A stretch of DNA of 64,000 bases from Candidatus Altimarinota bacterium (GTDB lineage: Bacteria > Patescibacteriota > Gracilibacteria > JBDHUY01): positions 8,995-72,994 of the forward strand of contig JBDHUY010000010.1 of the NCBI GenBank assembly GCA_039809385.1, read 5' to 3'. A program made the position numbers and the translations under genes. The notes below the pieces were generated by a model. It was not told the DNA's origin. It was given only the letters and a program-made list of their open reading frames with translations, and searched no databases. Shown piece after piece: positions 1-64,000 of the stretch (positions are counted from its first letter, which is position 1; every line of letters starts with the position of its first letter).

Positions 1-290
1 CGATAAACCTTTTCATGAGATTTGTTCCTTTCGAATTGAATTGAACTATACTCTACCAATTTGTGAATGATCGTCCCTACCCACGCGATGCGGGAGGGAT
101 AGATACGTGTTTCGGATTAAGCCTCAGATCGCTGTTAGAAGCGGACTCTTTCTTCGATTCATTTATGAATCAAGACTTCTGTTCTCTCTATTTAATATAT
201 TCTTTTCTTTGCAGAATGGATCTGTTTTTAAATGCGATTAAAGTATGTTGTCACTCAGAGGTTTCAAAGCTTTTATATTTCATTACATTA

Positions 291-353
291 TTGACACAAT
301 GACTACCTGTTGTTGACAAAGTTAATTGACACTATTCGTGTTTGGAATACTCT
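291..353 (+). promoter_or_regulatory. Candidate sigma70 promoter with three TTGACA hexamers
   Basis: TTGACA at 291, 312 and 326; the last is followed after 16 nt by TACTCT (348-353), upstream of the ATG at 409. Confidence 0.4.
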
Positions 354-408
354 GATCTTTGGAGGAAAAATTTTATTAGAATTTAATTTTTCACTATTCC
401 CATTCACT

Positions 409-2247
409 ATGGAGGCACAACCTGTTCAGATCCCACCCGTAGTTTTGGCCCGCCCCTTTGATTCTGGTAATCGGGAAATACTAACCGGTCAACCAGCAGT
501 TCTCAATCTGACAACCGCTACGCACGAACAAATCGCTCAAACGGCTCGTAGTCAGGTATCTGCCTACCGTACAACAGGCGTCATGCCCGTGATTCGGGTA
601 GCGTATTCTAAACAGGATAATGGCCGAACATATACGGCGCCCGTTTCGAATAAGACTCAATCTACTCCAGAAAATCTAAAATCTGAACTCACTATTTCCA
701 GTATAAAAAAATATAGGGAGGCAGCCTCTCTCGCCGTCGAAAAATTGAGAAACGAAACCGGGGATGCTCTTACTGCCTATAATGCCTTGAAGGATTTTCG
801 CGAAAAAGTTTTGAATCCTCTCTATCTCAAAGAACCCGTTGTTGGGATAGAATCCTTGACGGAAGAACAGAAGCAAGACGTGAGCTATCAAAAGCTTAAA
901 GATCTTTATGATGGTTACGTGAAGACCTATACAGACAATAAAGATAAAAAGCCTATTGTAGTTTCCGCGACATCAAATAAAAATGCTCTTCCGGTCGAAG
1001 AACAAGAGCTCTACGATCTGGATAATTTTTTACCCAGGAATCTTGTTGAAACATCCGAGAAAATTCTGGTTACGGAAGATCAGTTTGCCAATCATCAGGC
1101 TATCCACTGTGTAGGAAAATCTCCGCAATTTGCCCGAATATTCATTGCTATTCTTCCTGATGGTCGGTGGTTGCTGTTATTAAATCAGAAAAAAGATCCA
1201 AAAACAGGGGGGTATGAGTTTGGGTATGTAGGGGCGGTTTCTCTCAAACCCGTGTCCGGTATTCCGGTCAAGGATCGGAAAAAAGTTCTCAAAGCTATCA
1301 CATCTCAACTGAAAACAGTGAAGGACTATTGTACTGTCTATTTGCAACACGAGGAGGGCGGACAGAAAAAAGTACTGGATGTTTTTCAGAATTCCTGCTT
1401 GCCGAACCTGCTTTCTTTTGCTGATCGTCAAACCTCCGGACGGTATGTTCCCATACAAAAATCTCTGAGTGAGCAAGATACTACTCCCTCTTCTGAGGAT
1501 GCAAACAACAACCTCGGATCAAAGGTATCTCAGACAAGAAAGCCGGATGCGAATAATGGAGCTGGCGATGACTCACCGGCGGATCAGACAACAACTACGG
1601 TTGCTGATTCTTCCAAACCTACCTCATCTTCAGAAAAATTGGGGAAGAATACGCCCGAGACACCTCCCGATCCTGCATCATTTATTAATCTGGACCAGTT
1701 GGAAAACGGTGACTGGATGAAACTTACCGAGAACGAACTTGCCGAGCGTCTCGGACTTGCTGTCAATTACATTTATTTGAATAATCCAGATATTTTTAAA
1801 GGCATACAAAAGTTTCTGGTACTGGGAAAGATAGATAATAGCAAGGTCGTGATCGCTTGTACTTCCCTGGGGGGTTTTGATACTGATACAACCGGTTACT
1901 ATAAAAAAGACGCTCCATGGAAAATCGTGGTGATCAATATGAAATCTTCCAAGCCTGTTCAGGAAGCTGCCGTCTATACCGATGGGGTATTTGATGATGC
2001 TGTTTCCAAACGTACTCTCGCGAATGTGGTTACTGGAAAATCTGTCATCGAGAATTTACAAAAGGGCAAAACGATCGCTAAGAAAAGTTGGGAACTAGTC
2101 GTGGGGCCAAATACTCAAGAAAGAAAAACTTCGGTTTTTAAAAGCAGTACAGGAGGCGATAGCCGCTATGACGCTCCTCGTTTTAATGGTTCTCCTTTTC
2201 CCGACACAAATAAGAATATTACAATTATTGTCGATTTTCCCCGATAA
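409..2247 (+). CDS. Hypothetical protein (~612 aa) with central Ser/Thr/Asp/Asn-rich linker
   Basis: Long ORF (track 310..2247); ATG at 409 (MEAQPVQ) preferred over the upstream TTG; no family motif recognised. Confidence 0.75.
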   Translation: MEAQPVQIPPVVLARPFDSGNREILTGQPAVLNLTTATHEQIAQTARSQVSAYRTTGVMPVIRVAYSKQDNGRTYTAPVSNKTQSTPENLKSELTISSIKKYREAASLAVEKLRNETGDALTAYNALKDFREKVLNPLYLKEPVVGIESLTEEQKQDVSYQKLKDLYDGYVKTYTDNKDKKPIVVSATSNKNALPVEEQELYDLDNFLPRNLVETSEKILVTEDQFANHQAIHCVGKSPQFARIFIAILPDGRWLLLLNQKKDPKTGGYEFGYVGAVSLKPVSGIPVKDRKKVLKAITSQLKTVKDYCTVYLQHEEGGQKKVLDVFQNSCLPNLLSFADRQTSGRYVPIQKSLSEQDTTPSSEDANNNLGSKVSQTRKPDANNGAGDDSPADQTTTTVADSSKPTSSSEKLGKNTPETPPDPASFINLDQLENGDWMKLTENELAERLGLAVNYIYLNNPDIFKGIQKFLVLGKIDNSKVVIACTSLGGFDTDTTGYYKKDAPWKIVVINMKSSKPVQEAAVYTDGVFDDAVSKRTLANVVTGKSVIENLQKGKTIAKKSWELVVGPNTQERKTSVFKSSTGGDSRYDAPRFNGSPFPDTNKNITIIVDFPR

Positions 2248-2270
2248 TATACCTTTTTGCAGATTCTTTC

Positions 2271-3227
2271 TTATCGAGTCGCGGGAGGTATTCGGTATTT
2301 CCCCACCACCCCGTAATGATCCGAGGCCGTTTGTGCGATGATGTTAAAATCAAGAGATTCTATGTCGGGAGAATGAAAAATGTAGTCGATCGGGACCATC
2401 ATGAGCGTATTCCAGGCCGGGAAGGTAGGCGAGAGATTGTGACGACTGTCCAAAAGTCCGGTATGTTCTTTAAAAGCCGTCACTTGAGCAGCCCAGGGTA
2501 CAATATTGAAATCGCCGATCACCAGCGTAGTAGCATTCTGTCCCTTTACAAAATCGGCAATGTTTTCCAAATGCCGATTTCTGCCCTCATAGCGTTTTTC
2601 CGAAACCGGCGAAAACGTATGTGAGGTCACGACCAGTATATCGGCTTTCGGTGTGGCGAGAGTCGCCGTAATATTGGGCAAATCCTGCCAATACTCTATT
2701 TTTGATTGTTTTATCGGGAACTTGCTGAGCAGGATTACCCCGTAAAATCCGCGATAGTCCGTATCCTCCTGATAGACGATATATGGGTACTCTTTCCCCA
2801 TTACCTCGCTCAAAATATCAATCCATTCGGTCGTTACTTCCTGAAACGATAAAATATCGGCCCCGCTGGCCCACGCCGCTCGTAACGTTTTTTCGTAATC
2901 GGTATTGGTGGCCAGGACGTTAAAATGCGCTACCGTCAGGTCTGGTTGTGTATTTGGCAGCGGCGCGGTCTTATGAAAATACGGCCATAAAAACGCCAGC
3001 AGCATTACTATTCCCAGAATCGTTATTGCAGCTGCCAGGATTTTTTTTCGTAAGATCCATACAACGAGTAACCCTATATCGAGCAGCAGTATCTGCACGG
3101 CATACGATTGCAGTATCCCAAACCAGAAGTTGTCGGGTGGCAGAAGAATTGCTCCCTGAAGCAGCAGGAACAGTGGAGCGTAGATGCCTTCCGAAAGAGT
3201 AATCTTTGGTTTTATACGGTTTTTCAT
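2271..3227 (-). CDS. Endonuclease/exonuclease/phosphatase family membrane protein
   Basis: N-terminal TM segments, then EEP motifs HFNV, ADILSFQE, VIGDFN, PIDYIF, SDHY. Confidence 0.9.
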   Translation of the reverse strand: MKNRIKPKITLSEGIYAPLFLLLQGAILLPPDNFWFGILQSYAVQILLLDIGLLVVWILRKKILAAAITILGIVMLLAFLWPYFHKTAPLPNTQPDLTVAHFNVLATNTDYEKTLRAAWASGADILSFQEVTTEWIDILSEVMGKEYPYIVYQEDTDYRGFYGVILLSKFPIKQSKIEYWQDLPNITATLATPKADILVVTSHTFSPVSEKRYEGRNRHLENIADFVKGQNATTLVIGDFNIVPWAAQVTAFKEHTGLLDSRHNLSPTFPAWNTLMMVPIDYIFHSPDIESLDFNIIAQTASDHYGVVGKYRIPPATR

Positions 3228-3294
3228 GCAAATTCTAAAGTGTTTAAACCAGAATGCATTTGCTTTGCGTGTTACGGAAGTTTCACCCGGTAGC

Positions 3295-4710
3295 TTATGC
3301 CTGTCCGTTCTTCCAGTCGGTATGAAACGTCCCGGGTCGGTCGTTCCTCTGATAGGTGTGCGCTCCGAAATAATCTCGTAAGCCCTGAATGAAATTGGCC
3401 GGCAGTATTTTTGCGGTCATGCTTTCTATATATCCTAAGCTGCTGGAGAAGCACAAAGCGGGGACGCCTCCCTCGGCCATACTGGCAACGACCAAACGCA
3501 GGTGAGAAAGTTTTTCCCGCACCGTAGTACCCATTGGTTCGGTAGCAAAAAGATGACTGTTTTTTTGATGTGAGCTGCGGTAACTGTCTTCGATATCCTC
3601 CAATAATTTTGCGCGGATGATACAGCCGCCCTGCCAAATACGGACAATTTCGGACAGCTCGATCTCCCATTCTTCCTCGCGGGCGGCCTGTTCGATAAGA
3701 TCGAATCCCTGGGCGTAGCACGAGATAATGCTTAGCAAGAGGGCGTCTTCCAGAGCCGGAATGATATCATGCAGGTCTTTATGATGGAGACGATAGTCTT
3801 TGCGGAATACATGGTTTAGCCCGATCCGGCGTTCTTTTTGCGCGGAGATAAAGCGCATATTGACGGCTTCGGTGATCGTCGGAATCGCCACGCCCCGGTT
3901 GAGCGCATCCAGCGACGTCCATTTCCCCGTACCCTTTTGTGCCGCGGTATCGAGTATGTTATCTACCAAGTAGCCTGGTTCTTCGTCATCTTTTTTTTGC
4001 AATACCTCAACCGCGATATCGCAAAGATAAGAGTTTAAGCTGCGTTGGCCGAATTGTCGAAAAATATCCGCGATCTGCGGAGCATCCAACCCGCAACCTT
4101 GACGCAAAAAATCGTATGCTTCGGCCATGACGCCCATAATTCCGTATTCGATACCGTTGTGGACCATTTTCACATAATGACCAGCTCCGTTTCCGCCGAT
4201 GTAGGATACGCACGCGCCGTCGTGGAAATCCCGGGCTGCAATCGTTTCGAACATGGGGCGAACCAGCATCCAGGCTTTTTGGCTACCCCCGGGCATCATG
4301 CTCGGGCCCCTAAGCGCTCCCTCTGCTCCACCCGAGACGCCGCAGCCCAGGAATTGAATGTTGGCGGCTTTCAGCGCTAAAAATCGACGCTGGGTGTCGG
4401 CAAAAAACGAATTCCCGCAGTCGATCAGTACATCTTCGGCAGTCAGAAAAGGAATCAGTTCCTCGATCACCGCATCTACCGGGTGCCCGGCCTCGACCAT
4501 GATAATAATTTTGCGCGGAAGCGAGAGCGAATCTACAAAATCTTTCAGTTCATAATAGGGATACAGCCGTTCATGCGCATAGCGTTCGATAAAATCGCTG
4601 GTTTTGGTTCCCGTACGATTATATACGGCTGTCGCATAACCATGATTTGCCAGATTACGAGCCAGATTGGCTCCCATGGTACCGAGTCCGATAAGGCCGA
4701 TGTCGTGCAT
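3295..4710 (-). CDS. gnd: NADP-dependent 6-phosphogluconate dehydrogenase (decarboxylating)
   Basis: IGLIGLGTMG, GVSGGAEGALRGPSMMPGG, GHYVKMVHNGIEY, QKGTGKWT, QGLRDYFGAHTY. Confidence 0.97.
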   Translation of the reverse strand: MHDIGLIGLGTMGANLARNLANHGYATAVYNRTGTKTSDFIERYAHERLYPYYELKDFVDSLSLPRKIIIMVEAGHPVDAVIEELIPFLTAEDVLIDCGNSFFADTQRRFLALKAANIQFLGCGVSGGAEGALRGPSMMPGGSQKAWMLVRPMFETIAARDFHDGACVSYIGGNGAGHYVKMVHNGIEYGIMGVMAEAYDFLRQGCGLDAPQIADIFRQFGQRSLNSYLCDIAVEVLQKKDDEEPGYLVDNILDTAAQKGTGKWTSLDALNRGVAIPTITEAVNMRFISAQKERRIGLNHVFRKDYRLHHKDLHDIIPALEDALLLSIISCYAQGFDLIEQAAREEEWEIELSEIVRIWQGGCIIRAKLLEDIEDSYRSSHQKNSHLFATEPMGTTVREKLSHLRLVVASMAEGGVPALCFSSSLGYIESMTAKILPANFIQGLRDYFGAHTYQRNDRPGTFHTDWKNGQA

Positions 4711-4858
4711 GATGCTGGTTGGGTTAGGCTAATAAAGACCAGAACTGAATTTTGCTATGCTGAAAATGTACCCGAACTCTATGCCAAGATCAAGCGGCGT
4801 GCTCGAGGAATGCTGCTGGATGGAAAATGCCGGTATATTTTTTGAATAGATCTTTCTA

Positions 4859-5344
4859 TCAATCTATTGTTTCGACAAGTTTTATTCTGGCATCACTCTG
4901 TTTCAGCGATCCCAATTGTTCCAGCATATCCTGTTTATAATCGCGCCAATCTGCGCTATTGTCAAAGCTCTGGCGCAGTCTTTTTAAGTAGGCAGGGCTT
5001 CCCGATTCGTAGAAAAACTTGACTAGCCAGCCGCGTATTTCTCGGGTAATGCCTCGTTTTATGGCCAGGGAAAGTGCCTGTTTTTCGAATTTCTTTTTGA
5101 GATTGTTATTTTGTTCTTTCTGCGAAAGAGCGATCCCGCGTGTCGTCAGACTTCCGGCTGCAACGTAGTTTTTGTGCCGAATGTAACTTCGCAATAGAGT
5201 ATAGATATTTTCGGCGCTATTGAGATCCCGGACTGAGGATACTTCGCTTACCGTGAGGGTATCTTTCTTTAATTTCCCCGATGTTTGAAAGGTGGTTCTT
5301 TTGCTCGAAGCCTTTTGGGCAGGTTTCCTTCTAGTATAAGACAT
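4859..5344 (-). CDS. Hypothetical basic protein
   Basis: 161-aa ORF overlapping the proB 3' end by 14 nt in operon orientation; helical, Lys/Arg-rich. Confidence 0.6.
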   Translation of the reverse strand: MSYTRRKPAQKASSKRTTFQTSGKLKKDTLTVSEVSSVRDLNSAENIYTLLRSYIRHKNYVAAGSLTTRGIALSQKEQNNNLKKKFEKQALSLAIKRGITREIRGWLVKFFYESGSPAYLKRLRQSFDNSADWRDYKQDMLEQLGSLKQSDARIKLVETID

Positions 5345-6416
5345 ACAGGTAATCGTAATGGACCAATGGCTTTTTATTACGTTTCCCTTGATACTGTTTG
5401 GCTGTTTTATAGCCGTACTGGGCTAGTCCGAGGGCGATTTTTTTGTGTTCGGGGGTATAAATTCCGACCAGATCTCCCCGCTGGAAATTTCCCTCGATGG
5501 CGGTCACTCCGACCGGGAGGAGGCTGCGGATCGAATCTGGTGATACCAGGAGCCTCACCGCTCCGGCGTCGACTGTGATTTTTCCTTTCTCTTGATCATT
5601 ATTGTAAGCTAGCCATTTTTTCACATTACTGGCTTTCCGTTTAGGAACGAATCGGGTGCCGTCTTTTCTATTTTCCAACAAAGCAGGTAAGATACCGGAT
5701 TTCTTGCCGTTGGCGATCACGACTTCGATACCGAGTCTGGCCAATTTTGAGGCCATGGTCGCTTTGGTCAGCATCCCGCCGCGTCCGAAGCTGGATCTCT
5801 CGGCGCTGATACCCTGGCGGTATTGCGGATTGTCGGTCTCGATAGTGTGGATCAGTGTGCTGTCTTTTTCCGTCGGCGGGCCGGTAAAAATGCCGTCGAC
5901 GTTCGAGAGAATAATGAGTTTGGAAACGTTCAGCATGCCCGAGACGAGGGTGGCCAGTTCGTCGTTATCGGTAAACATGAGTTCGGTGATCGCCACTGCA
6001 TCGTTTTCGTTGATAATGGGAATAATACCGTTCATCAGGAGGTTCTCGAGACACGAGCGCATATTGAGATAGTGGTTGCGGTCCCGGAAATCTTCTTTGG
6101 TGACGAGGATCTGGGCGATCTGTTTCTGGTGCTTTTTGAAAATAGTGCTGTACTCGTTCATCAGTCCGACCTGTCCGACCGAGGCCAGCACTTGCCGGCG
6201 TGCTATTTCGTCGGTAAACGTAAGATGCGACAGGCTTTCCCGGCCGGCGGCGACGGCTCCGGAGGAAACTAACACGATCTGATATCCGTTTTTTGTTACA
6301 TCTGATACCTGCTTGCACAGCGAGCGCATGGTGTCGGTATCCAGGGTTTTGTCCGGGTTCATCAGAACGTTGGAGCCGATTTTGATGACGAGGCGATTCT
6401 TCATTATAGGTTCCAT
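5331..6416 (-). CDS. proB: Glutamate 5-kinase with C-terminal PUA domain
   Basis: VIKIGSNV, VSSGAVAAG, IPIINENDAV, FTDNDELA, GRGGMLTK, SLLPVGV (PUA). Confidence 0.95.
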   Translation of the reverse strand: MEPIMKNRLVIKIGSNVLMNPDKTLDTDTMRSLCKQVSDVTKNGYQIVLVSSGAVAAGRESLSHLTFTDEIARRQVLASVGQVGLMNEYSTIFKKHQKQIAQILVTKEDFRDRNHYLNMRSCLENLLMNGIIPIINENDAVAITELMFTDNDELATLVSGMLNVSKLIILSNVDGIFTGPPTEKDSTLIHTIETDNPQYRQGISAERSSFGRGGMLTKATMASKLARLGIEVVIANGKKSGILPALLENRKDGTRFVPKRKASNVKKWLAYNNDQEKGKITVDAGAVRLLVSPDSIRSLLPVGVTAIEGNFQRGDLVGIYTPEHKKIALGLAQYGYKTAKQYQGKRNKKPLVHYDYLYVLY

Positions 6417-6459
6417 AGGGGATAGTACGTTGTTATTTCTTTGATTTCTCTCTCATTGA

Positions 6460-6858
6460 TTATTCGCGTTTTTTATCTTCATATAGTTCAATAGGCAGTC
6501 CGTCGGGATCGGCCAAAAATGTGAAACGTTGCCCTGTCAGTTCGTCGATTCGTATGGGTTCCACAGCTACGCCTTTTTCTTCTAAAAAACGTATCGTATC
6601 ATCCAGATTCTCTACGGCAAAAGCAAGATGGCGTAGTCCGCAGCTTTCCGGATAGGAGGGGCGTTGCGGAGGATTGGGAAAAGAGAAAAGTTCGATCTGG
6701 GTAGTTTCGTTCACTTTGAGATCAAGTTTATAGGAATCGCGTGCGCTACGGTATGTTTCGCGGATGATTTGAAATCCCAAAATTTCGGTATAAAACTTTT
6801 TCGAGACCTCGTAGTTGGAAGCGATGATGGCGATGTGGTGGAGGCGGTTGAACTGCAT
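6460..6858 (-). CDS. VOC/glyoxalase family protein (YaeR-like)
   Basis: LHHIAII, FYTEILG, IELFSFP, GLRHLAF, DPDGLPIELYE. Confidence 0.92.
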   Translation of the reverse strand: MQFNRLHHIAIIASNYEVSKKFYTEILGFQIIRETYRSARDSYKLDLKVNETTQIELFSFPNPPQRPSYPESCGLRHLAFAVENLDDTIRFLEEKGVAVEPIRIDELTGQRFTFLADPDGLPIELYEDKKRE

Positions 6859-6888
6859 GAATAGCGTTAATCTTTATCGGAATTTATC

Positions 6889-8517
6889 CTACTTATTCTC
6901 TCTCTTGCGATCAAGGGGAATACCCGCGGCTCGGAGAGCGGCTTCATGTTCTTTGGAAAGTCTTGCATATCCACGCATTGGTTTGCTTTGAGCAACTAAT
7001 TGCTCATTTCGGTAACCTGATCCCCAGCTCTCTATACTTCTGCCTAATCTTTTTTCTGCTTGATTGGGAGAATATCTACTGGGCCAATGACCGTTTTCCT
7101 GGAAAAAGTTTAGACAGGCATTAAAATCTCGCTGAAATTTCTCTTCCGCTTCTGCTTTTGTATCGAGGATAATGCCGATATCCAGAATAGCTTTTGCGTG
7201 TTCTTCGGAGAGTCTCTTCGTTCCAACCATCGGTTCCCCCCGATCAAGTAATTGTTTATTTCGCCAACCCGCTCTCCATTGACTTATTTGTATATATAAC
7301 CTCATTTCTTCCTTCTCAGTAGAACGACCACTAGGCCAATGGCCCTTTCTCCGGAAAAATTCTAGACAAGCGAGTAAATTTTGCCAAAATCTCTGTTCGG
7401 CCTCTGCTTTGGTATCGAGGATAATGCCGATAGCCAGAATAGCGTTTTCATGCTCTTTGGAAAGTATTGCATATCTACGTATTGGCTTTTGTTGAGCAAT
7501 TAATTGCTTATTTCGATAACCTTCTCTCCAGCCATTGATTTTTTTACCTAATCTGTATTCTTCTTCTTTATTAGAGTCCGAACTTGGCCAACGACCATGT
7601 AATTCTTTGAATTGAATGAGCGTATGGAGCCATTCTTCAAAAGTACGTCGATTCCTCTTGTTTGTTTGCTGTTGTTGACTGGGGTTATTCATCAGATGAT
7701 ACATCAGTCTGGCTCTCCAGCTGCTTTCGTCTTCTGTCATCGGAAACCACCCTATCCTGGGAATGCCAAGATTGTCTGGATTCTGTTTCGCCTGCTCGGC
7801 CATGGCTCGGAGGTCTTCTATTTTATGACTGGTAGCTTGCTGTTGCCAACCTTCCAGTGGAACGATATACGTGGCATTGCTATACGAGTTACAGACAAAC
7901 ACGCATTTCCCGAAACTGGGAAAGAGCACGGCAAAATAGGGTTGTGTCTCGCTCCTGCTCTGCAGATTTGAAACAAAGAAATGCTCTTTGGGGTCAAACT
8001 GTTTGTCCAGTTTTCTGGCAATGTCGAGGGCCCATACCAGCCGCGGCCAGTCTTGCTTGATTGCTTCGTATGTTTCATGCTCGGTATCGTTTCCTGAAGT
8101 AACCGCTCGTTCCCCGGGCGGAAGTATTTCGCTTGAAAAGATTTGTGCATGAGGGAGAGGATAAGGACGACTGTTTTCGAGCGATCGCCAAGTCTCAAGA
8201 AGTCCATGTCTATAGCGATCTATTGTCTCATCTATCGTAGTTTCTTTTCTATGAAGTATTGTTAATACTTCCTGTTGGATATGGCTACAGGCATATTCTA
8301 ACTTTTCTCTCCCACGGTCCAGGTTCTCATCTCGTTGAGCGCCCTCAAAAAAAGGCAGCATTTCCAGAACAATATCTTCCCGAAGTATCGGATGTAGTGT
8401 ATCTATGTTCATCTTCGTGGCTTTCAGCAATCCTTGAAATTCGGTCAGATTACAAGTTGCCAGAAGACCATCTAGCGAGTCTTCTTCCGCAGGATTTCTT
8501 TGATTTATATAACTCAT
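6889..8517 (-). CDS. Hypothetical protein with three C-terminal 84-aa helicase-associated (HA)-like repeats
   Basis: Repeats of F..xxGxWPS...E.RL...I..WR.G.RN.QL at 252-bp period; probable ATG at 8517 (MSYINQ). Confidence 0.75.
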   Translation of the reverse strand: MSYINQRNPAEEDSLDGLLATCNLTEFQGLLKATKMNIDTLHPILREDIVLEMLPFFEGAQRDENLDRGREKLEYACSHIQQEVLTILHRKETTIDETIDRYRHGLLETWRSLENSRPYPLPHAQIFSSEILPPGERAVTSGNDTEHETYEAIKQDWPRLVWALDIARKLDKQFDPKEHFFVSNLQSRSETQPYFAVLFPSFGKCVFVCNSYSNATYIVPLEGWQQQATSHKIEDLRAMAEQAKQNPDNLGIPRIGWFPMTEDESSWRARLMYHLMNNPSQQQQTNKRNRRTFEEWLHTLIQFKELHGRWPSSDSNKEEEYRLGKKINGWREGYRNKQLIAQQKPIRRYAILSKEHENAILAIGIILDTKAEAEQRFWQNLLACLEFFRRKGHWPSGRSTEKEEMRLYIQISQWRAGWRNKQLLDRGEPMVGTKRLSEEHAKAILDIGIILDTKAEAEEKFQRDFNACLNFFQENGHWPSRYSPNQAEKRLGRSIESWGSGYRNEQLVAQSKPMRGYARLSKEHEAALRAAGIPLDRKRENK

Positions 8518-8632
8518 TTCTAAAAAACGATTAGCTAAGTAGTACCTGATTTTAGGCAACTAAAAATAGTTGTCAAATTGTTATTCCACGTTGCAGCATC
8601 GTTTTTTGCCAAGTCAATTTATTCTAAAACAC

Positions 8633-8665
8633 AAAAAAAGGCCGCACATAGTGCTGGCCTTTCTT
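8633..8665 (-). terminator. Intrinsic terminator after the racemase gene
   Basis: Minus strand aggcc-agcac-tat-gtgc-ggcct hairpin followed by a T run. Confidence 0.7.
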
Positions 8666-8699
8666 GGTAGTTATGTGGTTGCATGCATATCTTTCGATT

Positions 8700-9410
8700 T
8701 CAGCTTTTCATATCAGATAATGCAAACTCCACCGCCTTATCCGCGTGAATTCTGGTCGTATCAAACACCGGAACACCGCTGTCTGTCTGGTTAACCAGCA
8801 GCATGATTTCGGTACATCCCAGGATGATCCCTTCCGCACCCCGGTCAATCATATCTTGCATAATCCGCCGATACTCCTGGCGCGATTCTACTTTGATCTG
8901 ATTGAGACACAACTCGTCGTAAATAATCTCATGAACGATATTCCGATCTGCTTCATGTGGCGTCAATACCTCCAGTCCGTACTTCTGTTCCAAACGTCCT
9001 TTATAAAAATCCTCCTCCATCGTGAATTTAGTGCCGAGCAATCCGATCTTTTTAAATCCCAGCTTTTGTATCATTTCGGCAGTAGCGTCGGCGATGTGCA
9101 GCAATGGAATTGGCACAGCGGCTTGCACTTGATCCGCCATCTTGTGCATCGTATTCGTGCAGATTATCACGCAATCGGCTCCAGCTTTTTCGAGTCGTTG
9201 TGCGAGCTTGATCATGGTATCGGTCAACTCTTCCCAGCGCCCCTTGTGTTGCAGTTTCTCGACCACTTCAAAATCAACTGATACTAATACAAGTTCAGCT
9301 GAATGATTACCGCCCAAGCGTTCATTTACTCCTGTGTTAATAATTTCGTGATATTGTTGAGACGATGGCCATGCCATACCGCCAATAAGTCCTATGGTTT
9401 TCATAAGCAT
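8700..9410 (-). CDS. Aspartate/glutamate racemase family protein (YgeA/RacX-like)
   Basis: IGLIGGMAW, CTNTMH, IGLLGTKFTME, ILGCTEI (two catalytic Cys). Confidence 0.93.
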   Translation of the reverse strand: MLMKTIGLIGGMAWPSSQQYHEIINTGVNERLGGNHSAELVLVSVDFEVVEKLQHKGRWEELTDTMIKLAQRLEKAGADCVIICTNTMHKMADQVQAAVPIPLLHIADATAEMIQKLGFKKIGLLGTKFTMEEDFYKGRLEQKYGLEVLTPHEADRNIVHEIIYDELCLNQIKVESRQEYRRIMQDMIDRGAEGIILGCTEIMLLVNQTDSGVPVFDTTRIHADKAVEFALSDMKS

Positions 9411-9461
9411 TTGTGCTAAAAAGGTAAAACTTCGATGCTGAAGAAGCAGATGTATAGTCCC

Positions 9462-10808
9462 CTAAGGGACGACATTTGTACCCTCAACCAGTAATTTTTT
9501 CGTAATATTTTTACTCAGTTCCACTCCCGGTTGGTCGAACGCGTCGATGTCATAGAGTTCGCCGAGAAAAGCGGTAGCTCCCTCAAACAGCATGAAGAGC
9601 TCTCCCAGCACAAACGGCGAAACTTCGGGGATTTTGATCGTGATGTTCGGGCGGTCGTTTTGGGTCAGGGCTCCTTCAGTACCGGCTTTTTCAATATTGA
9701 GGAGTTCATTAAACGAGGTGTTTTTCAGATATGCCACACTTTCGTCATCAGACAAATACGGGATTTTTAACGGTTCTCCCAGATTTGCTACTTCGATAAA
9801 CAGAAAGAACTTGTCGTTGGGCCCCTCATTATAGAGTTGCAGCTGGGAGTGCTGGTCAGTGGCACCGAGTGCATTCACAGGAGTTAATCCGACGTGCACG
9901 ACTTCGCTCTTGCGGTTCATCTTTTTGCCGATGCTCTCGGCCAATAACTGGCGGTACCAGTCGGCGAATCGGATCAGTTTTTGAGAATAGGGGATCAGTA
10001 CATTGATTGATTTTCCTTTTTTAGACAACAAATACTGCATGACAGCCAGCTGATAGGGGAGGTTTTCAGAAAAACTTTCCGACAAAAAACGGTCGCGCAT
10101 ACTACGTGCGCCTTCTAAAAGCTTTTCAATATCAATTCCAATCAGCGCAGCTGGGAGCAGTCCGACGCTGGTGAGTACCGAAAACCGTCCTCCCACAGTA
10201 GCAGGCACGTCAAAGGCAGCGATTCCTTTTTCGCGCGAAATCTTGCGTAATAGTCCTTTTTCCGGATCGGTGACAAACACAAAGTAGTTTTTAGAATCCA
10301 GGCCTTTTTGTTTGTAACGATCTTCAAAATAGAAATACTGAGAAAGTGTTTCAGGCGTGCCGCCGGATTTTGTAACGACGAGAAAGAGCGTCTTTTCATA
10401 ATCGATTACATCCTCTATCTCGCGCATCAAGGCGGGATCGATATTATCCAGGACGTGGAGGCGGGGCCATTCGGTCTTTTTTAATTCATGTTCAAACAGA
10501 TGCTTCAGGCTTTGCTGTAGACATATAGTGCCAAGAGAAGACCCGCCGATTCCGAGAACGATGATATCGTTAAATTTCCCCTTTGTCTGGAGATAAAATT
10601 CATGAATTCTGTTTACAGCGGTAACGTCGTCGATGACCTTGTAAAAGTCTTGATCGAGCTGTAAAAAATTATCGAGATATACTTTTAGACCATTCGCATA
10701 TTGTTCCATCTCGCTTGTGCTCAAACCGTGCTCTGGGATGACTTTTTCCAGATTTGTCGTGTCTAGTGTGATCATGGTACTTCTGTTATTGCGAGTTATG
10801 GATAACAT
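9462..10808 (-). CDS. pgi: Glucose-6-phosphate isomerase
   Basis: LGIGGSSLG, TKSGGTPET, VGGRFSVLT, ESIGK, DQHSQLQLY, FDQPGVELSK; the true start may be the ATG at 10775. Confidence 0.96.
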   Translation of the reverse strand: MLSITRNNRSTMITLDTTNLEKVIPEHGLSTSEMEQYANGLKVYLDNFLQLDQDFYKVIDDVTAVNRIHEFYLQTKGKFNDIIVLGIGGSSLGTICLQQSLKHLFEHELKKTEWPRLHVLDNIDPALMREIEDVIDYEKTLFLVVTKSGGTPETLSQYFYFEDRYKQKGLDSKNYFVFVTDPEKGLLRKISREKGIAAFDVPATVGGRFSVLTSVGLLPAALIGIDIEKLLEGARSMRDRFLSESFSENLPYQLAVMQYLLSKKGKSINVLIPYSQKLIRFADWYRQLLAESIGKKMNRKSEVVHVGLTPVNALGATDQHSQLQLYNEGPNDKFFLFIEVANLGEPLKIPYLSDDESVAYLKNTSFNELLNIEKAGTEGALTQNDRPNITIKIPEVSPFVLGELFMLFEGATAFLGELYDIDAFDQPGVELSKNITKKLLVEGTNVVP

Positions 10809-10863
10809 CAGCGTGTAGTATAAAAGATGCAGCCTCTCCAGAGCAATATGAAAAATTTATCCA

Positions 10864-10952
10864 CAAAAATAGCTCACCCAGCGGGCAAACCATTTTTGTT
10901 GACAGCGGGAGTGTTTGAACCGTCTGCTAACACTGAACACTCGTCTTTACAG
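10864..10952 (-). ncRNA. Candidate small structured RNA (pseudoknot plus terminator), family unknown
   Basis: TATAAT (10962-10957) upstream; GAGTGTT/AACACTC pairing crosses a GTTAGCAG-CGG/CCG-CTGTCAAC stem; ends in a G-U-rich hairpin plus T5. Confidence 0.45.
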
Positions 10953-11026
10953 GCAAATTATAGTAGACTCTTCTCATAAAAGTAAATTTTTAATCTAAGG
11001 TATGTTTCTATTAAATTAAAAACTCT

Positions 11027-11605
11027 CTATTGCATCTTTACTTGTGTCATTGTATCTCCTGCCCGGATCTTTTCTACCACATCCATGCCTTCCACTACAT
11101 AGCCAAAAACGGCATATTCGCGGTCCAAAAACGGGGTTTCTTTTAGCGTAATATAAAATTGCGAGGAAGCGCTGTTGGGATCGGGGGTGCGGGCCATCGC
11201 TACGGCGCCTTTGGTATGTTTCAGCAGCGGCTCGCACGAACGGGGAGCCGTTTTTCCGACATATTTGCTGCCGTCGGTACAATAGATTTCCATCTGGATT
11301 TCGTCCTTGCTGCCGCCCGAACCGTCGCCGTTCGGATCGCCGCCCTGAATGACGAAACCGGGATCATAGCGGTGAAATGTTAGACGATCGTAGAATTGTT
11401 CTCCGACGAGCTTTTTAAAATTTGCTACGGTCAGGGGTGCCTCTTTTTCACGAAGCTCGATTTTTATAGTTCCTTTGGAAGTTTCAATAACAGCGATGTT
11501 GGTCATGGTTTTGGAAGGAGGAGTAAGAGTGGAATTAGAAGTAGTTGAAGGGGTGCAACTTGCCAGGACAAGAAGTATCCCCGGTAACAGTATCCATTTT
11601 TTCAT
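11027..11605 (-). CDS. Cyclophilin-type peptidyl-prolyl isomerase, lipoprotein
   Basis: Lipobox LASC; [44 protein letters not shown]. Confidence 0.95.
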
Positions 11606-11908
11606 GATTTGCCAAGAGCCGTGAAGAATAAAGTATGATCTTTGTAGCAAATCGAGGTAAAAAACTCAACGTAAATATCCTTGGCAATATCTCAGAATTC
11701 TTTTTTTGAAAGAGGAATCCTTATTTTTATCAGGACAAGTTTGAGCAATGAGATTTAAACGTCTATGCGATATGACCAGACAGCTTCAATTTTGGCGTTG
11801 ATGTGGTCTTTCCGTACCGTGACTATTATCACTTGGTACTCTTTCTCTTTTTTGCTAGTATACTCTACGTTCAGTAAAAAAATATTTTCTAAATATATCC
11901 AATACTCT

Positions 11909-12859
11909 ATGGTTTCCAAAGATCTGGTAATCATCGGTTCGGGCGGGGCCGGGATTTCGGCGTCCATTTACGCGCTGCGCTATCGAATGGATCATGTCAT
12001 TATCGGCGAATTGCCGGGAGGAACCCTCACTACGGCCAATCTGGTCGAAAATTATCCCGGTTACAAATCCATTCTGGGACCGGATCTGGTGCAAAAATAT
12101 ATCGAACACCACGAATATCTGGGTGGCAAGATTACGATTGACCGGGTTTCTACCATCGAACGAGAAGGGGATGATTTTTTAGTGACCACCGGCGCCGAGG
12201 TCTACAAAACCAAAACCGTTATCTATACCCTGGGAAGCAGCCACAAACATCTGGGAGCGCCCGGAGAAGAATTGTTTGAAGGCAAAGGTGTTTCGTATTG
12301 CGCCACCTGCGACGGTTACTTTTTCCGCGACAAGACCATCGCTATTGTCGGGGGAGGGGACAGTGCTGCCACCGGAGCTTTGGTACTGGCAAATCTGGCT
12401 AAAAAAACGTATATGATCGTGCGCAAGAATTATCTGAAAGCCGAACCGATCTGGGTCGAGCAGCTGACCGCCAATCCGAACGTCACGATCATCTACGAAA
12501 CCAACGTCACCGAGATCAAGGGAACCAATAAAGTTGAAGAAATTATTCTGGATAAACCCTATGAGGGATCAAACAGTCTGAAACTTGATGGGGTATTTAT
12601 CGAAATCGGGTTGAACCCGAATTCTCAGTTGGCGCAAACGGTCGGAGTGCAAGTGGATGAAGGCGGTTATGTGAAAGTCGGTGAGGACATGACTACGAAC
12701 ATTCCCGGCTTCTACGCTGCCGGCGACGTGACTACCGGCTCAGCCAGGTTTATGCAATTGGTGACCGCTTCGTCGGAAGGGGTTATCGCAACCTATAGCG
12801 CGTATAAGTACCTTAATAGCAAAGGAGCCTTGAAGCATGAGACGAGTCCTATGAGCTAA
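11909..12859 (+). CDS. trxB: Thioredoxin-disulfide reductase
   Basis: IIGSGGAG, GVSYCATCDG redox motif, VGGGDSA, FYAAGD; ATG at 11909. Confidence 0.92.
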   Translation: MVSKDLVIIGSGGAGISASIYALRYRMDHVIIGELPGGTLTTANLVENYPGYKSILGPDLVQKYIEHHEYLGGKITIDRVSTIEREGDDFLVTTGAEVYKTKTVIYTLGSSHKHLGAPGEELFEGKGVSYCATCDGYFFRDKTIAIVGGGDSAATGALVLANLAKKTYMIVRKNYLKAEPIWVEQLTANPNVTIIYETNVTEIKGTNKVEEIILDKPYEGSNSLKLDGVFIEIGLNPNSQLAQTVGVQVDEGGYVKVGEDMTTNIPGFYAAGDVTTGSARFMQLVTASSEGVIATYSAYKYLNSKGALKHETSPMS

Positions 12860-13068
12860 GTGTTCAATGCAATAGTATTGGCGAATAGGAGCAGGTCGCT
12901 GACTTTGCTCTTGTTCTATGTCGGGGAAGATTTAAGGGTTTATCAGCAGATAAAAGCTAGGGCACATGGGGACACCCATCTGCCTCCTTCCACAAAATGG
13001 ATGACTTTTTCTGTCGATTTATATAAGATGGTTGGGAACGTTCTTTATCCCAATTGCACTTCTTCCTT

Positions 13069-13530
13069 ATGTTTGTCCGCGATTGCATGACTCGTAAATT
13101 CATTACGATCCCTTTCCAGGCTACCATTCGGGAGGCCGCACTGATTTTGTTTAACAATCATATTTCTGGTGCGCCGGTAGTAGACAGCGCCGGGAAGTTG
13201 ATCGGTCTGGTTTCCGAAAAAGGAATTTTTCGAAAGCTCTATCCCAGCTATAACGATTTTAGTGAAGATGAGCCGTCTTTCTGGACATTTGAACGGATCG
13301 AATCGCGCGCTCACGACGTAGCTGCCATGAAAGTAACCGAAGCGATGACTCCGCACGTGCTATGTGTCCATCCCGATTTTCCCTTGGCTAAAGCCGGGGG
13401 GCTTCTATTGGCTCAGAGTGTACATCGCCTGATCGTCACGGACAATGGACGCGAGGACGGCCAAATCGTGGGGGTAATCACCCGTAAGGATGTGTACCGC
13501 AGCTTGTTTGAGAAAGAATTTGAAAAGTAA
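13069..13530 (+). CDS. CBS-domain pair protein
   Basis: VRDCMT, ISGAPVVD, LIGLVSE, VTEAMT, VGVITRKD. Confidence 0.9.
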   Translation: MFVRDCMTRKFITIPFQATIREAALILFNNHISGAPVVDSAGKLIGLVSEKGIFRKLYPSYNDFSEDEPSFWTFERIESRAHDVAAMKVTEAMTPHVLCVHPDFPLAKAGGLLLAQSVHRLIVTDNGREDGQIVGVITRKDVYRSLFEKEFEK

Positions 13531-13585
13531 TAGCTCTTTCTTGTAGCCAGTAATAAACTTCCAGGTTATCTATGGCGCAAATGGG

Positions 13586-13730
13586 AATATCTAACTGTTA
13601 AATCCAAAGTTCAATCCGTCGCGGCGGACCAATTGTCAAATCAAGTTCAAATGTAAAAAAATAACTACGAGTCTGGTTGAACTTTGATATTGGGATTTCT
13701 TTTGGTATTTGGATTTTGATATTTGTCATT
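13586..13730. repeat. 7-nt-period inverted-repeat element, copy A (degenerate)
   Basis: caaagttcaa (13605-14) / ttgaactttg (13677-86); right arm of tttgatat/tttggat units ending atttgtcatt as in copy B; contains a tccgtcgcggcgga palindrome. Confidence 0.6.
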
Positions 13731-13768
13731 CTTGTACCCACTATTTTCTCTTTTTCAAAGTACTATCT

Positions 13769-15010
13769 ATGAACTCGGTTCTTGATTCCTATTTCGATGA
13801 AACTACCATGAGTGTGCACTTCAAGCCCGGAGTGCCGGTATTTCAAAAAAAAGGCTTGCCGGGACAATGGGAAAAAGCCGTGGCCGCCAAAAAGAACCTG
13901 AGCGTTGCCGCAGCCGAAGAACTGGTGCAGAAACTTCTCACCGAAGCAGAACAGCTGCCAGACAGTTTTATCGAGATAGACAAACGTTTTAGCAAAGTGC
14001 TACAGGTCGGTCATTATCGGATCGTGATCGTACTCCCGCCCCTTTCCGATACGATTGAAATTACAGTCGCCCGTCCGCTCAAAAAACTGGGTATGTCCGA
14101 TTACCGCATTTCGGAACGTCTAATTACGCGTCTCAAGCATTCTTCCGAAGGTGTCCTGATCGCGGGTCGTCCCGGTCAGGGAAAGAGCACCTTTGCCCAG
14201 GCCTTGATCGAGCTTTATGCGGAGGAGCAGAAGATTATAAAAACGGTAGAAGCGCCGCGGGATTTACAGGTGCCGGACGACGTTACTCAGTATTCGCTGT
14301 TTCATTCCACGCTAACGGAGATTCACGATATTTTGCTACTGTCGCGTCCCGATTACACTTTTTTTGACGAGGTTAGAAACCGTGAAGATTTCGAACTATT
14401 CAAAGATCTGCGTCTGACCGGTATCGGCATGGTCGGGGTAATTCACGGGGCTAAGCCGATCGATGCTATTCAGCGATTTGTCGGAAAAATAGAATTGGGT
14501 ATGATTCCGGAGGTCGTGGATACGCTTATTTTTATCGAAGCCGGTAAGATTTATAAAGTCTACGAACTGGCTTTGACCGTAAAAGTTCCCCACGGCATGC
14601 AGGAACAGGACCTGGCCCGGCCGGTAGTGGTGATCCGCGATTTCGAAACGCAGGAGACCGAGTACGAGATCTATACGTTTGGCAGTGAAACGGTGGTATT
14701 GCCTCTGCTTGGAAATTCGCAGAAAACGTTTCGATCGTCCGAGCCGCGGTCCTTCAAGCGAGCTTCCCGTTCGGTCGATGTATCTTCGTACGGTGCTGAA
14801 ATTTTCCCACGTATGTTTCGGGATAAGAAAGGTGTACGGTTCCTGTTTGATACGGATGTCTCGGATGCAATTCTGTTGTTTGAGGATGGTCATACCTTTT
14901 CTCTGTCACCCAATCGGCGGGGATACGTCAAAATCGGCAAGCAGGGCAAGCTTCCCGACCTCTTGCGCAAACAATCATTTCGAGTTTTCCGAGCAGTAGA
15001 GGTCGAATAG
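13769..15010 (+). CDS. PINA/MJ1533-type secretion-family ATPase lacking the N-terminal PIN domain
   Basis: LIAGRPGQGKST, KTVEAPRDL, RPDYTFFDEVR, GVIHGAKPIDAIQRF, VKVPHGM...DLARPV, EYEIYTFG. Confidence 0.8.
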   Translation: MNSVLDSYFDETTMSVHFKPGVPVFQKKGLPGQWEKAVAAKKNLSVAAAEELVQKLLTEAEQLPDSFIEIDKRFSKVLQVGHYRIVIVLPPLSDTIEITVARPLKKLGMSDYRISERLITRLKHSSEGVLIAGRPGQGKSTFAQALIELYAEEQKIIKTVEAPRDLQVPDDVTQYSLFHSTLTEIHDILLLSRPDYTFFDEVRNREDFELFKDLRLTGIGMVGVIHGAKPIDAIQRFVGKIELGMIPEVVDTLIFIEAGKIYKVYELALTVKVPHGMQEQDLARPVVVIRDFETQETEYEIYTFGSETVVLPLLGNSQKTFRSSEPRSFKRASRSVDVSSYGAEIFPRMFRDKKGVRFLFDTDVSDAILLFEDGHTFSLSPNRRGYVKIGKQGKLPDLLRKQSFRVFRAVEVE

Positions 15011-15817
15011 ATACAAGGCCCAGCGTTCCAGGCGTAGAACTTCCTGCTGGAGTTCCAGAATTTCATGGTTCCAGTCATAGTACTCTTTGAGAAATCCGGT
15101 CGGATCGTTATTGGCTGAATCCTTTTTAAACGTATGTCCGAAGAAGTCATAGTAGATGCTTCTGGCCATTTCGATACTGATTGCTGGAATTAATGGATTT
15201 TCGGGATCTCGTCTTCGTATCATCCTATAGGCGTCCAGGAATTTATTAATTTTCAGATATTCGGTGTTCGAGGCACCCATATTATCCGGTTCATCCTGGG
15301 TTTTTGAAAAATCAAGTTCAGATATGCATCTCAATATATCTTTTTCTAAAGCATGAACCATGATCTGCATTTCTGCTCGCTGCGTCATTGCCTGCTCTTT
15401 CAGTTGCGTAAATTGTAAAAACGTCTGGCATCGGCTTGCTATCGCGGGGTGTTTCACCAACCTTGAAATATTAGTGTAAAATGAATCCACACAATGATCC
15501 AGCATGGAAAACTTCTCATCATAAAGCTTCCGTGCTTCTATCTGCATCTGTAACGTTTGATCCAGAATCTGTTTAATCATCTCAAATAGTGGAAAAATTT
15601 CCTCGACGAACACAGCTTTACGAATAGCTCGTACTTTTGATCCTGATGTTTTCTCACTGGATCGATCCCACCGCTCTTTTATTCTGTCTATCTGGGAACG
15701 CAGATCCTGAATATGGTATTGAAATTTTAAAATCTCTTTTGGTGGAGTCCCGGGTTGTGATACAGGAACTACATTGGCATAGGTCGACTCTTCTTCTAGA
15801 CGGTGGGTTTGCTCCAT
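14975..15817 (-). CDS. Hypothetical helical/coiled-coil protein
   Basis: ORF directly after the helicase stop; ATG at 15817 (MEQTHR). Confidence 0.7.
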   Translation of the reverse strand: MEQTHRLEEESTYANVVPVSQPGTPPKEILKFQYHIQDLRSQIDRIKERWDRSSEKTSGSKVRAIRKAVFVEEIFPLFEMIKQILDQTLQMQIEARKLYDEKFSMLDHCVDSFYTNISRLVKHPAIASRCQTFLQFTQLKEQAMTQRAEMQIMVHALEKDILRCISELDFSKTQDEPDNMGASNTEYLKINKFLDAYRMIRRRDPENPLIPAISIEMARSIYYDFFGHTFKKDSANNDPTGFLKEYYDWNHEILELQQEVLRLERWALYLFDLYCSENSK

Positions 15818-15824
15818 ATCAATT

Positions 15825-18800
15825 CTAAAATAAAGTATCTTTCCAGCAGATCTTGCGATAAGGGCACGTTTCGCAGTTGCGGATATCGGTGGTTTTGGGA
15901 AATTCAAGTTGTTGGATTTTGCCGTATACGTCTTTCAGGATTTTTTTAAATTCTTCGAACTCTTCACTCTTGTATTCGATCAGGGTTTGCCGGAAATTGG
16001 ATCCGTCTTTTTCTGGAAAAACGAAATCCAGTACTCCTCCTACCGGATCGAGCTGTAAATCCCGGTCCAGTTCCACCAGCAGTTTATAGAATAAAAGCTG
16101 GTAAAAATAACTTTTATCACCGCGGCTGGTTTCGGTCAAGCCTTTGATATCGTTTTCGGATCGTGGTCGTCCGGTTTTGTAATCGACAATATGTATCCGT
16201 AGGGGGGAATGGCCGTTCGCCTCTACGGGATCGGCTGGTTCAATCTTATCAATAACCCCGGTCAGCGGGATACCATCAAAATAGAGCGGGACGCGGTTAT
16301 AATTGCGCTCCAGATACAAAGGTTTTGTAAATTTCCCGGCATAAAAATCATAATAGGCGCTCAAAACGCGCTTACCTTCTTTGGCCGATTCGCTAAAATC
16401 CGCTTCGGTCATCAATTCTTTTTGCAATGCTTCTGCGTAGAAGGACAATAGCATTTCTTTGCCCGGTGTAGAGACGGAATGCATTCCGTCTCTACGGGAT
16501 GCATTTTCATAATTTTTTTTCAATTCTCCAAAGAACAGTTCCAGTGCCGCATGGACCGCCGTCCCGAATTGCTGCAATTTTTCTTTGCTGCGCGGGACTT
16601 TCAATATGTGGTCGTACTGAAACTGGCGCGGACAGCGTAAATAGGCGTTTAATCCGACTGGATTCATCCGGTAATTCTTGACCAGTTCTTTCAGGAATTC
16701 TGCTTCTTTATGATCTTTATCGTGTCTTTCAGGTTCGAACAACAGCTTGATGGCTTCATCCGAACGACGCTCAAACATATCGACTTCTTCTTTTCGTAAA
16801 AATCTCTCATCGATCTCCCCGATAAACTGTGAGGGGATGGCGTTTTTCTTATCCAGCAGCGGATAGTTGTGAGCAAAACTGATCGAAATCTTGCGTTTGG
16901 CCCGCGTGAGAGCCACATAGAATAACCGTCGTTCGTCTTCGTTCACGGGGATCTCGTTCAGTTTTTGCTGGGTGAGCACATTGGGGGCGAGCGTTAACGG
17001 CTTACTTTTCTTCGGGTTGCCCCATTTCCCGTCGATACATTTGACCACAAATACATATTCGAATTCCAATCCTTTGGATTTATGCGCCGTCATCAGCCGG
17101 ACGCCCTGTTCCAGGCCTTCCATAGCGGCTTCGGGGAGTCCGATGCCTTCGGAGGCCATCAACTCGATATCTTGTAGCAAAGCAGCGAGCGATAGTTTGT
17201 GATTTTTATAATTCTCGGATTTTAAAAAGTTAAACAAGGTGTTAAGGCGATGGATCGAGCGCAGGCTATTGGTATTGAGGAAGTGGTCGATGATACCGAA
17301 CTCTCGCAGCATTTTCTCTACCAATTCGACCAGTATGACGTTGTGGCTTTCTTTCTGAAAAAAAAGAATTTTGCCGGCGATCTCTTCGATTTTTCTGGCC
17401 TCCTGAATGCCGTTTTCCGCCAGTTTCTTCTGATCCATGAGAATATCGATCATCTTTTTCTCGCCGCTTTTATGGTTATAGGTCGAGCGCGATATTTTCA
17501 TCAGATCGAGCGGGATCAGACCGAACGCTGCGTGGTGTAGTACTCGAAAAAGCAAATCCTGCTGGTCCGGATCGACTATGACCTGAAGCAGTTCGATGAC
17601 TCTCTGGATATCGTTATCGCGCAAAATATCAAACCCGCCCTCGATGTTCCAGGGAATATTTTTACGGGTAAAGGTATTGATAATATCGACGACATCCTGA
17701 TTATTGCGATAAATAATGGCTATTTCGTTGGCCGCGATTCCCTCTTCAATCAATTCCTGAATACGCGTGGCCAGGTAATAGTTTTCGATCTCGCCGCTGG
17801 AGAATTCCAGGAGGGAGAGTTTTGCATCTTCGCTCGTTATTTCTTGTGTTCCATTGTCGTTCGTGGCTTTGGTGGACATACCCCGTCCCGCCACAGACGG
17901 GACACCCCTCTCAAGAGGGGATTTTTCTGTGCCTTCTGCTTTCTCCATACTTAATTCTTCGCCTATGCCTTTGACCATATTCCCCCCCTTACCCCCCTTT
18001 ATCAAGGGGGACAAGGCAGTTTCTTCTCTTGATTCTTGATTCTTAATTCTTGATTCTGTCTGTCGACTGTCGGCTGTTAGTTGTAAACTGTCAGCTGCCC
18101 TGAACTGCTTGTCTATGGCAAACCCATAGATCGGGTTGGTAATTCGATCTTCGTTTTTTTCAATCACGCTGCCGGCGGCATCGAGGATCGTTTGGGTGCT
18201 GCGATAATTGGTGCGTAATACCACGGTGCTGATGTTCTTGAACTTGTCATTTAAATACAACATATTTTCCAGAGAAGCACCTTGGAAACGGTAGATCGAC
18301 TGGTCGTCGTCGCCCACGACGAACAGGTTTGGATTGTCGAAATAGTTGGCCAGCTGGTAGACGACGAAATTTTGGGCGCCGTTGGTATCCTGATACTCGT
18401 CGATCAGAAAATGGAAGTAGCGTTCTTGCAGATCCAGACGCAGCTCTTCGTCGGTTTTCAGTTTTTGCACCACGAACATGATCATATCTTCGTAGTCGTA
18501 GCGGCCCAAAGTTTCCAGGCGTTCCTGATAGCTATGGTAGATCAGCGCCAGTTCTTTGTTCTTTTCGAGCTTCTTGATCTCTTTGCGGTATCGTTCCCCT
18601 TGGGATCCGTTTTTGTTTAACAGACAGGTATCGTTGCTAATAGCTTGCCCGTATTCTTCAACGATCCTATCGAAATCAGACGGCGCGATACCTTCTTTTT
18701 TCAGGTCTTTCAGGCAGTCGAGGATACTTCTGACATAGAAATAAGTTTCGCGAAACGAGCGCAATTCCGTTAACGGCAGTGTATCGATGATGTCGCGCAT

Positions 18801-19181
18801 CATTTTGAACCGTTCGATATCGGTCAGGTTGGTGAAATCGCGGGTGCGGTAGGAGAATTTTTCGGGAAATTCGAGGATGATATCGTTACAGAACGAATGA
18901 AAGGTCTGAATATTGACGTAATAGCCGGTCGTGCCGATGAGTTCGATCAGCCGCTCCTTCATCGCCGCCACGCCGCTTTCGGTAAATGTCAGGGCTAGAA
19001 TGTTCTGCGGCTTTATCTCTTCATTCAATAAAATATAGGCGATCCGCATGGCCAAGATCTGTGTCTTACCGGTACCCGGCCCGGCCACCACCAACACGGG
19101 GCCGTCAAATGTGGTCACGGCGGCTCTTTGTTCGGGGTTTAAACGCGCGAAGGCTTTGTCGAAAGCAGGGGAAGATTTCAT
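15825..19181 (-). CDS. UvrD/PcrA-type SF1 helicase fused to a C-terminal PD-(D/E)XK nuclease with Fe-S cysteines
   Basis: VAGPGTGKT, IDEYQD, VGDDDQSIYRFQGA, TAHKSKGLEF, YVALTRA; YLRCP ... GVIDKI ... IVDYKTG ... CETCPYRKIC. Confidence 0.93.
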   Translation of the reverse strand: MKSSPAFDKAFARLNPEQRAAVTTFDGPVLVVAGPGTGKTQILAMRIAYILLNEEIKPQNILALTFTESGVAAMKERLIELIGTTGYYVNIQTFHSFCNDIILEFPEKFSYRTRDFTNLTDIERFKMMRDIIDTLPLTELRSFRETYFYVRSILDCLKDLKKEGIAPSDFDRIVEEYGQAISNDTCLLNKNGSQGERYRKEIKKLEKNKELALIYHSYQERLETLGRYDYEDMIMFVVQKLKTDEELRLDLQERYFHFLIDEYQDTNGAQNFVVYQLANYFDNPNLFVVGDDDQSIYRFQGASLENMLYLNDKFKNISTVVLRTNYRSTQTILDAAGSVIEKNEDRITNPIYGFAIDKQFRAADSLQLTADSRQTESRIKNQESREETALSPLIKGGKGGNMVKGIGEELSMEKAEGTEKSPLERGVPSVAGRGMSTKATNDNGTQEITSEDAKLSLLEFSSGEIENYYLATRIQELIEEGIAANEIAIIYRNNQDVVDIINTFTRKNIPWNIEGGFDILRDNDIQRVIELLQVIVDPDQQDLLFRVLHHAAFGLIPLDLMKISRSTYNHKSGEKKMIDILMDQKKLAENGIQEARKIEEIAGKILFFQKESHNVILVELVEKMLREFGIIDHFLNTNSLRSIHRLNTLFNFLKSENYKNHKLSLAALLQDIELMASEGIGLPEAAMEGLEQGVRLMTAHKSKGLEFEYVFVVKCIDGKWGNPKKSKPLTLAPNVLTQQKLNEIPVNEDERRLFYVALTRAKRKISISFAHNYPLLDKKNAIPSQFIGEIDERFLRKEEVDMFERRSDEAIKLLFEPERHDKDHKEAEFLKELVKNYRMNPVGLNAYLRCPRQFQYDHILKVPRSKEKLQQFGTAVHAALELFFGELKKNYENASRRDGMHSVSTPGKEMLLSFYAEALQKELMTEADFSESAKEGKRVLSAYYDFYAGKFTKPLYLERNYNRVPLYFDGIPLTGVIDKIEPADPVEANGHSPLRIHIVDYKTGRPRSENDIKGLTETSRGDKSYFYQLLFYKLLVELDRDLQLDPVGGVLDFVFPEKDGSNFRQTLIEYKSEEFEEFKKILKDVYGKIQQLEFPKTTDIRNCETCPYRKICWKDTLF
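16468..16495. repeat. GTAG-type perfect 28-bp palindrome inside the helicase-nuclease CDS
   Basis: gtagagacggaatg|cattccgtctctac; read in-frame as RRDGMHSVST. Confidence 0.85.
17822..18098. repeat. Composite in-frame repeat insertion in the helicase
   Basis: gtcccg..cgggac, cccctct..agagggg and ccccctt..aaggggg hairpins plus (tcttgat)n and (ctgtcnn)n 7-nt tracts. Confidence 0.75.
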
Positions 19182-19226
19182 GAATTTCTAAAATGTTGTT
19201 AAGCTCCAGCAACAGGGCCGTGCTGT

Positions 19227-19255
19227 TTGATATTTACGTAAAAGTTTATTATCAT
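19227..19255 (+). promoter_or_regulatory. Sigma70-like promoter with no downstream ORF
   Basis: TTGATA (19227-32), 17-nt spacer, TATCAT (19250-55). Confidence 0.6.
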
Positions 19256-19261
19256 GATGTC

Positions 19262-19352
19262 GGACTTGTGGGCGGTAGCCCTCGACCGACCTCATTCGAG
19301 AGTTGGTCAACAAGTTCATTAAAAAGCCAAATAGTATATATCTGGCCTTTTT
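19262..19352 (+). ncRNA. Candidate three-way-junction small RNA with terminator
   Basis: Outer stem ggacttgt/acaagttc encloses the hairpins gggc-ggta-gccc and gaccgac-ctc-attc-gag-a-gttggtc; then aaaaagcca...tggcc and a T run. Confidence 0.45.
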
Positions 19353-19498
19353 TGGAATAAACCATTATATTGATTGGGATGTAAATTTACCATGTTGAGA
19401 ATAGGGTAAAAATCAGAATTTGCATCAGAAAAAATTATGGGTATACTATAAATGTAGCGCAAGTTACCCTGTCCGCCGGAGGCGGATCCGATATCCAG

Positions 19499-19527
19499 AC
19501 CTCGCTTTTAGGAGCGGGGTTTTTTTA
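19499..19527. terminator. Terminator hairpin overlapping the NYN stop codon (T tract on +)
   Basis: acctcgctt-tta-ggagcggggt followed by a long T run. Confidence 0.7.
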
Positions 19528-20158
19528 TGCGGGTAATGTGGCTTTTGATCTTCTGTGCATTGATATAGACATCGGCTGTTTCTTTGAGCGTATGAAATAC
19601 CTGCCCTGAGGCTACAATCATGATCTTTTTATGTTTGCGCTTTAAAAATCTCGTCAGATGGGCAAAATCACTGTCTCCCGACAGGAGACAGAAGGTATCA
19701 TATTTATCCATCAAACGAATGGCGTCGACGCTGATTTCGACATCGAAGTTACTTTTGGGTATTTCAATATATTGTCCGAGAGCGTCTTCTTTTCTGGTTC
19801 TGGTTGTGTTTCCTGTAAGCTCGATTTCGTTTAAATGATGTCTTATGAACTGGATGGGCTTGGTAATTTTGATAAATCCTGATTTTTGGGCCAGGATATT
19901 GATGTGTTGTGAAGATGGCATTCTGGTATGCCAGCCGTAATAGAATCGTTTTTGAATTGAAAAAAGATCCAGAAAGGTGCCTAATTTTACAATATCAACG
20001 ATAATCCTGGAACCATCTTCCAGTGTATTGCCCTGAGCATCACGCTGATCGCGGCCAAACCAATAATTTACATTTCCAAAGTCTACAAAGGTGTAGATTT
20101 TTCCCAGTTTTGACCGGTCAATTCCCAAGCTACTTTGTTTGAAGTCCTGCAGATTCAT
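19508..20158 (-). CDS. NYN domain (LabA/DUF88, PIN-like) nuclease
   Basis: FVDFGN, KSNFDVEISVD, LLSGDSDF, LKETADVYI. Confidence 0.9.
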   Translation of the reverse strand: MNLQDFKQSSLGIDRSKLGKIYTFVDFGNVNYWFGRDQRDAQGNTLEDGSRIIVDIVKLGTFLDLFSIQKRFYYGWHTRMPSSQHINILAQKSGFIKITKPIQFIRHHLNEIELTGNTTRTRKEDALGQYIEIPKSNFDVEISVDAIRLMDKYDTFCLLSGDSDFAHLTRFLKRKHKKIMIVASGQVFHTLKETADVYINAQKIKSHITRIKKPRS

Positions 20159-20458
20159 AAGATCAGATTGTCATGATGGTACAACGTCTTGTATCCTACT
20201 CTTTTTTACGCTGCTTGAAAAGCGGAACAGTGGTTCGTTTCCTTATGGCAAAATGCTAAATAACGATATCGACAACCATTTTATATTGACATATTGTATG
20301 TGCGCGGATAGAATCTTCATCTTTATTTCCCATATGTTCAGTGTTGTATGGCAATCGGTCTTGATATGCCGGTAAGGTACGGGATGAAAGTATCTTCTGC
20401 AAAGACAGGGAATCCTTTGGACAGTTCCAAGCGAGATCTGGTATTTGAGAAGACCCAG

Positions 20459-23400
20459 ATGGATCCGGAAAAAAATGTACAAACAACGGTCCGTTTATTT
20501 GTGCAAAACGTTTTCACGCCTGGGGAATCTCACCATACGCAGCATCAACGGATTGATTGGAAAAATGTTCCTGATGAAGAACTGAAAGCGATGATCAATC
20601 AGTATATTGCTGATCATGGTCTTACTTCGGAGCAATGGCAAAGATCAAGTTGGCTTTTGGAGAATGGCCATCGTTCATTTTACAGGGCTATGTCCAAGTG
20701 GTTTGAAAAATGGGAGAAGTTTCTGGAGTTCATGGAAGTAGCACAATTTGACTGGCAAAAAATTCCCGAAGCTGAACTCAAAGCTGAGGTCGAGCAGTAT
20801 ATCAAGAATCATAATCTCTCGTATGAGCAATGGCAAAGTACAAAATGGCTTAGTAGAAAGGGCCATAATTCGTTCTATGAAGCTATGCGTCAACGTTTTC
20901 AGGGGTGGGAGAACTTTCTGGTATTCATGAGAGTGGTACAAAAGACTATTGATTGGAAGGGAGTCCCCGAAGCTGAACTCAAAGGTGAGATCGAGCGGTA
21001 TATTAAGAATAATGATCTCTCGAATGAGCAGTGGCAAAATTCAAGGTGGCTTAGTAGAAAGGGCCATAATTCGTTCTATGAAGCTATGCGTCAACGTTTT
21101 CAGGGGTGGGAGAACTTTCTGGTATTCATGAGAGTGGTACAAAAGACTATTGATTGGAAGGGAGTCCCCGAAGCTGAGCTCAAAGCTGAGGTCGCGCAGT
21201 ATATCAAGAATAATGATCTCTCGAACGAGCAGTGGCAAAATTCAAAGTGGCTTCATGAAAACGGCCATCAGTTATTCTATAAAGCTATGCGTATCCGCTT
21301 TCAGGGCTGGGAAAACTTTCTGGTCTTCATGGACATTACAAAATTTGACTGGCAAGAAGTTCCCGAAGCCGAACTCAAAGCTGAGATCAAGCGGTATATC
21401 AAGAATCATGATCTCTCGAATGAGCAATGGCAAAATTCATATTGGCTTGGTAGAAACAGCCATAGCCCATTTTACCTAGCCATGCGTACCCGCTTTCAGG
21501 GCTGGGAAAACTTTCTGGTCTTCATGGACATTACAAAATTTGACTGGCAAGAAGTTCCCGAAGCCGAACTCAAAGCTGAGATCAAGCGGTATATCAAGAA
21601 TCATGATCTCTCGAATGAGCAATGGCAAAATTCATATTGGCTTGGTAGAAACAACCATCAGTTATTTTATAAAGCCATGTTTAAACGCTTTAAAGCATGG
21701 GAAACCTTTCTCAGGTTCATGGGGATTGTAATAAAAGAACAGATTCATTGGCAGATCATTCCTGAAAATCAACTGAAAGCAACTATCCAACAATATATTC
21801 ATAACCATAAACTGACACCGGAGCAATGGCAAAATTCATATTGGCTTCGGGGAAACAGTCATAACCCATTTTACATAGCCATGCGTACCCGCTTTCAGGG
21901 GTGGGAAAACTTTCTGACGTTCATGGCAGTCACTAGCAATCCTTTGCAGAAGCTCACACGGTCTTTGACTGAAGATCCGTCTTTGCCCGAAGACAAGCAG
22001 AGAATTGAAGAATACAAAAATATCGTATCCAGCCTGGGCGAGAATACTTTGTTGCAATTTGTTTTGGCTACGAACCCCGAGCTACAAGCAAAGGCAAAAG
22101 AGGTTCGGCTGACACTCAAAAAGTGGATTGGTACAACACAAACTGCAGTCTCTTCCGTTCCTCCTATTCCCAGTTTGCCCGAAGCCCTCTTTCTACTCCT
22201 TCCCGAAGCCCGAGAGCTCGCTTTCGTCCTGCTAAGAGAATCATACTTTTCCCATTTTGAAAAGAAAGGTGAAGATGGCCTGCTGGAACTTGAACAACGT
22301 GTCTCCGAGCAACCGACTCCAACGCATCGCAGCATCTATCAACGGGTATGGGACTACTATGTTGACATCCTCGGTACAGAACCGCCACCAAACATTCGGT
22401 TGTCTCCCAGCCTCCATCAAAAAATGGGTGCTCACGAAATCCAGACCAAAAAGCGGTTTCTCATCGCCGATGATGTGGGAACCGGAAAAACTTTGATCGC
22501 TATCATGGCGAAAGAGCAAATCGAAGCACAACGCCGGAAAAAGTCTGTAGAGAAAAATGAACTCTATCGTCGCAAAAAAACACTGGTTTTATGTCCCAGC
22601 GAAATGGTCGAAACGTGGCACAAACGCTTGGGAGCCGGACAAGAAGGATACTTTCTACCCGACTCTAGCGATCTTCCCCATGTAGTCTGCGTCAACGGTT
22701 CAAAAGATCCCGCAGTATTGGAAAAGGCCGATTATATTGTTATGAACTATGACAAACTCGACCCTCACACTCTGGAGACTCTCATGCGATTACAGGATCT
22801 CGACTACCTGGTTTTGGACGAAGCGCATAATGTCAAAAACATCGACGGCAAATGGAGCCGGTACGTACGCCAACTCTCGCTCGAACACGCGAGCATCAAA
22901 GACGGCTATACCGTGATCCTCTCGGCCACACCGTTGCCCAACAAGATCCACGAAGACCTGCCGGTCATGCTGCAGATGCTCCAACCGGAAAAATATCCCG
23001 ATCTCGCGTTCCTCAAAAAACAGATCAACAACAGTAACGGGATGCTCATCCGTTCGATCCTGATGCACTCGATGCTCAGACATACCCAAACAGAAGTGTT
23101 GCATAGTTTGCCGAATCTCATTGATCCTCTGGTGCAAGGAAACGGCGGTCTGATTCGCTATGACCTGACTCCGGCCGAAAAAGCCTTGTACCAGTCAGTT
23201 CAGGAGGACGAGCACCTGAGCGGACTACAAAAACTATCAAAGCTCAATCAAATCTGTCTGGATCCCTGCTTTGTCGATTCCTCTATCGCCGAATCTTCCA
23301 AATATCGGGAATTGTCTCAAGTATTGAGCCACGATCTTACTTACACCGATAACGTGGTGGTGTTTGTCTCTCATTTCCGGGACGGAATAACCCGCGATTT

Positions 23401-25048
23401 CAAAGAAGAAGAAAAAGAAGATATGCACCTCTTAGCGAAGTTGAAACGCGACCCCGATTTTGCCGGAGTAAATTTTTACCGCATCGACGGCAAAGCCGGG
23501 AAAAACGGCGAGGGCAAAGAACTGTCCCGGGAAAATATTTTAAAAACGGTCAGAAATACTCCCCAGGGTACCAAAAACGTTATCCTGGCTACCATTGATA
23601 CCGCGAGTGAAGGGATCGATATGACATTTGCCTCGCGGGTCATTTTCCCCAATTTGCCCTATACCAAAGCCGCGTATCATCAAGCCTTGGGGCGCTTGTA
23701 TCGTCCCGGACAGACCGAGGATGTACATGCTTCGGTATTAGTAGCGAATAGTACCACCGAAGAAGGCAACTTCGTATATATCAAGACCAAAGATCTGCTG
23801 ATCCAAGAGATACTGGACGGCAAGATCATTACGGATGAGGAATGGGAAGAAATTTCACGCGATTTCAAAACGAGCACCAATAGTTTGCTTTCGTTCATGA
23901 CCAAGACTGATCACCAGAAACTCCTGTGGCTGTGGGGGAACATGGCCGGACGCGGGGCCGAGAGTTTAAAAAACTTCTTTGAACGCTACGGCGGTCAGTA
24001 TGCCAAAGAGTTTGTGCGGTTATATATGGAAACTTTTGAGACTTCCTATGGCGGCAGCAACTTTCGCTTTTTATGCCGCAATATTTTGGAACCACTCTTT
24101 CAGGAACGAGCTGATCTTCAAAAAATCGCTGATCTGGGATCCGGCCCCTTGGCACTAGCTGCCTATCTTGGCCAGGCTCATCCGGATAAAGAGATCCATG
24201 CGCTTGACTTGAACCGCTTTGCCATTGAGGCGGGCCAGAAAAATCTTGTCGACAAACAAATTCCGTTCAACGGCACCGCCGAAGTCGGCAGTTTTACCAA
24301 AACCAATTTTGAGAATGGTAGCCAAGATATGGCGATCTGTTCCTTAGCCTTTCACGCCACCCATCATCCCAACCAAGCCAAAAAAAGTGAGGAATCGGAA
24401 CGAGCTCAGGCACTGTTTGAGTTCCATCGTATCTTACGCCAAGGCGGCGTGCTCGTACTTCTCGAAAAAAAGAGCATCCTGCAGGATGAAGAGCTGATCC
24501 GCTTTGGCAATGAACTCAAAAACTTTGGATTCCGGATTATTCCGAACCTTACCGGACGGGGATACTGTGCGGATGCCGCCGAGAACGGCAGTACCAAGGA
24601 GTTTGAAAATATTTCGATCGTGTGCGAAAAAATAAGCGAGCCGGTTTTTGATAAGATTAATTTGACGCATCTGGCATTTACGAAAAAGACCAAGAAAGTT
24701 CCATCTGGCACAACTACCCAAGAGCTTCCAGTTGATCAGACGCCGAAAGAATACAAGCACCATCGATTTGAGATCAAACCGCTATTTGAGCAAGAACCAG
24801 CTGCTTCCGACAAAGAGCAACAGGAAAAAGAAAAACAACGAGCCGAACGAGAGCGTATTCACCAACTGCTTCTGACTAAAATTCAGATTCTCATTGTCAA
24901 GCAGAGTAGCTTGGAAAAAACGATTCACGAAATTCGCGAACTCGGCGGCAAAATCGTTAAAACCCGCAATAAATCGGGAAGTAAAGATTACCAGATCTGG
25001 TTTGAACATACATATCTGGGCAATCTGGAAGTGCTGATAAAAAATTAG
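20459..25048 (+). CDS. Tandem-repeat / SNF2-family ATPase / class I SAM methyltransferase fusion protein
   Basis: Seven 65-68-aa repeats; IADDVGTGKT, LVLCPS, DEAH, LSATP, SEGIDMT, QALGRLYRPGQ; IADLGSGP, HALDLN, CSLAFH, FHRILRQGG. Probable ATG at 20459. Confidence 0.88.
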   Translation: MDPEKNVQTTVRLFVQNVFTPGESHHTQHQRIDWKNVPDEELKAMINQYIADHGLTSEQWQRSSWLLENGHRSFYRAMSKWFEKWEKFLEFMEVAQFDWQKIPEAELKAEVEQYIKNHNLSYEQWQSTKWLSRKGHNSFYEAMRQRFQGWENFLVFMRVVQKTIDWKGVPEAELKGEIERYIKNNDLSNEQWQNSRWLSRKGHNSFYEAMRQRFQGWENFLVFMRVVQKTIDWKGVPEAELKAEVAQYIKNNDLSNEQWQNSKWLHENGHQLFYKAMRIRFQGWENFLVFMDITKFDWQEVPEAELKAEIKRYIKNHDLSNEQWQNSYWLGRNSHSPFYLAMRTRFQGWENFLVFMDITKFDWQEVPEAELKAEIKRYIKNHDLSNEQWQNSYWLGRNNHQLFYKAMFKRFKAWETFLRFMGIVIKEQIHWQIIPENQLKATIQQYIHNHKLTPEQWQNSYWLRGNSHNPFYIAMRTRFQGWENFLTFMAVTSNPLQKLTRSLTEDPSLPEDKQRIEEYKNIVSSLGENTLLQFVLATNPELQAKAKEVRLTLKKWIGTTQTAVSSVPPIPSLPEALFLLLPEARELAFVLLRESYFSHFEKKGEDGLLELEQRVSEQPTPTHRSIYQRVWDYYVDILGTEPPPNIRLSPSLHQKMGAHEIQTKKRFLIADDVGTGKTLIAIMAKEQIEAQRRKKSVEKNELYRRKKTLVLCPSEMVETWHKRLGAGQEGYFLPDSSDLPHVVCVNGSKDPAVLEKADYIVMNYDKLDPHTLETLMRLQDLDYLVLDEAHNVKNIDGKWSRYVRQLSLEHASIKDGYTVILSATPLPNKIHEDLPVMLQMLQPEKYPDLAFLKKQINNSNGMLIRSILMHSMLRHTQTEVLHSLPNLIDPLVQGNGGLIRYDLTPAEKALYQSVQEDEHLSGLQKLSKLNQICLDPCFVDSSIAESSKYRELSQVLSHDLTYTDNVVVFVSHFRDGITRDFKEEEKEDMHLLAKLKRDPDFAGVNFYRIDGKAGKNGEGKELSRENILKTVRNTPQGTKNVILATIDTASEGIDMTFASRVIFPNLPYTKAAYHQALGRLYRPGQTEDVHASVLVANSTTEEGNFVYIKTKDLLIQEILDGKIITDEEWEEISRDFKTSTNSLLSFMTKTDHQKLLWLWGNMAGRGAESLKNFFERYGGQYAKEFVRLYMETFETSYGGSNFRFLCRNILEPLFQERADLQKIADLGSGPLALAAYLGQAHPDKEIHALDLNRFAIEAGQKNLVDKQIPFNGTAEVGSFTKTNFENGSQDMAICSLAFHATHHPNQAKKSEESERAQALFEFHRILRQGGVLVLLEKKSILQDEELIRFGNELKNFGFRIIPNLTGRGYCADAAENGSTKEFENISIVCEKISEPVFDKINLTHLAFTKKTKKVPSGTTTQELPVDQTPKEYKHHRFEIKPLFEQEPAASDKEQQEKEKQRAERERIHQLLLTKIQILIVKQSSLEKTIHEIRELGGKIVKTRNKSGSKDYQIWFEHTYLGNLEVLIKN
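20552..21938 (+). repeat. Seven coding tandem repeats of 195-204 bp
   Basis: Consensus (I/F)DW..VPEAELKAEI..YIKNHDLS.EQWQNS.WL..N.H..FY.AMR.RFQGWENFL.FM; long identical DNA stretches between neighbouring units. Confidence 0.95.
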
Positions 25049-25079
25049 CTGCCAATCTTATTTCATAAGCTATTTTGAT

Positions 25080-25601
25080 ATGGCAAAAAGAAAAGATGTC
25101 AATACTCCTTCATTTTCCTCTGGAGTGACCAATCATATTATTCCTAGGCAGTCAGATACAAAGGAGATTGGTTCATTACAAGAAAAGGTTCACAACGAAG
25201 TCTTGGCTGCGGTGGATTTTACCAAACCTGCCGAGGAAGTCGCCCGGCAACTAATTGGTAAGAAAATAAAAAGAGTGCTCCAAGACGGCACCACCATCGA
25301 AGCCCTTATTACCAAAGTCGTTGCTTACACCAAAGAAGATAACGAAAAAGGAAAATACAAAGCCATTCTCACAGGAGAGCCGGGAGATCTGATCGTTACT
25401 AACACGATGGGACATCTGATTATGAATATCATTACCCAGGACAGCAGCTGCATAACCCTGCAGTCAATTCAACACAATGGCAAAGCGATCGAGGGTAAAG
25501 GGAAGGTGAGTAAAGCCTTAGAGATCAAAGGGATTGGGAAGGGGCAAAAAGTGACTGGCGTGAATGTAACGCATCCGGGTGCTGTATTGACCATTGAATA
25601 G
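25080..25601 (+). CDS. Divergent 3-methylpurine DNA glycosylase (Mpg/AAG)-fold protein
   Basis: FTKPAEEVARQLIGKKI, GEPGDL, MNIIT and GKGKVSKALEI match Mpg blocks, but ETEAY is replaced by KVVAY. Confidence 0.7.
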   Translation: MAKRKDVNTPSFSSGVTNHIIPRQSDTKEIGSLQEKVHNEVLAAVDFTKPAEEVARQLIGKKIKRVLQDGTTIEALITKVVAYTKEDNEKGKYKAILTGEPGDLIVTNTMGHLIMNIITQDSSCITLQSIQHNGKAIEGKGKVSKALEIKGIGKGQKVTGVNVTHPGAVLTIE

Positions 25602-25795
25602 TTGTTCCTCGAGGTGCTGTAAAATCAAAATTCCACGGCCATTGAGTCAGGAGTGAGAATTTTCCAGACAGGTTATTGCATTTGTTCTGGATTTTTCGAA
25701 GAGGTCTCTGATATGGTACGCATTTCCGTATCCATCCGAAGGTACCGGCAAATACCGCGGTACATATTTTCAGCAGTACCTCACGAGGTTTCCTG

Positions 25796-25829
25796 AAAAA
25801 GCTGATTCATGGTATAATATAAAGATTTA
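25796..25829 (+). promoter_or_regulatory. Extended -10 promoter of the vWA gene
   Basis: TGGTATAAT (TATAAT at 25813-18) within aaaaagc.ga....ggtataata..aaga.tt, a context shared with the AAA gene upstream region. Confidence 0.6.
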
Positions 25830-25870
25830 CAGAAATTGTCTGGACTTTTGCTCCTTCTATTAGCGTTACC

Positions 25871-28231
25871 ATGCCTCTTTCTTCCACGAATAATAGCCCA
25901 CCGGAACAATCCGAAAGCGGACCACTCAAAAAAAAAGTTTCCCTGAAGGATTTGATGGATCGCTACAAAGAAACACCGCTCGGAAATGTTTCACGCCGTT
26001 TCCAGGAGGAGTTTTTCACCCCCGCCGCCGCCGCGCTTTTTACTACCTTTGCCGGAGATACGTCGCTCCGTTTTGCAGTAGTGGCAGATGAACAGATCTC
26101 AACCGCCGCCATCAACCCCAAAACCGGCCAGGTAATGATCGGAAAATCGCTGGCACAGGCCTGCCTGGAGGGTGAAAGAAAGAATGACGTCACTTTTAAT
26201 CATACCCTACTCAGATTTATCTTTGCCCATGAGATCGGCCATTATAAGGATCTGTGCCATGGAGGAGACAAGCCGATCGGATTCAGCCAGAAGCTCAAGC
26301 GGTTTCAGGAATGGAACGACCGGTTAAATCAAAAGATCTGGGATACCTGGGAAAACGACTTCGGCGCTTTTCACAAAGGCAAAGTCGAACGGGGCGAGAA
26401 CCGTGCTTGTCCGCTCCATTTTCTCTATCATGAATTTTTCAACAAACTCGACGATACCCTGGTAAACCGCAGGGCTCAAAAAGGCTTTAAAAGTCTCCGG
26501 CCGGGAAGTTTCCAATTACCCGACTTTTATGAATATACGCTGTTTCAAAGCACCTCCTACAATCGGATGAATACCCCTCTGTGCGGCCAGCTGGGCAACT
26601 ACCTGCTCCAAAAGATCGAGACCCCCCATCTGCAGATCGAAGTCGATCCGGAAGTACAGGCTGAACTGGAAGTACAGTACGACTTTAATGGCAAAAAACA
26701 GACACTCTTGCAGATACTGGCCTATCTATCCGATAAGTTTGACTCCCAATACGCCGCGATCCGCTATCCCGACAAGTATGAAAAATATTTTCTGCCCGCG
26801 TTTGAGCGGCTCCTAAAAAAAGACCGTGAATTTAATGAACGGCTGCAGGACTTTATGGAACAACTGGAGAAACAGCAAGATCAGAATGGAGAGCAACCTC
26901 AATCGGGCCAGGGTCCCGCAGGATCCCCTAATCCCTTTTCGCGCCGCTCACAGGAGATTGCGGATAAAGCGCGCGAGGCCGAGAAAAACGATCAGGGCAG
27001 AATCAAAGACCGGCAGGCAAAAAATAAAGAAGAAAGTAAAAGCGATCAGCAAAAAGCCGAGGATCAGATGAGAAAGCAGGCCGCTTCGTTTGCCGGAGAA
27101 CGAAGTCTGCCCCTGGAAAAGACACAGCGGTATTTTGAACTCAGAGCCGAGTTTGAACCCGAGATCGAAGAATTGTCCGATTTTATCGTGCATATTCTGC
27201 TGCGAAATAAAACTACTGCCGTCTCAATTCTGGAAAAACGACAGAAGTCAGGCAACCTGCTAGTGAAAAACCTGATCAAAAAATACGCCGGCATTATCAG
27301 TGGGGACAAAGAAGCCACCCGGGTATTTGAACGCAAGATCACGACCGATACCTATCGACCGCGTAACATCGGCATGATGTTTCGGATGGTGATCGACAAC
27401 TCCGGCAGTATGCGTACGCTAATGCCCGAGCTGGAAGGAGTTTTTGTCATCATCACGCACGCCATCCGGCGCGCCCAGCAGATGCTGATCCAGACATACC
27501 ACTTACCGGAAGTACGTTTGCAATCCCAGATGATCTTATTTGGAAACGCCCGGCAGGAAGGGGATCCCCATTCCGGAGCCCGTCTGATCAAGCCCGGGAG
27601 CTCTCCCGATCAGGAGGAGGGAGATTTTGACGCAGAGCTGATCCAAGCGCTCGGACATATTACCTGCAATGAAGGTACCGAGGACAGCGATGCCTGGAAA
27701 CTGATCGGTGAAGAATTATTTGATCCGGGGGAAGTAGAGGTCGAAGGGGACAATGAATCGATTTCGGCTAGTCTGGAAGTGACCGACGGCTTTACTGAGC
27801 ATCCGGAAAGAACTCGGCTGTATTTGGAAACCATTCAAGAGTTGGGAATTCATCCCCGCTGTGCCTATATCGAAAACAACCAGCCGCTGGATCAATCTTT
27901 ATCCGACCGCACCCGGAGTATTCGTGAGGAGATGGCCTCTGCCTATCAGAATCCCGCGCGCATGCAAGAACTCCAGGAGCAGCTTCGCAGCGTCGAGCAA
28001 CAATGGTATCTGCAAAACGAGCAATTGCTTGAAAACAATCCGTCTACAGAAGTGTGGGGTGATAGAATGTCGATCATGAAAGATACCCGCGATATTCTTC
28101 CCCTGGTGGAAATCATGCTGATGGAGGCAGTAAACCAGGTCGACGAGCAACTTGAACAAAATCAGCATTTTTCGCTAACCGGGCATTTCACAGAGAAGGC
28201 TCTACAAAGAGGAAAGGATGCTGCGAATTAA
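25871..28231 (+). CDS. Zincin-like metallopeptidase plus vWA domain protein
   Basis: FAHEIGH (HExxH) and FNKLDDTLVN; Q/G/E-rich linker; MIDAS DNSGS ... EGTED ... VTDG. Confidence 0.85.
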   Translation: MPLSSTNNSPPEQSESGPLKKKVSLKDLMDRYKETPLGNVSRRFQEEFFTPAAAALFTTFAGDTSLRFAVVADEQISTAAINPKTGQVMIGKSLAQACLEGERKNDVTFNHTLLRFIFAHEIGHYKDLCHGGDKPIGFSQKLKRFQEWNDRLNQKIWDTWENDFGAFHKGKVERGENRACPLHFLYHEFFNKLDDTLVNRRAQKGFKSLRPGSFQLPDFYEYTLFQSTSYNRMNTPLCGQLGNYLLQKIETPHLQIEVDPEVQAELEVQYDFNGKKQTLLQILAYLSDKFDSQYAAIRYPDKYEKYFLPAFERLLKKDREFNERLQDFMEQLEKQQDQNGEQPQSGQGPAGSPNPFSRRSQEIADKAREAEKNDQGRIKDRQAKNKEESKSDQQKAEDQMRKQAASFAGERSLPLEKTQRYFELRAEFEPEIEELSDFIVHILLRNKTTAVSILEKRQKSGNLLVKNLIKKYAGIISGDKEATRVFERKITTDTYRPRNIGMMFRMVIDNSGSMRTLMPELEGVFVIITHAIRRAQQMLIQTYHLPEVRLQSQMILFGNARQEGDPHSGARLIKPGSSPDQEEGDFDAELIQALGHITCNEGTEDSDAWKLIGEELFDPGEVEVEGDNESISASLEVTDGFTEHPERTRLYLETIQELGIHPRCAYIENNQPLDQSLSDRTRSIREEMASAYQNPARMQELQEQLRSVEQQWYLQNEQLLENNPSTEVWGDRMSIMKDTRDILPLVEIMLMEAVNQVDEQLEQNQHFSLTGHFTEKALQRGKDAAN

Positions 28232-28308
28232 GATACGAGCCTCACATAGAATGAACAACAAATATAGCGGCTATATTAGCAAGATATAAAACTATGGAAG
28301 GACTTATA

Positions 28309-28343
28309 AAAAAGCCGAAAATACGGTATAATAGGAAGAATTA
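28309..28343 (+). promoter_or_regulatory. -10 promoter element of the AAA+ gene
   Basis: GGTATAAT (TATAAT at 28327-32), same context as 25796-25829. Confidence 0.55.
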
Positions 28344-28390
28344 TTAAAAACCAACTTTCGATCATTTATCTTTCCCTAACCTTTCTCAGT

Positions 28391-31090
28391 ATGCAAACAA
28401 ACACAAACAGCAACCAGGGCGCCGAACTGATACGTGAAAATACCAGCCGTCTCCTGTCGGGACGCAAACGCGTACTGGAGCTGGCCCGGCAACTGATCGC
28501 CGGACTCACCCGCAGTGAACTGTCGGACATAATGCCGGAGATTATTAAATCCCAGACGGCAAAAGACTTCTATGAGGAATTTGGTCTGGAAAGAGCCGCG
28601 GGAACGGAAGAAGAAATGATATTCGGCGACCTCAAGGAAGAATTGGAAGTGCTCGAAACGATGGGATTTGCCGACGGAAGCCTGTTTGATCTGCAGGAAG
28701 CGGAGGAACCGGTGGATGTCGCCGCAGAAGGTGCAGTGAAAGGGCTAAATTTTAAACACTCCCAGCAATTGGACTCCCGGCTTCATCAGAGTCTGATCAA
28801 GATGGCCCGTCTGGAACGAAAAAAGAAAAAAAGCGGGTCCGAACAGAACTACCTGAATCAGCAACAAATCCCTGAACCGAGCGATATACTAAAAAGTACT
28901 GAGCCGGGGTCAGAAACCCCCGAAATATCTGTCAAACGGGCCAGTATCCGGGACAAAATGAAGACAGCGTTACAACAAAGAAAATATGACTCACCTCAGC
29001 GTTCCAGCATTTCGCCTGCCAGTCAGCGCGCCGTACGGGGAATAGACGAATATCGCGAAACAGACAGAAAGATCCGCGAAGCGGTCGATGAGAACTATTT
29101 CGACTGGATGGCCCATTATATGTTGAAACTAAACGGCCTGAGAAAAAGTCTCGCCAAGAGCGGAAAACTGGTCCTCACTCCCTATGTGGAACGGATCATC
29201 GAGGAAGTACGGGACAGTGAGACCGCCACGGGCAAGATCGCCTGCCTGAAAGGCGATCTGGGAGCCGGAAAAACCGAGATCGCTCTCCATGTCGGACGGG
29301 AACAGAACCGGAAAAATCTCCCTGCGATCAAGGAGAAGCTCGAACAAAACGGCTATACGATTCTCTCATCTTCGGATCTGAAAAAAGAGCTCGGCCAGCT
29401 GGAAGGTTCAAGGCGGGAAGAGATGGTCCGCGAGTTTGTACAAAAAGAAGGGAGCCGTATTTCCTCAATCCGAAATCTGAAGCAAAGTGAAGCCGAAAGT
29501 TATGTTCTGAACGATCCTGAACTTTTATTTCAGGCTTTTCAAAAACATACATTCAAAAATGAAAAGGTCATTGACGAGCAAACCGCCATCGAGCCAATTT
29601 TGCTCTCGGGACACAAAGAGTTTGATCCGGCCGAAATGATCGGCGGCTTCGAAATTCAGCACGAAGAACTGGATCTGAGAAAAGTTACCGAAGTCTACCG
29701 GGAAGGACTCAGAACAATCGAAGCGATACCAGGATTGGATGAGCATACGAAAAAAGAATTACAGGATCTGGCCAAAAGCAAGATTGCGAATCTGGGAGGA
29801 GTAGAGACTCACGCCTATCTGGGCAAACTATTTCAGGCCATGCAGATGGGAAAAACACTGATCATCGACGAGTTCAATGCCATTCCGCACGAAATACTGA
29901 TCATTCTCAACTTTTACATGACCCGCCGGCCCGGCGACGTGATCCAGCCACCCATTAATAATCTCCCTCCCTTCAAAGTGCAGGAAGGATTCAAGATCAT
30001 TTTCACCGGCAATATTCCCAAAGAAGGCCAGACCGGCTATGTCGGACGCCAGGCCTTGGATGCGGCCTTCCGCAATCGCTTGAACGAGATCGAAGTAGAT
30101 TATCTGCCCAATTCCCGCGATGACGATATATTTGTGAACGCGAAAGGAGAATTCGATCTTCCCAGAGAATTTCTGCCGGGTACCGACACCGGAACAAAAA
30201 CTATTGAAGAAGCAAAAAGCGAATATCTTTCGTCACTGAACAACGAATATCGAGCCACGATCCGTCACGGTGGAAAGCTGGAACTGGCCGAAGGAGGTGA
30301 GAAAAAAGTGGAAGGAAAGGAAAACGACGAATTGTTTCAGGTTCTGGTGACCTTCGGACTGCCCAAAAGTCTGGTCGGACGACTGCCAGAGAATTATTTT
30401 GCCAAAGTCTACCAGCTGGCCCGCATTGCCCGGATCATCCAGGATGCCTATTCGGGACAACTCGTCGATGAAAAGTATTACAAGGCTGTGGGGAAAAAAC
30501 CGCAGAGTTTTTTGAAACGCGGGATTGCCTCGATGCGCGATCTGACAACGATTATTCGAGCCTGGAAAGTGGACGGGTACTCACGGGAGCTCGACTATTA
30601 TGTATGGAAATACTTTATCCAAAATCTGGAAGGGACAGAACAGGCCTGGATCTACGGTTTGTTCAAAGAATTCGGCGGTTTTTTTGACGACAACAATGTC
30701 TTTCCACAGCAGGAAAAAGATATTCACCAGCTCCGGCTGGTCGGACGCATCATTACCGACCAACAAGTTCCGGATCAGAAACCAAAGCTAAAAACGTTCA
30801 GCCAACAGGAGGTTTTAGAAAATTTGTTTGGTCTGGCGCCGCTGCCAAAAGAGGATGAGCAGCAGATAATTCAAAGCGTGGAAGTGAGGGGTGAAGACCT
30901 GGAAACACAGAAACAGGAGTTGCTGGACAAGATCGATACCCTCGCAGTGTCGCTTCAGATTTTCATCGACAGGTTTGTGGTAAACGTCATGATGTCCAAC
31001 TGCAAGGATCATTGCGATATAGGAGCGCTGAAAGGTATGCTGAGCGAAACGGCACTATCGAATCTGCGCAACCGTGAATCAACAATGTGA
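28391..31090 (+). CDS. MoxR/dynein-related (AAA_5-like) AAA+ ATPase with large insertions
   Basis: Walker A GDLGAGKT, Walker B LIIDEFN, sensor-1 FTGN, arginine finger LDAAFRNR, sensor-2-like SMRDL. Confidence 0.88.
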   Translation: MQTNTNSNQGAELIRENTSRLLSGRKRVLELARQLIAGLTRSELSDIMPEIIKSQTAKDFYEEFGLERAAGTEEEMIFGDLKEELEVLETMGFADGSLFDLQEAEEPVDVAAEGAVKGLNFKHSQQLDSRLHQSLIKMARLERKKKKSGSEQNYLNQQQIPEPSDILKSTEPGSETPEISVKRASIRDKMKTALQQRKYDSPQRSSISPASQRAVRGIDEYRETDRKIREAVDENYFDWMAHYMLKLNGLRKSLAKSGKLVLTPYVERIIEEVRDSETATGKIACLKGDLGAGKTEIALHVGREQNRKNLPAIKEKLEQNGYTILSSSDLKKELGQLEGSRREEMVREFVQKEGSRISSIRNLKQSEAESYVLNDPELLFQAFQKHTFKNEKVIDEQTAIEPILLSGHKEFDPAEMIGGFEIQHEELDLRKVTEVYREGLRTIEAIPGLDEHTKKELQDLAKSKIANLGGVETHAYLGKLFQAMQMGKTLIIDEFNAIPHEILIILNFYMTRRPGDVIQPPINNLPPFKVQEGFKIIFTGNIPKEGQTGYVGRQALDAAFRNRLNEIEVDYLPNSRDDDIFVNAKGEFDLPREFLPGTDTGTKTIEEAKSEYLSSLNNEYRATIRHGGKLELAEGGEKKVEGKENDELFQVLVTFGLPKSLVGRLPENYFAKVYQLARIARIIQDAYSGQLVDEKYYKAVGKKPQSFLKRGIASMRDLTTIIRAWKVDGYSRELDYYVWKYFIQNLEGTEQAWIYGLFKEFGGFFDDNNVFPQQEKDIHQLRLVGRIITDQQVPDQKPKLKTFSQQEVLENLFGLAPLPKEDEQQIIQSVEVRGEDLETQKQELLDKIDTLAVSLQIFIDRFVVNVMMSNCKDHCDIGALKGMLSETALSNLRNRESTM

Positions 31091-31131
31091 CACAAAAAAA
31101 TGTCAGATTTTAATTGGTATGTATCACTCCC

Positions 31132-32550
31132 ATGCACCTGTGCGAAAAACTTCAACAAGGCTTGCTTGAGATCAAACAGATCAGCGAAAAACTGAATAGA
31201 CTTCAAGATGAACTGGGAAGTATTCAAACGGTTCAAGAGTTGCAAGCAAAAGAGTCACAACTAAACGAGGCTATCTCTCAATGTGAATCGAAACAGAAGG
31301 AGTTGGAAGGGTTAAAGTACAACTTTCCAGCCGAAGTGTTACAAATGTTTGGAATTGAACTGCATGAAGAGAACCTGAATAAAGTTCAACAGGATGAAGA
31401 TGGGTACTGTGTCAGTATTGAATTTCCTCTTAAAAATATACAAAGTATTCCAGCAGAGATTCAGTACCTACGGAAGCTTACCAGTCTTAATCTAAATGAC
31501 AACAAACTAACAGTCCTCCCCCCTGAGATTGGGAAATTGTTGGAGCTGAGGGAACTGAATCTAAGGTACAACAAACTAACAGTCCTTCCCCCTGAGATTG
31601 GGAAATTGTTGGAACTGAGGGAACTGAATCTCTTTAGCAACCAACTAACAATTCTCCCCCCTGAGATTGGGCAATGGGAGAAGCTGGAGAAACTTAATCT
31701 CTCTAGCAACCAACTAACAATTCTCCCCCCTGAGATTGGGAAATTGTTGGAACTGAGGGAACTGAATCTCTTTAGCAACCAACTAACAACCCTCCCCGTT
31801 GAGATTGGGAAATGGGAGAATTTGGAGGAACTTGTTCTCTCTGGTAACCAACTAACAGATCTCCCCACTCAGATTGAGAAATGGTTGAAACTGAAAAAAC
31901 TTCATCTTGCTCGCAACCGGATACACCTCCCCCTTGAGATTAGGAAGTTGTTGGAACTGAGGGAACTTAATCTTGCTAACAACCAACTAACAACCCTCCC
32001 CCCTGAGATTGGGCAATGGGGGAAGCTGGAGATAATCAATCTCGCTTACAACAGACTAACAGATCTCCCTGCTGAGATTGGGAAATTGTTGGAACTGAGG
32101 GAACTTAATCTCGCTAGCAATCAACTAAAAACCCTTCCCCTTGAGGTTGGGGAATTGGAGAATTTGGAGAAACTTAATCTTTCTAACAACCAACTAACAG
32201 TCCTCCCCTCTGAGATTGGGAAATTGTTGAAACTGAGGGAACTTAATCTCTCTAGCAACAAACTAACAATTCTCCCCCCTGAGATTGGGGAATTGTTGGA
32301 GCTGAGGGAACTGAATCTCTCTAGCAACCAATTAACAGATCTCCCCATTCAGATTGGAGAATTGGAGAATTTGGAGAAACTTAATCTTTCTAACAACCAA
32401 CTAACAGATCTCCCCACTCAGATTTGGGACTTGCCGAAACTGCAACCTTTTAGTTTCAGTAACAATCGCTTTTCTGAAGATGAATGGATTAAAAATAAAG
32501 CAGCCCTATCGGCGGCGTTTGCCCGACGTTCTGCGGGCAGATATCCATAG
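31132..32550 (+). CDS. Leucine-rich repeat protein 1 (MHLC N-terminal module plus about 14 23-aa LRRs)
   Basis: LxxLxLxxNxLxxLPPEIG units at 69-bp period; ATG at 31132. Confidence 0.93.
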   Translation: MHLCEKLQQGLLEIKQISEKLNRLQDELGSIQTVQELQAKESQLNEAISQCESKQKELEGLKYNFPAEVLQMFGIELHEENLNKVQQDEDGYCVSIEFPLKNIQSIPAEIQYLRKLTSLNLNDNKLTVLPPEIGKLLELRELNLRYNKLTVLPPEIGKLLELRELNLFSNQLTILPPEIGQWEKLEKLNLSSNQLTILPPEIGKLLELRELNLFSNQLTTLPVEIGKWENLEELVLSGNQLTDLPTQIEKWLKLKKLHLARNRIHLPLEIRKLLELRELNLANNQLTTLPPEIGQWGKLEIINLAYNRLTDLPAEIGKLLELRELNLASNQLKTLPLEVGELENLEKLNLSNNQLTVLPSEIGKLLKLRELNLSSNKLTILPPEIGELLELRELNLSSNQLTDLPIQIGELENLEKLNLSNNQLTDLPTQIWDLPKLQPFSFSNNRFSEDEWIKNKAALSAAFARRSAGRYP

Positions 32551-32567
32551 ATTTAAAACAACACTCC

Positions 32568-32687
32568 CCTGAGATTAGGAATCTTAAGGAACTGATTCGA
32601 CTTTATCTTGAGGAGAATGATTTTATTGCGGTGAAAAAAAAGCAAAATAGAAAACTATTTAGTCCGACGTTCAAGATATCTTTTTGA
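32568..32687 (+). pseudogene. Orphan C-terminal fragment of a deleted LRR gene
   Basis: Translates PEIRNLKELIRLYLEENDFIAVKKKQNRKLFSPTFKISF*, matching the last LRR and cap of LRR2 and LRR4; no start codon, out of frame with LRR1. Confidence 0.8.
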
Positions 32688-32695
32688 CTACCCTC

Positions 32696-33550
32696 ATGCA
32701 CCTGTGCCAAGAACTACAACAAGGCTTGCTTGAGATCAAACAGATCAGCGAAAAACTGAATAAACTTCGAAATGAACTGAGAAATATTCAGATGGTTCAA
32801 GAGTTGAAAGAAAAAGAGTCGCAACTGGACCAATCGATCTCTCAATGTGAATCGAAACAAAAGGAGTTGGAAGAGGAAAAATACAACTTTCCAGCCGAAG
32901 TATTACGCATGTTTGGACTTGAGGTAAATGAAGAGAATCTGAAGAAGGTTCAACTGGATGAAGGAGGGTACTGTGTCGGTCTTGACCTATCTGGACAAAA
33001 AATACAAACGATTCCGGCAGAGATTCAGTACTTACGGAGACTGACTTCTCTTGATCTTTCTTACAATCAACTGACAGAGCTGCCCCCCGAGATTGGGAAT
33101 TTGTCGAAACTGGAGAATCTTAATCTCTATCATAACCAACTGAACCTTCTCCCATCAGAGATTGGGTACCTCAGGGAATTGACCTTACTTAGTCTCGGAA
33201 TTAACCAACTGAAAGTTCTGCCACCTGAGATTGGGAACTTACCGAATCTGGAAGGGCTTGATCTTAATGATAATCAACTAAAGGCTCTGCCACCTGAGAT
33301 TGGGAACTTACTGAATCTGAAAGAGCTTTTTCTTGATAACAACCAACTGAAAGTTCTGCCACCTGAGATTGGGAACTTACCGAATCTGGAAAAACTTTTA
33401 CTTAATGGCAATCAACTGAAGGATCTACCATCAGAGATTGGGAAACTCGAGAAACTATTTGAACTGAATCTCTATGGGAATTCTCTAATTGAAGTAGAGA
33501 AAGAGAAAATTAAAAAACTATTTGACACTCCCGTCAATATATACGTTTGA
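32696..33550 (+). CDS. Leucine-rich repeat protein 2
   Basis: MHLCQELQQGLLEIKQ start; about 7 LRRs; cap EKEKIKKLF. Confidence 0.93.
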   Translation: MHLCQELQQGLLEIKQISEKLNKLRNELRNIQMVQELKEKESQLDQSISQCESKQKELEEEKYNFPAEVLRMFGLEVNEENLKKVQLDEGGYCVGLDLSGQKIQTIPAEIQYLRRLTSLDLSYNQLTELPPEIGNLSKLENLNLYHNQLNLLPSEIGYLRELTLLSLGINQLKVLPPEIGNLPNLEGLDLNDNQLKALPPEIGNLLNLKELFLDNNQLKVLPPEIGNLPNLEKLLLNGNQLKDLPSEIGKLEKLFELNLYGNSLIEVEKEKIKKLFDTPVNIYV

Positions 33551-33560
33551 TTATCCCCCC

Positions 33561-34655
33561 ATGCACCTGTGCGAACAATTACAACAAGAGTTTGTTCAAA
33601 TCAAACAACTGGCCTTGTGGCTGGACGATTTGAGGAAGCAGATTGAATTGGCCCAAAGCATCAAAGATCTTGATCCCATCTATCCAAGGCTTCCGGAAAA
33701 ACTGGCCGTGTTCGAGAAACAAAAAATTGAAATGGAGCAGAAAAGCTGGAATTTTCCCCGGAATATATTAAAAATGTTTGGACTCGAAGTTACAGAAGAA
33801 AACCTGAAAAAAATCACACTCGATGAACATGGCTATTGTGTGGAAATCAATTTTTCTTCCCAAGGCCTAAAAAGCATCCCCGCAGAGATCGTACACCTTA
33901 CAAAACTAAAGAAACTTAGCCTTTCAGAAAACCCGCTCCAGACGCTCCCTCCTGAAATTGGACAACTTACCGGATTGACTGAACTCTATCTCAATTATAA
34001 CGCAATAACAACTCTCCCGTCGCTCCCCAATTTAACCATACTCCAGCTTGCTTTTAACAAACTCAGAGCTTTTCCAGGTGAGATTGAGGATTTTTCCAGC
34101 TTGAGGGAACTTACCCTGGGTTTTAACCAGTTCCAAACTTTTCCGCCTGCAATCGGAAAGCTTACCGGACTAACGAAGCTCGACTTCGATAATAACGAAC
34201 TCACCACTCTCCCGCCCGAAATCGGCAATCTCTTCCAATTAGAAGAGCTCTCCCTTACCAAAAATAAACTTAGCACTCTCCCGCCCGAAATCGGAAAGCT
34301 TGCCGGACTAAGGGAGCTCTACTTCATTGATAACGAACTCACCACTCTCCCGCCCGAAATCGGCAATCTCTTTCAATTAGAAGAGTTCTACATTAGCAAC
34401 AATAAACTCAAAGATCTGCCAATCGAGATGGAGAAACTTTTGAACCTACAGAAATTTCATTTCATGAATAACCAGATTAAGACTATCCCGGAACAGATCA
34501 GAAAACTCCCCAATCTGACTGAATTCTATCCCTATGGAAATCCACTTGAGAAAAACGTAGACATAAGCTGGTCCGATAAATTGTATAATCTCTTCCCGGA
34601 CAAAGTAAAGCGACACATTAAAAACATACTTCAAAAAGTTAAGAATCGTCCTTAA
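33561..34655 (+). CDS. Leucine-rich repeat protein 3 (most divergent)
   Basis: MHLCEQLQQ start; about 10 LRRs; different codon choices from the other copies. Confidence 0.93.
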   Translation: MHLCEQLQQEFVQIKQLALWLDDLRKQIELAQSIKDLDPIYPRLPEKLAVFEKQKIEMEQKSWNFPRNILKMFGLEVTEENLKKITLDEHGYCVEINFSSQGLKSIPAEIVHLTKLKKLSLSENPLQTLPPEIGQLTGLTELYLNYNAITTLPSLPNLTILQLAFNKLRAFPGEIEDFSSLRELTLGFNQFQTFPPAIGKLTGLTKLDFDNNELTTLPPEIGNLFQLEELSLTKNKLSTLPPEIGKLAGLRELYFIDNELTTLPPEIGNLFQLEEFYISNNKLKDLPIEMEKLLNLQKFHFMNNQIKTIPEQIRKLPNLTEFYPYGNPLEKNVDISWSDKLYNLFPDKVKRHIKNILQKVKNRP

Positions 34656-34666
34656 CCAGATATCCC

Positions 34667-35794
34667 ATGCACCTGTGCGAAGAACTGCAACAAGGCTTGC
34701 TTGAGATCAAACAGATCAGCGAAAAACTGAATAAACTTCGAAGTGAGTTGGGAAATATTCAGACGGTTCAAGAGTTGCAAGAAAAAGAGTCGCAACTGGA
34801 CGAGTTGATCTCTGAGTGTGAATCGCGACAAAAGGAGTTGGAAGGGTTAAAATACAACTTTCCAGCCGAAGTGTTGAACATATTTGGATTGGGGAGGGAT
34901 AGTGTGTTGGGAGTTAATCAGGATGAAGATGGGTATTGTGTCGATCTTCATTTTAATCATAGGAATATACAAAGTATTCCAACAGAGATTCAGTATCTGC
35001 AAAAACTCACTAGGCTTAATCTCGAGTACAACCAACTGACAACCCTTCCCTCTGAGATTGGGAACTTGCTGAATCTGAAAGAACTTTGTCTCGGATATAA
35101 CCAACTAACAATTCTCCCCCCCGAGATTGGGGACTTGAAAAATCTGGAAACTCTTAATCTCATTCAAAACAGACTAACACTTCTCTCCCCTGAGATTGGG
35201 AACTTGAAGAATCTGAAAGAACTCCGTCTCGATGACATCGGACTAACAATTCTCCCCCCCGAGATTGGGGACTTGAGAAATCTGGAAACTCTTAATCTCT
35301 ATAAGAACAAACTAACAATCCTCCCCCCTGAGATTGTAAACTTGACGAATCTGGGAAGGTTGAATCTCTCTAGCAACCAACTAACAACCCTTCTCCCTGA
35401 GATTGGGGACTTGACGAATCTGAAAGAACTTTGTCTCAAATACAACCAACTAATAACCCTCCCCCTTGAGATTGGGAAATTGTCTAATCTGGTAAAACTT
35501 GATCTCTCTTGCAACAGACTGACAGCTTTCCCCTCTGAGATTGGGGACTTGACGAATCTGAAAGAACTTTGTCTCAAATACAACCAACTAATAACCCTCC
35601 CCCTTGAGATTGGGAAATTGTCTAATCTGGTAAAACTTGATCTCTCTTACAACAAACTGACAGCTTTTCCCTCTGAGATTGGGAACTTGCTGAATCTGAA
35701 AAAGCTTCTTCTTAAAGATAATAATTTTTTTTCTGAACAAGAGAAGGATAAAATTAAAAGACTATTTGATTCGAAGGTCCTAATATATTTTTGA
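34667..35794 (+). CDS. Leucine-rich repeat protein 4
   Basis: MHLCEELQQGLLEIKQ start; about 11 LRRs including a near-exact 138-bp two-repeat duplication. Confidence 0.93.
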   Translation: MHLCEELQQGLLEIKQISEKLNKLRSELGNIQTVQELQEKESQLDELISECESRQKELEGLKYNFPAEVLNIFGLGRDSVLGVNQDEDGYCVDLHFNHRNIQSIPTEIQYLQKLTRLNLEYNQLTTLPSEIGNLLNLKELCLGYNQLTILPPEIGDLKNLETLNLIQNRLTLLSPEIGNLKNLKELRLDDIGLTILPPEIGDLRNLETLNLYKNKLTILPPEIVNLTNLGRLNLSSNQLTTLLPEIGDLTNLKELCLKYNQLITLPLEIGKLSNLVKLDLSCNRLTAFPSEIGDLTNLKELCLKYNQLITLPLEIGKLSNLVKLDLSYNKLTAFPSEIGNLLNLKKLLLKDNNFFSEQEKDKIKRLFDSKVLIYF

Positions 35795-35802
35795 CTACCC
35801 CC

Positions 35803-35926
35803 ATGCATCTGTGCGAAAAACTCCAACAATGACTGCTTGAACTCAAAGCGCTCATGCAGGATTTGAATAATCTTCGAAACAGATTACGAAATATTCAAAC
35901 AGGTAAAGAGACTCGAAATACAACTG
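35803..35926 (+). pseudogene. Truncated N-terminal relic of a further LRR gene
   Basis: MHLCEKLQQ*LLELKALMQDLNNLRNRLRNIQT; TGA at 35830 replaces the Gly codon, then similarity is lost. Confidence 0.85.
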
Positions 35927-36011
35927 GTACGCGCTATGCCACATCCCCTTGTCCTTTCTCTGTAAAGTTGTATAGTCAAGGGAGATTATCTGATTTTTCG
36001 CGAAAACCAGT

Positions 36012-36779
36012 ATGGCCAATCACGCCGAAACGGTTTCCTGCGCGCTCTGTCATAAAAAGCGGCTTTCCACGCATGGTTTGCATGCGGAAATGATCCATGC
36101 CCCGGTTCTGGAATTAATGCAGAAAAAATATCCGGATATCCAAATGACTGATTTTATTTGTCAGTCCTGTGTCAACAAGTATCGTTCGGGGTATGTGCAG
36201 GAAGTTCTGGAAGAAGAACGGGGCGAACTTTCCACACTGGAACAGCAGGTGATCGACAGCCTCAAAGAACAGGATGTGCTGACAAAAAATATCAACGATG
36301 AATTCGATCAGCAACGTACCTGGGGGGAAAAAGTCGCTGACGGCATTGCCAACTTTGCCGGCAGCTGGGCTTTTATCATTATCTTTATTGCGATATTGAT
36401 CGCCTGGATCATACTCAATGGAACGGAGTATCTTTTTCGGGCTTTTGATCCGTTTCCGTTTATTTTGCTGAATCTGTTGTTGTCCTGTATCGCCGCGCTT
36501 CAAGCTCCTGTTATCCTGATGAGCCAAAACCGCCAGGCCAAACGCGACCGTCTGCAAGCTGACAACGACTACGGGGTAAATCTGAAAGCCGAACTGGAAG
36601 TGCGGCATTTGAACTGGAAAATGGATAAATTGCTTTCCCATCAATGGCAACGTCTTCTGGATATTCAAAGGATTCAGACCGAATTGATGGAAGAGGTCTT
36701 GAAAAAAACAAAAAGCGGGAATGTTAAGATCTCCAGAAAGCCTAAAAGTGTGACATTGCAAGCAAATAAGCTTTCATAA
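36012..36779 (+). CDS. DUF1003 family membrane protein
   Basis: ADGIANFAGSWAFI, FDPFPFILLNLLLSCIAALQAPVILMSQNRQ, VNLKAELE. Confidence 0.92.
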   Translation: MANHAETVSCALCHKKRLSTHGLHAEMIHAPVLELMQKKYPDIQMTDFICQSCVNKYRSGYVQEVLEEERGELSTLEQQVIDSLKEQDVLTKNINDEFDQQRTWGEKVADGIANFAGSWAFIIIFIAILIAWIILNGTEYLFRAFDPFPFILLNLLLSCIAALQAPVILMSQNRQAKRDRLQADNDYGVNLKAELEVRHLNWKMDKLLSHQWQRLLDIQRIQTELMEEVLKKTKSGNVKISRKPKSVTLQANKLS

Positions 36780-37009
36780 ATGGCTTCCTTGAATAGATAC
36801 GGGCATGCATATTCGTCTTCAACGAAAGCGCGCAGTATGAAGGTCGAGATTTGTCATCTGATAGCGGGGCCAGTATTCCCATGCCCAAATAGCGGATTTT
36901 TCATATATCGCGATTTTCCCCTAGTATCAAAAATCACAGAGTTTCTTCTTGAGTATCCTGCGGATTTGGTTAGTATACAAGTGGTATACTTTTCTTTACA
37001 TTTGTCGGT

Positions 37010-37750
37010 ATGAATTCCCCGTCGCAGGAAAAAGAGGTTATTTTAATTCTAGCCGACATCAGCGGCTATACCAATTATATGGTTTCCAATGCCAAAGCTC
37101 GTGTTCATGCCCAAGTGGTGATCTCGGAGTTAATGGAATCTATTATTCGTCATATCGAAATTCCGCTTGAAATATCCAAGCTGGAGGGCGATGCCGTATT
37201 TTTGTACGCCTGCAAAAACGAACATTCTTCCGACTGGGGGAAAACCAAGATGCTGATTGGGCAAAAACTGCTTACCTTTTTTGAAGCGTTTTCCTCGAAA
37301 TTGGAAAATTTGATGCAGAGCAATATCTGCAGCGATTGCATGGCTTGTAAGAATATGCATCTGTTGCGATTGAAAGTTCTGGTACATAGCGGGACCGCCT
37401 TATTTTATCGTCTGGGAAAGTTTGAAGAACTCTCCGGAGTGGACGTTATTTTGGCTCATCGTCTACTCAAAAATACGGTCGAGGGCCACGAATATATTCT
37501 CATGACCGAGGCCGCCAAACGCGATATCCATTTTGAAAAAGATATCGCGTTGGAACCGCATACCGAAGACTACGATCATATCGGAAAAGTACATGCGTTC
37601 GTCTACTATCCGCACGGAAAAAAACAGGCAGCTCCTACGATTCCCCCGGCGACGTATTGGCAAAAAATCGAAGACCTTTTTCGCAAAGTCGGAAAACCTT
37701 TTTTGATCAAGCGCGGCCTGTTGAAGATGAAAGAGTTCAAAAATATGTAA
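37010..37750 (+). CDS. DUF2652 family protein (class III nucleotide cyclase-like)
   Basis: LADISGYT, SKLEGDAVF, LKVLVHSG, GVDVILAHRLLKN. Confidence 0.85.
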   Translation: MNSPSQEKEVILILADISGYTNYMVSNAKARVHAQVVISELMESIIRHIEIPLEISKLEGDAVFLYACKNEHSSDWGKTKMLIGQKLLTFFEAFSSKLENLMQSNICSDCMACKNMHLLRLKVLVHSGTALFYRLGKFEELSGVDVILAHRLLKNTVEGHEYILMTEAAKRDIHFEKDIALEPHTEDYDHIGKVHAFVYYPHGKKQAAPTIPPATYWQKIEDLFRKVGKPFLIKRGLLKMKEFKNM

Positions 37751-37757
37751 AAACTAT

Positions 37758-37789
37758 AAAAAAGCCGGTCAACAAAGACCGGCTTTTTT
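37758..37789. terminator. Bidirectional intrinsic terminator
   Basis: aaaaaagccggtc-aacaaa-gaccggctttttt between convergent genes. Confidence 0.9.
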
Positions 37790-37816
37790 ACTAATCTTTC
37801 TCAGTTTTGTCTGCGC

Positions 37817-40477
37817 TTATTCGGACAGCGTCGCCGACTTTTTTTCACTCAGATCGGCAATCGAAAGAGCTTTGATCACGGAGAGCGAGATAGTATACAG
37901 ATTGTCGCCGATATACAGAATCCGTTGAATGCTCTTGTTATAATCCGGATACCAATATTCTCCTCCTGCTTTGATGTCCTCGGCGGTGAAATTGGTCGTT
38001 TTGCCCTTCAGCGTAAAACCCTTAGCCAGATCAATCGTATATACATAGGCTCCCTGGAAGACGGCTTTTTCGGTTCCATATTGGGCTACACAGCTGTTTG
38101 CTCCGTCGCAGTCGGTTGTACAAACCTGAATTCCGTTGCTGGTCGTACAATTGGTCGGAACGCAAATCTTCTGACAGGAGGCGGGGCAGGTCGAATATTT
38201 GAAATCCGAACAAACGTTGCCCGTCGTAGAATCGTAGACCGTTACCGGAAACGACAGGAGATTTTTCTCCTTGTCGAACAAGAGAGCTTTGTGGTTGTAC
38301 AGGACGTCGCTGGTAGTTCCCCCCCGTCCGATCCGTTCGGTAAACATCTCTTTCGGATTTTTGATGTTCGTAACGTCGAACAAGCTCATTTTCAGTCCCG
38401 TAAAAGCTCCGTTGGCCGGATCGACCTCGTTGCCGAATCCGATAATATGATTCTCGTCGTACGGATGGAGATAGCTGCTGTATCCTTCTATTTTCAGGCT
38501 GCCTCCCACCACAGGTTTGGTCGGATCGCTCAGATCGAGCGCAAACAACGGATCGACCTGGCGGAAAGTAACTACATACCCCCGATCACCCATAAAGCGA
38601 GTCGAATAGATCGTTTCTCCGGGAGCCAGATCTTCGATCTTGCCGCTAATGTTCATATCTTTATCGAGAATATAGACATGATTCAGCGTTTTGGTCACAG
38701 GGTAGTAAGAGGTACTGGTCGTAGCGATTCTAAAATTTCCAGCGTGTTCGTCCATACTGAATTGATCGAGCACTCTTCCCATGACGTTTCCCCTGGCGAT
38801 AAATTGCACATTCCCGTTGCTCAGTCCGAATTTATAGACAGCGGTCTTTTCCGGGGCCGGATAGTATAAGTAGGGTACCCGTTCGGTGTCAGCCGGCTGA
38901 AACCCTCCCGTCCAGTCGACATCCGTGACAAACATATTCCGGTCGGAAACAAACAGGTTATCGCTGTTGCCTACCAGTACCTGACGCGAAACTTCTTTAT
39001 TTGTATCGTTTAAAGGGATGCCGGCCACGATCAGAAAGTTGGATCGGTCGCCTTTCGGGAATACCAGCACATCGCCGCACTGGGCAATATCTTTTTCCTG
39101 AGCATCTTTGGAATCCTTCATGCGTGGCATCAGTTCTTCCGGATCAAATGTCGGTACCGGATAAGGATAGGGATAGGGCGCCGTGATGCCTGGGGCGGCT
39201 TTTTCATAATAATACGGACCCGGATAGGGATATGGATAGGGACGGTTAACATACTGACTCATCGTGAGATACAGATTGTTATCGATGCGTCGGCTGTTCA
39301 TCGCATAGGCTTCAAAGTCGATCGTGCGGCTGATCGTCGGTGCTTTCGGATCCGATACGTCGATCATATAGACGCGGGTTTTGCTATTACGGTCGTATAG
39401 CGTATAGGCAGGATATCCGGCAGCAACCTTTTCGTCGGTATAAACCGGCGATATATACGCATTTCCGATCAAAATGAGTTGTTTGGCGTTCAGGTACATT
39501 TCTGTCGGATAAAATGTTTCGTTTTCGTTTCCCAGTTTCATACGTACCAGCTCTTTTAATCCTTCGACAGGTACCGCCTGTATGACGCGTACGGTATCGT
39601 TTTTCAGCATGTAGATCTTGTCTCCATCGGTTTTTACCATATCGGCTTCATCGACCCCGGGCACTTGGATATTGGTCGTCGAATATCCGCCGCCGCCACC
39701 TCCTCCTGATTCGGCTGCCACGGGTGTAGCTACTCCATTGCTTGAACCGTCTTTTGCCCCTTGTCTGTTGAAGTAATTGATCTTGTCGTTCGGATAAAAA
39801 AGTCTGTCTTGCAATTCCTGGCAACTGCTGGGTTTTACGAATCCTTTCCCGTCGATTTCGTCATAAGTTCGGCTGGCTTCGTTAGTGACGTTGGCTTTTA
39901 AGCGGTAGGTCATCATGGCCATATCCGAACGGGTGAGTTTCTGGTCGAAATACTCGACCGAGAGAGGAAGCGCTTTTTTCTGTGCCAATGCTGTAAAATA
40001 GCCTTTATACCAAATGGAGGGGTCCGTCTGTGTGCCAATCTTATAGGCATTTACCAAAATCTTGCTGGCTTCGGAGGCGGTGATCGTCTCGTTTAAGCGG
40101 AATGTTCCGTCGCTGTATCCGCTGACCCAGCCGGCTTTTTTTGCCGCACAGATATATTGGGCTGCCCAGTGTTTTTCGTCCACATCGCTGAATCCGCATT
40201 TGGTCTCTTTTAAAGGTAATCCTTGCGCTGCGGCGATGATCTTGACGAACTCGGAGCGCGCGATCGGGTTTTGCGGATAAAAGTACCCGCCGGCGTAGCC
40301 TTGCACCACATTATTCTCTTTGAGGTACTTAATGGCCGCATAGTCGTAGACAGTCGGATCGGTTACATCCACAAACGGTCCGCTCGTCGTTGCCGGGCTT
40401 GTACTCTGCTGTGCTTGCGTTACGGGCACGAGTTGAAACAGGATTGCCAGCATCAGGGCGATGGCGCCTTTTTTCAT
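37817..40477 (-). CDS. Secreted SLH-domain plus beta-propeller domain protein
   Basis: Signal peptide; SLH motifs VVQGYAGGYFYPQNPIARSEF and SGYSDGTFR; YSTTNIQVPGVDEADMVKTDG, DQFSMDE, GETIYSTRF, VTFRQVDPLF. Confidence 0.9.
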   Translation of the reverse strand: MKKGAIALMLAILFQLVPVTQAQQSTSPATTSGPFVDVTDPTVYDYAAIKYLKENNVVQGYAGGYFYPQNPIARSEFVKIIAAAQGLPLKETKCGFSDVDEKHWAAQYICAAKKAGWVSGYSDGTFRLNETITASEASKILVNAYKIGTQTDPSIWYKGYFTALAQKKALPLSVEYFDQKLTRSDMAMMTYRLKANVTNEASRTYDEIDGKGFVKPSSCQELQDRLFYPNDKINYFNRQGAKDGSSNGVATPVAAESGGGGGGGYSTTNIQVPGVDEADMVKTDGDKIYMLKNDTVRVIQAVPVEGLKELVRMKLGNENETFYPTEMYLNAKQLILIGNAYISPVYTDEKVAAGYPAYTLYDRNSKTRVYMIDVSDPKAPTISRTIDFEAYAMNSRRIDNNLYLTMSQYVNRPYPYPYPGPYYYEKAAPGITAPYPYPYPVPTFDPEELMPRMKDSKDAQEKDIAQCGDVLVFPKGDRSNFLIVAGIPLNDTNKEVSRQVLVGNSDNLFVSDRNMFVTDVDWTGGFQPADTERVPYLYYPAPEKTAVYKFGLSNGNVQFIARGNVMGRVLDQFSMDEHAGNFRIATTSTSYYPVTKTLNHVYILDKDMNISGKIEDLAPGETIYSTRFMGDRGYVVTFRQVDPLFALDLSDPTKPVVGGSLKIEGYSSYLHPYDENHIIGFGNEVDPANGAFTGLKMSLFDVTNIKNPKEMFTERIGRGGTTSDVLYNHKALLFDKEKNLLSFPVTVYDSTTGNVCSDFKYSTCPASCQKICVPTNCTTSNGIQVCTTDCDGANSCVAQYGTEKAVFQGAYVYTIDLAKGFTLKGKTTNFTAEDIKAGGEYWYPDYNKSIQRILYIGDNLYTISLSVIKALSIADLSEKKSATLSE

Positions 40478-40560
40478 AGAAAAAATAAAAGTAAGGAAAT
40501 AAAGTATGCCTTTTCACCTAGTATAACGTTGCCTGATAAAAAGGGTTACAAAAAAAGCCT

Positions 40561-40710
40561 AAATGACAAAGTTCAAATTTCAAATTTCAAATCCCAAAAG
40601 AATATCAAAACCCAAATATCAAAACATAGTATTGTTGAAAAGCTAAATTGTAGATTAATTTCAGATTTGGCATTGGAGTTTTGAACTTTCCAGGTTCCAC
40701 TTTGTCATTT
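40561..40710. repeat. 7-nt-period inverted-repeat element, copy B
   Basis: Perfect 12-bp terminal IR aaatgacaaagt / actttgtcattt; arms built of caaattt-like heptamers. Confidence 0.8.
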
Positions 40711-40773
40711 CAGGTTGTCTTTTACGACGCTTTTTCGCATACTAATACTCGTACTTTGACCGATACCTGTCTT

Positions 40774-41439
40774 ATGATCATTCTGGAACATATCGAAAAG
40801 AAATATCCGGGACACCGGGTTTTCGAGGATTTTAATCTCTCGATCCAGCCGGGCGAGTTCGTCTGTGTGACAGGGCCTTCGGGGTGCGGCAAAACGACGC
40901 TCATTAAACTGCTGGTCGGCGACGAGAAGCCGTCGTCTGGTCGTATTCTGGTGGATACGATCAATATTGCCGATATGTCCGACCGGACGTTACAATTGTA
41001 TCGACGCAAAATCGGTGTCGTATTTCAGGATTACAAGTTACTGCCGAAGAAAAACGTGTACGAGAACGTGGCGTTTGCTATGGAAGTCTGCGGGGAAACC
41101 GACCAGGCGATTCACGCCCGCGTTCCGCAGGTGCTGGATCTGGTCGGGATATTGAGTAAACAAGAGAACTTTCCCGACGAACTGTCGGGAGGCGAGCAAC
41201 AGCGTGTGGCGATCGCCCGGGCGCTGGTACACCAGCCGCGTCTGCTGATTGCGGACGAGCCGACCGGCAATTTGGATCAGGATAATTCGTATGCGATTAT
41301 GAACCTCTTGCTAAAGATCAACGGACTTGGTACTACTGTTTTACTCACGAGTCATGCTCTTGATATGGTAAAGTTTGTTCAGAAACGAGTTATTACCATC
41401 GATCAGGGGAAAATAACGAGTGACAGATTGGGAGGATAA
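40774..41439 (+). CDS. ftsE: Cell division ATP-binding protein FtsE
   Basis: [46 protein letters not shown]; ftsX is not adjacent. Confidence 0.85.
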
Positions 41440-41446
41440 AGCTTAT

Positions 41447-41522
41447 GCGCCCGTAGTTCAGTGGATAGAACGCCAGCCTTCTAAGCTGGATGTCGCAGGT
41501 TCGATTCCTGCCGGGCGTACCA
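41447..41522 (+). tRNA. tRNA-Arg (anticodon TCT)
   Basis: Acceptor gcgcccg/cgggcgt, anticodon arm ccagc-cttctaa-gctgg, T arm gcagg-ttcgatt-cctgc, encoded CCA; 76 nt. Confidence 0.97.
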
Positions 41523-41530
41523 GGGAGAGA

Positions 41531-41589
41531 GTCCAAAGTCCAAAGTCCAAAGTCCAAAGTCCAAAGTCCAAAGTCCAAAGTCCAAAGTC
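41531..41589. repeat. Perfect heptamer tandem repeat (GTCCAAA)x8
   Basis: Eight exact copies starting 9 nt after the tRNA CCA. Confidence 0.97.
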
Positions 41590-41633
41590 AATACTCCTTA
41601 GTGCTTGTCTCTCACTAACTTTCTCTTACTCCT

Positions 41634-42215
41634 ATGTCATATCCGCGTGTTGTTATCGTGCATGGTTGGGATGGTTCGCCTGGAGAGGGGTGGTTTTCCT
41701 GGTTGAAAAGTGCATTGGAGAAACAGGATATCCGTGTAGATGTTCCCTTGATGCCGGACGCCTCTTCTCCCCGTATCGAAGCCTGGGTCTCTCATCTGAG
41801 CGAGATTATCGGGGCTCTGGATGAACATACGTTTCTGGTTGGACACAGTATCGGCTGCCAGACGATCATGCGCTATCTTGAAAAACTTCCTTCTTCTGTC
41901 AACGTCGGTGGAGTGATTTTCGTGGCCGGCTGGTTTACGTTGATGAATTTGCAGACCGACGAGGAACGCGAGATCGCCCGGCCCTGGCTGGAGACGCCGA
42001 TCGATGGTCAAAAAGTGAGGACGCACACCGACCGGATACTCGCCGTTTTTTCGGATAATGACGACGTCGTTCCTTTGGAAAATCAGGGTTTCTTCGAAAA
42101 GCGGTTGGGTGCTTCTACTATCCTGGAGCATCACAAAGGCCATTTTAGCGGGGGAGAGGGGATCACCGAAATTCCGATCGTTTTGAAAACTTTGATGTCG
42201 TGGATCTCAGGGTGA
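41634..42215 (+). CDS. RBBP9/YdeN family alpha/beta hydrolase
   Basis: IVHGWDG, LVGHSIG, SDNDDVVP, GHFS. Confidence 0.92.
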   Translation: MSYPRVVIVHGWDGSPGEGWFSWLKSALEKQDIRVDVPLMPDASSPRIEAWVSHLSEIIGALDEHTFLVGHSIGCQTIMRYLEKLPSSVNVGGVIFVAGWFTLMNLQTDEEREIARPWLETPIDGQKVRTHTDRILAVFSDNDDVVPLENQGFFEKRLGASTILEHHKGHFSGGEGITEIPIVLKTLMSWISG

Positions 42216-42313
42216 TTTTTGACACCCAGATGCTTTTATTCCTTTGAGATGTAACGAAAAAGTATGAGAGACAAAAATTTTTTGTTATCTTTGTTTTATT
42301 TATATGTTCAACT

Positions 42314-42631
42314 TTGATTCATTTCGCTATGGCGAGCCTGCAATCTCCTCCCAGTGAGCCTAGTTCTTGTCCTTGTGGTTTCGAGGAGTATCGCGGATAC
42401 CCGTTTCCTTTTTTGAAAAGGGATCCGGTTATTGATCCCCACGCTCCACCTTCTCTTATTATATCTTGCGACTGCCCTCTCGGAATTTCTTATCAAAAGC
42501 CTGATATCTTGCTGTATTCTTTTGTAGAAAACGAGATATCATATTTCTTCTTCGGACTCATTTTTTATGGTGTGTTTTGGATTGGAGTTATAATACGTAA
42601 GGAATCCCGCACACCTTCCATAAAAGCATAA
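42314..42631 (+). CDS. Small hypothetical membrane protein (5' end uncertain)
   Basis: CxC motifs, RGYPFPF, C-terminal TM helix; the frame stays open to 42248 with a further hydrophobic stretch but no canonical start. Confidence 0.5.
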   Translation: MIHFAMASLQSPPSEPSSCPCGFEEYRGYPFPFLKRDPVIDPHAPPSLIISCDCPLGISYQKPDILLYSFVENEISYFFFGLIFYGVFWIGVIIRKESRTPSIKA

Positions 42632-42640
42632 TAAAAAAAC

Positions 42641-43528
42641 ATGAACTGGATCTTTATCGCGCTGCTTACGCCGCTGTTGCACGGTTTTGCCAATATCTTG
42701 GATAATTATCTGACTGGGAGTCTTTTTAAAAGTCTGATGGCTATTATTTTTTTTACTACACTCTCGAACGTACTATTTCTCCCATTAGTTTTTTTTGTTG
42801 AGATTCCGGGACCAGTACCCCCGGGTTTGCTACCATTTTTTTTGCTGATCAGTTTAATCGATGTACTGTATTTGTACCCGTATTATAAAGCTTTGCAGAC
42901 AGAGGATACCTCCATTGTATCTTCGCTTTTCGCGCTTGGGAAGATATTTGTGCCGCTTTTGGCTTTTTTCCTGGTAGGAGAAGTGTTAACTTTTACGCAA
43001 TATGCCGGTTTTTTTATTATTATTTTGGGAAGCGCACTGCTCACACTCAAAGGATTAAAAAAGTTTTCCTTTCGTGCCTCCTTTTTCTTGATGCTGCTGT
43101 GTTCTCTGCTTTTATCGGCGGAGGCGGTTATGTATAAATACTTGTTCGACCAGGTCAGCTGGAGTACCGGATTTGTATGGACGAGTTTATTTTCGTTTAG
43201 TATCGCTTTTTTCTTTCTGCTTTTTCCCAAATACCGGCATGTCATTCAGATGGAATCGATACACCTGCGAAAAGTTTTGCCTGTTTTTCTGCTGGAAGAG
43301 TTTCTGACGTTTGGCGGAGCGGCGGCTTTTACTTATGCCGTATCTCTTACATCCGTCACGCTGGTGAAAAGCGTGGGAGCGCTGCAGCCACTCTTCGTAC
43401 TGAGCTATGCTGTGCTTTTTAACCGTATATTTCCGGCTTTGTTTCGGGAAAAACTCGATTTTCGTAGCATAATAAAGAAAGGAATTCTTTTTGCTGTCAT
43501 AGCGTTCGGTATTGTTCTGGTTGTCTAG
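42641..43528 (+). CDS. DMT/EamA family transporter
   Basis: About 10 TM helices; YYKAL...SIVSSL...P..AFFLVGE. Confidence 0.88.
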   Translation: MNWIFIALLTPLLHGFANILDNYLTGSLFKSLMAIIFFTTLSNVLFLPLVFFVEIPGPVPPGLLPFFLLISLIDVLYLYPYYKALQTEDTSIVSSLFALGKIFVPLLAFFLVGEVLTFTQYAGFFIIILGSALLTLKGLKKFSFRASFFLMLLCSLLLSAEAVMYKYLFDQVSWSTGFVWTSLFSFSIAFFFLLFPKYRHVIQMESIHLRKVLPVFLLEEFLTFGGAAAFTYAVSLTSVTLVKSVGALQPLFVLSYAVLFNRIFPALFREKLDFRSIIKKGILFAVIAFGIVLVV

Positions 43529-43828
43529 CAGAAGAGAATATGGTTTTCATGTAACTCTGATCGTAGTGGCTAATCCGGTTATTTTTTCTCAAGACGGAAA
43601 ACGTTGCCAATCTTCAAAAAGGTTAGACCAGTTATCTTATTTCTAAGAGACAAGAAGATTGTATATGGCTTCCATATAAGATTTGTACGACATGATGGCT
43701 TTTAAAGCTCTTTTTTTCGATATCCGTCATTTGACTAAAAACGATTTGTGGAGGTATAATTTTATGATAAAATAGTATCTCGGGAATAAAAAAGTCCTTT
43801 TCCGAGTTGGTCTTCTAAACAAAAACAC

Positions 43829-45040
43829 ATGGCAACCGTTGCGACAATCGACATATTCGGCGTTGAAACCCACCCCGATGTACGGGTAGTGGTTATCGAC
43901 GGTACGCTGGACGAATCGAATCTTGACGATTTCAAGGCAAAGCTTGATCCGCTTGTAGCCGATCAAGAGGTGCGTTGCGTCATCTTAAACTGCAAACAGC
44001 TTCGCTATATCAATAGTAAGATTGTCGGTTTTCTGGCGAGTACGTATTCGCAGATATCCGAACGCGGCGGAAAACTTATCATGGCCGAATCGAATGAAAC
44101 CATCGCCGATATTATCAGCATGGTCGGATTGAACATGATTATCGAACAGGCTGCCAGTACCGAAGAAGCATTGACGATGGTATCTGCTGGAGGTCCAACC
44201 GTAATGACTCCTCCGACTTCGACCCAAACAACTCAAAACGATGCCGCAGTGGCGGAAACGATCTCGATTCCAGTGTCCCAGGCTCCTGCCGCTCCTGTCG
44301 AAAATCAGGTAGCACAAGTGCCGGTTACTCCCGCGGTTCCCCAAACCGAAACTTCTCTCCCTGCCGCCGTAGAGACCGAAGTTCCGGAAGTCCAAACGTT
44401 TCAGCGACCGGTCGAGCCGGTATCTCACGAACCCGAGCCGCCGGCTGTAACAGTTACTGCCGGAGGTTTACGTTTAACAAAATCTGGCGAGATGACGTTG
44501 TCCGGCGAGTCCCCGCTCTCGATTAAACCAGATCCAGCGGTGGTCGTTGCTCCTCCCGAGCCGGCAATTTCTCATCCGACTCCGGTTGGAATGGCTGTGC
44601 CTGCTGTTACATCTGAGAATACTGCTCCTCTTAGCGCTGTGCCCGTAGCAGCTCCCGATCCGGTGGTGGCATCTGTCAATTCTGCTGTCCAACAACCTAC
44701 ACCTGTTGTCGAACAGCCGGTTTCATCGATGTCAAATGATTCTTCCTCCTCGCGTATTGATGTGCAATCCCAAAATCAACAAGAGGTTGTATTGATGTTA
44801 GGACTTCCCAGGGAATCTCCCGGTCAGGGCGCTGATGTGTTCATGACCGAAGACGAGAGTATTAAGGTCCAGATGGTCAACGATTCGTTCGGGCGACGGA
44901 TCGAGATCCGTTTTAAACCCGGACAGTATTTCTTTGACGGAAAAACCGAGGCTGCTGCTCCTCCTCCTTCGCATAATATGATCTTGCCGGACGAACGTCC
45001 GAAAAAATCATTTCTGGGATCACTCTTTGGGAAAAAGTAA
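43829..45040 (+). CDS. STAS domain protein with long Pro/Ala/Val/Thr-rich linker
   Basis: IDGTLDESN, LRYINSK, IISMVGL; C-terminal KKSFLGSLFGKK. Confidence 0.82.
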   Translation: MATVATIDIFGVETHPDVRVVVIDGTLDESNLDDFKAKLDPLVADQEVRCVILNCKQLRYINSKIVGFLASTYSQISERGGKLIMAESNETIADIISMVGLNMIIEQAASTEEALTMVSAGGPTVMTPPTSTQTTQNDAAVAETISIPVSQAPAAPVENQVAQVPVTPAVPQTETSLPAAVETEVPEVQTFQRPVEPVSHEPEPPAVTVTAGGLRLTKSGEMTLSGESPLSIKPDPAVVVAPPEPAISHPTPVGMAVPAVTSENTAPLSAVPVAAPDPVVASVNSAVQQPTPVVEQPVSSMSNDSSSSRIDVQSQNQQEVVLMLGLPRESPGQGADVFMTEDESIKVQMVNDSFGRRIEIRFKPGQYFFDGKTEAAAPPPSHNMILPDERPKKSFLGSLFGKK

Positions 45041-45271
45041 TACAGGCTTTTCTTCCTGACCGTATTGTTCCCTACAATTGATCCTTCGTGTGTTGAGCTT
45101 GTTTAAAGTACTTGGGCACAGAAGAATTTCCTCATACAGAATGATTGTCTCTTTTTACCATCTCCAACTTTCTCCGTTTGAATAGAACGAGTAGATATGG
45201 TTCGAGTGGCGTTTTCTCAGGCAGTTTTTGTTGCTTTCAGACCGAAAGCAAGATGTGGATATTTTTTACGA

Positions 45272-47074
45272 TTACAGAGAAGATAGAGACGTTACAATCC
45301 GTTTCAACGCAGTAAGTCCTTTCGTAAGCGTATCTATTTTTGATTTGATTTCGGCTATGTCTGTCACACTTCGGCGTTCCAACGGGATATTCGAAAGCTG
45401 GTCTTTGAGCATGGCAATCTGGTTTTCCATCGAGCCTATTTGATTTTTCAGCGATTCCAGACAACGGTTTTTGGTATTTTGAACGGCTGTCACGATTTGG
45501 CTGATCTGATCCTGAGCCAGCTTGCTTTTTTGGCCCAGAATATTTTTTAAAATCAATCCCGCATCGCTTTGTTCGCATCCGATGCTCGCGGCTCTTTTGA
45601 GCAAATCGGCAAAGAGTTGCTCGGTATTCTCGGATACCGGTTGTGGGAGTGAGCGATTTGTATTGTCGTTCCCGCTCAGAAGTTCGCGGCATTTTTCCTG
45701 GAAATCGGTTATCAGAAAAGAGTCGCCTCCGGAACGCAATAACAGACATTGAGCAGACGTTATGCCTTCCTTTTTCACATCGTCTATCAGCGTTTGATAT
45801 TCTTTTAAGATCTCGTTTTTATGGTTTTGATCCGCTTGACGTAGTGCATCGGACAGATGCAGTAGGTCGCGGGTTTTCAGTATATTTGAAAAACGGGATC
45901 GAGTTGTTTCATCGGAAATACTTTGCAAACTGGTCTTTTTCAGTTGTTCGATTACTTCTTCCTCTTGAGGAAATAGCAGCGGAGCGTATTTTAACCATAA
46001 TTTCCCCTGCACGGCCAGTTTTTCACGCAGTTCGGCCTGGACGTTCGAATCGCTAATCGATTGGATAGTCGTTTCTATGTTTGATATCAAGGCACTTCGT
46101 TCATGTAACAGCTCCTTTGCTTGTGTCGAGTCGTTTTGACTAAGAGCATACATGGCTTTGTTTAAAAGCTCCCGACTTTGCTCCAGTAATCCGAGAGCTC
46201 TTGCTTTCGGGTCGGCAGGCAGCGCGATTCCTTCCGCGGCCGCGGCGCCTGTTCCGGATTTGGCGTTGAGAACGAGCGACGCAAACATACGGTTTTTGAT
46301 CCGGTCGCCTACCAGTCGGTCTGCGGCGACATTTTGAGCGAACCAGTTGCTTTTGAGATATTCCGCAGCGATTTTGCGGACTCCTATACGCGATCTTTGC
46401 CCGTCGCTGATCGACGAAGGTATAAGATATGCTTCTTCCCCTTCGTTGATAGTAGTATGGGCTTCGTCATTCAGGTAGATCGCGTGTTCAACGGCTTTGA
46501 ACGAAACCTCGTCATTTTGGACCCTGACATTAACCGTTGTCCCGCGTACGCCGGCTACCACGTCGCCGCCTTTCATCGAGAAATTGGCTTTGTCGTTGAC
46601 GATATCTATCGCCTTGTTCCAGGTTTCGCCGTTTATCACGCTATACAGGATGTTGGTTTCAGTCGGATCTTCCGGCTGAAACGTCAATTGTTCGATATGG
46701 AGTTCGGTGTTTTCGGATAAACGGGTTACCGAATCGTCCAGCCAGGTGATCGTGGCGGCGCTGTCAGTACCTATTTTCACCCAGTCTCCTTGTTCCAGCG
46801 CGATACTTTTTTCAACCGGGCTATATTCCGTTTCGGTTGCTTTTTTGTGGGATACTTCCTGTCCTTTGGTTATTTCCAGCGTCGTTTCGGGCAGGTACCC
46901 GGCGTCTGCTTGGTCGATACCCGGCAGGTTGTTCCCCTCGTTGTGGTTCTGATTGTCATTTACTACAGTGCTCGCATTACTGGACGGGTTGATCGGCGGC
47001 GTAGTCGGTTGAGAAACGCCGCAGCTGGTGAGAAACATCAAACTGCAAGCCAGAGCCAATGCCGTTTTTTTCAT
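45272..47074 (-). CDS. FecR-domain lipoprotein
   Basis: Lipobox LTSC; GDWVKIG, DDSVTRLSENT, VAGVRGT; helical C-terminal half. Confidence 0.85.
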   Translation of the reverse strand: MKKTALALACSLMFLTSCGVSQPTTPPINPSSNASTVVNDNQNHNEGNNLPGIDQADAGYLPETTLEITKGQEVSHKKATETEYSPVEKSIALEQGDWVKIGTDSAATITWLDDSVTRLSENTELHIEQLTFQPEDPTETNILYSVINGETWNKAIDIVNDKANFSMKGGDVVAGVRGTTVNVRVQNDEVSFKAVEHAIYLNDEAHTTINEGEEAYLIPSSISDGQRSRIGVRKIAAEYLKSNWFAQNVAADRLVGDRIKNRMFASLVLNAKSGTGAAAAEGIALPADPKARALGLLEQSRELLNKAMYALSQNDSTQAKELLHERSALISNIETTIQSISDSNVQAELREKLAVQGKLWLKYAPLLFPQEEEVIEQLKKTSLQSISDETTRSRFSNILKTRDLLHLSDALRQADQNHKNEILKEYQTLIDDVKKEGITSAQCLLLRSGGDSFLITDFQEKCRELLSGNDNTNRSLPQPVSENTEQLFADLLKRAASIGCEQSDAGLILKNILGQKSKLAQDQISQIVTAVQNTKNRCLESLKNQIGSMENQIAMLKDQLSNIPLERRSVTDIAEIKSKIDTLTKGLTALKRIVTSLSSL

Positions 47075-47267
47075 AGAGAGTAGTCGGGTAAAGTATGAGA
47101 AAAGCTGATCTTATTCTACTGTGGTTTTTGAAAAATTGAAGCTGGAATTAAAGAAGAAGAAAATTCGCGAAACGGGTGTTTCGGTTCTTAGAACATAAAC
47201 TATAGCTCTCGTCGTGCTACGGTTGTATAATCGCTCTGCGAGATATTTGCTCTTTTTTCTTTTTTCT

Positions 47268-47771
47268 ATGGAAACTCCGGTATTCTCTCGGATTGCGAGC
47301 TTGCTTACCGCGGCAAACGTTCCTTTTTTTACCCTGGATCACGAGCCAACCCGTACGTCCGAAGAATCGGCGCGGGCGCGGGGCGTCGATATTCGTCTGG
47401 GCGTCAAGGCTATTTTGCTCAAAGCCGGAGAAGAGTTTGTCCTGATGTGCTTTTCGGCAGCGCGCAAGCTTTCCACGCCGAAACTGCGGACCGTTTTACA
47501 AACCCGTGATATCCGTTTTGCCACCAAAGAGGAATTGCTCGAAAAAACCGGCTTGGTGCCGGGATCAGTTCCGCCGCTTACCGGAAAGCTATTTTCGCTT
47601 CAAACCTTTTTTGACGACAGTGTAACACAACTCGACGATGCCTGGTTTAACTGCGGTATGCTCACCCGTTCCATGCGCCTAAAAGCTGCCGATCTGGTAC
47701 GGGTATCGGAGGCAACTGTAGCGGATTTTACCGAAGAGACAAGCGATCAGCGGCCAGTAAATGCAAAATGA
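47268..47771 (+). CDS. YbaK/ProX-type aminoacyl-tRNA deacylase
   Basis: HEPTRTSEESA, VKAILLK, RFAT.EEL...TGLVPGSVPP, FNCG. Confidence 0.88.
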   Translation: METPVFSRIASLLTAANVPFFTLDHEPTRTSEESARARGVDIRLGVKAILLKAGEEFVLMCFSAARKLSTPKLRTVLQTRDIRFATKEELLEKTGLVPGSVPPLTGKLFSLQTFFDDSVTQLDDAWFNCGMLTRSMRLKAADLVRVSEATVADFTEETSDQRPVNAK

Positions 47772-47811
47772 AAAGTGTAAAATGCAAAGTTTGGGCAAGT
47801 GCTTAAAGACG
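47759..47811. repeat. Degenerate heptamer tract (aaaatgc-like)
   Basis: aaatgc aaaatga aaagtgt aaaatgc aaagt; overlaps the ybaK stop; related to 51401-51443. Confidence 0.7.
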
Positions 47812-47982
47812 ATTTTTCAGCTGAATCAAAATCCATATAAACCTTAGTACGAAGTATTGAATACATAGGTAGGGAAAACAAATTCTTAATTCTCTATTCT
47901 CCCTATATTTCCTTAATTCGTTCTTCGTGATTCTTGCTTCGTGTCTCCTGACTCCCTTCTCCGATCTCATTTCTTCCCCTCT

Positions 47983-48690
47983 ATGTCCTCTGACCAGCCG
48001 ATTATTGACGAACTCCGGCAACTGGCCAACCCTGACAAAGCTCTTGTGTTGCAGCGTTTTTTCAAGACGGGTACGGGCGAGTATGGAGAAGGTGACCGCT
48101 TCCTGGGTATTCCCGTTCCCGCGCAGCGTATCGTAGCCAAGACATACAGGTCTGCCGACTTGTCGGCTATCGAGTCTTTACTGCATAGCCCGATACACGA
48201 ACATCGTCTGACGGCGCTGTTGATTCTAACATATCAATTTCCCAAAGCTTCCCCGGCACAACAGAAAGTTTTGTACGAATTTTATCTCAATAACACCGGC
48301 TCGATCAATAACTGGGATCTGGTCGACAGTTCTGCCGAATATATCGTCGGAGCATACTTAGCAAATAAGGACAAAAAACCTTTGTACCGGCTCGCGCATT
48401 CTCTCTTGCTGTGGGAACGACGTATTGCCATGATCGCTTGTTTTCATTTTATTAAGCATAGATCGTTCGACGATGCGCTTAATATAGCCGAACTACTGTT
48501 GCACGATTCTCACGATCTGATGCATAAAGCGGTTGGGTGGATGCTACGCGAAATCGGGAAGCGCGACATCAATGTTCTGTATGACTTTTTACAACAACAC
48601 TACCGCGTGATGCCTCGAACTATGCTGCGTTATGCGATCGAAAAGCTGTCTCCGCGCGAACGCCAGGCATATCTTCGAGGAACATTTTGA
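47983..48690 (+). CDS. alkD: DNA alkylation repair protein (AlkD family)
   Basis: FFKTGTGEYGEGDRFLG, INNWDLVD, LWERR, HDLMHKAVGWMLRE, MPRTMLRYAIEK. Confidence 0.9.
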   Translation: MSSDQPIIDELRQLANPDKALVLQRFFKTGTGEYGEGDRFLGIPVPAQRIVAKTYRSADLSAIESLLHSPIHEHRLTALLILTYQFPKASPAQQKVLYEFYLNNTGSINNWDLVDSSAEYIVGAYLANKDKKPLYRLAHSLLLWERRIAMIACFHFIKHRSFDDALNIAELLLHDSHDLMHKAVGWMLREIGKRDINVLYDFLQQHYRVMPRTMLRYAIEKLSPRERQAYLRGTF

Positions 48691-48746
48691 CATGGGGCAT
48701 TTTATCTTTATCATGGCGATAACGTCTTGTTTCTTTGTAGTATTGT

Positions 48747-49439
48747 ATGAAAATATTGGCATTCGGAGCCCATCCGGACGATGTGGAGTTTGGCTGCGGC
48801 GGAGTTTTGCTCGAACAAATTGCCTATGGTCATGAAGTGGCGGTCGTTTGCCTGACGTTAGGTGAGGCCGGGAGTTCCGGTACGCCCGTGCAACGTAAAC
48901 AAGAGACCGAACTGGCCGTAAAAATGCTGGGCGCCCGGGTTGATTTTTGGGATATCGGTGGGGATTGCCATATCGAATATACGAACCAGAATCGTCTGCG
49001 GATTGCCCGCAAAATCCGGGAAGAATGCCCCGACATTATCTTAATACCCACACTGGATCAAAATCAGCATCCCGACCACCGGATCGTGGCTGAACTGGTC
49101 CGCGACGCTTCGCGGCTAGCCCGGTATAAAGGTTTGCAAGAATTGCTCGATCTTCCCGCCCATGCCGTGGGATCGATCTGGCATTTTCCGGTACTGGCTT
49201 TTCCGGAGCACCATCCCGACGTTATCGTTGACGTGAGTAACGTTATCGATCAGTGGCGCGAAGCGATGATGTGTCACGAAAGTCAGATGAAGCACAAAAA
49301 TTATCTGGAACTCATCTTGGGGCGTTCGCGTACCTGGGGATTGAGCGCCGGTGTCGAATACGGGATTGCTTTATGGAAAAGCGCACCACTGGTCATGAAT
49401 AATCTTGCGCCCGTGCAAAATACCGCCCGCAGTTTCTAA
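48747..49439 (+). CDS. PIG-L family deacetylase (BshB1-like)
   Basis: GAHPDDVEFGCGG, TLGEAG, HPDH, CHESQ. Confidence 0.9.
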   Translation: MKILAFGAHPDDVEFGCGGVLLEQIAYGHEVAVVCLTLGEAGSSGTPVQRKQETELAVKMLGARVDFWDIGGDCHIEYTNQNRLRIARKIREECPDIILIPTLDQNQHPDHRIVAELVRDASRLARYKGLQELLDLPAHAVGSIWHFPVLAFPEHHPDVIVDVSNVIDQWREAMMCHESQMKHKNYLELILGRSRTWGLSAGVEYGIALWKSAPLVMNNLAPVQNTARSF

Positions 49440-51346
49440 CGTCGGCGTCGAAAGTCGCGTGACTGGTGAGTTGTTGCCGCCTTCTCTTTCGGTTCCGGAT
49501 TGGCAGCTTTTTCTCCTGCAGCCTGATCTTTTTTGTCGATTTCGATGATGATCGGGATGATCAAAGGTTCTCGTCCGATTTTTTTCAGCACGAATTTTCC
49601 CAACCCCCGCCGCACTTCTTCTCGTATATCCCGGTGGGATTTTTGATTCTGTTGAACGGTGTTTCCGGTACTGCCGGTAGTTTGGGTAAAAATTTTACGT
49701 CCTTCTTGCGCAATTGAATCGGTCAGCTTTTCCAGCTCTTCCAGATAAATAAATCCGCGCGAAATGACTTTAGGCTGCCCGATAAGTGCTTGTTGCTGCT
49801 TGGTTACTTTAAATACCAGGATCAGTACTCCGTCCTGTGACATTTTTTTGCGTTCTTCCAGTACCCTGGCACCTTCTTTTTCGGTTCCACCCAGTCCGTC
49901 TATATAGACATTTACCAGATCGAGGCCCTTGGCGTGAATTGCGGGCGGTTTGGGGCTGTGAATATCGATCACGTCCCCGTTCGATGGCAAGTAGATATCC
50001 TGCTCGGCCATGCCGGTTTTTATCGCCAGATCTTTGTGCGCAACCCGCATAAAGTATTCGCCATGTACCGGCATGAAGTATTTCGGCTGGGTGAGTTGCA
50101 GCATAAGCTTGAGGTCTTCTCGATTACCGTGACCGGTCGTGTGCAAATCCAAATCATCGTTTGTAATCACCAGAGCGCCTTTTTTGAGAAACTTGTTAAT
50201 ATTCTTTATAATCGCTCTTTCGTTACCAGTGCCCGGAATCGGATGAGAGGAGAACAGAATCGTGTCGCCTTTTTGAATTTCAACCTGGGCATGCTCGTCG
50301 TTGGCCATACGGGTCAGCGCCGAAAATTCCTCGCCCTGACTTCCGGTACTGAGGATCATGACCTGGTGATCGGGGATGTCGTGAATGGCTTTGCTGATCT
50401 TGGAAATGGCTTTTTCGGGATATTTCACATAGCCGAGACGTTTGGCTATGGCTAGATTCTCGACCATGCTGCGGCCGCTCAAAAATATTTTGCGCTCATA
50501 CCGCACTGCCGAATTGATGATCTGCTGCAACCGGGCCAAGTTGGAAGAAAACGAAGCAATAATAACTCGTCCTTTGGCATCTCTGATAACAGTATCCAGA
50601 TTTTTTCCGACCTCAATCTCGGGCTTGGCATAGCCTTCTTTTGTGGCGTTTGTACTGTCGGACATTAGGAATAACACGCCCTTGTTCCCGGTCTCGATCA
50701 ACTTTTCGAAATCAGGAATGTCGTTGGGCTGAGGGGCGGTGAAGTCGAATTTGAAATCGCCGGTATGGACGATCGTACCAATATTCGTATGCAGGATGAC
50801 TGCGTATGACCCTGGTACGTTATGGGTAATCCGGGCAAATTCGGCGCTAAAGGAGCCAAGCGTCAATTTTTCATTCCATTCTACGCTAGTAAGCCGGGTG
50901 GCATTTGTCAGTCCGACTTCTTCGAGTTGTTTCTGGATCAATCCGATGCTGATACGCGAGCCGAATACCGGTGGAAAGCCGATCTTGGGCAGTACATGCT
51001 TGAGCGCGCCGATATGATCCAGATGGCCGTGGGTAATGATGATGCCGCGGATTTTCTGTTTCTTTTTTTCCAAATAGGAAACATCCGGAATCACATAGTC
51101 TACTCCCAGCATAACGTCGTCGGGAAATTGCAGACCGCAGTCGATAATTACGATATCCTGACGGTTTTCAAAAACCATCATGTTTCGGCCTACCTGATCC
51201 AGTCCGCCCAACGGAATGATACGCAATAAGTTGTCTTTGGTTTGAAAGAACGATTTTTTAGGCATCTCTGCCGGCGGTTGCTGCGAGGAAGGTTTGTTTT
51301 TTTGTGGCAGAATTTTATCTTTCAGCCATTGTTCGAGATTTTTCAT
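49436..51346 (-). CDS. rnj: Ribonuclease J
   Basis: PLGGLDQVGRN, THGHLDHIG, HTGDFKFD, SDSTN, TGSQGE, HTTGH, PVHGE. Confidence 0.96.
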   Translation of the reverse strand: MKNLEQWLKDKILPQKNKPSSQQPPAEMPKKSFFQTKDNLLRIIPLGGLDQVGRNMMVFENRQDIVIIDCGLQFPDDVMLGVDYVIPDVSYLEKKKQKIRGIIITHGHLDHIGALKHVLPKIGFPPVFGSRISIGLIQKQLEEVGLTNATRLTSVEWNEKLTLGSFSAEFARITHNVPGSYAVILHTNIGTIVHTGDFKFDFTAPQPNDIPDFEKLIETGNKGVLFLMSDSTNATKEGYAKPEIEVGKNLDTVIRDAKGRVIIASFSSNLARLQQIINSAVRYERKIFLSGRSMVENLAIAKRLGYVKYPEKAISKISKAIHDIPDHQVMILSTGSQGEEFSALTRMANDEHAQVEIQKGDTILFSSHPIPGTGNERAIIKNINKFLKKGALVITNDDLDLHTTGHGNREDLKLMLQLTQPKYFMPVHGEYFMRVAHKDLAIKTGMAEQDIYLPSNGDVIDIHSPKPPAIHAKGLDLVNVYIDGLGGTEKEGARVLEERKKMSQDGVLILVFKVTKQQQALIGQPKVISRGFIYLEELEKLTDSIAQEGRKIFTQTTGSTGNTVQQNQKSHRDIREEVRRGLGKFVLKKIGREPLIIPIIIEIDKKDQAAGEKAANPEPKEKAATTHQSRDFRRRR

Positions 51347-51400
51347 ATGTTTGTAAAGAATTAGTAAGAGCAGACCCATGTGTCTGCCCGTTAGTGATCA

Positions 51401-51443
51401 GCAAGTGCAAAGTGAAAAGTACAAAATGCAAAGTGCAAAGTTG
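51401..51443. repeat. Degenerate heptamer tract (aaagtgc-like)
   Basis: caagtgc aaagtga aaagtac aaaatgc aaagtgc aaagtt, upstream of rnj. Confidence 0.75.
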
Positions 51444-51590
51444 AAGACAATGAGTTCAGCAGTTTTCGATGGATCGTTACCCTATATCTCCCCGCCAGTT
51501 CTCTCTACATTCTCCCGACTCTGTTCTCCAACTGCTAGCTGTAAGCTCTTGACAGTATATCCCCAGTATACTGCTCCTCTCTCTGGTTGT

Positions 51591-51980
51591 CTAAGCTTTC
51601 CCGCGTAAAAAGAATTCGAGCCGGATGCCGTCGGGATCGTCCAGCCATATCTTTTCTTGGCTGCTGTGTTGATCTATGTGTATGCCGCTATGCTGAATTT
51701 TTTCACGATTGAGGTGTTTTTCGATCTCCTGAAGTTCTTTCAGGGAAGATACGCCGAAAGCGACATGATTGAGGCCTACCCGGTCGGGATCAAAACGATC
51801 CGGTAGGGAAAGAGGGTGATACGCAGCCGAGATGAACAATCTGGTCTCTCCCATCTCGTACATAGAGGATTCCGTATCTTCGAAGTCAGGGGGACCAAAG
51901 ACACGGACGTAAAACTGTTTGCTTCTTTGTACGTCTAGGATGGTGAGTACGATGTGATCTATCGTCGGTCTTTTTCTCAT
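51591..51980 (-). CDS. VOC family protein
   Basis: IDHIVLTI, GLNHVAF, DPDGIRLEF. Confidence 0.9.
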   Translation of the reverse strand: MRKRPTIDHIVLTILDVQRSKQFYVRVFGPPDFEDTESSMYEMGETRLFISAAYHPLSLPDRFDPDRVGLNHVAFGVSSLKELQEIEKHLNREKIQHSGIHIDQHSSQEKIWLDDPDGIRLEFFLRGKA

Positions 51981-51994
51981 ATGAGAAATATTCT

Positions 51995-52585
51995 TTATAC
52001 GAGTGGTTTATCGTTGGTCGTGACCGATGAGGAAAATTGAGAAAACGCTTGTTTTTCACGAAGTGAGGATCGTTTCTCGCTGGCAATCTCGAGAATCCGC
52101 TTACTCATATCGAACGAGCGCGGTACTAAATCCATCATGAATTCGCTTTTTTTGCCAGCGGTTTGTACCGAAACGTCGCCGTAATTGAGAATGGTTGGCA
52201 GAAATCCTTTCTGTTCAGCCGTAGCATCCTGAATATTTTCCAGAGGCGTGTCCGCCACACGACGGTGAAACAAATTTTCCTGGGTAATATCGACCAGCCG
52301 TTGATCGGTCACGACGAACAGATCCAGTTCGTCCAGCAGCAGGGTGATATAGCAATAGAGTATCACGAGCAATTCATACATTAACCCAAAGCATAGTAGT
52401 AATGCCCTGGCAAAATCATTGTCAGTGAAGGCCATGGTTGCCACGAAAAAAATAGCGATACCCGGAATAGCTCCCAAAAATAGAAATAGGGATAAGACTT
52501 TTACAAAACGAATCCAGTGTTTCTCAATCCATAACACGATAGTCTCGTCGGGGCGCTGTTCGGTAAAATGATGATGAAAAGCCAT
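51995..52585 (-). CDS. Bacterial PH-domain membrane protein
   Basis: Two TM helices, then VVTDQRLVDI.Q..LF.R, IQD, LNYGDVSVQTAG. Confidence 0.85.
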   Translation of the reverse strand: MAFHHHFTEQRPDETIVLWIEKHWIRFVKVLSLFLFLGAIPGIAIFFVATMAFTDNDFARALLLCFGLMYELLVILYCYITLLLDELDLFVVTDQRLVDITQENLFHRRVADTPLENIQDATAEQKGFLPTILNYGDVSVQTAGKKSEFMMDLVPRSFDMSKRILEIASEKRSSLREKQAFSQFSSSVTTNDKPLV

Positions 52586-52617
52586 GGGGACAAGTATCTA
52601 GTAGTAAGTATCTGGTA

Positions 52618-54054
52618 TTAGGTATGAGGTAGTTCACCATTGCTCTTCTTTTTCCGAGGAGCTTTGGTTGCTTTTCGGAGGGGGGCGGAGGCTTTTTTGG
52701 AAGGAGATGAGGTGGTTCTTTTTTTAATAGTACTTTTTTGTGGTAGTTTTTCAACTACTTCGCTATTCATGGCCTTTTCCGGCTGGATTGATAATTCCAG
52801 CCCCAAGAGCGCCCATAGGGTTAACGCTACCGCCGATTCTTCCCAGGCATGTAAGACTATTCCCATGATCGATATTCCCAATAGAGCCAGAAATAGACCC
52901 AGCGTGGTATTCGAATGCTGTTTTCTATAGCGAGCCAATAGCTCTTTCAGTGTATATATTAAAATAAACAGAAAGAGCAGAATTCCCGGGATTCCCAACT
53001 CCAGCGATATTTGCAGGTACCAGCTTTCGGGCAGCCAGCCAATGTTGTCGGCATTAAAGCGTGCCGATGCCGGGCCAGCGTTTCCAATCCCGTGTCCGAA
53101 CGGATTTTGCAATGTATACAGAATTCCGTCGGTGCTTCTCTCCAGATGACCCTGATTGGAAGAAGCACGCAAAAATAGCTGTGAAACCGCTTCAAACTTA
53201 ATTGCTGCAATTCCGATTCCGAGCAAGACGATAATTCCCAGGATTCCGGCTATTCGTTTGCGACTGACACGTTTTTGCCGCAAAAAAAATATTCCGCCCA
53301 ATAAGAGCATGAAAGCGGCGGCGGCGTAACTACTTCTCGAATAGGTGAACCAGAGGCAAATAAGACTTGCGGCAAACAGTAAACCCCAGGCAAGTCTCTC
53401 TTTATTCGGTTGTAAAAAGCTATACGCGCCGGTAACCCCGATCAAAATGAGCAAATACGCTGCAAATTGATTGGGGCCCGACAAGGTACTCATGATACGC
53501 GGAATATCGGCGTTTTGATCTACCGCATGATACATCGGCAATGCTTCGCCGGGAACCCAGGAACTGATATTGGGCGAGTAGCCGAACAGGAGCAGGATAT
53601 CTTTGGGAAGGATCAATATCTGCAGCAATGCGAACAGTACTGCTAAAGTACCAGCACCCAGTGCGATCCGTACGAGTCTTTCAACGTCTGTCTTGCCAAA
53701 CAAACGAGCTTGTCTCAAAACGAAAAACAGCCATAAAAATTCCAGATCGTATTTGAACCCGAAGAGACTTCTTCCCAATTCTTTGGTCTGAAAGAAGGCT
53801 GAGATGAGACTTAGAACAAAAAAAGCGATTATTACCAAGTCGAGAGTTTTCACTCGTGGTTTTTTCCGATACAAGAGCATGTCTACGAAACATCCCATCG
53901 TGATAAGTACCACTAATACTTCTTTCCAAGCATTCACGGGCAGATGTATATCCAGTCCAAACTGAATATAGGTTGTCAGGAGGGCGTTAAAAGGGAGCAA
54001 TGCTAGCAGGATGGCGAGCAAAATGAAAGCTATTCTTTTTGTCATTGAGGGCAT
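52618..54054 (-). CDS. O-antigen ligase family membrane protein
   Basis: Multi-TM; RIMSTLSGPNQFAAYL, TYSRSS, PFGHGIG, ESWYLQISLELG. Confidence 0.88.
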   Translation of the reverse strand: MPSMTKRIAFILLAILLALLPFNALLTTYIQFGLDIHLPVNAWKEVLVVLITMGCFVDMLLYRKKPRVKTLDLVIIAFFVLSLISAFFQTKELGRSLFGFKYDLEFLWLFFVLRQARLFGKTDVERLVRIALGAGTLAVLFALLQILILPKDILLLFGYSPNISSWVPGEALPMYHAVDQNADIPRIMSTLSGPNQFAAYLLILIGVTGAYSFLQPNKERLAWGLLFAASLICLWFTYSRSSYAAAAFMLLLGGIFFLRQKRVSRKRIAGILGIIVLLGIGIAAIKFEAVSQLFLRASSNQGHLERSTDGILYTLQNPFGHGIGNAGPASARFNADNIGWLPESWYLQISLELGIPGILLFLFILIYTLKELLARYRKQHSNTTLGLFLALLGISIMGIVLHAWEESAVALTLWALLGLELSIQPEKAMNSEVVEKLPQKSTIKKRTTSSPSKKASAPLRKATKAPRKKKSNGELPHT

Positions 54055-54061
54055 GAAAATA

Positions 54062-55900
54062 TTAATATACTTCTTTACGGTAACAGAATTCGCAAAAAAC
54101 GATTTCGGGACGGTCCGGGGCATAGGTGGTTTGAAAGGTGGCGGGACACTTTGTTGCCACGTTCGGTAGAGACGCAACACGTTGCGTCTCTACCGTGTGA
54201 TGATTATGACTGGTATTGTTACAATCACACTGTCTTTCCCAGAGCCTTCTGGGATTACGTAAAGCCAGACGGTCTTTATGCCTCTGATCGGGGTGTCGTC
54301 GTGGAACGGGAATATTATGTTCACGATAGAACTGTAATTCTTGCTTGATGATGCGGTAGGGTTTTCCGGAGATTTCGCAAGTGAGAGCCCAGTTTACAAT
54401 TTCGTCGGGGATGTCTTTGATGTTGTCGGGTAAACGTGTCATCTGGTCTTTGGTGATAATCTTTTCTACCTGAGGCGGAGGAGATTCGTAATCAGACCAA
54501 TGAAATATTTGACCCTGTTGTAGAGACGTATTGCTATGCGTCTTTACAGAAATATCTTGCAAGACCTGTTCCCGTGTAAGAGGAAAATATTCCTGGGCGA
54601 CGGTTTCGTTGTATCCGAAGGGGGAGAGGGCAGGCGGAAAGAATTCCCCCCATTCGTTGTTTTTTTGCATATGTTCGATGATCTGGGGAACGAGTTTTTC
54701 ATATTCTGCTTTGGTGTACTGTTTGTTCAGAATGCAGTATTCTTTCCCTTGCAGTCCGATACAGCCGAAACAGTTCTTAATACGTAACGAATTATCGCAA
54801 TACAGAACGTTTTGGCAGTTATGCCAAACATCGTTACAGAAAGCCATGCTATAGATAGATCCGCCACAATTTTGGCTCTCATAGACAAGTTCGCACACCC
54901 GTCCCCAGACCGTAAAGTCGTAACAATCTTTGATTGGTCCTTCCTGAGATAAAACGTGGCAATATTTACAATCTTCCAAATACAAACAGTCGTAACATTC
55001 GAACGAATTTTTCGAATAATAGAGATTGTCGCCGGTAGTGTTTTCATTGTGCGCCGTATGCAGAGGCTTCCGTGGAAATTTCAAGACATGTTGTCGCATG
55101 GTAGTAAGAAGCTCTTTTATCTGAGAGAACGATCCCAGATTATATTGCCGCATTTTTTCCAAATATTCTTCTTTCGAATATTGCTTATTAAAGATACAGT
55201 ATTCTTTCTGGGTTAAATTGATGCAACCGAAACAATTTCTACAAGAGATCAATTCAAACGAAAAATAGCAGTCGTTACAATTTTGTAAATTTTGAGAGAA
55301 GAAGCAATGATAGCTGTTGATACAATCTACGCATTCATACATGAGCTCGACTTTTTCGCAGGACGTGCAATCGACCAGGTTTTTGGTGCCGTTAATTCTG
55401 TATCCATATAGACAGTCCTCATTTCCGCCGGCGCCAAAACACAGGTAACAATTTTTATTATAACCGGCCTGGTTGGTATACTGACTGTTAATATCGTCCA
55501 GGTGTGACTGGTTCAAAAGCGTGCGTGCGGGTACCAGTTTCTTCAATTCCCAGAACTGTTCAAAAAACGGTCTGGAAAAATCAAATCCTCGTCCAAATAC
55601 AGTGAAATCGGCATGCTCGCTATACCATTCGCTATTTTCCCAGACCGGAGGATGAAGTTTATCCGGAGAGTAAATCGAGATTATATTTTTTCCGGTTTTG
55701 TCGCATTTCCTTTCATACAAATTTCGTTCGTTACGGAAAGCAAGACGTCGGATCAACCTACACGTCGGACATACTGTTGGTGCGGGTATTTGATACTTTT
55801 TGCTTTGAAATACGGGTGATACTTTCTCGTAAAAAGCTAGATCGGCATCGGTTATCTCAAAACCAGATTGGCATTGACGACAGAGTCTGCTCTCAGACAT
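54062..55900 (-). CDS. Cys-rich hypothetical protein, CPR-type (paralog 2)
   Basis: CxxC N-terminus, CPTCRLIRR..FRNER, beta-helix-like Cys repeats, CFGCIGL, WGEFFP, C-terminal CEFCY; ATG at 55900. Confidence 0.85.
   Translation of the reverse strand: MSESRLCRQCQSGFEITDADLAFYEKVSPVFQSKKYQIPAPTVCPTCRLIRRLAFRNERNLYERKCDKTGKNIISIYSPDKLHPPVWENSEWYSEHADFTVFGRGFDFSRPFFEQFWELKKLVPARTLLNQSHLDDINSQYTNQAGYNKNCYLCFGAGGNEDCLYGYRINGTKNLVDCTSCEKVELMYECVDCINSYHCFFSQNLQNCNDCYFSFELISCRNCFGCINLTQKEYCIFNKQYSKEEYLEKMRQYNLGSFSQIKELLTTMRQHVLKFPRKPLHTAHNENTTGDNLYYSKNSFECYDCLYLEDCKYCHVLSQEGPIKDCYDFTVWGRVCELVYESQNCGGSIYSMAFCNDVWHNCQNVLYCDNSLRIKNCFGCIGLQGKEYCILNKQYTKAEYEKLVPQIIEHMQKNNEWGEFFPPALSPFGYNETVAQEYFPLTREQVLQDISVKTHSNTSLQQGQIFHWSDYESPPPQVEKIITKDQMTRLPDNIKDIPDEIVNWALTCEISGKPYRIIKQELQFYREHNIPVPRRHPDQRHKDRLALRNPRRLWERQCDCNNTSHNHHTVETQRVASLPNVATKCPATFQTTYAPDRPEIVFCEFCYRKEVY
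54166..54193. repeat. GTAG-type palindrome inside CDS
   Basis: gtagagacgcaac-ac-gttgcgtctctac (VETQRVASL). Confidence 0.88.
54520..54547. repeat. Degenerate GTAG-type palindrome inside CDS
   Basis: gtagagacgtattgctatgcgtctttac (VKTHSNTSL); absent at the equivalent site of paralog 1. Confidence 0.8.
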
Positions 55901-55935
55901 AATTTCTGGATAATCGTATAAGTAATTTGCTATGC

Positions 55936-57711
55936 TTAATAAACTTCTTTCAAATAGCATTTCTCGCAAAAAACAATTTCCGGTCTGTCCGGGGCATAGC
56001 TGGTCTGAAAGGTGACGGGACACCTTGTTGCCACGTTCGGTAGAGACGCAACACGTTGCGTCTCTACCGTGTGATGATTATGACTGGTATTGTCACAATC
56101 ACACTGTCTTTCCCAGAGCCTTCTGGGGTTGCGGAGAGCCAGACGGTCTTTGTGTCGTTGATCGGGGTGTCGTCGTGGAACGGGAATATGGTGTTCGCGG
56201 TAGAATTGTAGTTCTTGCTTGATGATGCGGTAAGGTTTTCCGGAGATTTCGCAGGTGAGAGCCCAGTTGACTATTTCGTCGGGGATGTCTTTGATGTTGT
56301 CGGGTAAACGTGCCATCTGGTCTTTGCTGATGATTTTTTCGACTTGAGGCGGAGGAGATTCGTAATCAGACCAATTGAAGCGGTTGTTGGATTTGGTTTG
56401 TTCGCGAGTAAGAGGGAAATATTCCTGGGCTACGGTTCCATTGTAGCCGAAGGGGGAGAGGGAAGACGGGAAGAATTCACCCCATTCGCCGTTTTTTTGC
56501 ATAAGTTCTATTATCCGAGGCACCAGTTTTTCGTATTCTGCTTTGGTGTACTGTTTGTTCAGAATGCAGTATTCGGCGTTTTTCAGGCCGACACACCCAA
56601 AGCAGTTTTTCGAATTGAAGCATGAGTAACAATAATACATATAGCTGGAACTCCAGCACTGAACCGTAAAGGCGTTAGAATATGCCGAAATTGCCGTGTT
56701 GATCGCTTCGTAAATCAATTCCGTGTCGAGACCGATTGTACTTACGTCCATACAGAAACGGGTATTTCTGATAATATGTTCGGCAAATTTACAATGCTGT
56801 GAATCGATAGCGTGGTAAACTTCTTCGCAGTTTTTGCAGTGTAGAATATATTCGCCGCTACAATCTTCCGAATCAACAATATGATTGGCCTTTCTCGGAA
56901 ATTTCAGCGCGTGAGCCTTCATTTTCTCACTGCAACTGGTTACCCACTTTGCGCTCCCGGGCTGTTGCTCTTGCATAAACTTTTCGTATGCCTCTTTCCC
57001 GACGAATGTATTGAAAATGTAATACTCTTTGTGCCGGAGATTTACGCAGCCAAAACAGTTCTTGCAGTTCGTACAGTTCTCGAGAAAATAACTGTCACTA
57101 CAGTTATTACAGTCTTTGGCATATGACAGGTTGTAACAACCATTACAGTTTTCAAGCTCATACCCGTATTGGCACTTGTTACTAAACGAGCAGTCGATAC
57201 ACGCCATACTTTCTTGAAGCCAATAACTGTAATGACTGTTCTCGTTGCTGCTGCTCTCGATCAAAAGATAGGACCCCTTGTTGTACGCCGATAAATTGCA
57301 ATAGGCGCTTTCGGTATTTTCCGCTCCTACCAGATTCATTAGAGGTGCTGCCAAAAATAATTCTCTGAACTGCTCGAAAAAACTTTTTGTAGTACTGTAA
57401 TTTCTGCCCGCCGCTTTCGGATCCGATGTGTCCGCCCACCATTCTTTTGCTTCGAGTACTCGTAACGGTTTATCGGGAGAATAAATGGAGACAATCTCTT
57501 TACCCGAAACAGACGAAGCGCGTGTATACAGCTTTCTTTCATTCCTCCAGCTGAGCCGACGTTGTTGCCGGCACTGCGGACAGAGAGTAGGGGAGGGAAT
57601 GAGGTATTTTTTCCCCTGAAATACGGGTGATACTTTCTCGTAAAAGGCCAGATCGTCGTCGGTGATCTCAAATGGTTTTTCGCACCACCGACACGTTTTT
57701 TTCTGCTCCAT
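55936..57711 (-). CDS. Cys-rich hypothetical protein, CPR-type (paralog 1)
   Basis: Same architecture as 54062..55900; the C-terminal ~145 aa are nearly identical. Confidence 0.85.
   Translation of the reverse strand: MEQKKTCRWCEKPFEITDDDLAFYEKVSPVFQGKKYLIPSPTLCPQCRQQRRLSWRNERKLYTRASSVSGKEIVSIYSPDKPLRVLEAKEWWADTSDPKAAGRNYSTTKSFFEQFRELFLAAPLMNLVGAENTESAYCNLSAYNKGSYLLIESSSNENSHYSYWLQESMACIDCSFSNKCQYGYELENCNGCYNLSYAKDCNNCSDSYFLENCTNCKNCFGCVNLRHKEYYIFNTFVGKEAYEKFMQEQQPGSAKWVTSCSEKMKAHALKFPRKANHIVDSEDCSGEYILHCKNCEEVYHAIDSQHCKFAEHIIRNTRFCMDVSTIGLDTELIYEAINTAISAYSNAFTVQCWSSSYMYYCYSCFNSKNCFGCVGLKNAEYCILNKQYTKAEYEKLVPRIIELMQKNGEWGEFFPSSLSPFGYNGTVAQEYFPLTREQTKSNNRFNWSDYESPPPQVEKIISKDQMARLPDNIKDIPDEIVNWALTCEISGKPYRIIKQELQFYREHHIPVPRRHPDQRHKDRLALRNPRRLWERQCDCDNTSHNHHTVETQRVASLPNVATRCPVTFQTSYAPDRPEIVFCEKCYLKEVY
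56040..56067. repeat. GTAG-type palindrome inside CDS
   Basis: Identical to 54166..54193. Confidence 0.88.
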
Positions 57712-57741
57712 CCCGATAGAAATGTAAAGTGATAAAGCGGT

Positions 57742-58413
57742 TCAGATTTTCCGAAAAGAAATTTTAACGATGCGATCTGTTTGATCTTTTATCCTTACTC
57801 TATCATCTATCCTGAGATTGTAAACGGCTATGACGCGATTCTCGCGGTCGGTAATAACCGGAATTTCTGTTCGGGTGCGGAGAGGAATTTTCAGATCGGT
57901 AAAAAAATCTTGTAATTTCTTGCTTCCTTTCATCCCCAGGGGGCGAAAGCTGTCGCCTGTTTTCCAGGTACGCACGCCTAATGGAAGGAGAGTGTTTTCA
58001 GCTTCTATGTATATCGATGCTGAGTCTGCGGTAGTTCTTTTCTTAATGAATTCTGCCGAAATGAGGTACTCGCCGTATTGAATCTTGCCGGGTATCGGTA
58101 ACCGCTTTTTAATAGGCTGCGCTTCGGTTTTTATTTTTTCAGAATAATGGAACAAAATCGTATTGTTATGATGCTCTACCGTTAGGAGAGTCCCAAACAA
58201 TTTTTTCTTCCCCGACCCGCCAGTCATGCAAAAAAGACGGATCGTTTCCAGATGCCGAAAACTTAAACCCTCTGTCGAGCCGTATACCGATCGGTAGATA
58301 TATTCCAGAATCCCCCGTTGCAAAGCGACCGGTTGGTGTACAAAGTCGCCTTGTTGGAATGTCCAAGAGGCCTTTATCATGGGAGAATTGCTCATGTTGC
58401 GAGAAAGAATCAA
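57742..58413 (-). CDS. tilS: TilS C-terminal part (substrate-binding and TilS_C domains) as a separate ORF
   Basis: PVALQR, VRTWKTGDSFRPLGMKGSKKLQDFFTDLKIP; TTG overlaps the upstream stop (TTGA). Confidence 0.8.
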   Translation of the reverse strand: MILSRNMSNSPMIKASWTFQQGDFVHQPVALQRGILEYIYRSVYGSTEGLSFRHLETIRLFCMTGGSGKKKLFGTLLTVEHHNNTILFHYSEKIKTEAQPIKKRLPIPGKIQYGEYLISAEFIKKRTTADSASIYIEAENTLLPLGVRTWKTGDSFRPLGMKGSKKLQDFFTDLKIPLRTRTEIPVITDRENRVIAVYNLRIDDRVRIKDQTDRIVKISFRKI

Positions 58414-59177
58414 AGAGAACGTTTTTTCCTGTTCCGGAGATCGTTCTTCGTACTTGGGCGGCTAGTTTTTTTCAGGAAGTACATAGCTTCCTGTTCGATG
58501 TATTCGGCAATATCGCGATACTGGATCATGTTTTGCAACATGGTATCCTCAAAATGCGGATTTATTTTTCGGATCAGCGGCAGGATTTCTAACCGGATCA
58601 GGTTACGCGACCCTGTACTCTGCAGATTGGTTTTGTCTATCGTATAGGGGATACGATGTTTTTTGCAATACGTCAGGATCTCTTTTTTCTCTACTTCCAG
58701 CAAAGGACGCAGTATATCGTTCTGTTTTTCCGGCATCCCGCTCAATCCTTGTATACCGCTTCCTCGAAAGAAATGAAGCAGTATTGTTTCAACTTGATCG
58801 TCCCGATGATGGGCTACCAAAATATAGCGACCTTTGTATTGGATTTTTATTGACCGTAAAAACAAATAACGGGCTTCCCGGCCGCAGGTTTCTACTGACA
58901 GACCTTTCTGCTTGGCCAGGGTTGGAATATCGGCCGATTCCATTACAAAGGTTAGCTCATGTTTCAGGCAATAATCGTGAACCAGTAAAGCATCTTGGTT
59001 GCTCTCTTTGCGAATGCCGTGTTCGAAGTGCGCGACAATAATCTGCTCTTTTTTTAGGAACTTTTGACACAGCCAAAGTAAAAACATCGAATCCGGTCCG
59101 CCCGAAACGGCGACTACCACGGGGGATTCTTGGATATACTGGGAAAGTTTTGCTTTTAGGGCGAGTAGATCCAGCAT
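58410..59177 (-). CDS. tilS: tRNA(Ile)-lysidine synthetase, N-terminal catalytic part
   Basis: PP-loop AVSGGPDS, REARY, AHHRDDQVET, RPLL, DKTN, RNLIR. Confidence 0.9.
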   Translation of the reverse strand: MLDLLALKAKLSQYIQESPVVVAVSGGPDSMFLLWLCQKFLKKEQIIVAHFEHGIRKESNQDALLVHDYCLKHELTFVMESADIPTLAKQKGLSVETCGREARYLFLRSIKIQYKGRYILVAHHRDDQVETILLHFFRGSGIQGLSGMPEKQNDILRPLLEVEKKEILTYCKKHRIPYTIDKTNLQSTGSRNLIRLEILPLIRKINPHFEDTMLQNMIQYRDIAEYIEQEAMYFLKKTSRPSTKNDLRNRKKRSL

Positions 59178-59197
59178 AGAACGAGAGTCGTAATATC

Positions 59198-59335
59198 AAA
59201 TCTCAAAGTTCAAATGTCAAAATAAATTCAAATACCAAAGCCCAAATTTCAACTGTTTCACTATGACGAGAAGCATATTTTGATATTTGAGCGTTGGATT
59301 TCTTTTGTGATTTGTTTTTTTGAACTTTGAGATTT
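59198..59335. repeat. 7-nt-period inverted-repeat element, copy C
   Basis: Perfect 17-bp terminal IR aaatctcaaagttcaaa / tttgaactttgagattt. Confidence 0.85.
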
Positions 59336-59651
59336 ACACCTTGGTAAGCTCGACGATGAGATCAAAATTATCATCCTCCGCGCTCTTGTTTTTCATGGTT
59401 TTTCCGCAAAATTGACACTCATGCACAATCATATAACCTTTTTTGCCGGAATATTCGACCGCAACCGGCTTCATGGTTGTTTTACAGGTACTTAAACGGT
59501 CTCCCGGCACCGCATGGTCTACATGGAGCGAATAGAGACAGAAACGGCAGTGGTTACGCGGTGACGGATTTCGGTCGTCATTGAGTTGCCGGCAATTCCG
59601 GCAGGCAAAAGGTTCGCGAGATTGCGGAAGAAAATTTTTTCTCGAATACAT
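59334..59651 (-). CDS. RNHCP domain protein
   Basis: FACRNC, RNHCRFCLYSLHVD, PGDR...C...M.P, HECQFCG, EDDN. Confidence 0.9.
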   Translation of the reverse strand: MYSRKNFLPQSREPFACRNCRQLNDDRNPSPRNHCRFCLYSLHVDHAVPGDRLSTCKTTMKPVAVEYSGKKGYMIVHECQFCGKTMKNKSAEDDNFDLIVELTKV

Positions 59652-59851
59652 TTTTACCGAAAATATGCTTTTTAGAAAGAAGTTATACGTATTCTATCAT
59701 TTTCTACAAACTCGTATATCCAAAAATGAAGCTTCCCGTCTCTGCTTCAATCTTCATCGGAGCTTCTTGCCGGAAACAATCCTCATACTATTTCGACTTC
59801 AAAGCGATATAAATGCATTTTGAACAGTAGATACTCAATAACATGGAAAGT

Positions 59852-59983
59852 AATCCCCAAGTTTAAATTTCAAAGTTCAAAAGAATACTAAAATCCAAAT
59901 ATTAAACAGGACAAGAGACTTCTATCAATTCTCTCACCTCTATTAACTTCATGAATTATATACATTTTGATATTTGAACTTTT
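59852..59983. repeat. 7-nt-period inverted-repeat element, copy D (degenerate)
   Basis: Left arm aaatttcaaagttcaaaagaatactaaaatccaaatatt resembles copy B; right arm ttttgatatttgaacttt. Confidence 0.6.
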
Positions 59984-60142
59984 TCTTCCTTGCCAATGAA
60001 CTGTACCATCATAGGTACTTGAAATTTGGTGTCGTGATCAAAAAACAGAGATAGGTTTTTAGAAAGATATTTCTATTTTGATCTAGACAAGGTGTGTGCT
60101 AAACGATAGTATTAGATTTGTATTAGCACTCACAGAGAAAGA

Positions 60143-61273
60143 ATGCCAAAGAAAGATTACTACGAAACATTGGGCGTAGCGCGCACGGCCACGATCGACG
60201 ATATCAAAAAAGCCTATCGCAAACTGGCCTTGCAGCACCACCCAGACCGTAACAAAGGCAACAAGGAGGCCGAGGACAAATTTAAGACGATTAACGAAGC
60301 CTACGAAGTCTTGTCCGATCCGGAAAAGAAAAAACAATATGATACTTTTGGTTCGTATCAAGAGGGTGCGGGGCATGGAGGCAGCGGATTCGGCGGATTC
60401 GATTTTTCCGGTTTTAGCGGCGGCAGTGGAAGTTTTGGCGGATTCGAAGATATTTTCGAGACTTTTTTCGGCGGCAACTTTTCCGGTGGCGGAACCCGGT
60501 CGCGCAGCCGTCGCTCTGCTCAAGGCGAAGACCTCAAACATGCTATTTCGATCACCTTCGAAGAAGCCGTTTTCGGTATCGAAAAAGAACTGGTTTTGCC
60601 GCGCGAGGATCGTTGTGGCACTTGTCACGGTAACGGAGTAGAACCCGGTTCCAAGCTCGTTACTTGCAAAAATTGCAATGGTTCCGGTCAGATAACGTTT
60701 GTCCAGCGTAGTTTCCTTGGCAATATCCAGAGTGTTTCTCTGTGCGATACCTGTCGCGGGGAAGGGAAGATTCCCGAACAGCAGTGTCATACCTGCCGGG
60801 GACAAGGACGTGTGTCGGTCAACGACCGCTTTACCGTAAAAATCCCGGCTGGCATCGAAGATGGCAGTAACATTCGTCTGCGTGGAAAAGGCAATGCCGG
60901 GCGTCAAGACCAGTCCGACGGTGATCTGTACCTCTTTATCCGGGTAGAACCCAGTAAAAAATTTGCCCGCAAAGGAACCGATATTCATACATCCCTGGAA
61001 ATCAGCAATATTCAGGCGGTGCTGGGGGATAGTGTGACGGTAGACACGCTCTATGGTAAAAAAGAGGTAAAGATTCCCAAGGGCATTCAGGATGCTGAGA
61101 TTATCCGTTTAAAAGAACTGGGCGTAGTGCGCGTCGGGACGGAGCATAAAGGCGACCACTATATTACGGTCAAAATTCACATTCCCAAAAAGCTCTCCAA
61201 AAAAGAAGAAGAGCTCTACAAAGAACTGCTAAATTTACAAAAAGGCAGCAAAAAAGGCGGCTGGTTTGGATGA
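60143..61273 (+). CDS. dnaJ: Molecular chaperone DnaJ
   Basis: J domain with HPD, G/F-rich region, four CxxCxGxG zinc motifs. Confidence 0.97.
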
Positions 61274-61291
61274 TGTATTCTCGTTTGCGGC

Positions 61292-62320
61292 TTAGTCTTG
61301 GTTTTTCTGATTGCGTTGTAAGGAAAAATAATAATCCTCAAAAGATCGTGGAACTCCTTCACACTCACTTCCGGATGTACAGGAGATGACAACGCTGCTT
61401 TTTTTTCCGAGTTCGCAATTATAGTATTGTATCGAAATAGGACCGGGGCACATATTTACACTGCCAGTTGCAATCGGGATCCATCGTTTCGTTAGAAAGA
61501 AGTCGTAAAGTGTCGTATACTGCTTTGCGGTGAGAGGCGGATCAAACCCCTGCCGGTTCAGAAAAACGATAATATGCGCGCGTATCAAGAAACTTGTAGC
61601 ATCAATTGTCCGACCATCTAGCGAATAGGTCTTTTTTTGATTAGTAATACTGCGTACCAGTCCCAGTTCTTTCAATAATATTAGAAAGTTTTCGTCTTCC
61701 ATATATGTTTCTATTCCGGTGTAATCGATGATTTTTTCGCCTTTCATAGTAACAAGCCGGTCGGGTCGAAAACCGTTTGTAACCACCAACGGTGACGTAT
61801 CAACCTCGTAGAGTTCTTTCAATGCAGTATGCGAAATTCGGGCATGTCGTAGTTGCTTGGCAAAAGCCATTACGATTTTTCTCAATTCGGTCCTCTTCTC
61901 TAAGTCTATTCTTTCGATCGCGGCAAAATACTGCTCCCTGGCTTCCTCCGGAGACCAGCGGTCAAGCTGCGGAAGCTTTTCCTTTTTAACTCTGGCAGTT
62001 TCTTGAATCTCAAGCGATTGTTCATAAAGATCTCGTCGCATATATTCAAGATCGGCAAGATCTTTTTGCCCTTCCGGGATAAACTGGCGTAACATATTTT
62101 GTATCATCCGATATTTCCCGGAACCTTCAGCTAAAATCAGTTGTTTATTATTACTTTTTCTATGCTTATGACGTTGCCCCGAAATTTCCTGTAGCCAGGC
62201 CGGCATGATAAAAAGTCCTGCTATAAAGGCTAAAAATATCTTGTTGAATTCTCTTCTGGTTATGGTATCAGTGTTGATAATCTCGTTCCGATTTTCTATT
62301 CCGTTTTCAGTATCTATCAT
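61292..62320 (-). CDS. Hypothetical protein with twin-arginine-like N-terminal anchor
   Basis: ITRREF followed by a hydrophobic helix; four Cys near the C-terminus. Confidence 0.7.
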   Translation of the reverse strand: MIDTENGIENRNEIINTDTITRREFNKIFLAFIAGLFIMPAWLQEISGQRHKHRKSNNKQLILAEGSGKYRMIQNMLRQFIPEGQKDLADLEYMRRDLYEQSLEIQETARVKKEKLPQLDRWSPEEAREQYFAAIERIDLEKRTELRKIVMAFAKQLRHARISHTALKELYEVDTSPLVVTNGFRPDRLVTMKGEKIIDYTGIETYMEDENFLILLKELGLVRSITNQKKTYSLDGRTIDATSFLIRAHIIVFLNRQGFDPPLTAKQYTTLYDFFLTKRWIPIATGSVNMCPGPISIQYYNCELGKKSSVVISCTSGSECEGVPRSFEDYYFSLQRNQKNQD

Positions 62321-62526
62321 AAAAAAGATATATGAAAAAATATCTTGTTTTGTTGCATCCGCCGGGTATTTTTGCAAGTACCTTACTGTTTTCCGCAGTT
62401 ACAATTTCCGCATTTGCAATCGCCGCCGCCCATATGCTTACATGTAAAAAATAGAAGTACATGTATAGTATATATCTTTTTCGAAGAAGCAACAGTTTTT
62501 GTTGAAGTATGATGTAGTTTGGCTTT

Positions 62527-63438
62527 TTATCGCCATTCAAAGTTCTCGAGCGTCCAGTTAGCCAGTACTTTACTCTCCTGGAAACGATCCGGGCTGTTCA
62601 GCACAACGGTCAGGATACGGTTTCCGTCCGGGTTTTTAAACATATTTATCAGGCAGGCGCCGGCCAGATCGGTTGTCCCGGTCTTGCCGCCGACTTCGGT
62701 GAGAAAACTCGAGAGCAATTTGTTGGTGTTCTCCAAACGATAGCTATTCCCGCGCGAAGAAGTAACCGTGAGGTTGGTTATTCCTATACTGTTTTGAATG
62801 AGCGGCTTTGTAAGGGCGTACCGCATGATTTTCATCAAATCGAAGGCGCTGGAATAGTTTTTCTCCTCATCCCACCCGATCGTATTGGAAAATTCGGTAT
62901 CGTTCAGCATCAATTCCCGCGCTTTTGCGTTCATCCGCTGCACCAGATCTTTGATACTGTAGGCCAACACATAGGCCGCATCATTGGCAGAATGGATCAG
63001 TGCGCCGCGGATCAGATCCCGAAAACTGATCCTGTCTCCCGGGATCAGATTCATCTTGGATGGTTCGATCGTGCGTACTTCCGGAGGAACGGCGACCGAT
63101 TCTTCCAAGTCGGCGATTGCTTCGATCGCTACAATCGATGTCATCAGTTTTGTCAGACTGGCAATCGGCAAAGATGCACGTATATTTTTTTGGTACAGAA
63201 TCGTTCCCGAATCAAAATCGATGGCCAGCGCCGCTTTGGCTTGGATAAAAGGCTGGGTGTTCTTTTTACGTACCGGTATCGGCGGGGGAAACGGCAAAAA
63301 AACGCTTAAATCAGCCGGATTCTCTTGCATTTCGGGGAATACGACCCCCTGGCCTGCCGTTATGGGCATCATTACGGTACAACTTCCCAAGGCGATACTC
63401 AGACCGATGTATCCAAGTACAATACTGCGTATATTCAT
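62527..63438 (-). CDS. D-alanyl-D-alanine carboxypeptidase (peptidase S11)
   Basis: SxxK (ASLTK), SxN (SAN), KTG. Confidence 0.93.
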   Translation of the reverse strand: MNIRSIVLGYIGLSIALGSCTVMMPITAGQGVVFPEMQENPADLSVFLPFPPPIPVRKKNTQPFIQAKAALAIDFDSGTILYQKNIRASLPIASLTKLMTSIVAIEAIADLEESVAVPPEVRTIEPSKMNLIPGDRISFRDLIRGALIHSANDAAYVLAYSIKDLVQRMNAKARELMLNDTEFSNTIGWDEEKNYSSAFDLMKIMRYALTKPLIQNSIGITNLTVTSSRGNSYRLENTNKLLSSFLTEVGGKTGTTDLAGACLINMFKNPDGNRILTVVLNSPDRFQESKVLANWTLENFEWR

Positions 63439-63483
63439 GAGGACAGGTCCTAAAAAATCGTTCTGGTTTTTTCTAAAAAACTA

Positions 63484-63930
63484 TTACCCGAACAGTTTGT
63501 CCAGTTCGGATTTGAATTCTTCGATATCGCGAAACTTTTTATAAACGCTGGCAAAACGAATATAAGCGATCTCGTCGAGTTTCTTGAGTTCCTGCATAAG
63601 TTCGTTGCCGATGCGGGCGGTGGAAATCTCTTTTTTATTGGCAGCCCACCCTTCTTCCAGACCGTTGATCAAGGACGCAATCTGTTCCTGGGTAACGGGT
63701 CGTTTCGTGCAGGCTCGCCAAATGCCCTGCTCAAGTTTGTCCCGATCATACGGTTCGCGCGTTCCGTCGTTTTTAATCACGATAAAACTGGCAAATTCGG
63801 GGCGTTCAAACGTGGTGAAACGATGGGCGCACTTCTCGCATTCGCGGCGTCGGCGGATAGCTTTGTCTTCGTCGGTCAGACGAGAATCAATGACGCGGGT
63901 TTCGATATTTTTGCATTTGGGACAGCGCAT
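63484..63930 (-). CDS. nrdR: Transcriptional repressor NrdR
   Basis: MRCPKC, VIDSR, IRRRREC..C..RFTTFE, ATP cone, AYIRFASVY. Confidence 0.97.
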   Translation of the reverse strand: MRCPKCKNIETRVIDSRLTDEDKAIRRRRECEKCAHRFTTFERPEFASFIVIKNDGTREPYDRDKLEQGIWRACTKRPVTQEQIASLINGLEEGWAANKKEISTARIGNELMQELKKLDEIAYIRFASVYKKFRDIEEFKSELDKLFG

Positions 63931-63939
63931 GGGGACTGA

Positions 63940-64000
63940 GTCAAAAGTCAAAAGTCAAAAGTCAAAAGTCAAAAGTCAAAAGTCAAAAGTCAAAAGTCAA
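63940..64000. repeat. Perfect heptamer tandem repeat (GTCAAAA)x8+, running off the window
   Basis: Eight exact copies plus a partial copy, starting 10 nt upstream of the nrdR ATG. Confidence 0.97.

Follow-up and report, generated by a model that had tools for sequence, protein, structure and literature searches.

Our analysis supports a three-part architecture for P0001, a protein from a small-genome sludge bacterium of the candidate-phyla-radiation type: an N-terminal array of seven repeats, an intact SNF2 motor and an atypical class I methyltransferase of a non-DNA type. This domain combination is rare. We see about an even chance that P0001 is an ATP-coupled methyltransferase, varying the methylase-helicase dyad, to which the array adds an accessory module for tethering to nucleic acid. 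A first-pass annotation of the window (the whole stretch of 64,000 nt that was analysed) had proposed the same three parts in one protein, and all three were found. The start it had chosen, ATG 20459, is an internal codon (residue 38); the reading frame is open from ATG 20348, which lies 34 nt beyond the end (20314) of a promoter-like site.

20286..20314, + strand: promoter-like site of sigma-70 type, TTGACA-17-TAGAAT, 11/12, a consensus match only
20348..25048, + strand: ORF P0001, 1566 aa; in-frame start candidates M1, M7, M13 and M38
21938..22447, + strand: linker, aa 531-700, between repeat 7 and the SNF2 N-lobe
22448..23197, + strand: SNF2-related N-lobe, aa 701-950; PF00176, 73.9 bits (cut-off 24.9); GTGKT 711, DEAH 824, SATP 859
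23300..23710, + strand: Helicase_C lobe, aa 985-1121; PF00271, 41.4 bits (cut-off 23.5); GRLYRPGQ 1115
23855..24667, + strand: methyltransferase module, family-conserved, aa 1170-1440; DLGSGP at 1262
24668..25048, + strand: basic C-terminal tail, aa 1441-1566, pI 9.5, plus stop codon

The SNF2-methyltransferase core

The SNF2 motifs GTGKT, DEAH, SATP and GRLYRPGQ are all present, in agreement with the earlier description of an intact motor. The methyltransferase had been described as carrying DLGSG but lacking DNA-methylase motifs; DLGSGP stands at residue 1262, and a motif scan of the whole of P0001 returned no [DNS]PP[YFWH], PCQ or ENV. The methyltransferase motifs are conserved across the alignment of the SNF2-methyltransferase family. 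Among 11 family methyltransferases, 10 matched Methyltransf_11, seven Methyltransf_25 and four Methyltransf_8, and the Pfam core of the P0001 module spans aa 1260-1371 (24125-24460). The best PDB match of the family profile is 3mgg_A (E 5.3e-9), and its C-terminal half aligns with 2zfu_A (E 2e-6), a Methyltransf_8-type chain deposited as ‘Cerebral protein 1’, over a stretch that takes in the E-x-N-R-V-L-K-x-G-G ... G-F segment. With Methyltransf_8/2zfu_A, Methyltransf_11 and Methyltransf_25 the module shares the class I Rossmann fold of SAM methyltransferases, but the stretch of some 90 aa that precedes motif I is peculiar to the SNF2-methyltransferase family. By these profile matches it looks like a Methyltransf_11/25 enzyme with an Rrp8-like C-terminal half that lacks DNA amino- and C5-methylase motifs, resembling small-molecule, protein and RNA methyltransferases rather than DNA methylases; since the fold matches are all weak and generic, they reveal no substrate. 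The NCBIfam matches of P0001, among them RapA (E 2.6e-11) and ‘pilus expression-regulating Snf2’ (80.9 bits against a cut-off of 1100), all lie far under their cut-offs.

At E <= 1e-8, aa 685-1566 were matched in 23 of 401 class genomes, its own included; the match extends into the methyltransferase module in 19 of the 400 other class genomes, and the module was found in 6/401 phylum genomes. P0001 and P0048 align over aa 703-1476 (28% identity, E 7e-61). Homology searching thus indicates that the core is a stand-alone gene family within this bacterial class. The repeat array was absent from all 16 core homologues in which it was sought (0/16), which suggests that the array is accessory and that the core works without it.

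The repeat array

The seven tandem repeats occupy aa 68-530 (DNA 20549-21937), and the seven strings quoted in the first-pass annotation, of 65-68 aa each, were reproduced letter for letter.

20549..20743, + strand: repeat 1, aa 68-132; differs most from the rest, at 51-55% aa identity
20744..20944, + strand: repeat 2, aa 133-199
20945..21145, + strand: repeat 3, aa 200-266; matches repeat 2 at 100% in patch and tail, and repeat 4 at 93% in the head
21146..21340, + strand: repeat 4, aa 267-331
21341..21535, + strand: repeat 5, aa 332-396; same head as repeat 6 and same tail as repeat 4, with a patch 87% identical to that of repeat 7
21536..21739, + strand: repeat 6, aa 397-464; same head as repeat 5
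21740..21937, + strand: repeat 7, aa 465-530
20846-20976 and 21047-21177, + strand: exact 131-nt duplicate pair at a 201-nt spacing, not in phase with the protein repeats
21295-21458 and 21490-21653, + strand: exact 164-nt duplicate pair at a 195-nt spacing, on either side of the differing 31-nt patch of repeat 5

From repeat 1 to repeat 7 the units measure 65, 67, 67, 65, 65, 68 and 66 aa, with pairwise identities of 51-82% (aa) and 64-89% (nt). Tandem Repeats Finder reported a period of 201 with 5.1 copies (score 1164), and a separate repeat search gave 7 copies. In its own genome the repeat profile recovered each of the 7 copies at E 6e-37 to 3e-41 and matched nothing beyond them. A fixed scaffold with clustered variable positions had been claimed, and this stands in part: 25 of the 68 alignment columns are invariant and variation peaks at codons 37-51, but 43/68 columns vary and the variation reaches beyond that patch. 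pN/pS is 0.55 in the patch and 0.39 in the remainder, both below 1; with 0.55 in the patch, no diversifying selection is seen there.

The repeat DNA is a mosaic of recombination and duplication. Repeat 6, previously read as a mosaic of repeats 5 and 4, fits that description at the DNA level in its head (codons 1-36, 100% identical to repeat 5) and its patch (73% to repeat 4, its closest), but not in its tail, which has no clear nearest relative among the repeats (67-69% nt identity). Ordinary unequal recombination and gene conversion among its own units would account for the growth, shrinkage and patching of the array.

The exact 131- and 164-nt duplicates equal or exceed the assembler's words in length, so assembly might have shaped part of the printed array, and the organism itself might have another number or order of units than the seven seen here. 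The duplicates lie one period apart, run X1 contigs break at each of them, and in run X2, from another sample, one 1578-nt contig runs from 21052 to 21478 with 29 different letters in place of the intervening sequence, leaving an array shorter by 396 nt, or two units. However, depth in X1 (9.7 for the 131-nt piece and 6.8 for the 164-nt piece, against 3.7-5.2 in the unique flanks) is as expected for two copies of each, the X1 pieces fit the printed order throughout, and no path but the printed one takes in every unique patch exactly once; the short X2 form, compared at contig level, may be a collapse or a real allele. We regard an assembly artefact as quite improbable.

Kinship and predicted fold of the repeats

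A direct Pfam scan of the array matched no model, PF18780 (HNH_repeat, ‘Homing endonuclease associated repeat’) reaching 7.1 bits (E 9.5) against a cut-off of 26. The seven-repeat profile, searched against 1.84 billion proteins at E <= 0.001, matched 30 proteins, 29 of them non-self. In a Pfam scan covering 20 of these 29, six proteins passed the 26-bit PF18780 cut-off (27.8-61.8 bits), and four more carried sub-threshold PF18780 matches. Aligned by hhalign with the PF18780-passing repeats, the window repeats gave 97.6% probability (E 3.7e-12). This transitive chain, together with hhalign, supports the window repeats as a divergent branch of PF18780 and bears out the earlier remark that the repeat end resembles the homing-endonuclease-associated repeat. 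The Atlas clusters closest by language-model features are likewise PF18780 clusters (0.79 and 0.78), which we treat as leads only. Both repeats are tandem helical units of ~55-68 aa attached to nucleic-acid enzymes, with the common core pattern s-S-x-W-L-x-x-N-G ... F-G/x-x-W-x-x-F, whereas the window unit is longer, has an extra conserved N-terminal helix (D-W-x-x-V-P-E-A-E-L-K) and ends in F-L-x-F-M where PF18780 has A-L-x-x-A-G. Our literature search found no published structure or function for PF18780, which one paper, in its available part, lists among repeat families without known structure.

Canonical PF18780 repeats occur in P0054 (1381 aa; PF18780 at 46.7 bits, SNF2 and Methyltransf_11), a distant homologue that matches the SNF2-methyltransferase family profile at E 4.4e-111. 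P0027 bears the window's repeat type on a different SNF2 subfamily, its identity to P0001 being ~30% in the repeats and ~21% in the SNF2 region; P0027-type proteins are present in two of the three other class genomes holding the repeat.

Structure prediction of one repeat, which the annotation had suggested with a helix-turn-helix-like fold in mind, gave a confident module of five short helices (repeat 3 alone, pLDDT 93.9, pTM 0.78) with no match in the PDB. In the whole-array model (pLDDT 79.5) the modules are confident, but pTM is 0.38, so no rigid packing or solenoid is predicted between repeats.

The annotation's central proposal was a TALE-like code, in which the variable patch of each unit reads a base or a few, recombination between units changes the target, and translocase and methyltransferase are steered by the array. 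TALE units are ~34 aa long, nearly identical bar two residues, and form one continuous superhelix. P0001 likewise has tandem helical units N-terminal of an effector domain, with recombination among them; the fixed period, the peak at codons 37-51, the exact 164-nt scaffolds around a differing 31-nt patch in repeats 4-6, the change of nearest relative from segment to segment within a unit, and the array shorter by two units in another sample all suit such a code, as does kinship to a repeat on homing endonucleases, which need long targets. Yet the units are 65-68 aa long and only 51-82% identical, and they vary over most columns rather than at one or two hypervariable positions; pN/pS stays below 1 in the patch and outside it; the model shows the units as separate modules, their relative placement of low confidence, rather than as a continuous superhelix; and Foldseek returned no TALE, PUF or PPR structure at E < 0.1. 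Homologous arrays in other proteins have from 1 to 7 units, with far lower identity between those units, and the core family is mostly without arrays, with none in the 16 homologues. Base-by-base reprogrammable reading of DNA is therefore unsupported, and we think it very unlikely.

A possible role for the array

In the tether reading, the core of P0001, in which a class I SAM methyltransferase and an SNF2 ATPase share one chain, would work in the manner of a helicase-methylase dyad: its motor would bind and translocate on, or remodel, duplex nucleic acid or nucleoprotein and so give the methyltransferase access to its target. In P0001 seven small modules of five helices each would have been added in a row on the N-terminal side of this core, acting not as a base-by-base code but as a multivalent tether that may raise affinity for nucleic acid or place the enzyme there, most likely on DNA. 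We infer nucleic-acid binding by the repeats from their family name and their fusion partners, and coupling of the ATPase to methylation would likewise be presumed.

Alternatively, the repeats could be protein-protein or scaffold modules, docking for example on RNA polymerase, a nucleoid protein or a host-cell factor, with P0001 a RapA-like remodeller whose methyltransferase acts on protein or RNA and not DNA. The Methyltransf_11/25 grouping, the 2zfu-like C-terminal half and the Methyltransf_8 matches in the family would fit, as would the weak RapA and pilus-regulating Snf2 matches, although every NCBIfam match is far under cut-off. Many repeat relatives are stand-alone proteins of 200-490 aa without any enzyme domain; where partners are fused, however, they are nucleic-acid enzymes, with SNF2 in 6/20 scanned relatives, SNF2 or SF2 helicase in 7/20, and a GIY-YIG-like N-terminus, read by eye from the sequence, in P0046, and the Pfam name ties the repeat to HNH endonucleases. 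We consider docking on protein unlikely. The near-neutral charge of the array (pI 8.8, net +4 across 463 aa, hence mildly basic, with 3/7 units acidic), which suits docking, also counts against the tether, as do the array-free core homologues and the neighbourhoods of the homologues, which vary and show no conserved neighbours to give pathway context.

Gene neighbourhood

P0001 could also belong to a conflict system, as a defence or anti-defence ‘polyvalent’ protein of mobile elements like the DarB-type methylase-helicase dyads, rather than being a cellular housekeeping enzyme. Its patchy distribution in class and phylum and its variable neighbourhoods point that way, as do its neighbours (an NYN nuclease-like protein, a UvrD + PD-(D/E)XK protein and an AAA_5 ATPase). 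The best family-level PHROGs match of linker plus SNF2 is the phage helicase phrog_62 (E 2.1e-49), which takes in the linker from ~aa 550 on, a stretch also conserved with the SNF2-methyltransferase family, and such dyads are described as well known in phages and plasmids in the available text of PMC5512222. Nevertheless, no integrase, transposase or phage structural match was found among 11 window ORFs at 13709-35794 (Pfam) or six neighbours (PHROGs). Gene GC (0.42-0.48) falls inside the window's range, with housekeeping genes nearby; PADLOC gave only partial matches to SNF2 (HmaA, DrmD, DpdE), with no partner genes of these systems among 7 neighbours; and the phage genomes searched matched the SNF2 core alone, at <= 25% identity, and neither the methyltransferase nor the repeats. 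A role in conflict seems to us rather improbable.

Comparison with known enzymes

Coupling of SWI2/SNF2 motors to methylases has already been described, with ATP-driven translocation proposed to give the methylase access (PMC5512222, in its available part). P0001 resembles that dyad in that a single chain carries both a SAM methyltransferase and a motor of SNF2 type. As far as the available text goes, the dyad's methylase is a DNA adenine methylase, whereas that of P0001 is of the Methyltransf_11/25 type without [DNS]PP[YFWH] and lies C-terminal of the motor; the genes around that of P0001 are chromosomal, none of a mobile element being detected close by, and phage genomes share only the SNF2 core of P0001. 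Because the P0001 methyltransferase is not DNA-methylase-like, the analogy with DNA methylase-helicase dyads may fail at the substrate.

In Dnmt5 of fungi and green algae, the parts of the reports available to us describe an ATPase step that is required for methylation (10.1101/149385; 10.1101/2020.01.05.895227). Dnmt5, unlike P0001, has a C5 cytosine methylase domain N-terminal of SNF2, a chromodomain and a RING finger, and we saw no sequence relationship between the two beyond the SNF2 superfamily. The likeness, a working analogy and not kinship, lies in the joining, within one chain, of an SNF2-type ATPase to a methyltransferase and to a domain for targeting or reading.

Architecture of P0001 and setting of its gene

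P0001, the 1566-aa protein under study, joins a tandem repeat array to an SNF2 ATPase and a SAM methyltransferase, and in this three-part architecture our analysis agrees with the first-pass annotation. That annotation had started the protein at 20459, which is in frame but is an internal ATG (residue 38); the frame is open from 20348, with M1, M7, M13 and M38 as candidate in-frame starts. The gene and its protein comprise the following:

Features of the P0001 gene and protein
20348-25048, + strand: open frame encoding P0001 (1566 aa)
up to 20314, 34 nt upstream of the first ATG: strong promoter-like site TTGACA-17-TAGAAT (11/12 match to consensus)
20549-21937, + strand (aa 68-530): seven units of 65-68 aa, from repeat analysis
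aa 701-950: SNF2-related N-lobe, PF00176 (Pfam, 73.9 bits; cut-off 24.9)
aa 985-1121: Helicase_C, PF00271 (Pfam, 41.4 bits; cut-off 23.5)
aa 1260-1371: Methyltransf_11, PF08241 (Pfam, 35.2 bits; cut-off 21.2), and Methyltransf_25, PF13649 (35.1 bits; cut-off 27)

Both SNF2 lobes score above their Pfam cut-offs and catalytic motifs I, II, III and VI are complete (GTGKT at 711, DEAH at 824, SATP at 859 and GRLYRPGQ at 1115), identifying P0001 as an SNF2 family ATPase; G-x-G-K, D-E and Q..R..R are invariant across the alignment of the SNF2-methyltransferase family (n = 12). The methyltransferase carries DLGSGP at 1262, and a motif scan found no [DNS]PP[YFWH], PCQ or ENV anywhere in the protein. 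With these motifs present and the DNA-methylase motifs missing, the earlier account of both enzymatic parts, intact SNF2 motifs and a DLGSG methyltransferase lacking DNA-methylase motifs, was correct. P0001 also bears the precomputed Pfam label PF26291.1, which is not listed on the other proteins returned by our core-family searches, the distant homologue P0054 included, and which might cover the repeat or the linker.

Around the gene lie ordinary chromosomal neighbours (6-phosphogluconate dehydrogenase, glucose-6-phosphate isomerase, a PUA-domain amino-acid kinase and a pyridine nucleotide-disulphide oxidoreductase), and its GC content is unremarkable. Several other genes of the window are worth recording:

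Other genes in the window
6889-8559, - strand: 556-aa protein with about three tandem units of the 'Helicase associated' (HA) domain (PF03457, 30.6 bits) in its C-terminal half and no helicase domain
15825-20158, - strand: 1118-aa UvrD-helicase plus PD-(D/E)XK nuclease protein (AddA/Cas4-like ends), and a 216-aa NYN-domain protein
25080-25601, + strand: 173-aa ORF, 32 nt downstream of the SNF2-methyltransferase gene
25871-28231: 786-aa protein of no assigned family
28391-31090: 899-aa protein with a weak AAA_5/GvpN-like match
31114-35794, + strand: four consecutive leucine-rich-repeat genes (478, 288, 377 and 375 aa), preceded by the 786-aa and 899-aa proteins

With the HA protein the window has another helical repeat protein of helicase type, unrelated to the first. 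The UvrD/PD-(D/E)XK and NYN genes lie upstream of the SNF2-methyltransferase gene and are transcribed divergently from it. The 173-aa ORF matches methylpurine-DNA glycosylase (PF02245, 32.2 bits; cut-off 27) over the first 83 of 181 model positions alone and would be either a short or a truncated relative of the alkylpurine glycosylases; it has no counterpart beside homologues of P0001 at 16 other loci. At these 16 loci, the window neighbours (9-42 kb) lack homologues next to the family gene, bar one unrelated pair, and no neighbour cluster is common to more than two of the family-gene loci.

Sampled words of public runs place the stretch in activated-sludge and wastewater metagenomes: half or more of the words occur in four runs of one study and 7-32% in eight runs of five further studies, with no RNA run listed among them. 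In two genomes of one family in P0001's class, homologues (L022 on G144:C2 and L025 on G113:C1) have 11 and 6-8 TGA codons in frame within otherwise good matches, which suggests a sense reading of TGA there; none occurs in the P0001 gene. Together with the small genomes of same-class relatives (0.7-2.0 Mb) and a repeat-bearing match whose source names it Candidatus Peribacteraceae, this accords with a candidate-phyla-radiation bacterium.

The repeat is a divergent branch of PF18780

The seven repeats described in the first-pass annotation were confirmed and its quoted strings reproduced exactly. Units are 51-82% identical to one another in amino acids and 64-89% in nucleotides, with 25 of 68 alignment columns invariant and 43 varying, and Tandem Repeats Finder scores the array at 1164. 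Against its own 1.87-Mb genome, a profile of the seven units recovered each unit at E 6e-37 to 3e-41 and matched nothing outside the P0001 array. Pfam recognised the array poorly: the homing-endonuclease-associated repeat PF18780 reached 7.1 bits (E 9.5), under its gathering cut-off of 26 bits, and single repeats had no match. We attribute short partial matches to Phage_tudor, U-box, DEK_C, Cas3_C and UL24, whose scores sum over seven copies, to chance.

Searching 1.84 billion representative proteins with the repeat profile (A1) returned only 30 proteins at E <= 0.001, and 16 of these reached E <= 1e-10. One match, P0039, is a low-complexity false match restricted to profile positions 9-33. 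The stronger matches carry one to six units of the same type each, with the pattern W-x-s-S-x-W-L-x-x-N-G-x-x-x-L-Y-x-A-I ... R-F-x-s-W-x-x-F-L-x-F-M-G. A Pfam scan covered 20 of the 29 non-self matches (all except P0023, P0024, P0026, P0030, P0034, P0036, P0038, P0039 and P0042), and six of the 20 pass the PF18780 cut-off (P0033, 61.8 bits; P0031, 51.7; P0035, 48.6; P0043, 43.7; P0040, 28.7; P0044, 27.8), with sub-threshold matches in four more. An SNF2 domain is present in six of the 20, and P0045, which is not among these six, has a ResIII/DEAD helicase N-terminus; the N-terminus of P0046 is GIY-YIG-like by eye, its Pfam scan being empty.

Profile-profile alignment with hhalign paired the window units with the PF18780-passing units at 97.6% probability (E 3.7e-12) and with a closer group at 99.5%, values that corroborate the relationship rather than test it independently, as the comparison sets were picked by the same profile. 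The nearest ESM Atlas language-model clusters to the repeat are also PF18780 clusters (0.79 and 0.78), which we treat as leads only. We conclude from these comparisons that the P0001 repeat is a divergent branch of PF18780, a relative lying below Pfam's membership threshold. The resemblance to homing-endonuclease repeats noted earlier is thereby borne out, through the A1 matches that pass the PF18780 cut-off and through hhalign. For PF18780, our literature search turned up neither a described function nor a structure, and the accessible text of the sole paper found counts it among repeat families without known structure.

Two further arrangements were seen among the A1 matches. P0019, a 1167-aa metagenome protein, has about seven units of about 90 aa (L-P-N-P-P ... 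G-K-T-H-E-E-A-K) followed by six window-type units, and its Pfam scan contained no enzymatic domain. Several stand-alone repeat proteins among P0020-P0024, P0026, P0030 and P0037 end in a common tail of about 80 aa (G-I-Q-x-E-x-Q-A-R-x-L-L-x-x-E-I-x-R-L-R ... A-V-A-D-F) that is not in P0001.

A single unit is predicted to fold into five helices

Structure prediction of a single repeat, suggested in the first-pass annotation, gave a confident module: the repeat 3 model (14-row alignment; pLDDT 93.9, pTM 0.78) consists of five short helices (9-22, 27-30, 33-38, 42-51 and 55-61). The model of the 463-aa array (11-row alignment) has a pLDDT of 79.5 and a pTM of 0.38, and this low pTM is no proof of flexibility; the modules are confidently predicted and their mutual arrangement is not. 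Foldseek found no PDB match to the array at E < 0.1 (best E 0.11, TM <= 0.22), and for the single repeat the best matches were at E 6.5 in the PDB and E 1.2 in BFVD.

Recombination and selection within the array

The array contains two exact internal duplicates, each spaced by one period and not in register with the protein repeat:

Exact duplicates within the array
20846 and 21047: 131 nt
21295 and 21490: 164 nt

For nucleotide comparison we split each unit into a head (codons 1-36), a patch (37-51, the most variable stretch) and a tail (52-65). Heads are identical between repeats 5 and 6 and 93% identical between repeats 3 and 4; patches are identical between repeats 2 and 3, 87% between 5 and 7, and 73% between 4 and 6; tails are identical between repeats 2 and 3 and between repeats 4 and 5. 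A single staggered tandem duplication would explain repeat 3. Repeat 5 carries a patch unlike those of both neighbours between flanks of 164 nt that match exactly, which is most simply accounted for by a tract converted from a repeat-7-like donor. Repeat 6 had been described as a mosaic of repeats 5 and 4, which is right in substance, although only its head matches perfectly (repeat 5), its patch being 73% identical to that of repeat 4.

Contigs from public runs, used here in place of raw reads, bear on the assembly of this region. In run X1, seven contig pieces tile the array region, broken at the duplicates, and the depths of the 131-nt piece (9.7) and the 164-nt piece (6.8) against 3.7-5.2 in unique flanks fit two copies of each. 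Contigs of run X5 covered the stretch only in parts, and run X9 gave none. Run X2 comes from a different sample of the study that includes X1; there a 1578-nt contig joins 21052 to 21478 through 29 other letters that are the start of repeat 4's patch, creating a hybrid unit at the joint and an array shorter by 396 nt, or two units. Either the shorter form is a genuine copy-number allele with five units, or the assembly collapsed here.

The first-pass annotation had read the array as TALE-like and reprogrammable. An array of that kind, with near-identical units under diversifying selection, is not what we found: the units differ at most alignment columns and pN/pS is below 1 throughout. With all pairs taken together, the patch has a pN/pS of 0.55 and the rest of the unit 0.39 (0.62 and 0.36 when repeat 1 is left out), so that the array is under purifying selection, somewhat relaxed in the patch, rather than diversifying selection. 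One could still propose that the seven modules form a new modular nucleic-acid reader, in which the patch of each unit contacts short DNA and recombination retargets an ATP-driven, non-canonical methyltransferase. In favour of such a reader are the differing patches set in exact 131- and 164-nt scaffolds and the two-unit-shorter form in the other sample; if real, it would give a candidate-phyla-radiation bacterium an epigenetic writer that is reprogrammable by nature. A mosaic pattern is, however, generally the usual behaviour of tandem repeats, and we regard the modular reader as very improbable. The evidence points instead to an ordinary multivalent tether.

The SNF2-methyltransferase core and its recurrent association with repeats

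Word-based searches with the SNF2-methyltransferase part and with the array returned no close relative of similar length; with about 8000 candidates scored in each, they were not exhaustive and missed homologues later found in genomes. A six-frame search with aa 685-1566 matched 23 of 401 same-class genomes at E <= 1e-8, its own included, and the match reached the methyltransferase module in 19 of the 400 others. With phmmer, 16 ORFs (1120-1905 aa) from 16 of these genomes were collinear with P0001 aa 549-1523 (E 1.8e-68 to 1.7e-16); BLASTP against one of these core-family homologues, P0048, gave 28% identity over aa 703-1476 (E 7e-61). Judged by this collinearity, which in P0001 runs from the pre-SNF2 linker through the methyltransferase, the predicted SNF2-class I methyltransferase core is an unnamed family of its own. 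In a phylum-wide sample, the family methyltransferase module was present in 6 of 401 genomes (its own, three more of the same class and two of another class).

In the comparison of arrays among homologues that had been proposed earlier, none of the 16 core homologues has array units (three repeat profiles, E <= 1). The array is thus an accessory to the SNF2-methyltransferase core. Window-type repeats occur in 4 of 401 class genomes, the P0001 genome included, and two of the other three carry them on a P0027-type protein, which has a different SNF2 subfamily (about 21% identical to P0001 in the SNF2 region and about 30% in the repeats).

Among 62 non-self matches to the core-family profile, P0054 (1381 aa, E 4.4e-111; labelled by its source as a Candidatus Aenigmarchaeota archaeon MAG) is the sole one with a methyltransferase in its precomputed domains. 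Its Pfam scan returned PF18780 (46.7 bits), SNF2 (105.2 bits), Helicase_C and Methyltransf_11, and its units, of the canonical PF18780 kind, went undetected by P0001-type repeat profiles. The architecture of repeat, SNF2 and methyltransferase thus occurs at least twice, with different repeat branches in P0001 and P0054, and PF18780-superfamily repeats have become fused to SNF2 motors on three or more occasions. This recurrent fusion is our main argument that the repeat would serve the SNF2 motor, and is the sole argument, one by association, that it might bind nucleic acid.

About one in twenty of the genomes sampled from this class of ultra-small bacteria encode the SNF2-methyltransferase fusion, which constitutes an uncharacterised family. 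The P0001 repeat, a well-folding PF18780 branch with no structural match, is seen on two SNF2 subfamilies, on other helicases (by Pfam) and on a GIY-YIG-like protein (by eye). The unit could be a new small nucleic-acid-binding fold, and learning what one unit binds would provide annotation for the whole set of 'homing endonuclease associated' repeats; an array that proved sequence-specific and modular would be of interest to protein engineers.

The methyltransferase and comparison with known systems

P0001's methyltransferase is predicted to be a class I SAM-dependent enzyme of the Methyltransf_11/25 type, with scores above the Pfam cut-offs, a glycine-rich motif I and an acidic residue after strand 2. 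The family alignment retains motif I (D-x-G/A-S/C-G-P), the acidic residue and E-x-N-R-x-L-x-x-G-G ... G-F, with module positions D93, G97 and D118 invariant in 11 members. Pfam matches among these are to Methyltransf_11 (10/11), Methyltransf_25 (7/11) and Methyltransf_8 (4/11). A PDB search with the family profile returned generic class I enzymes (3mgg_A, E 5.3e-9; 3dlc_A, E 2.3e-7), and its C-terminal half matched 2zfu_A (E 2e-6).

The catalytic motif of DNA amino-methyltransferases (N6A/N4C) is (D/N/S)PP(Y/F/W), and C5 DNA methyltransferases have PCQ plus ENV; P0001, having none of these, belongs to neither class by this measure. In the family, an N-C/I-A/S-L-A segment occupies the place of the amino-methylase motif, and the one [DNS]PP[YFWH] among 12 members lies outside the methyltransferase module. 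DNA, RNA and protein are each possible substrates of this module, which is not of the DNA-methylase type, a canonical DNA base methylase being the least likely assignment on sequence grounds.

We also compared P0001 with phage and defence proteins. In PHROGs, the linker and SNF2 region (aa 535-1158) best matched the phage helicase family phrog_62 (E 2.1e-49); 122 phage genome records matched the SNF2 core solely, at <= 25% identity, and none matched the repeat array. DISARM (DrmD), Hma (HmaA) and Dpd (DpdE) were rejected, their matches being partial and lying within the C-lobe or the core (the strongest to HmaA, at E 2.6e-12 over aa 1061-1160), and NCBIfam DrmD scored 50.2 bits against a cut-off of 610. 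PADLOC matched none of seven neighbours to partner models of these systems: five were empty, the NYN neighbour hit NYN/HEC-09 models and the UvrD neighbour GajB/RTasHel-type helicase models. Across PADLOC, NCBIfam and PHROGs, no neighbour was a defence-system partner. Literature searches found nothing on a 'pilus expression' Snf2 helicase and, for SNF2 with methyltransferase in Peregrinibacteria, one preprint whose accessible text treats SNF2 domains in general terms alone and whose supplementary tables may list such proteins.

Coupling of an SNF2 motor to a methyltransferase is already known. SWI2/SNF2 ATPases and DNA adenine methylases occur in the same polypeptide or as neighbours in phages, plasmids and conjugative elements, the archetypal example being DarB (PMC5512222), and Dnmt5 combines a chromodomain, a C5 methylase, a RING finger and an SNF2-type ATPase (10.1101/149385) whose ATPase step is essential for methylation (10.1101/2020.01.05.895227). 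P0001 is a new version of this methylase-helicase theme with an uncharacterised, well-folding repeat: it fits the logic of a targeting module, a motor and a methyltransferase set by the DarB-type dyads and Dnmt5, but differs from them in the kind of methyltransferase, in domain order and in the targeting module itself.
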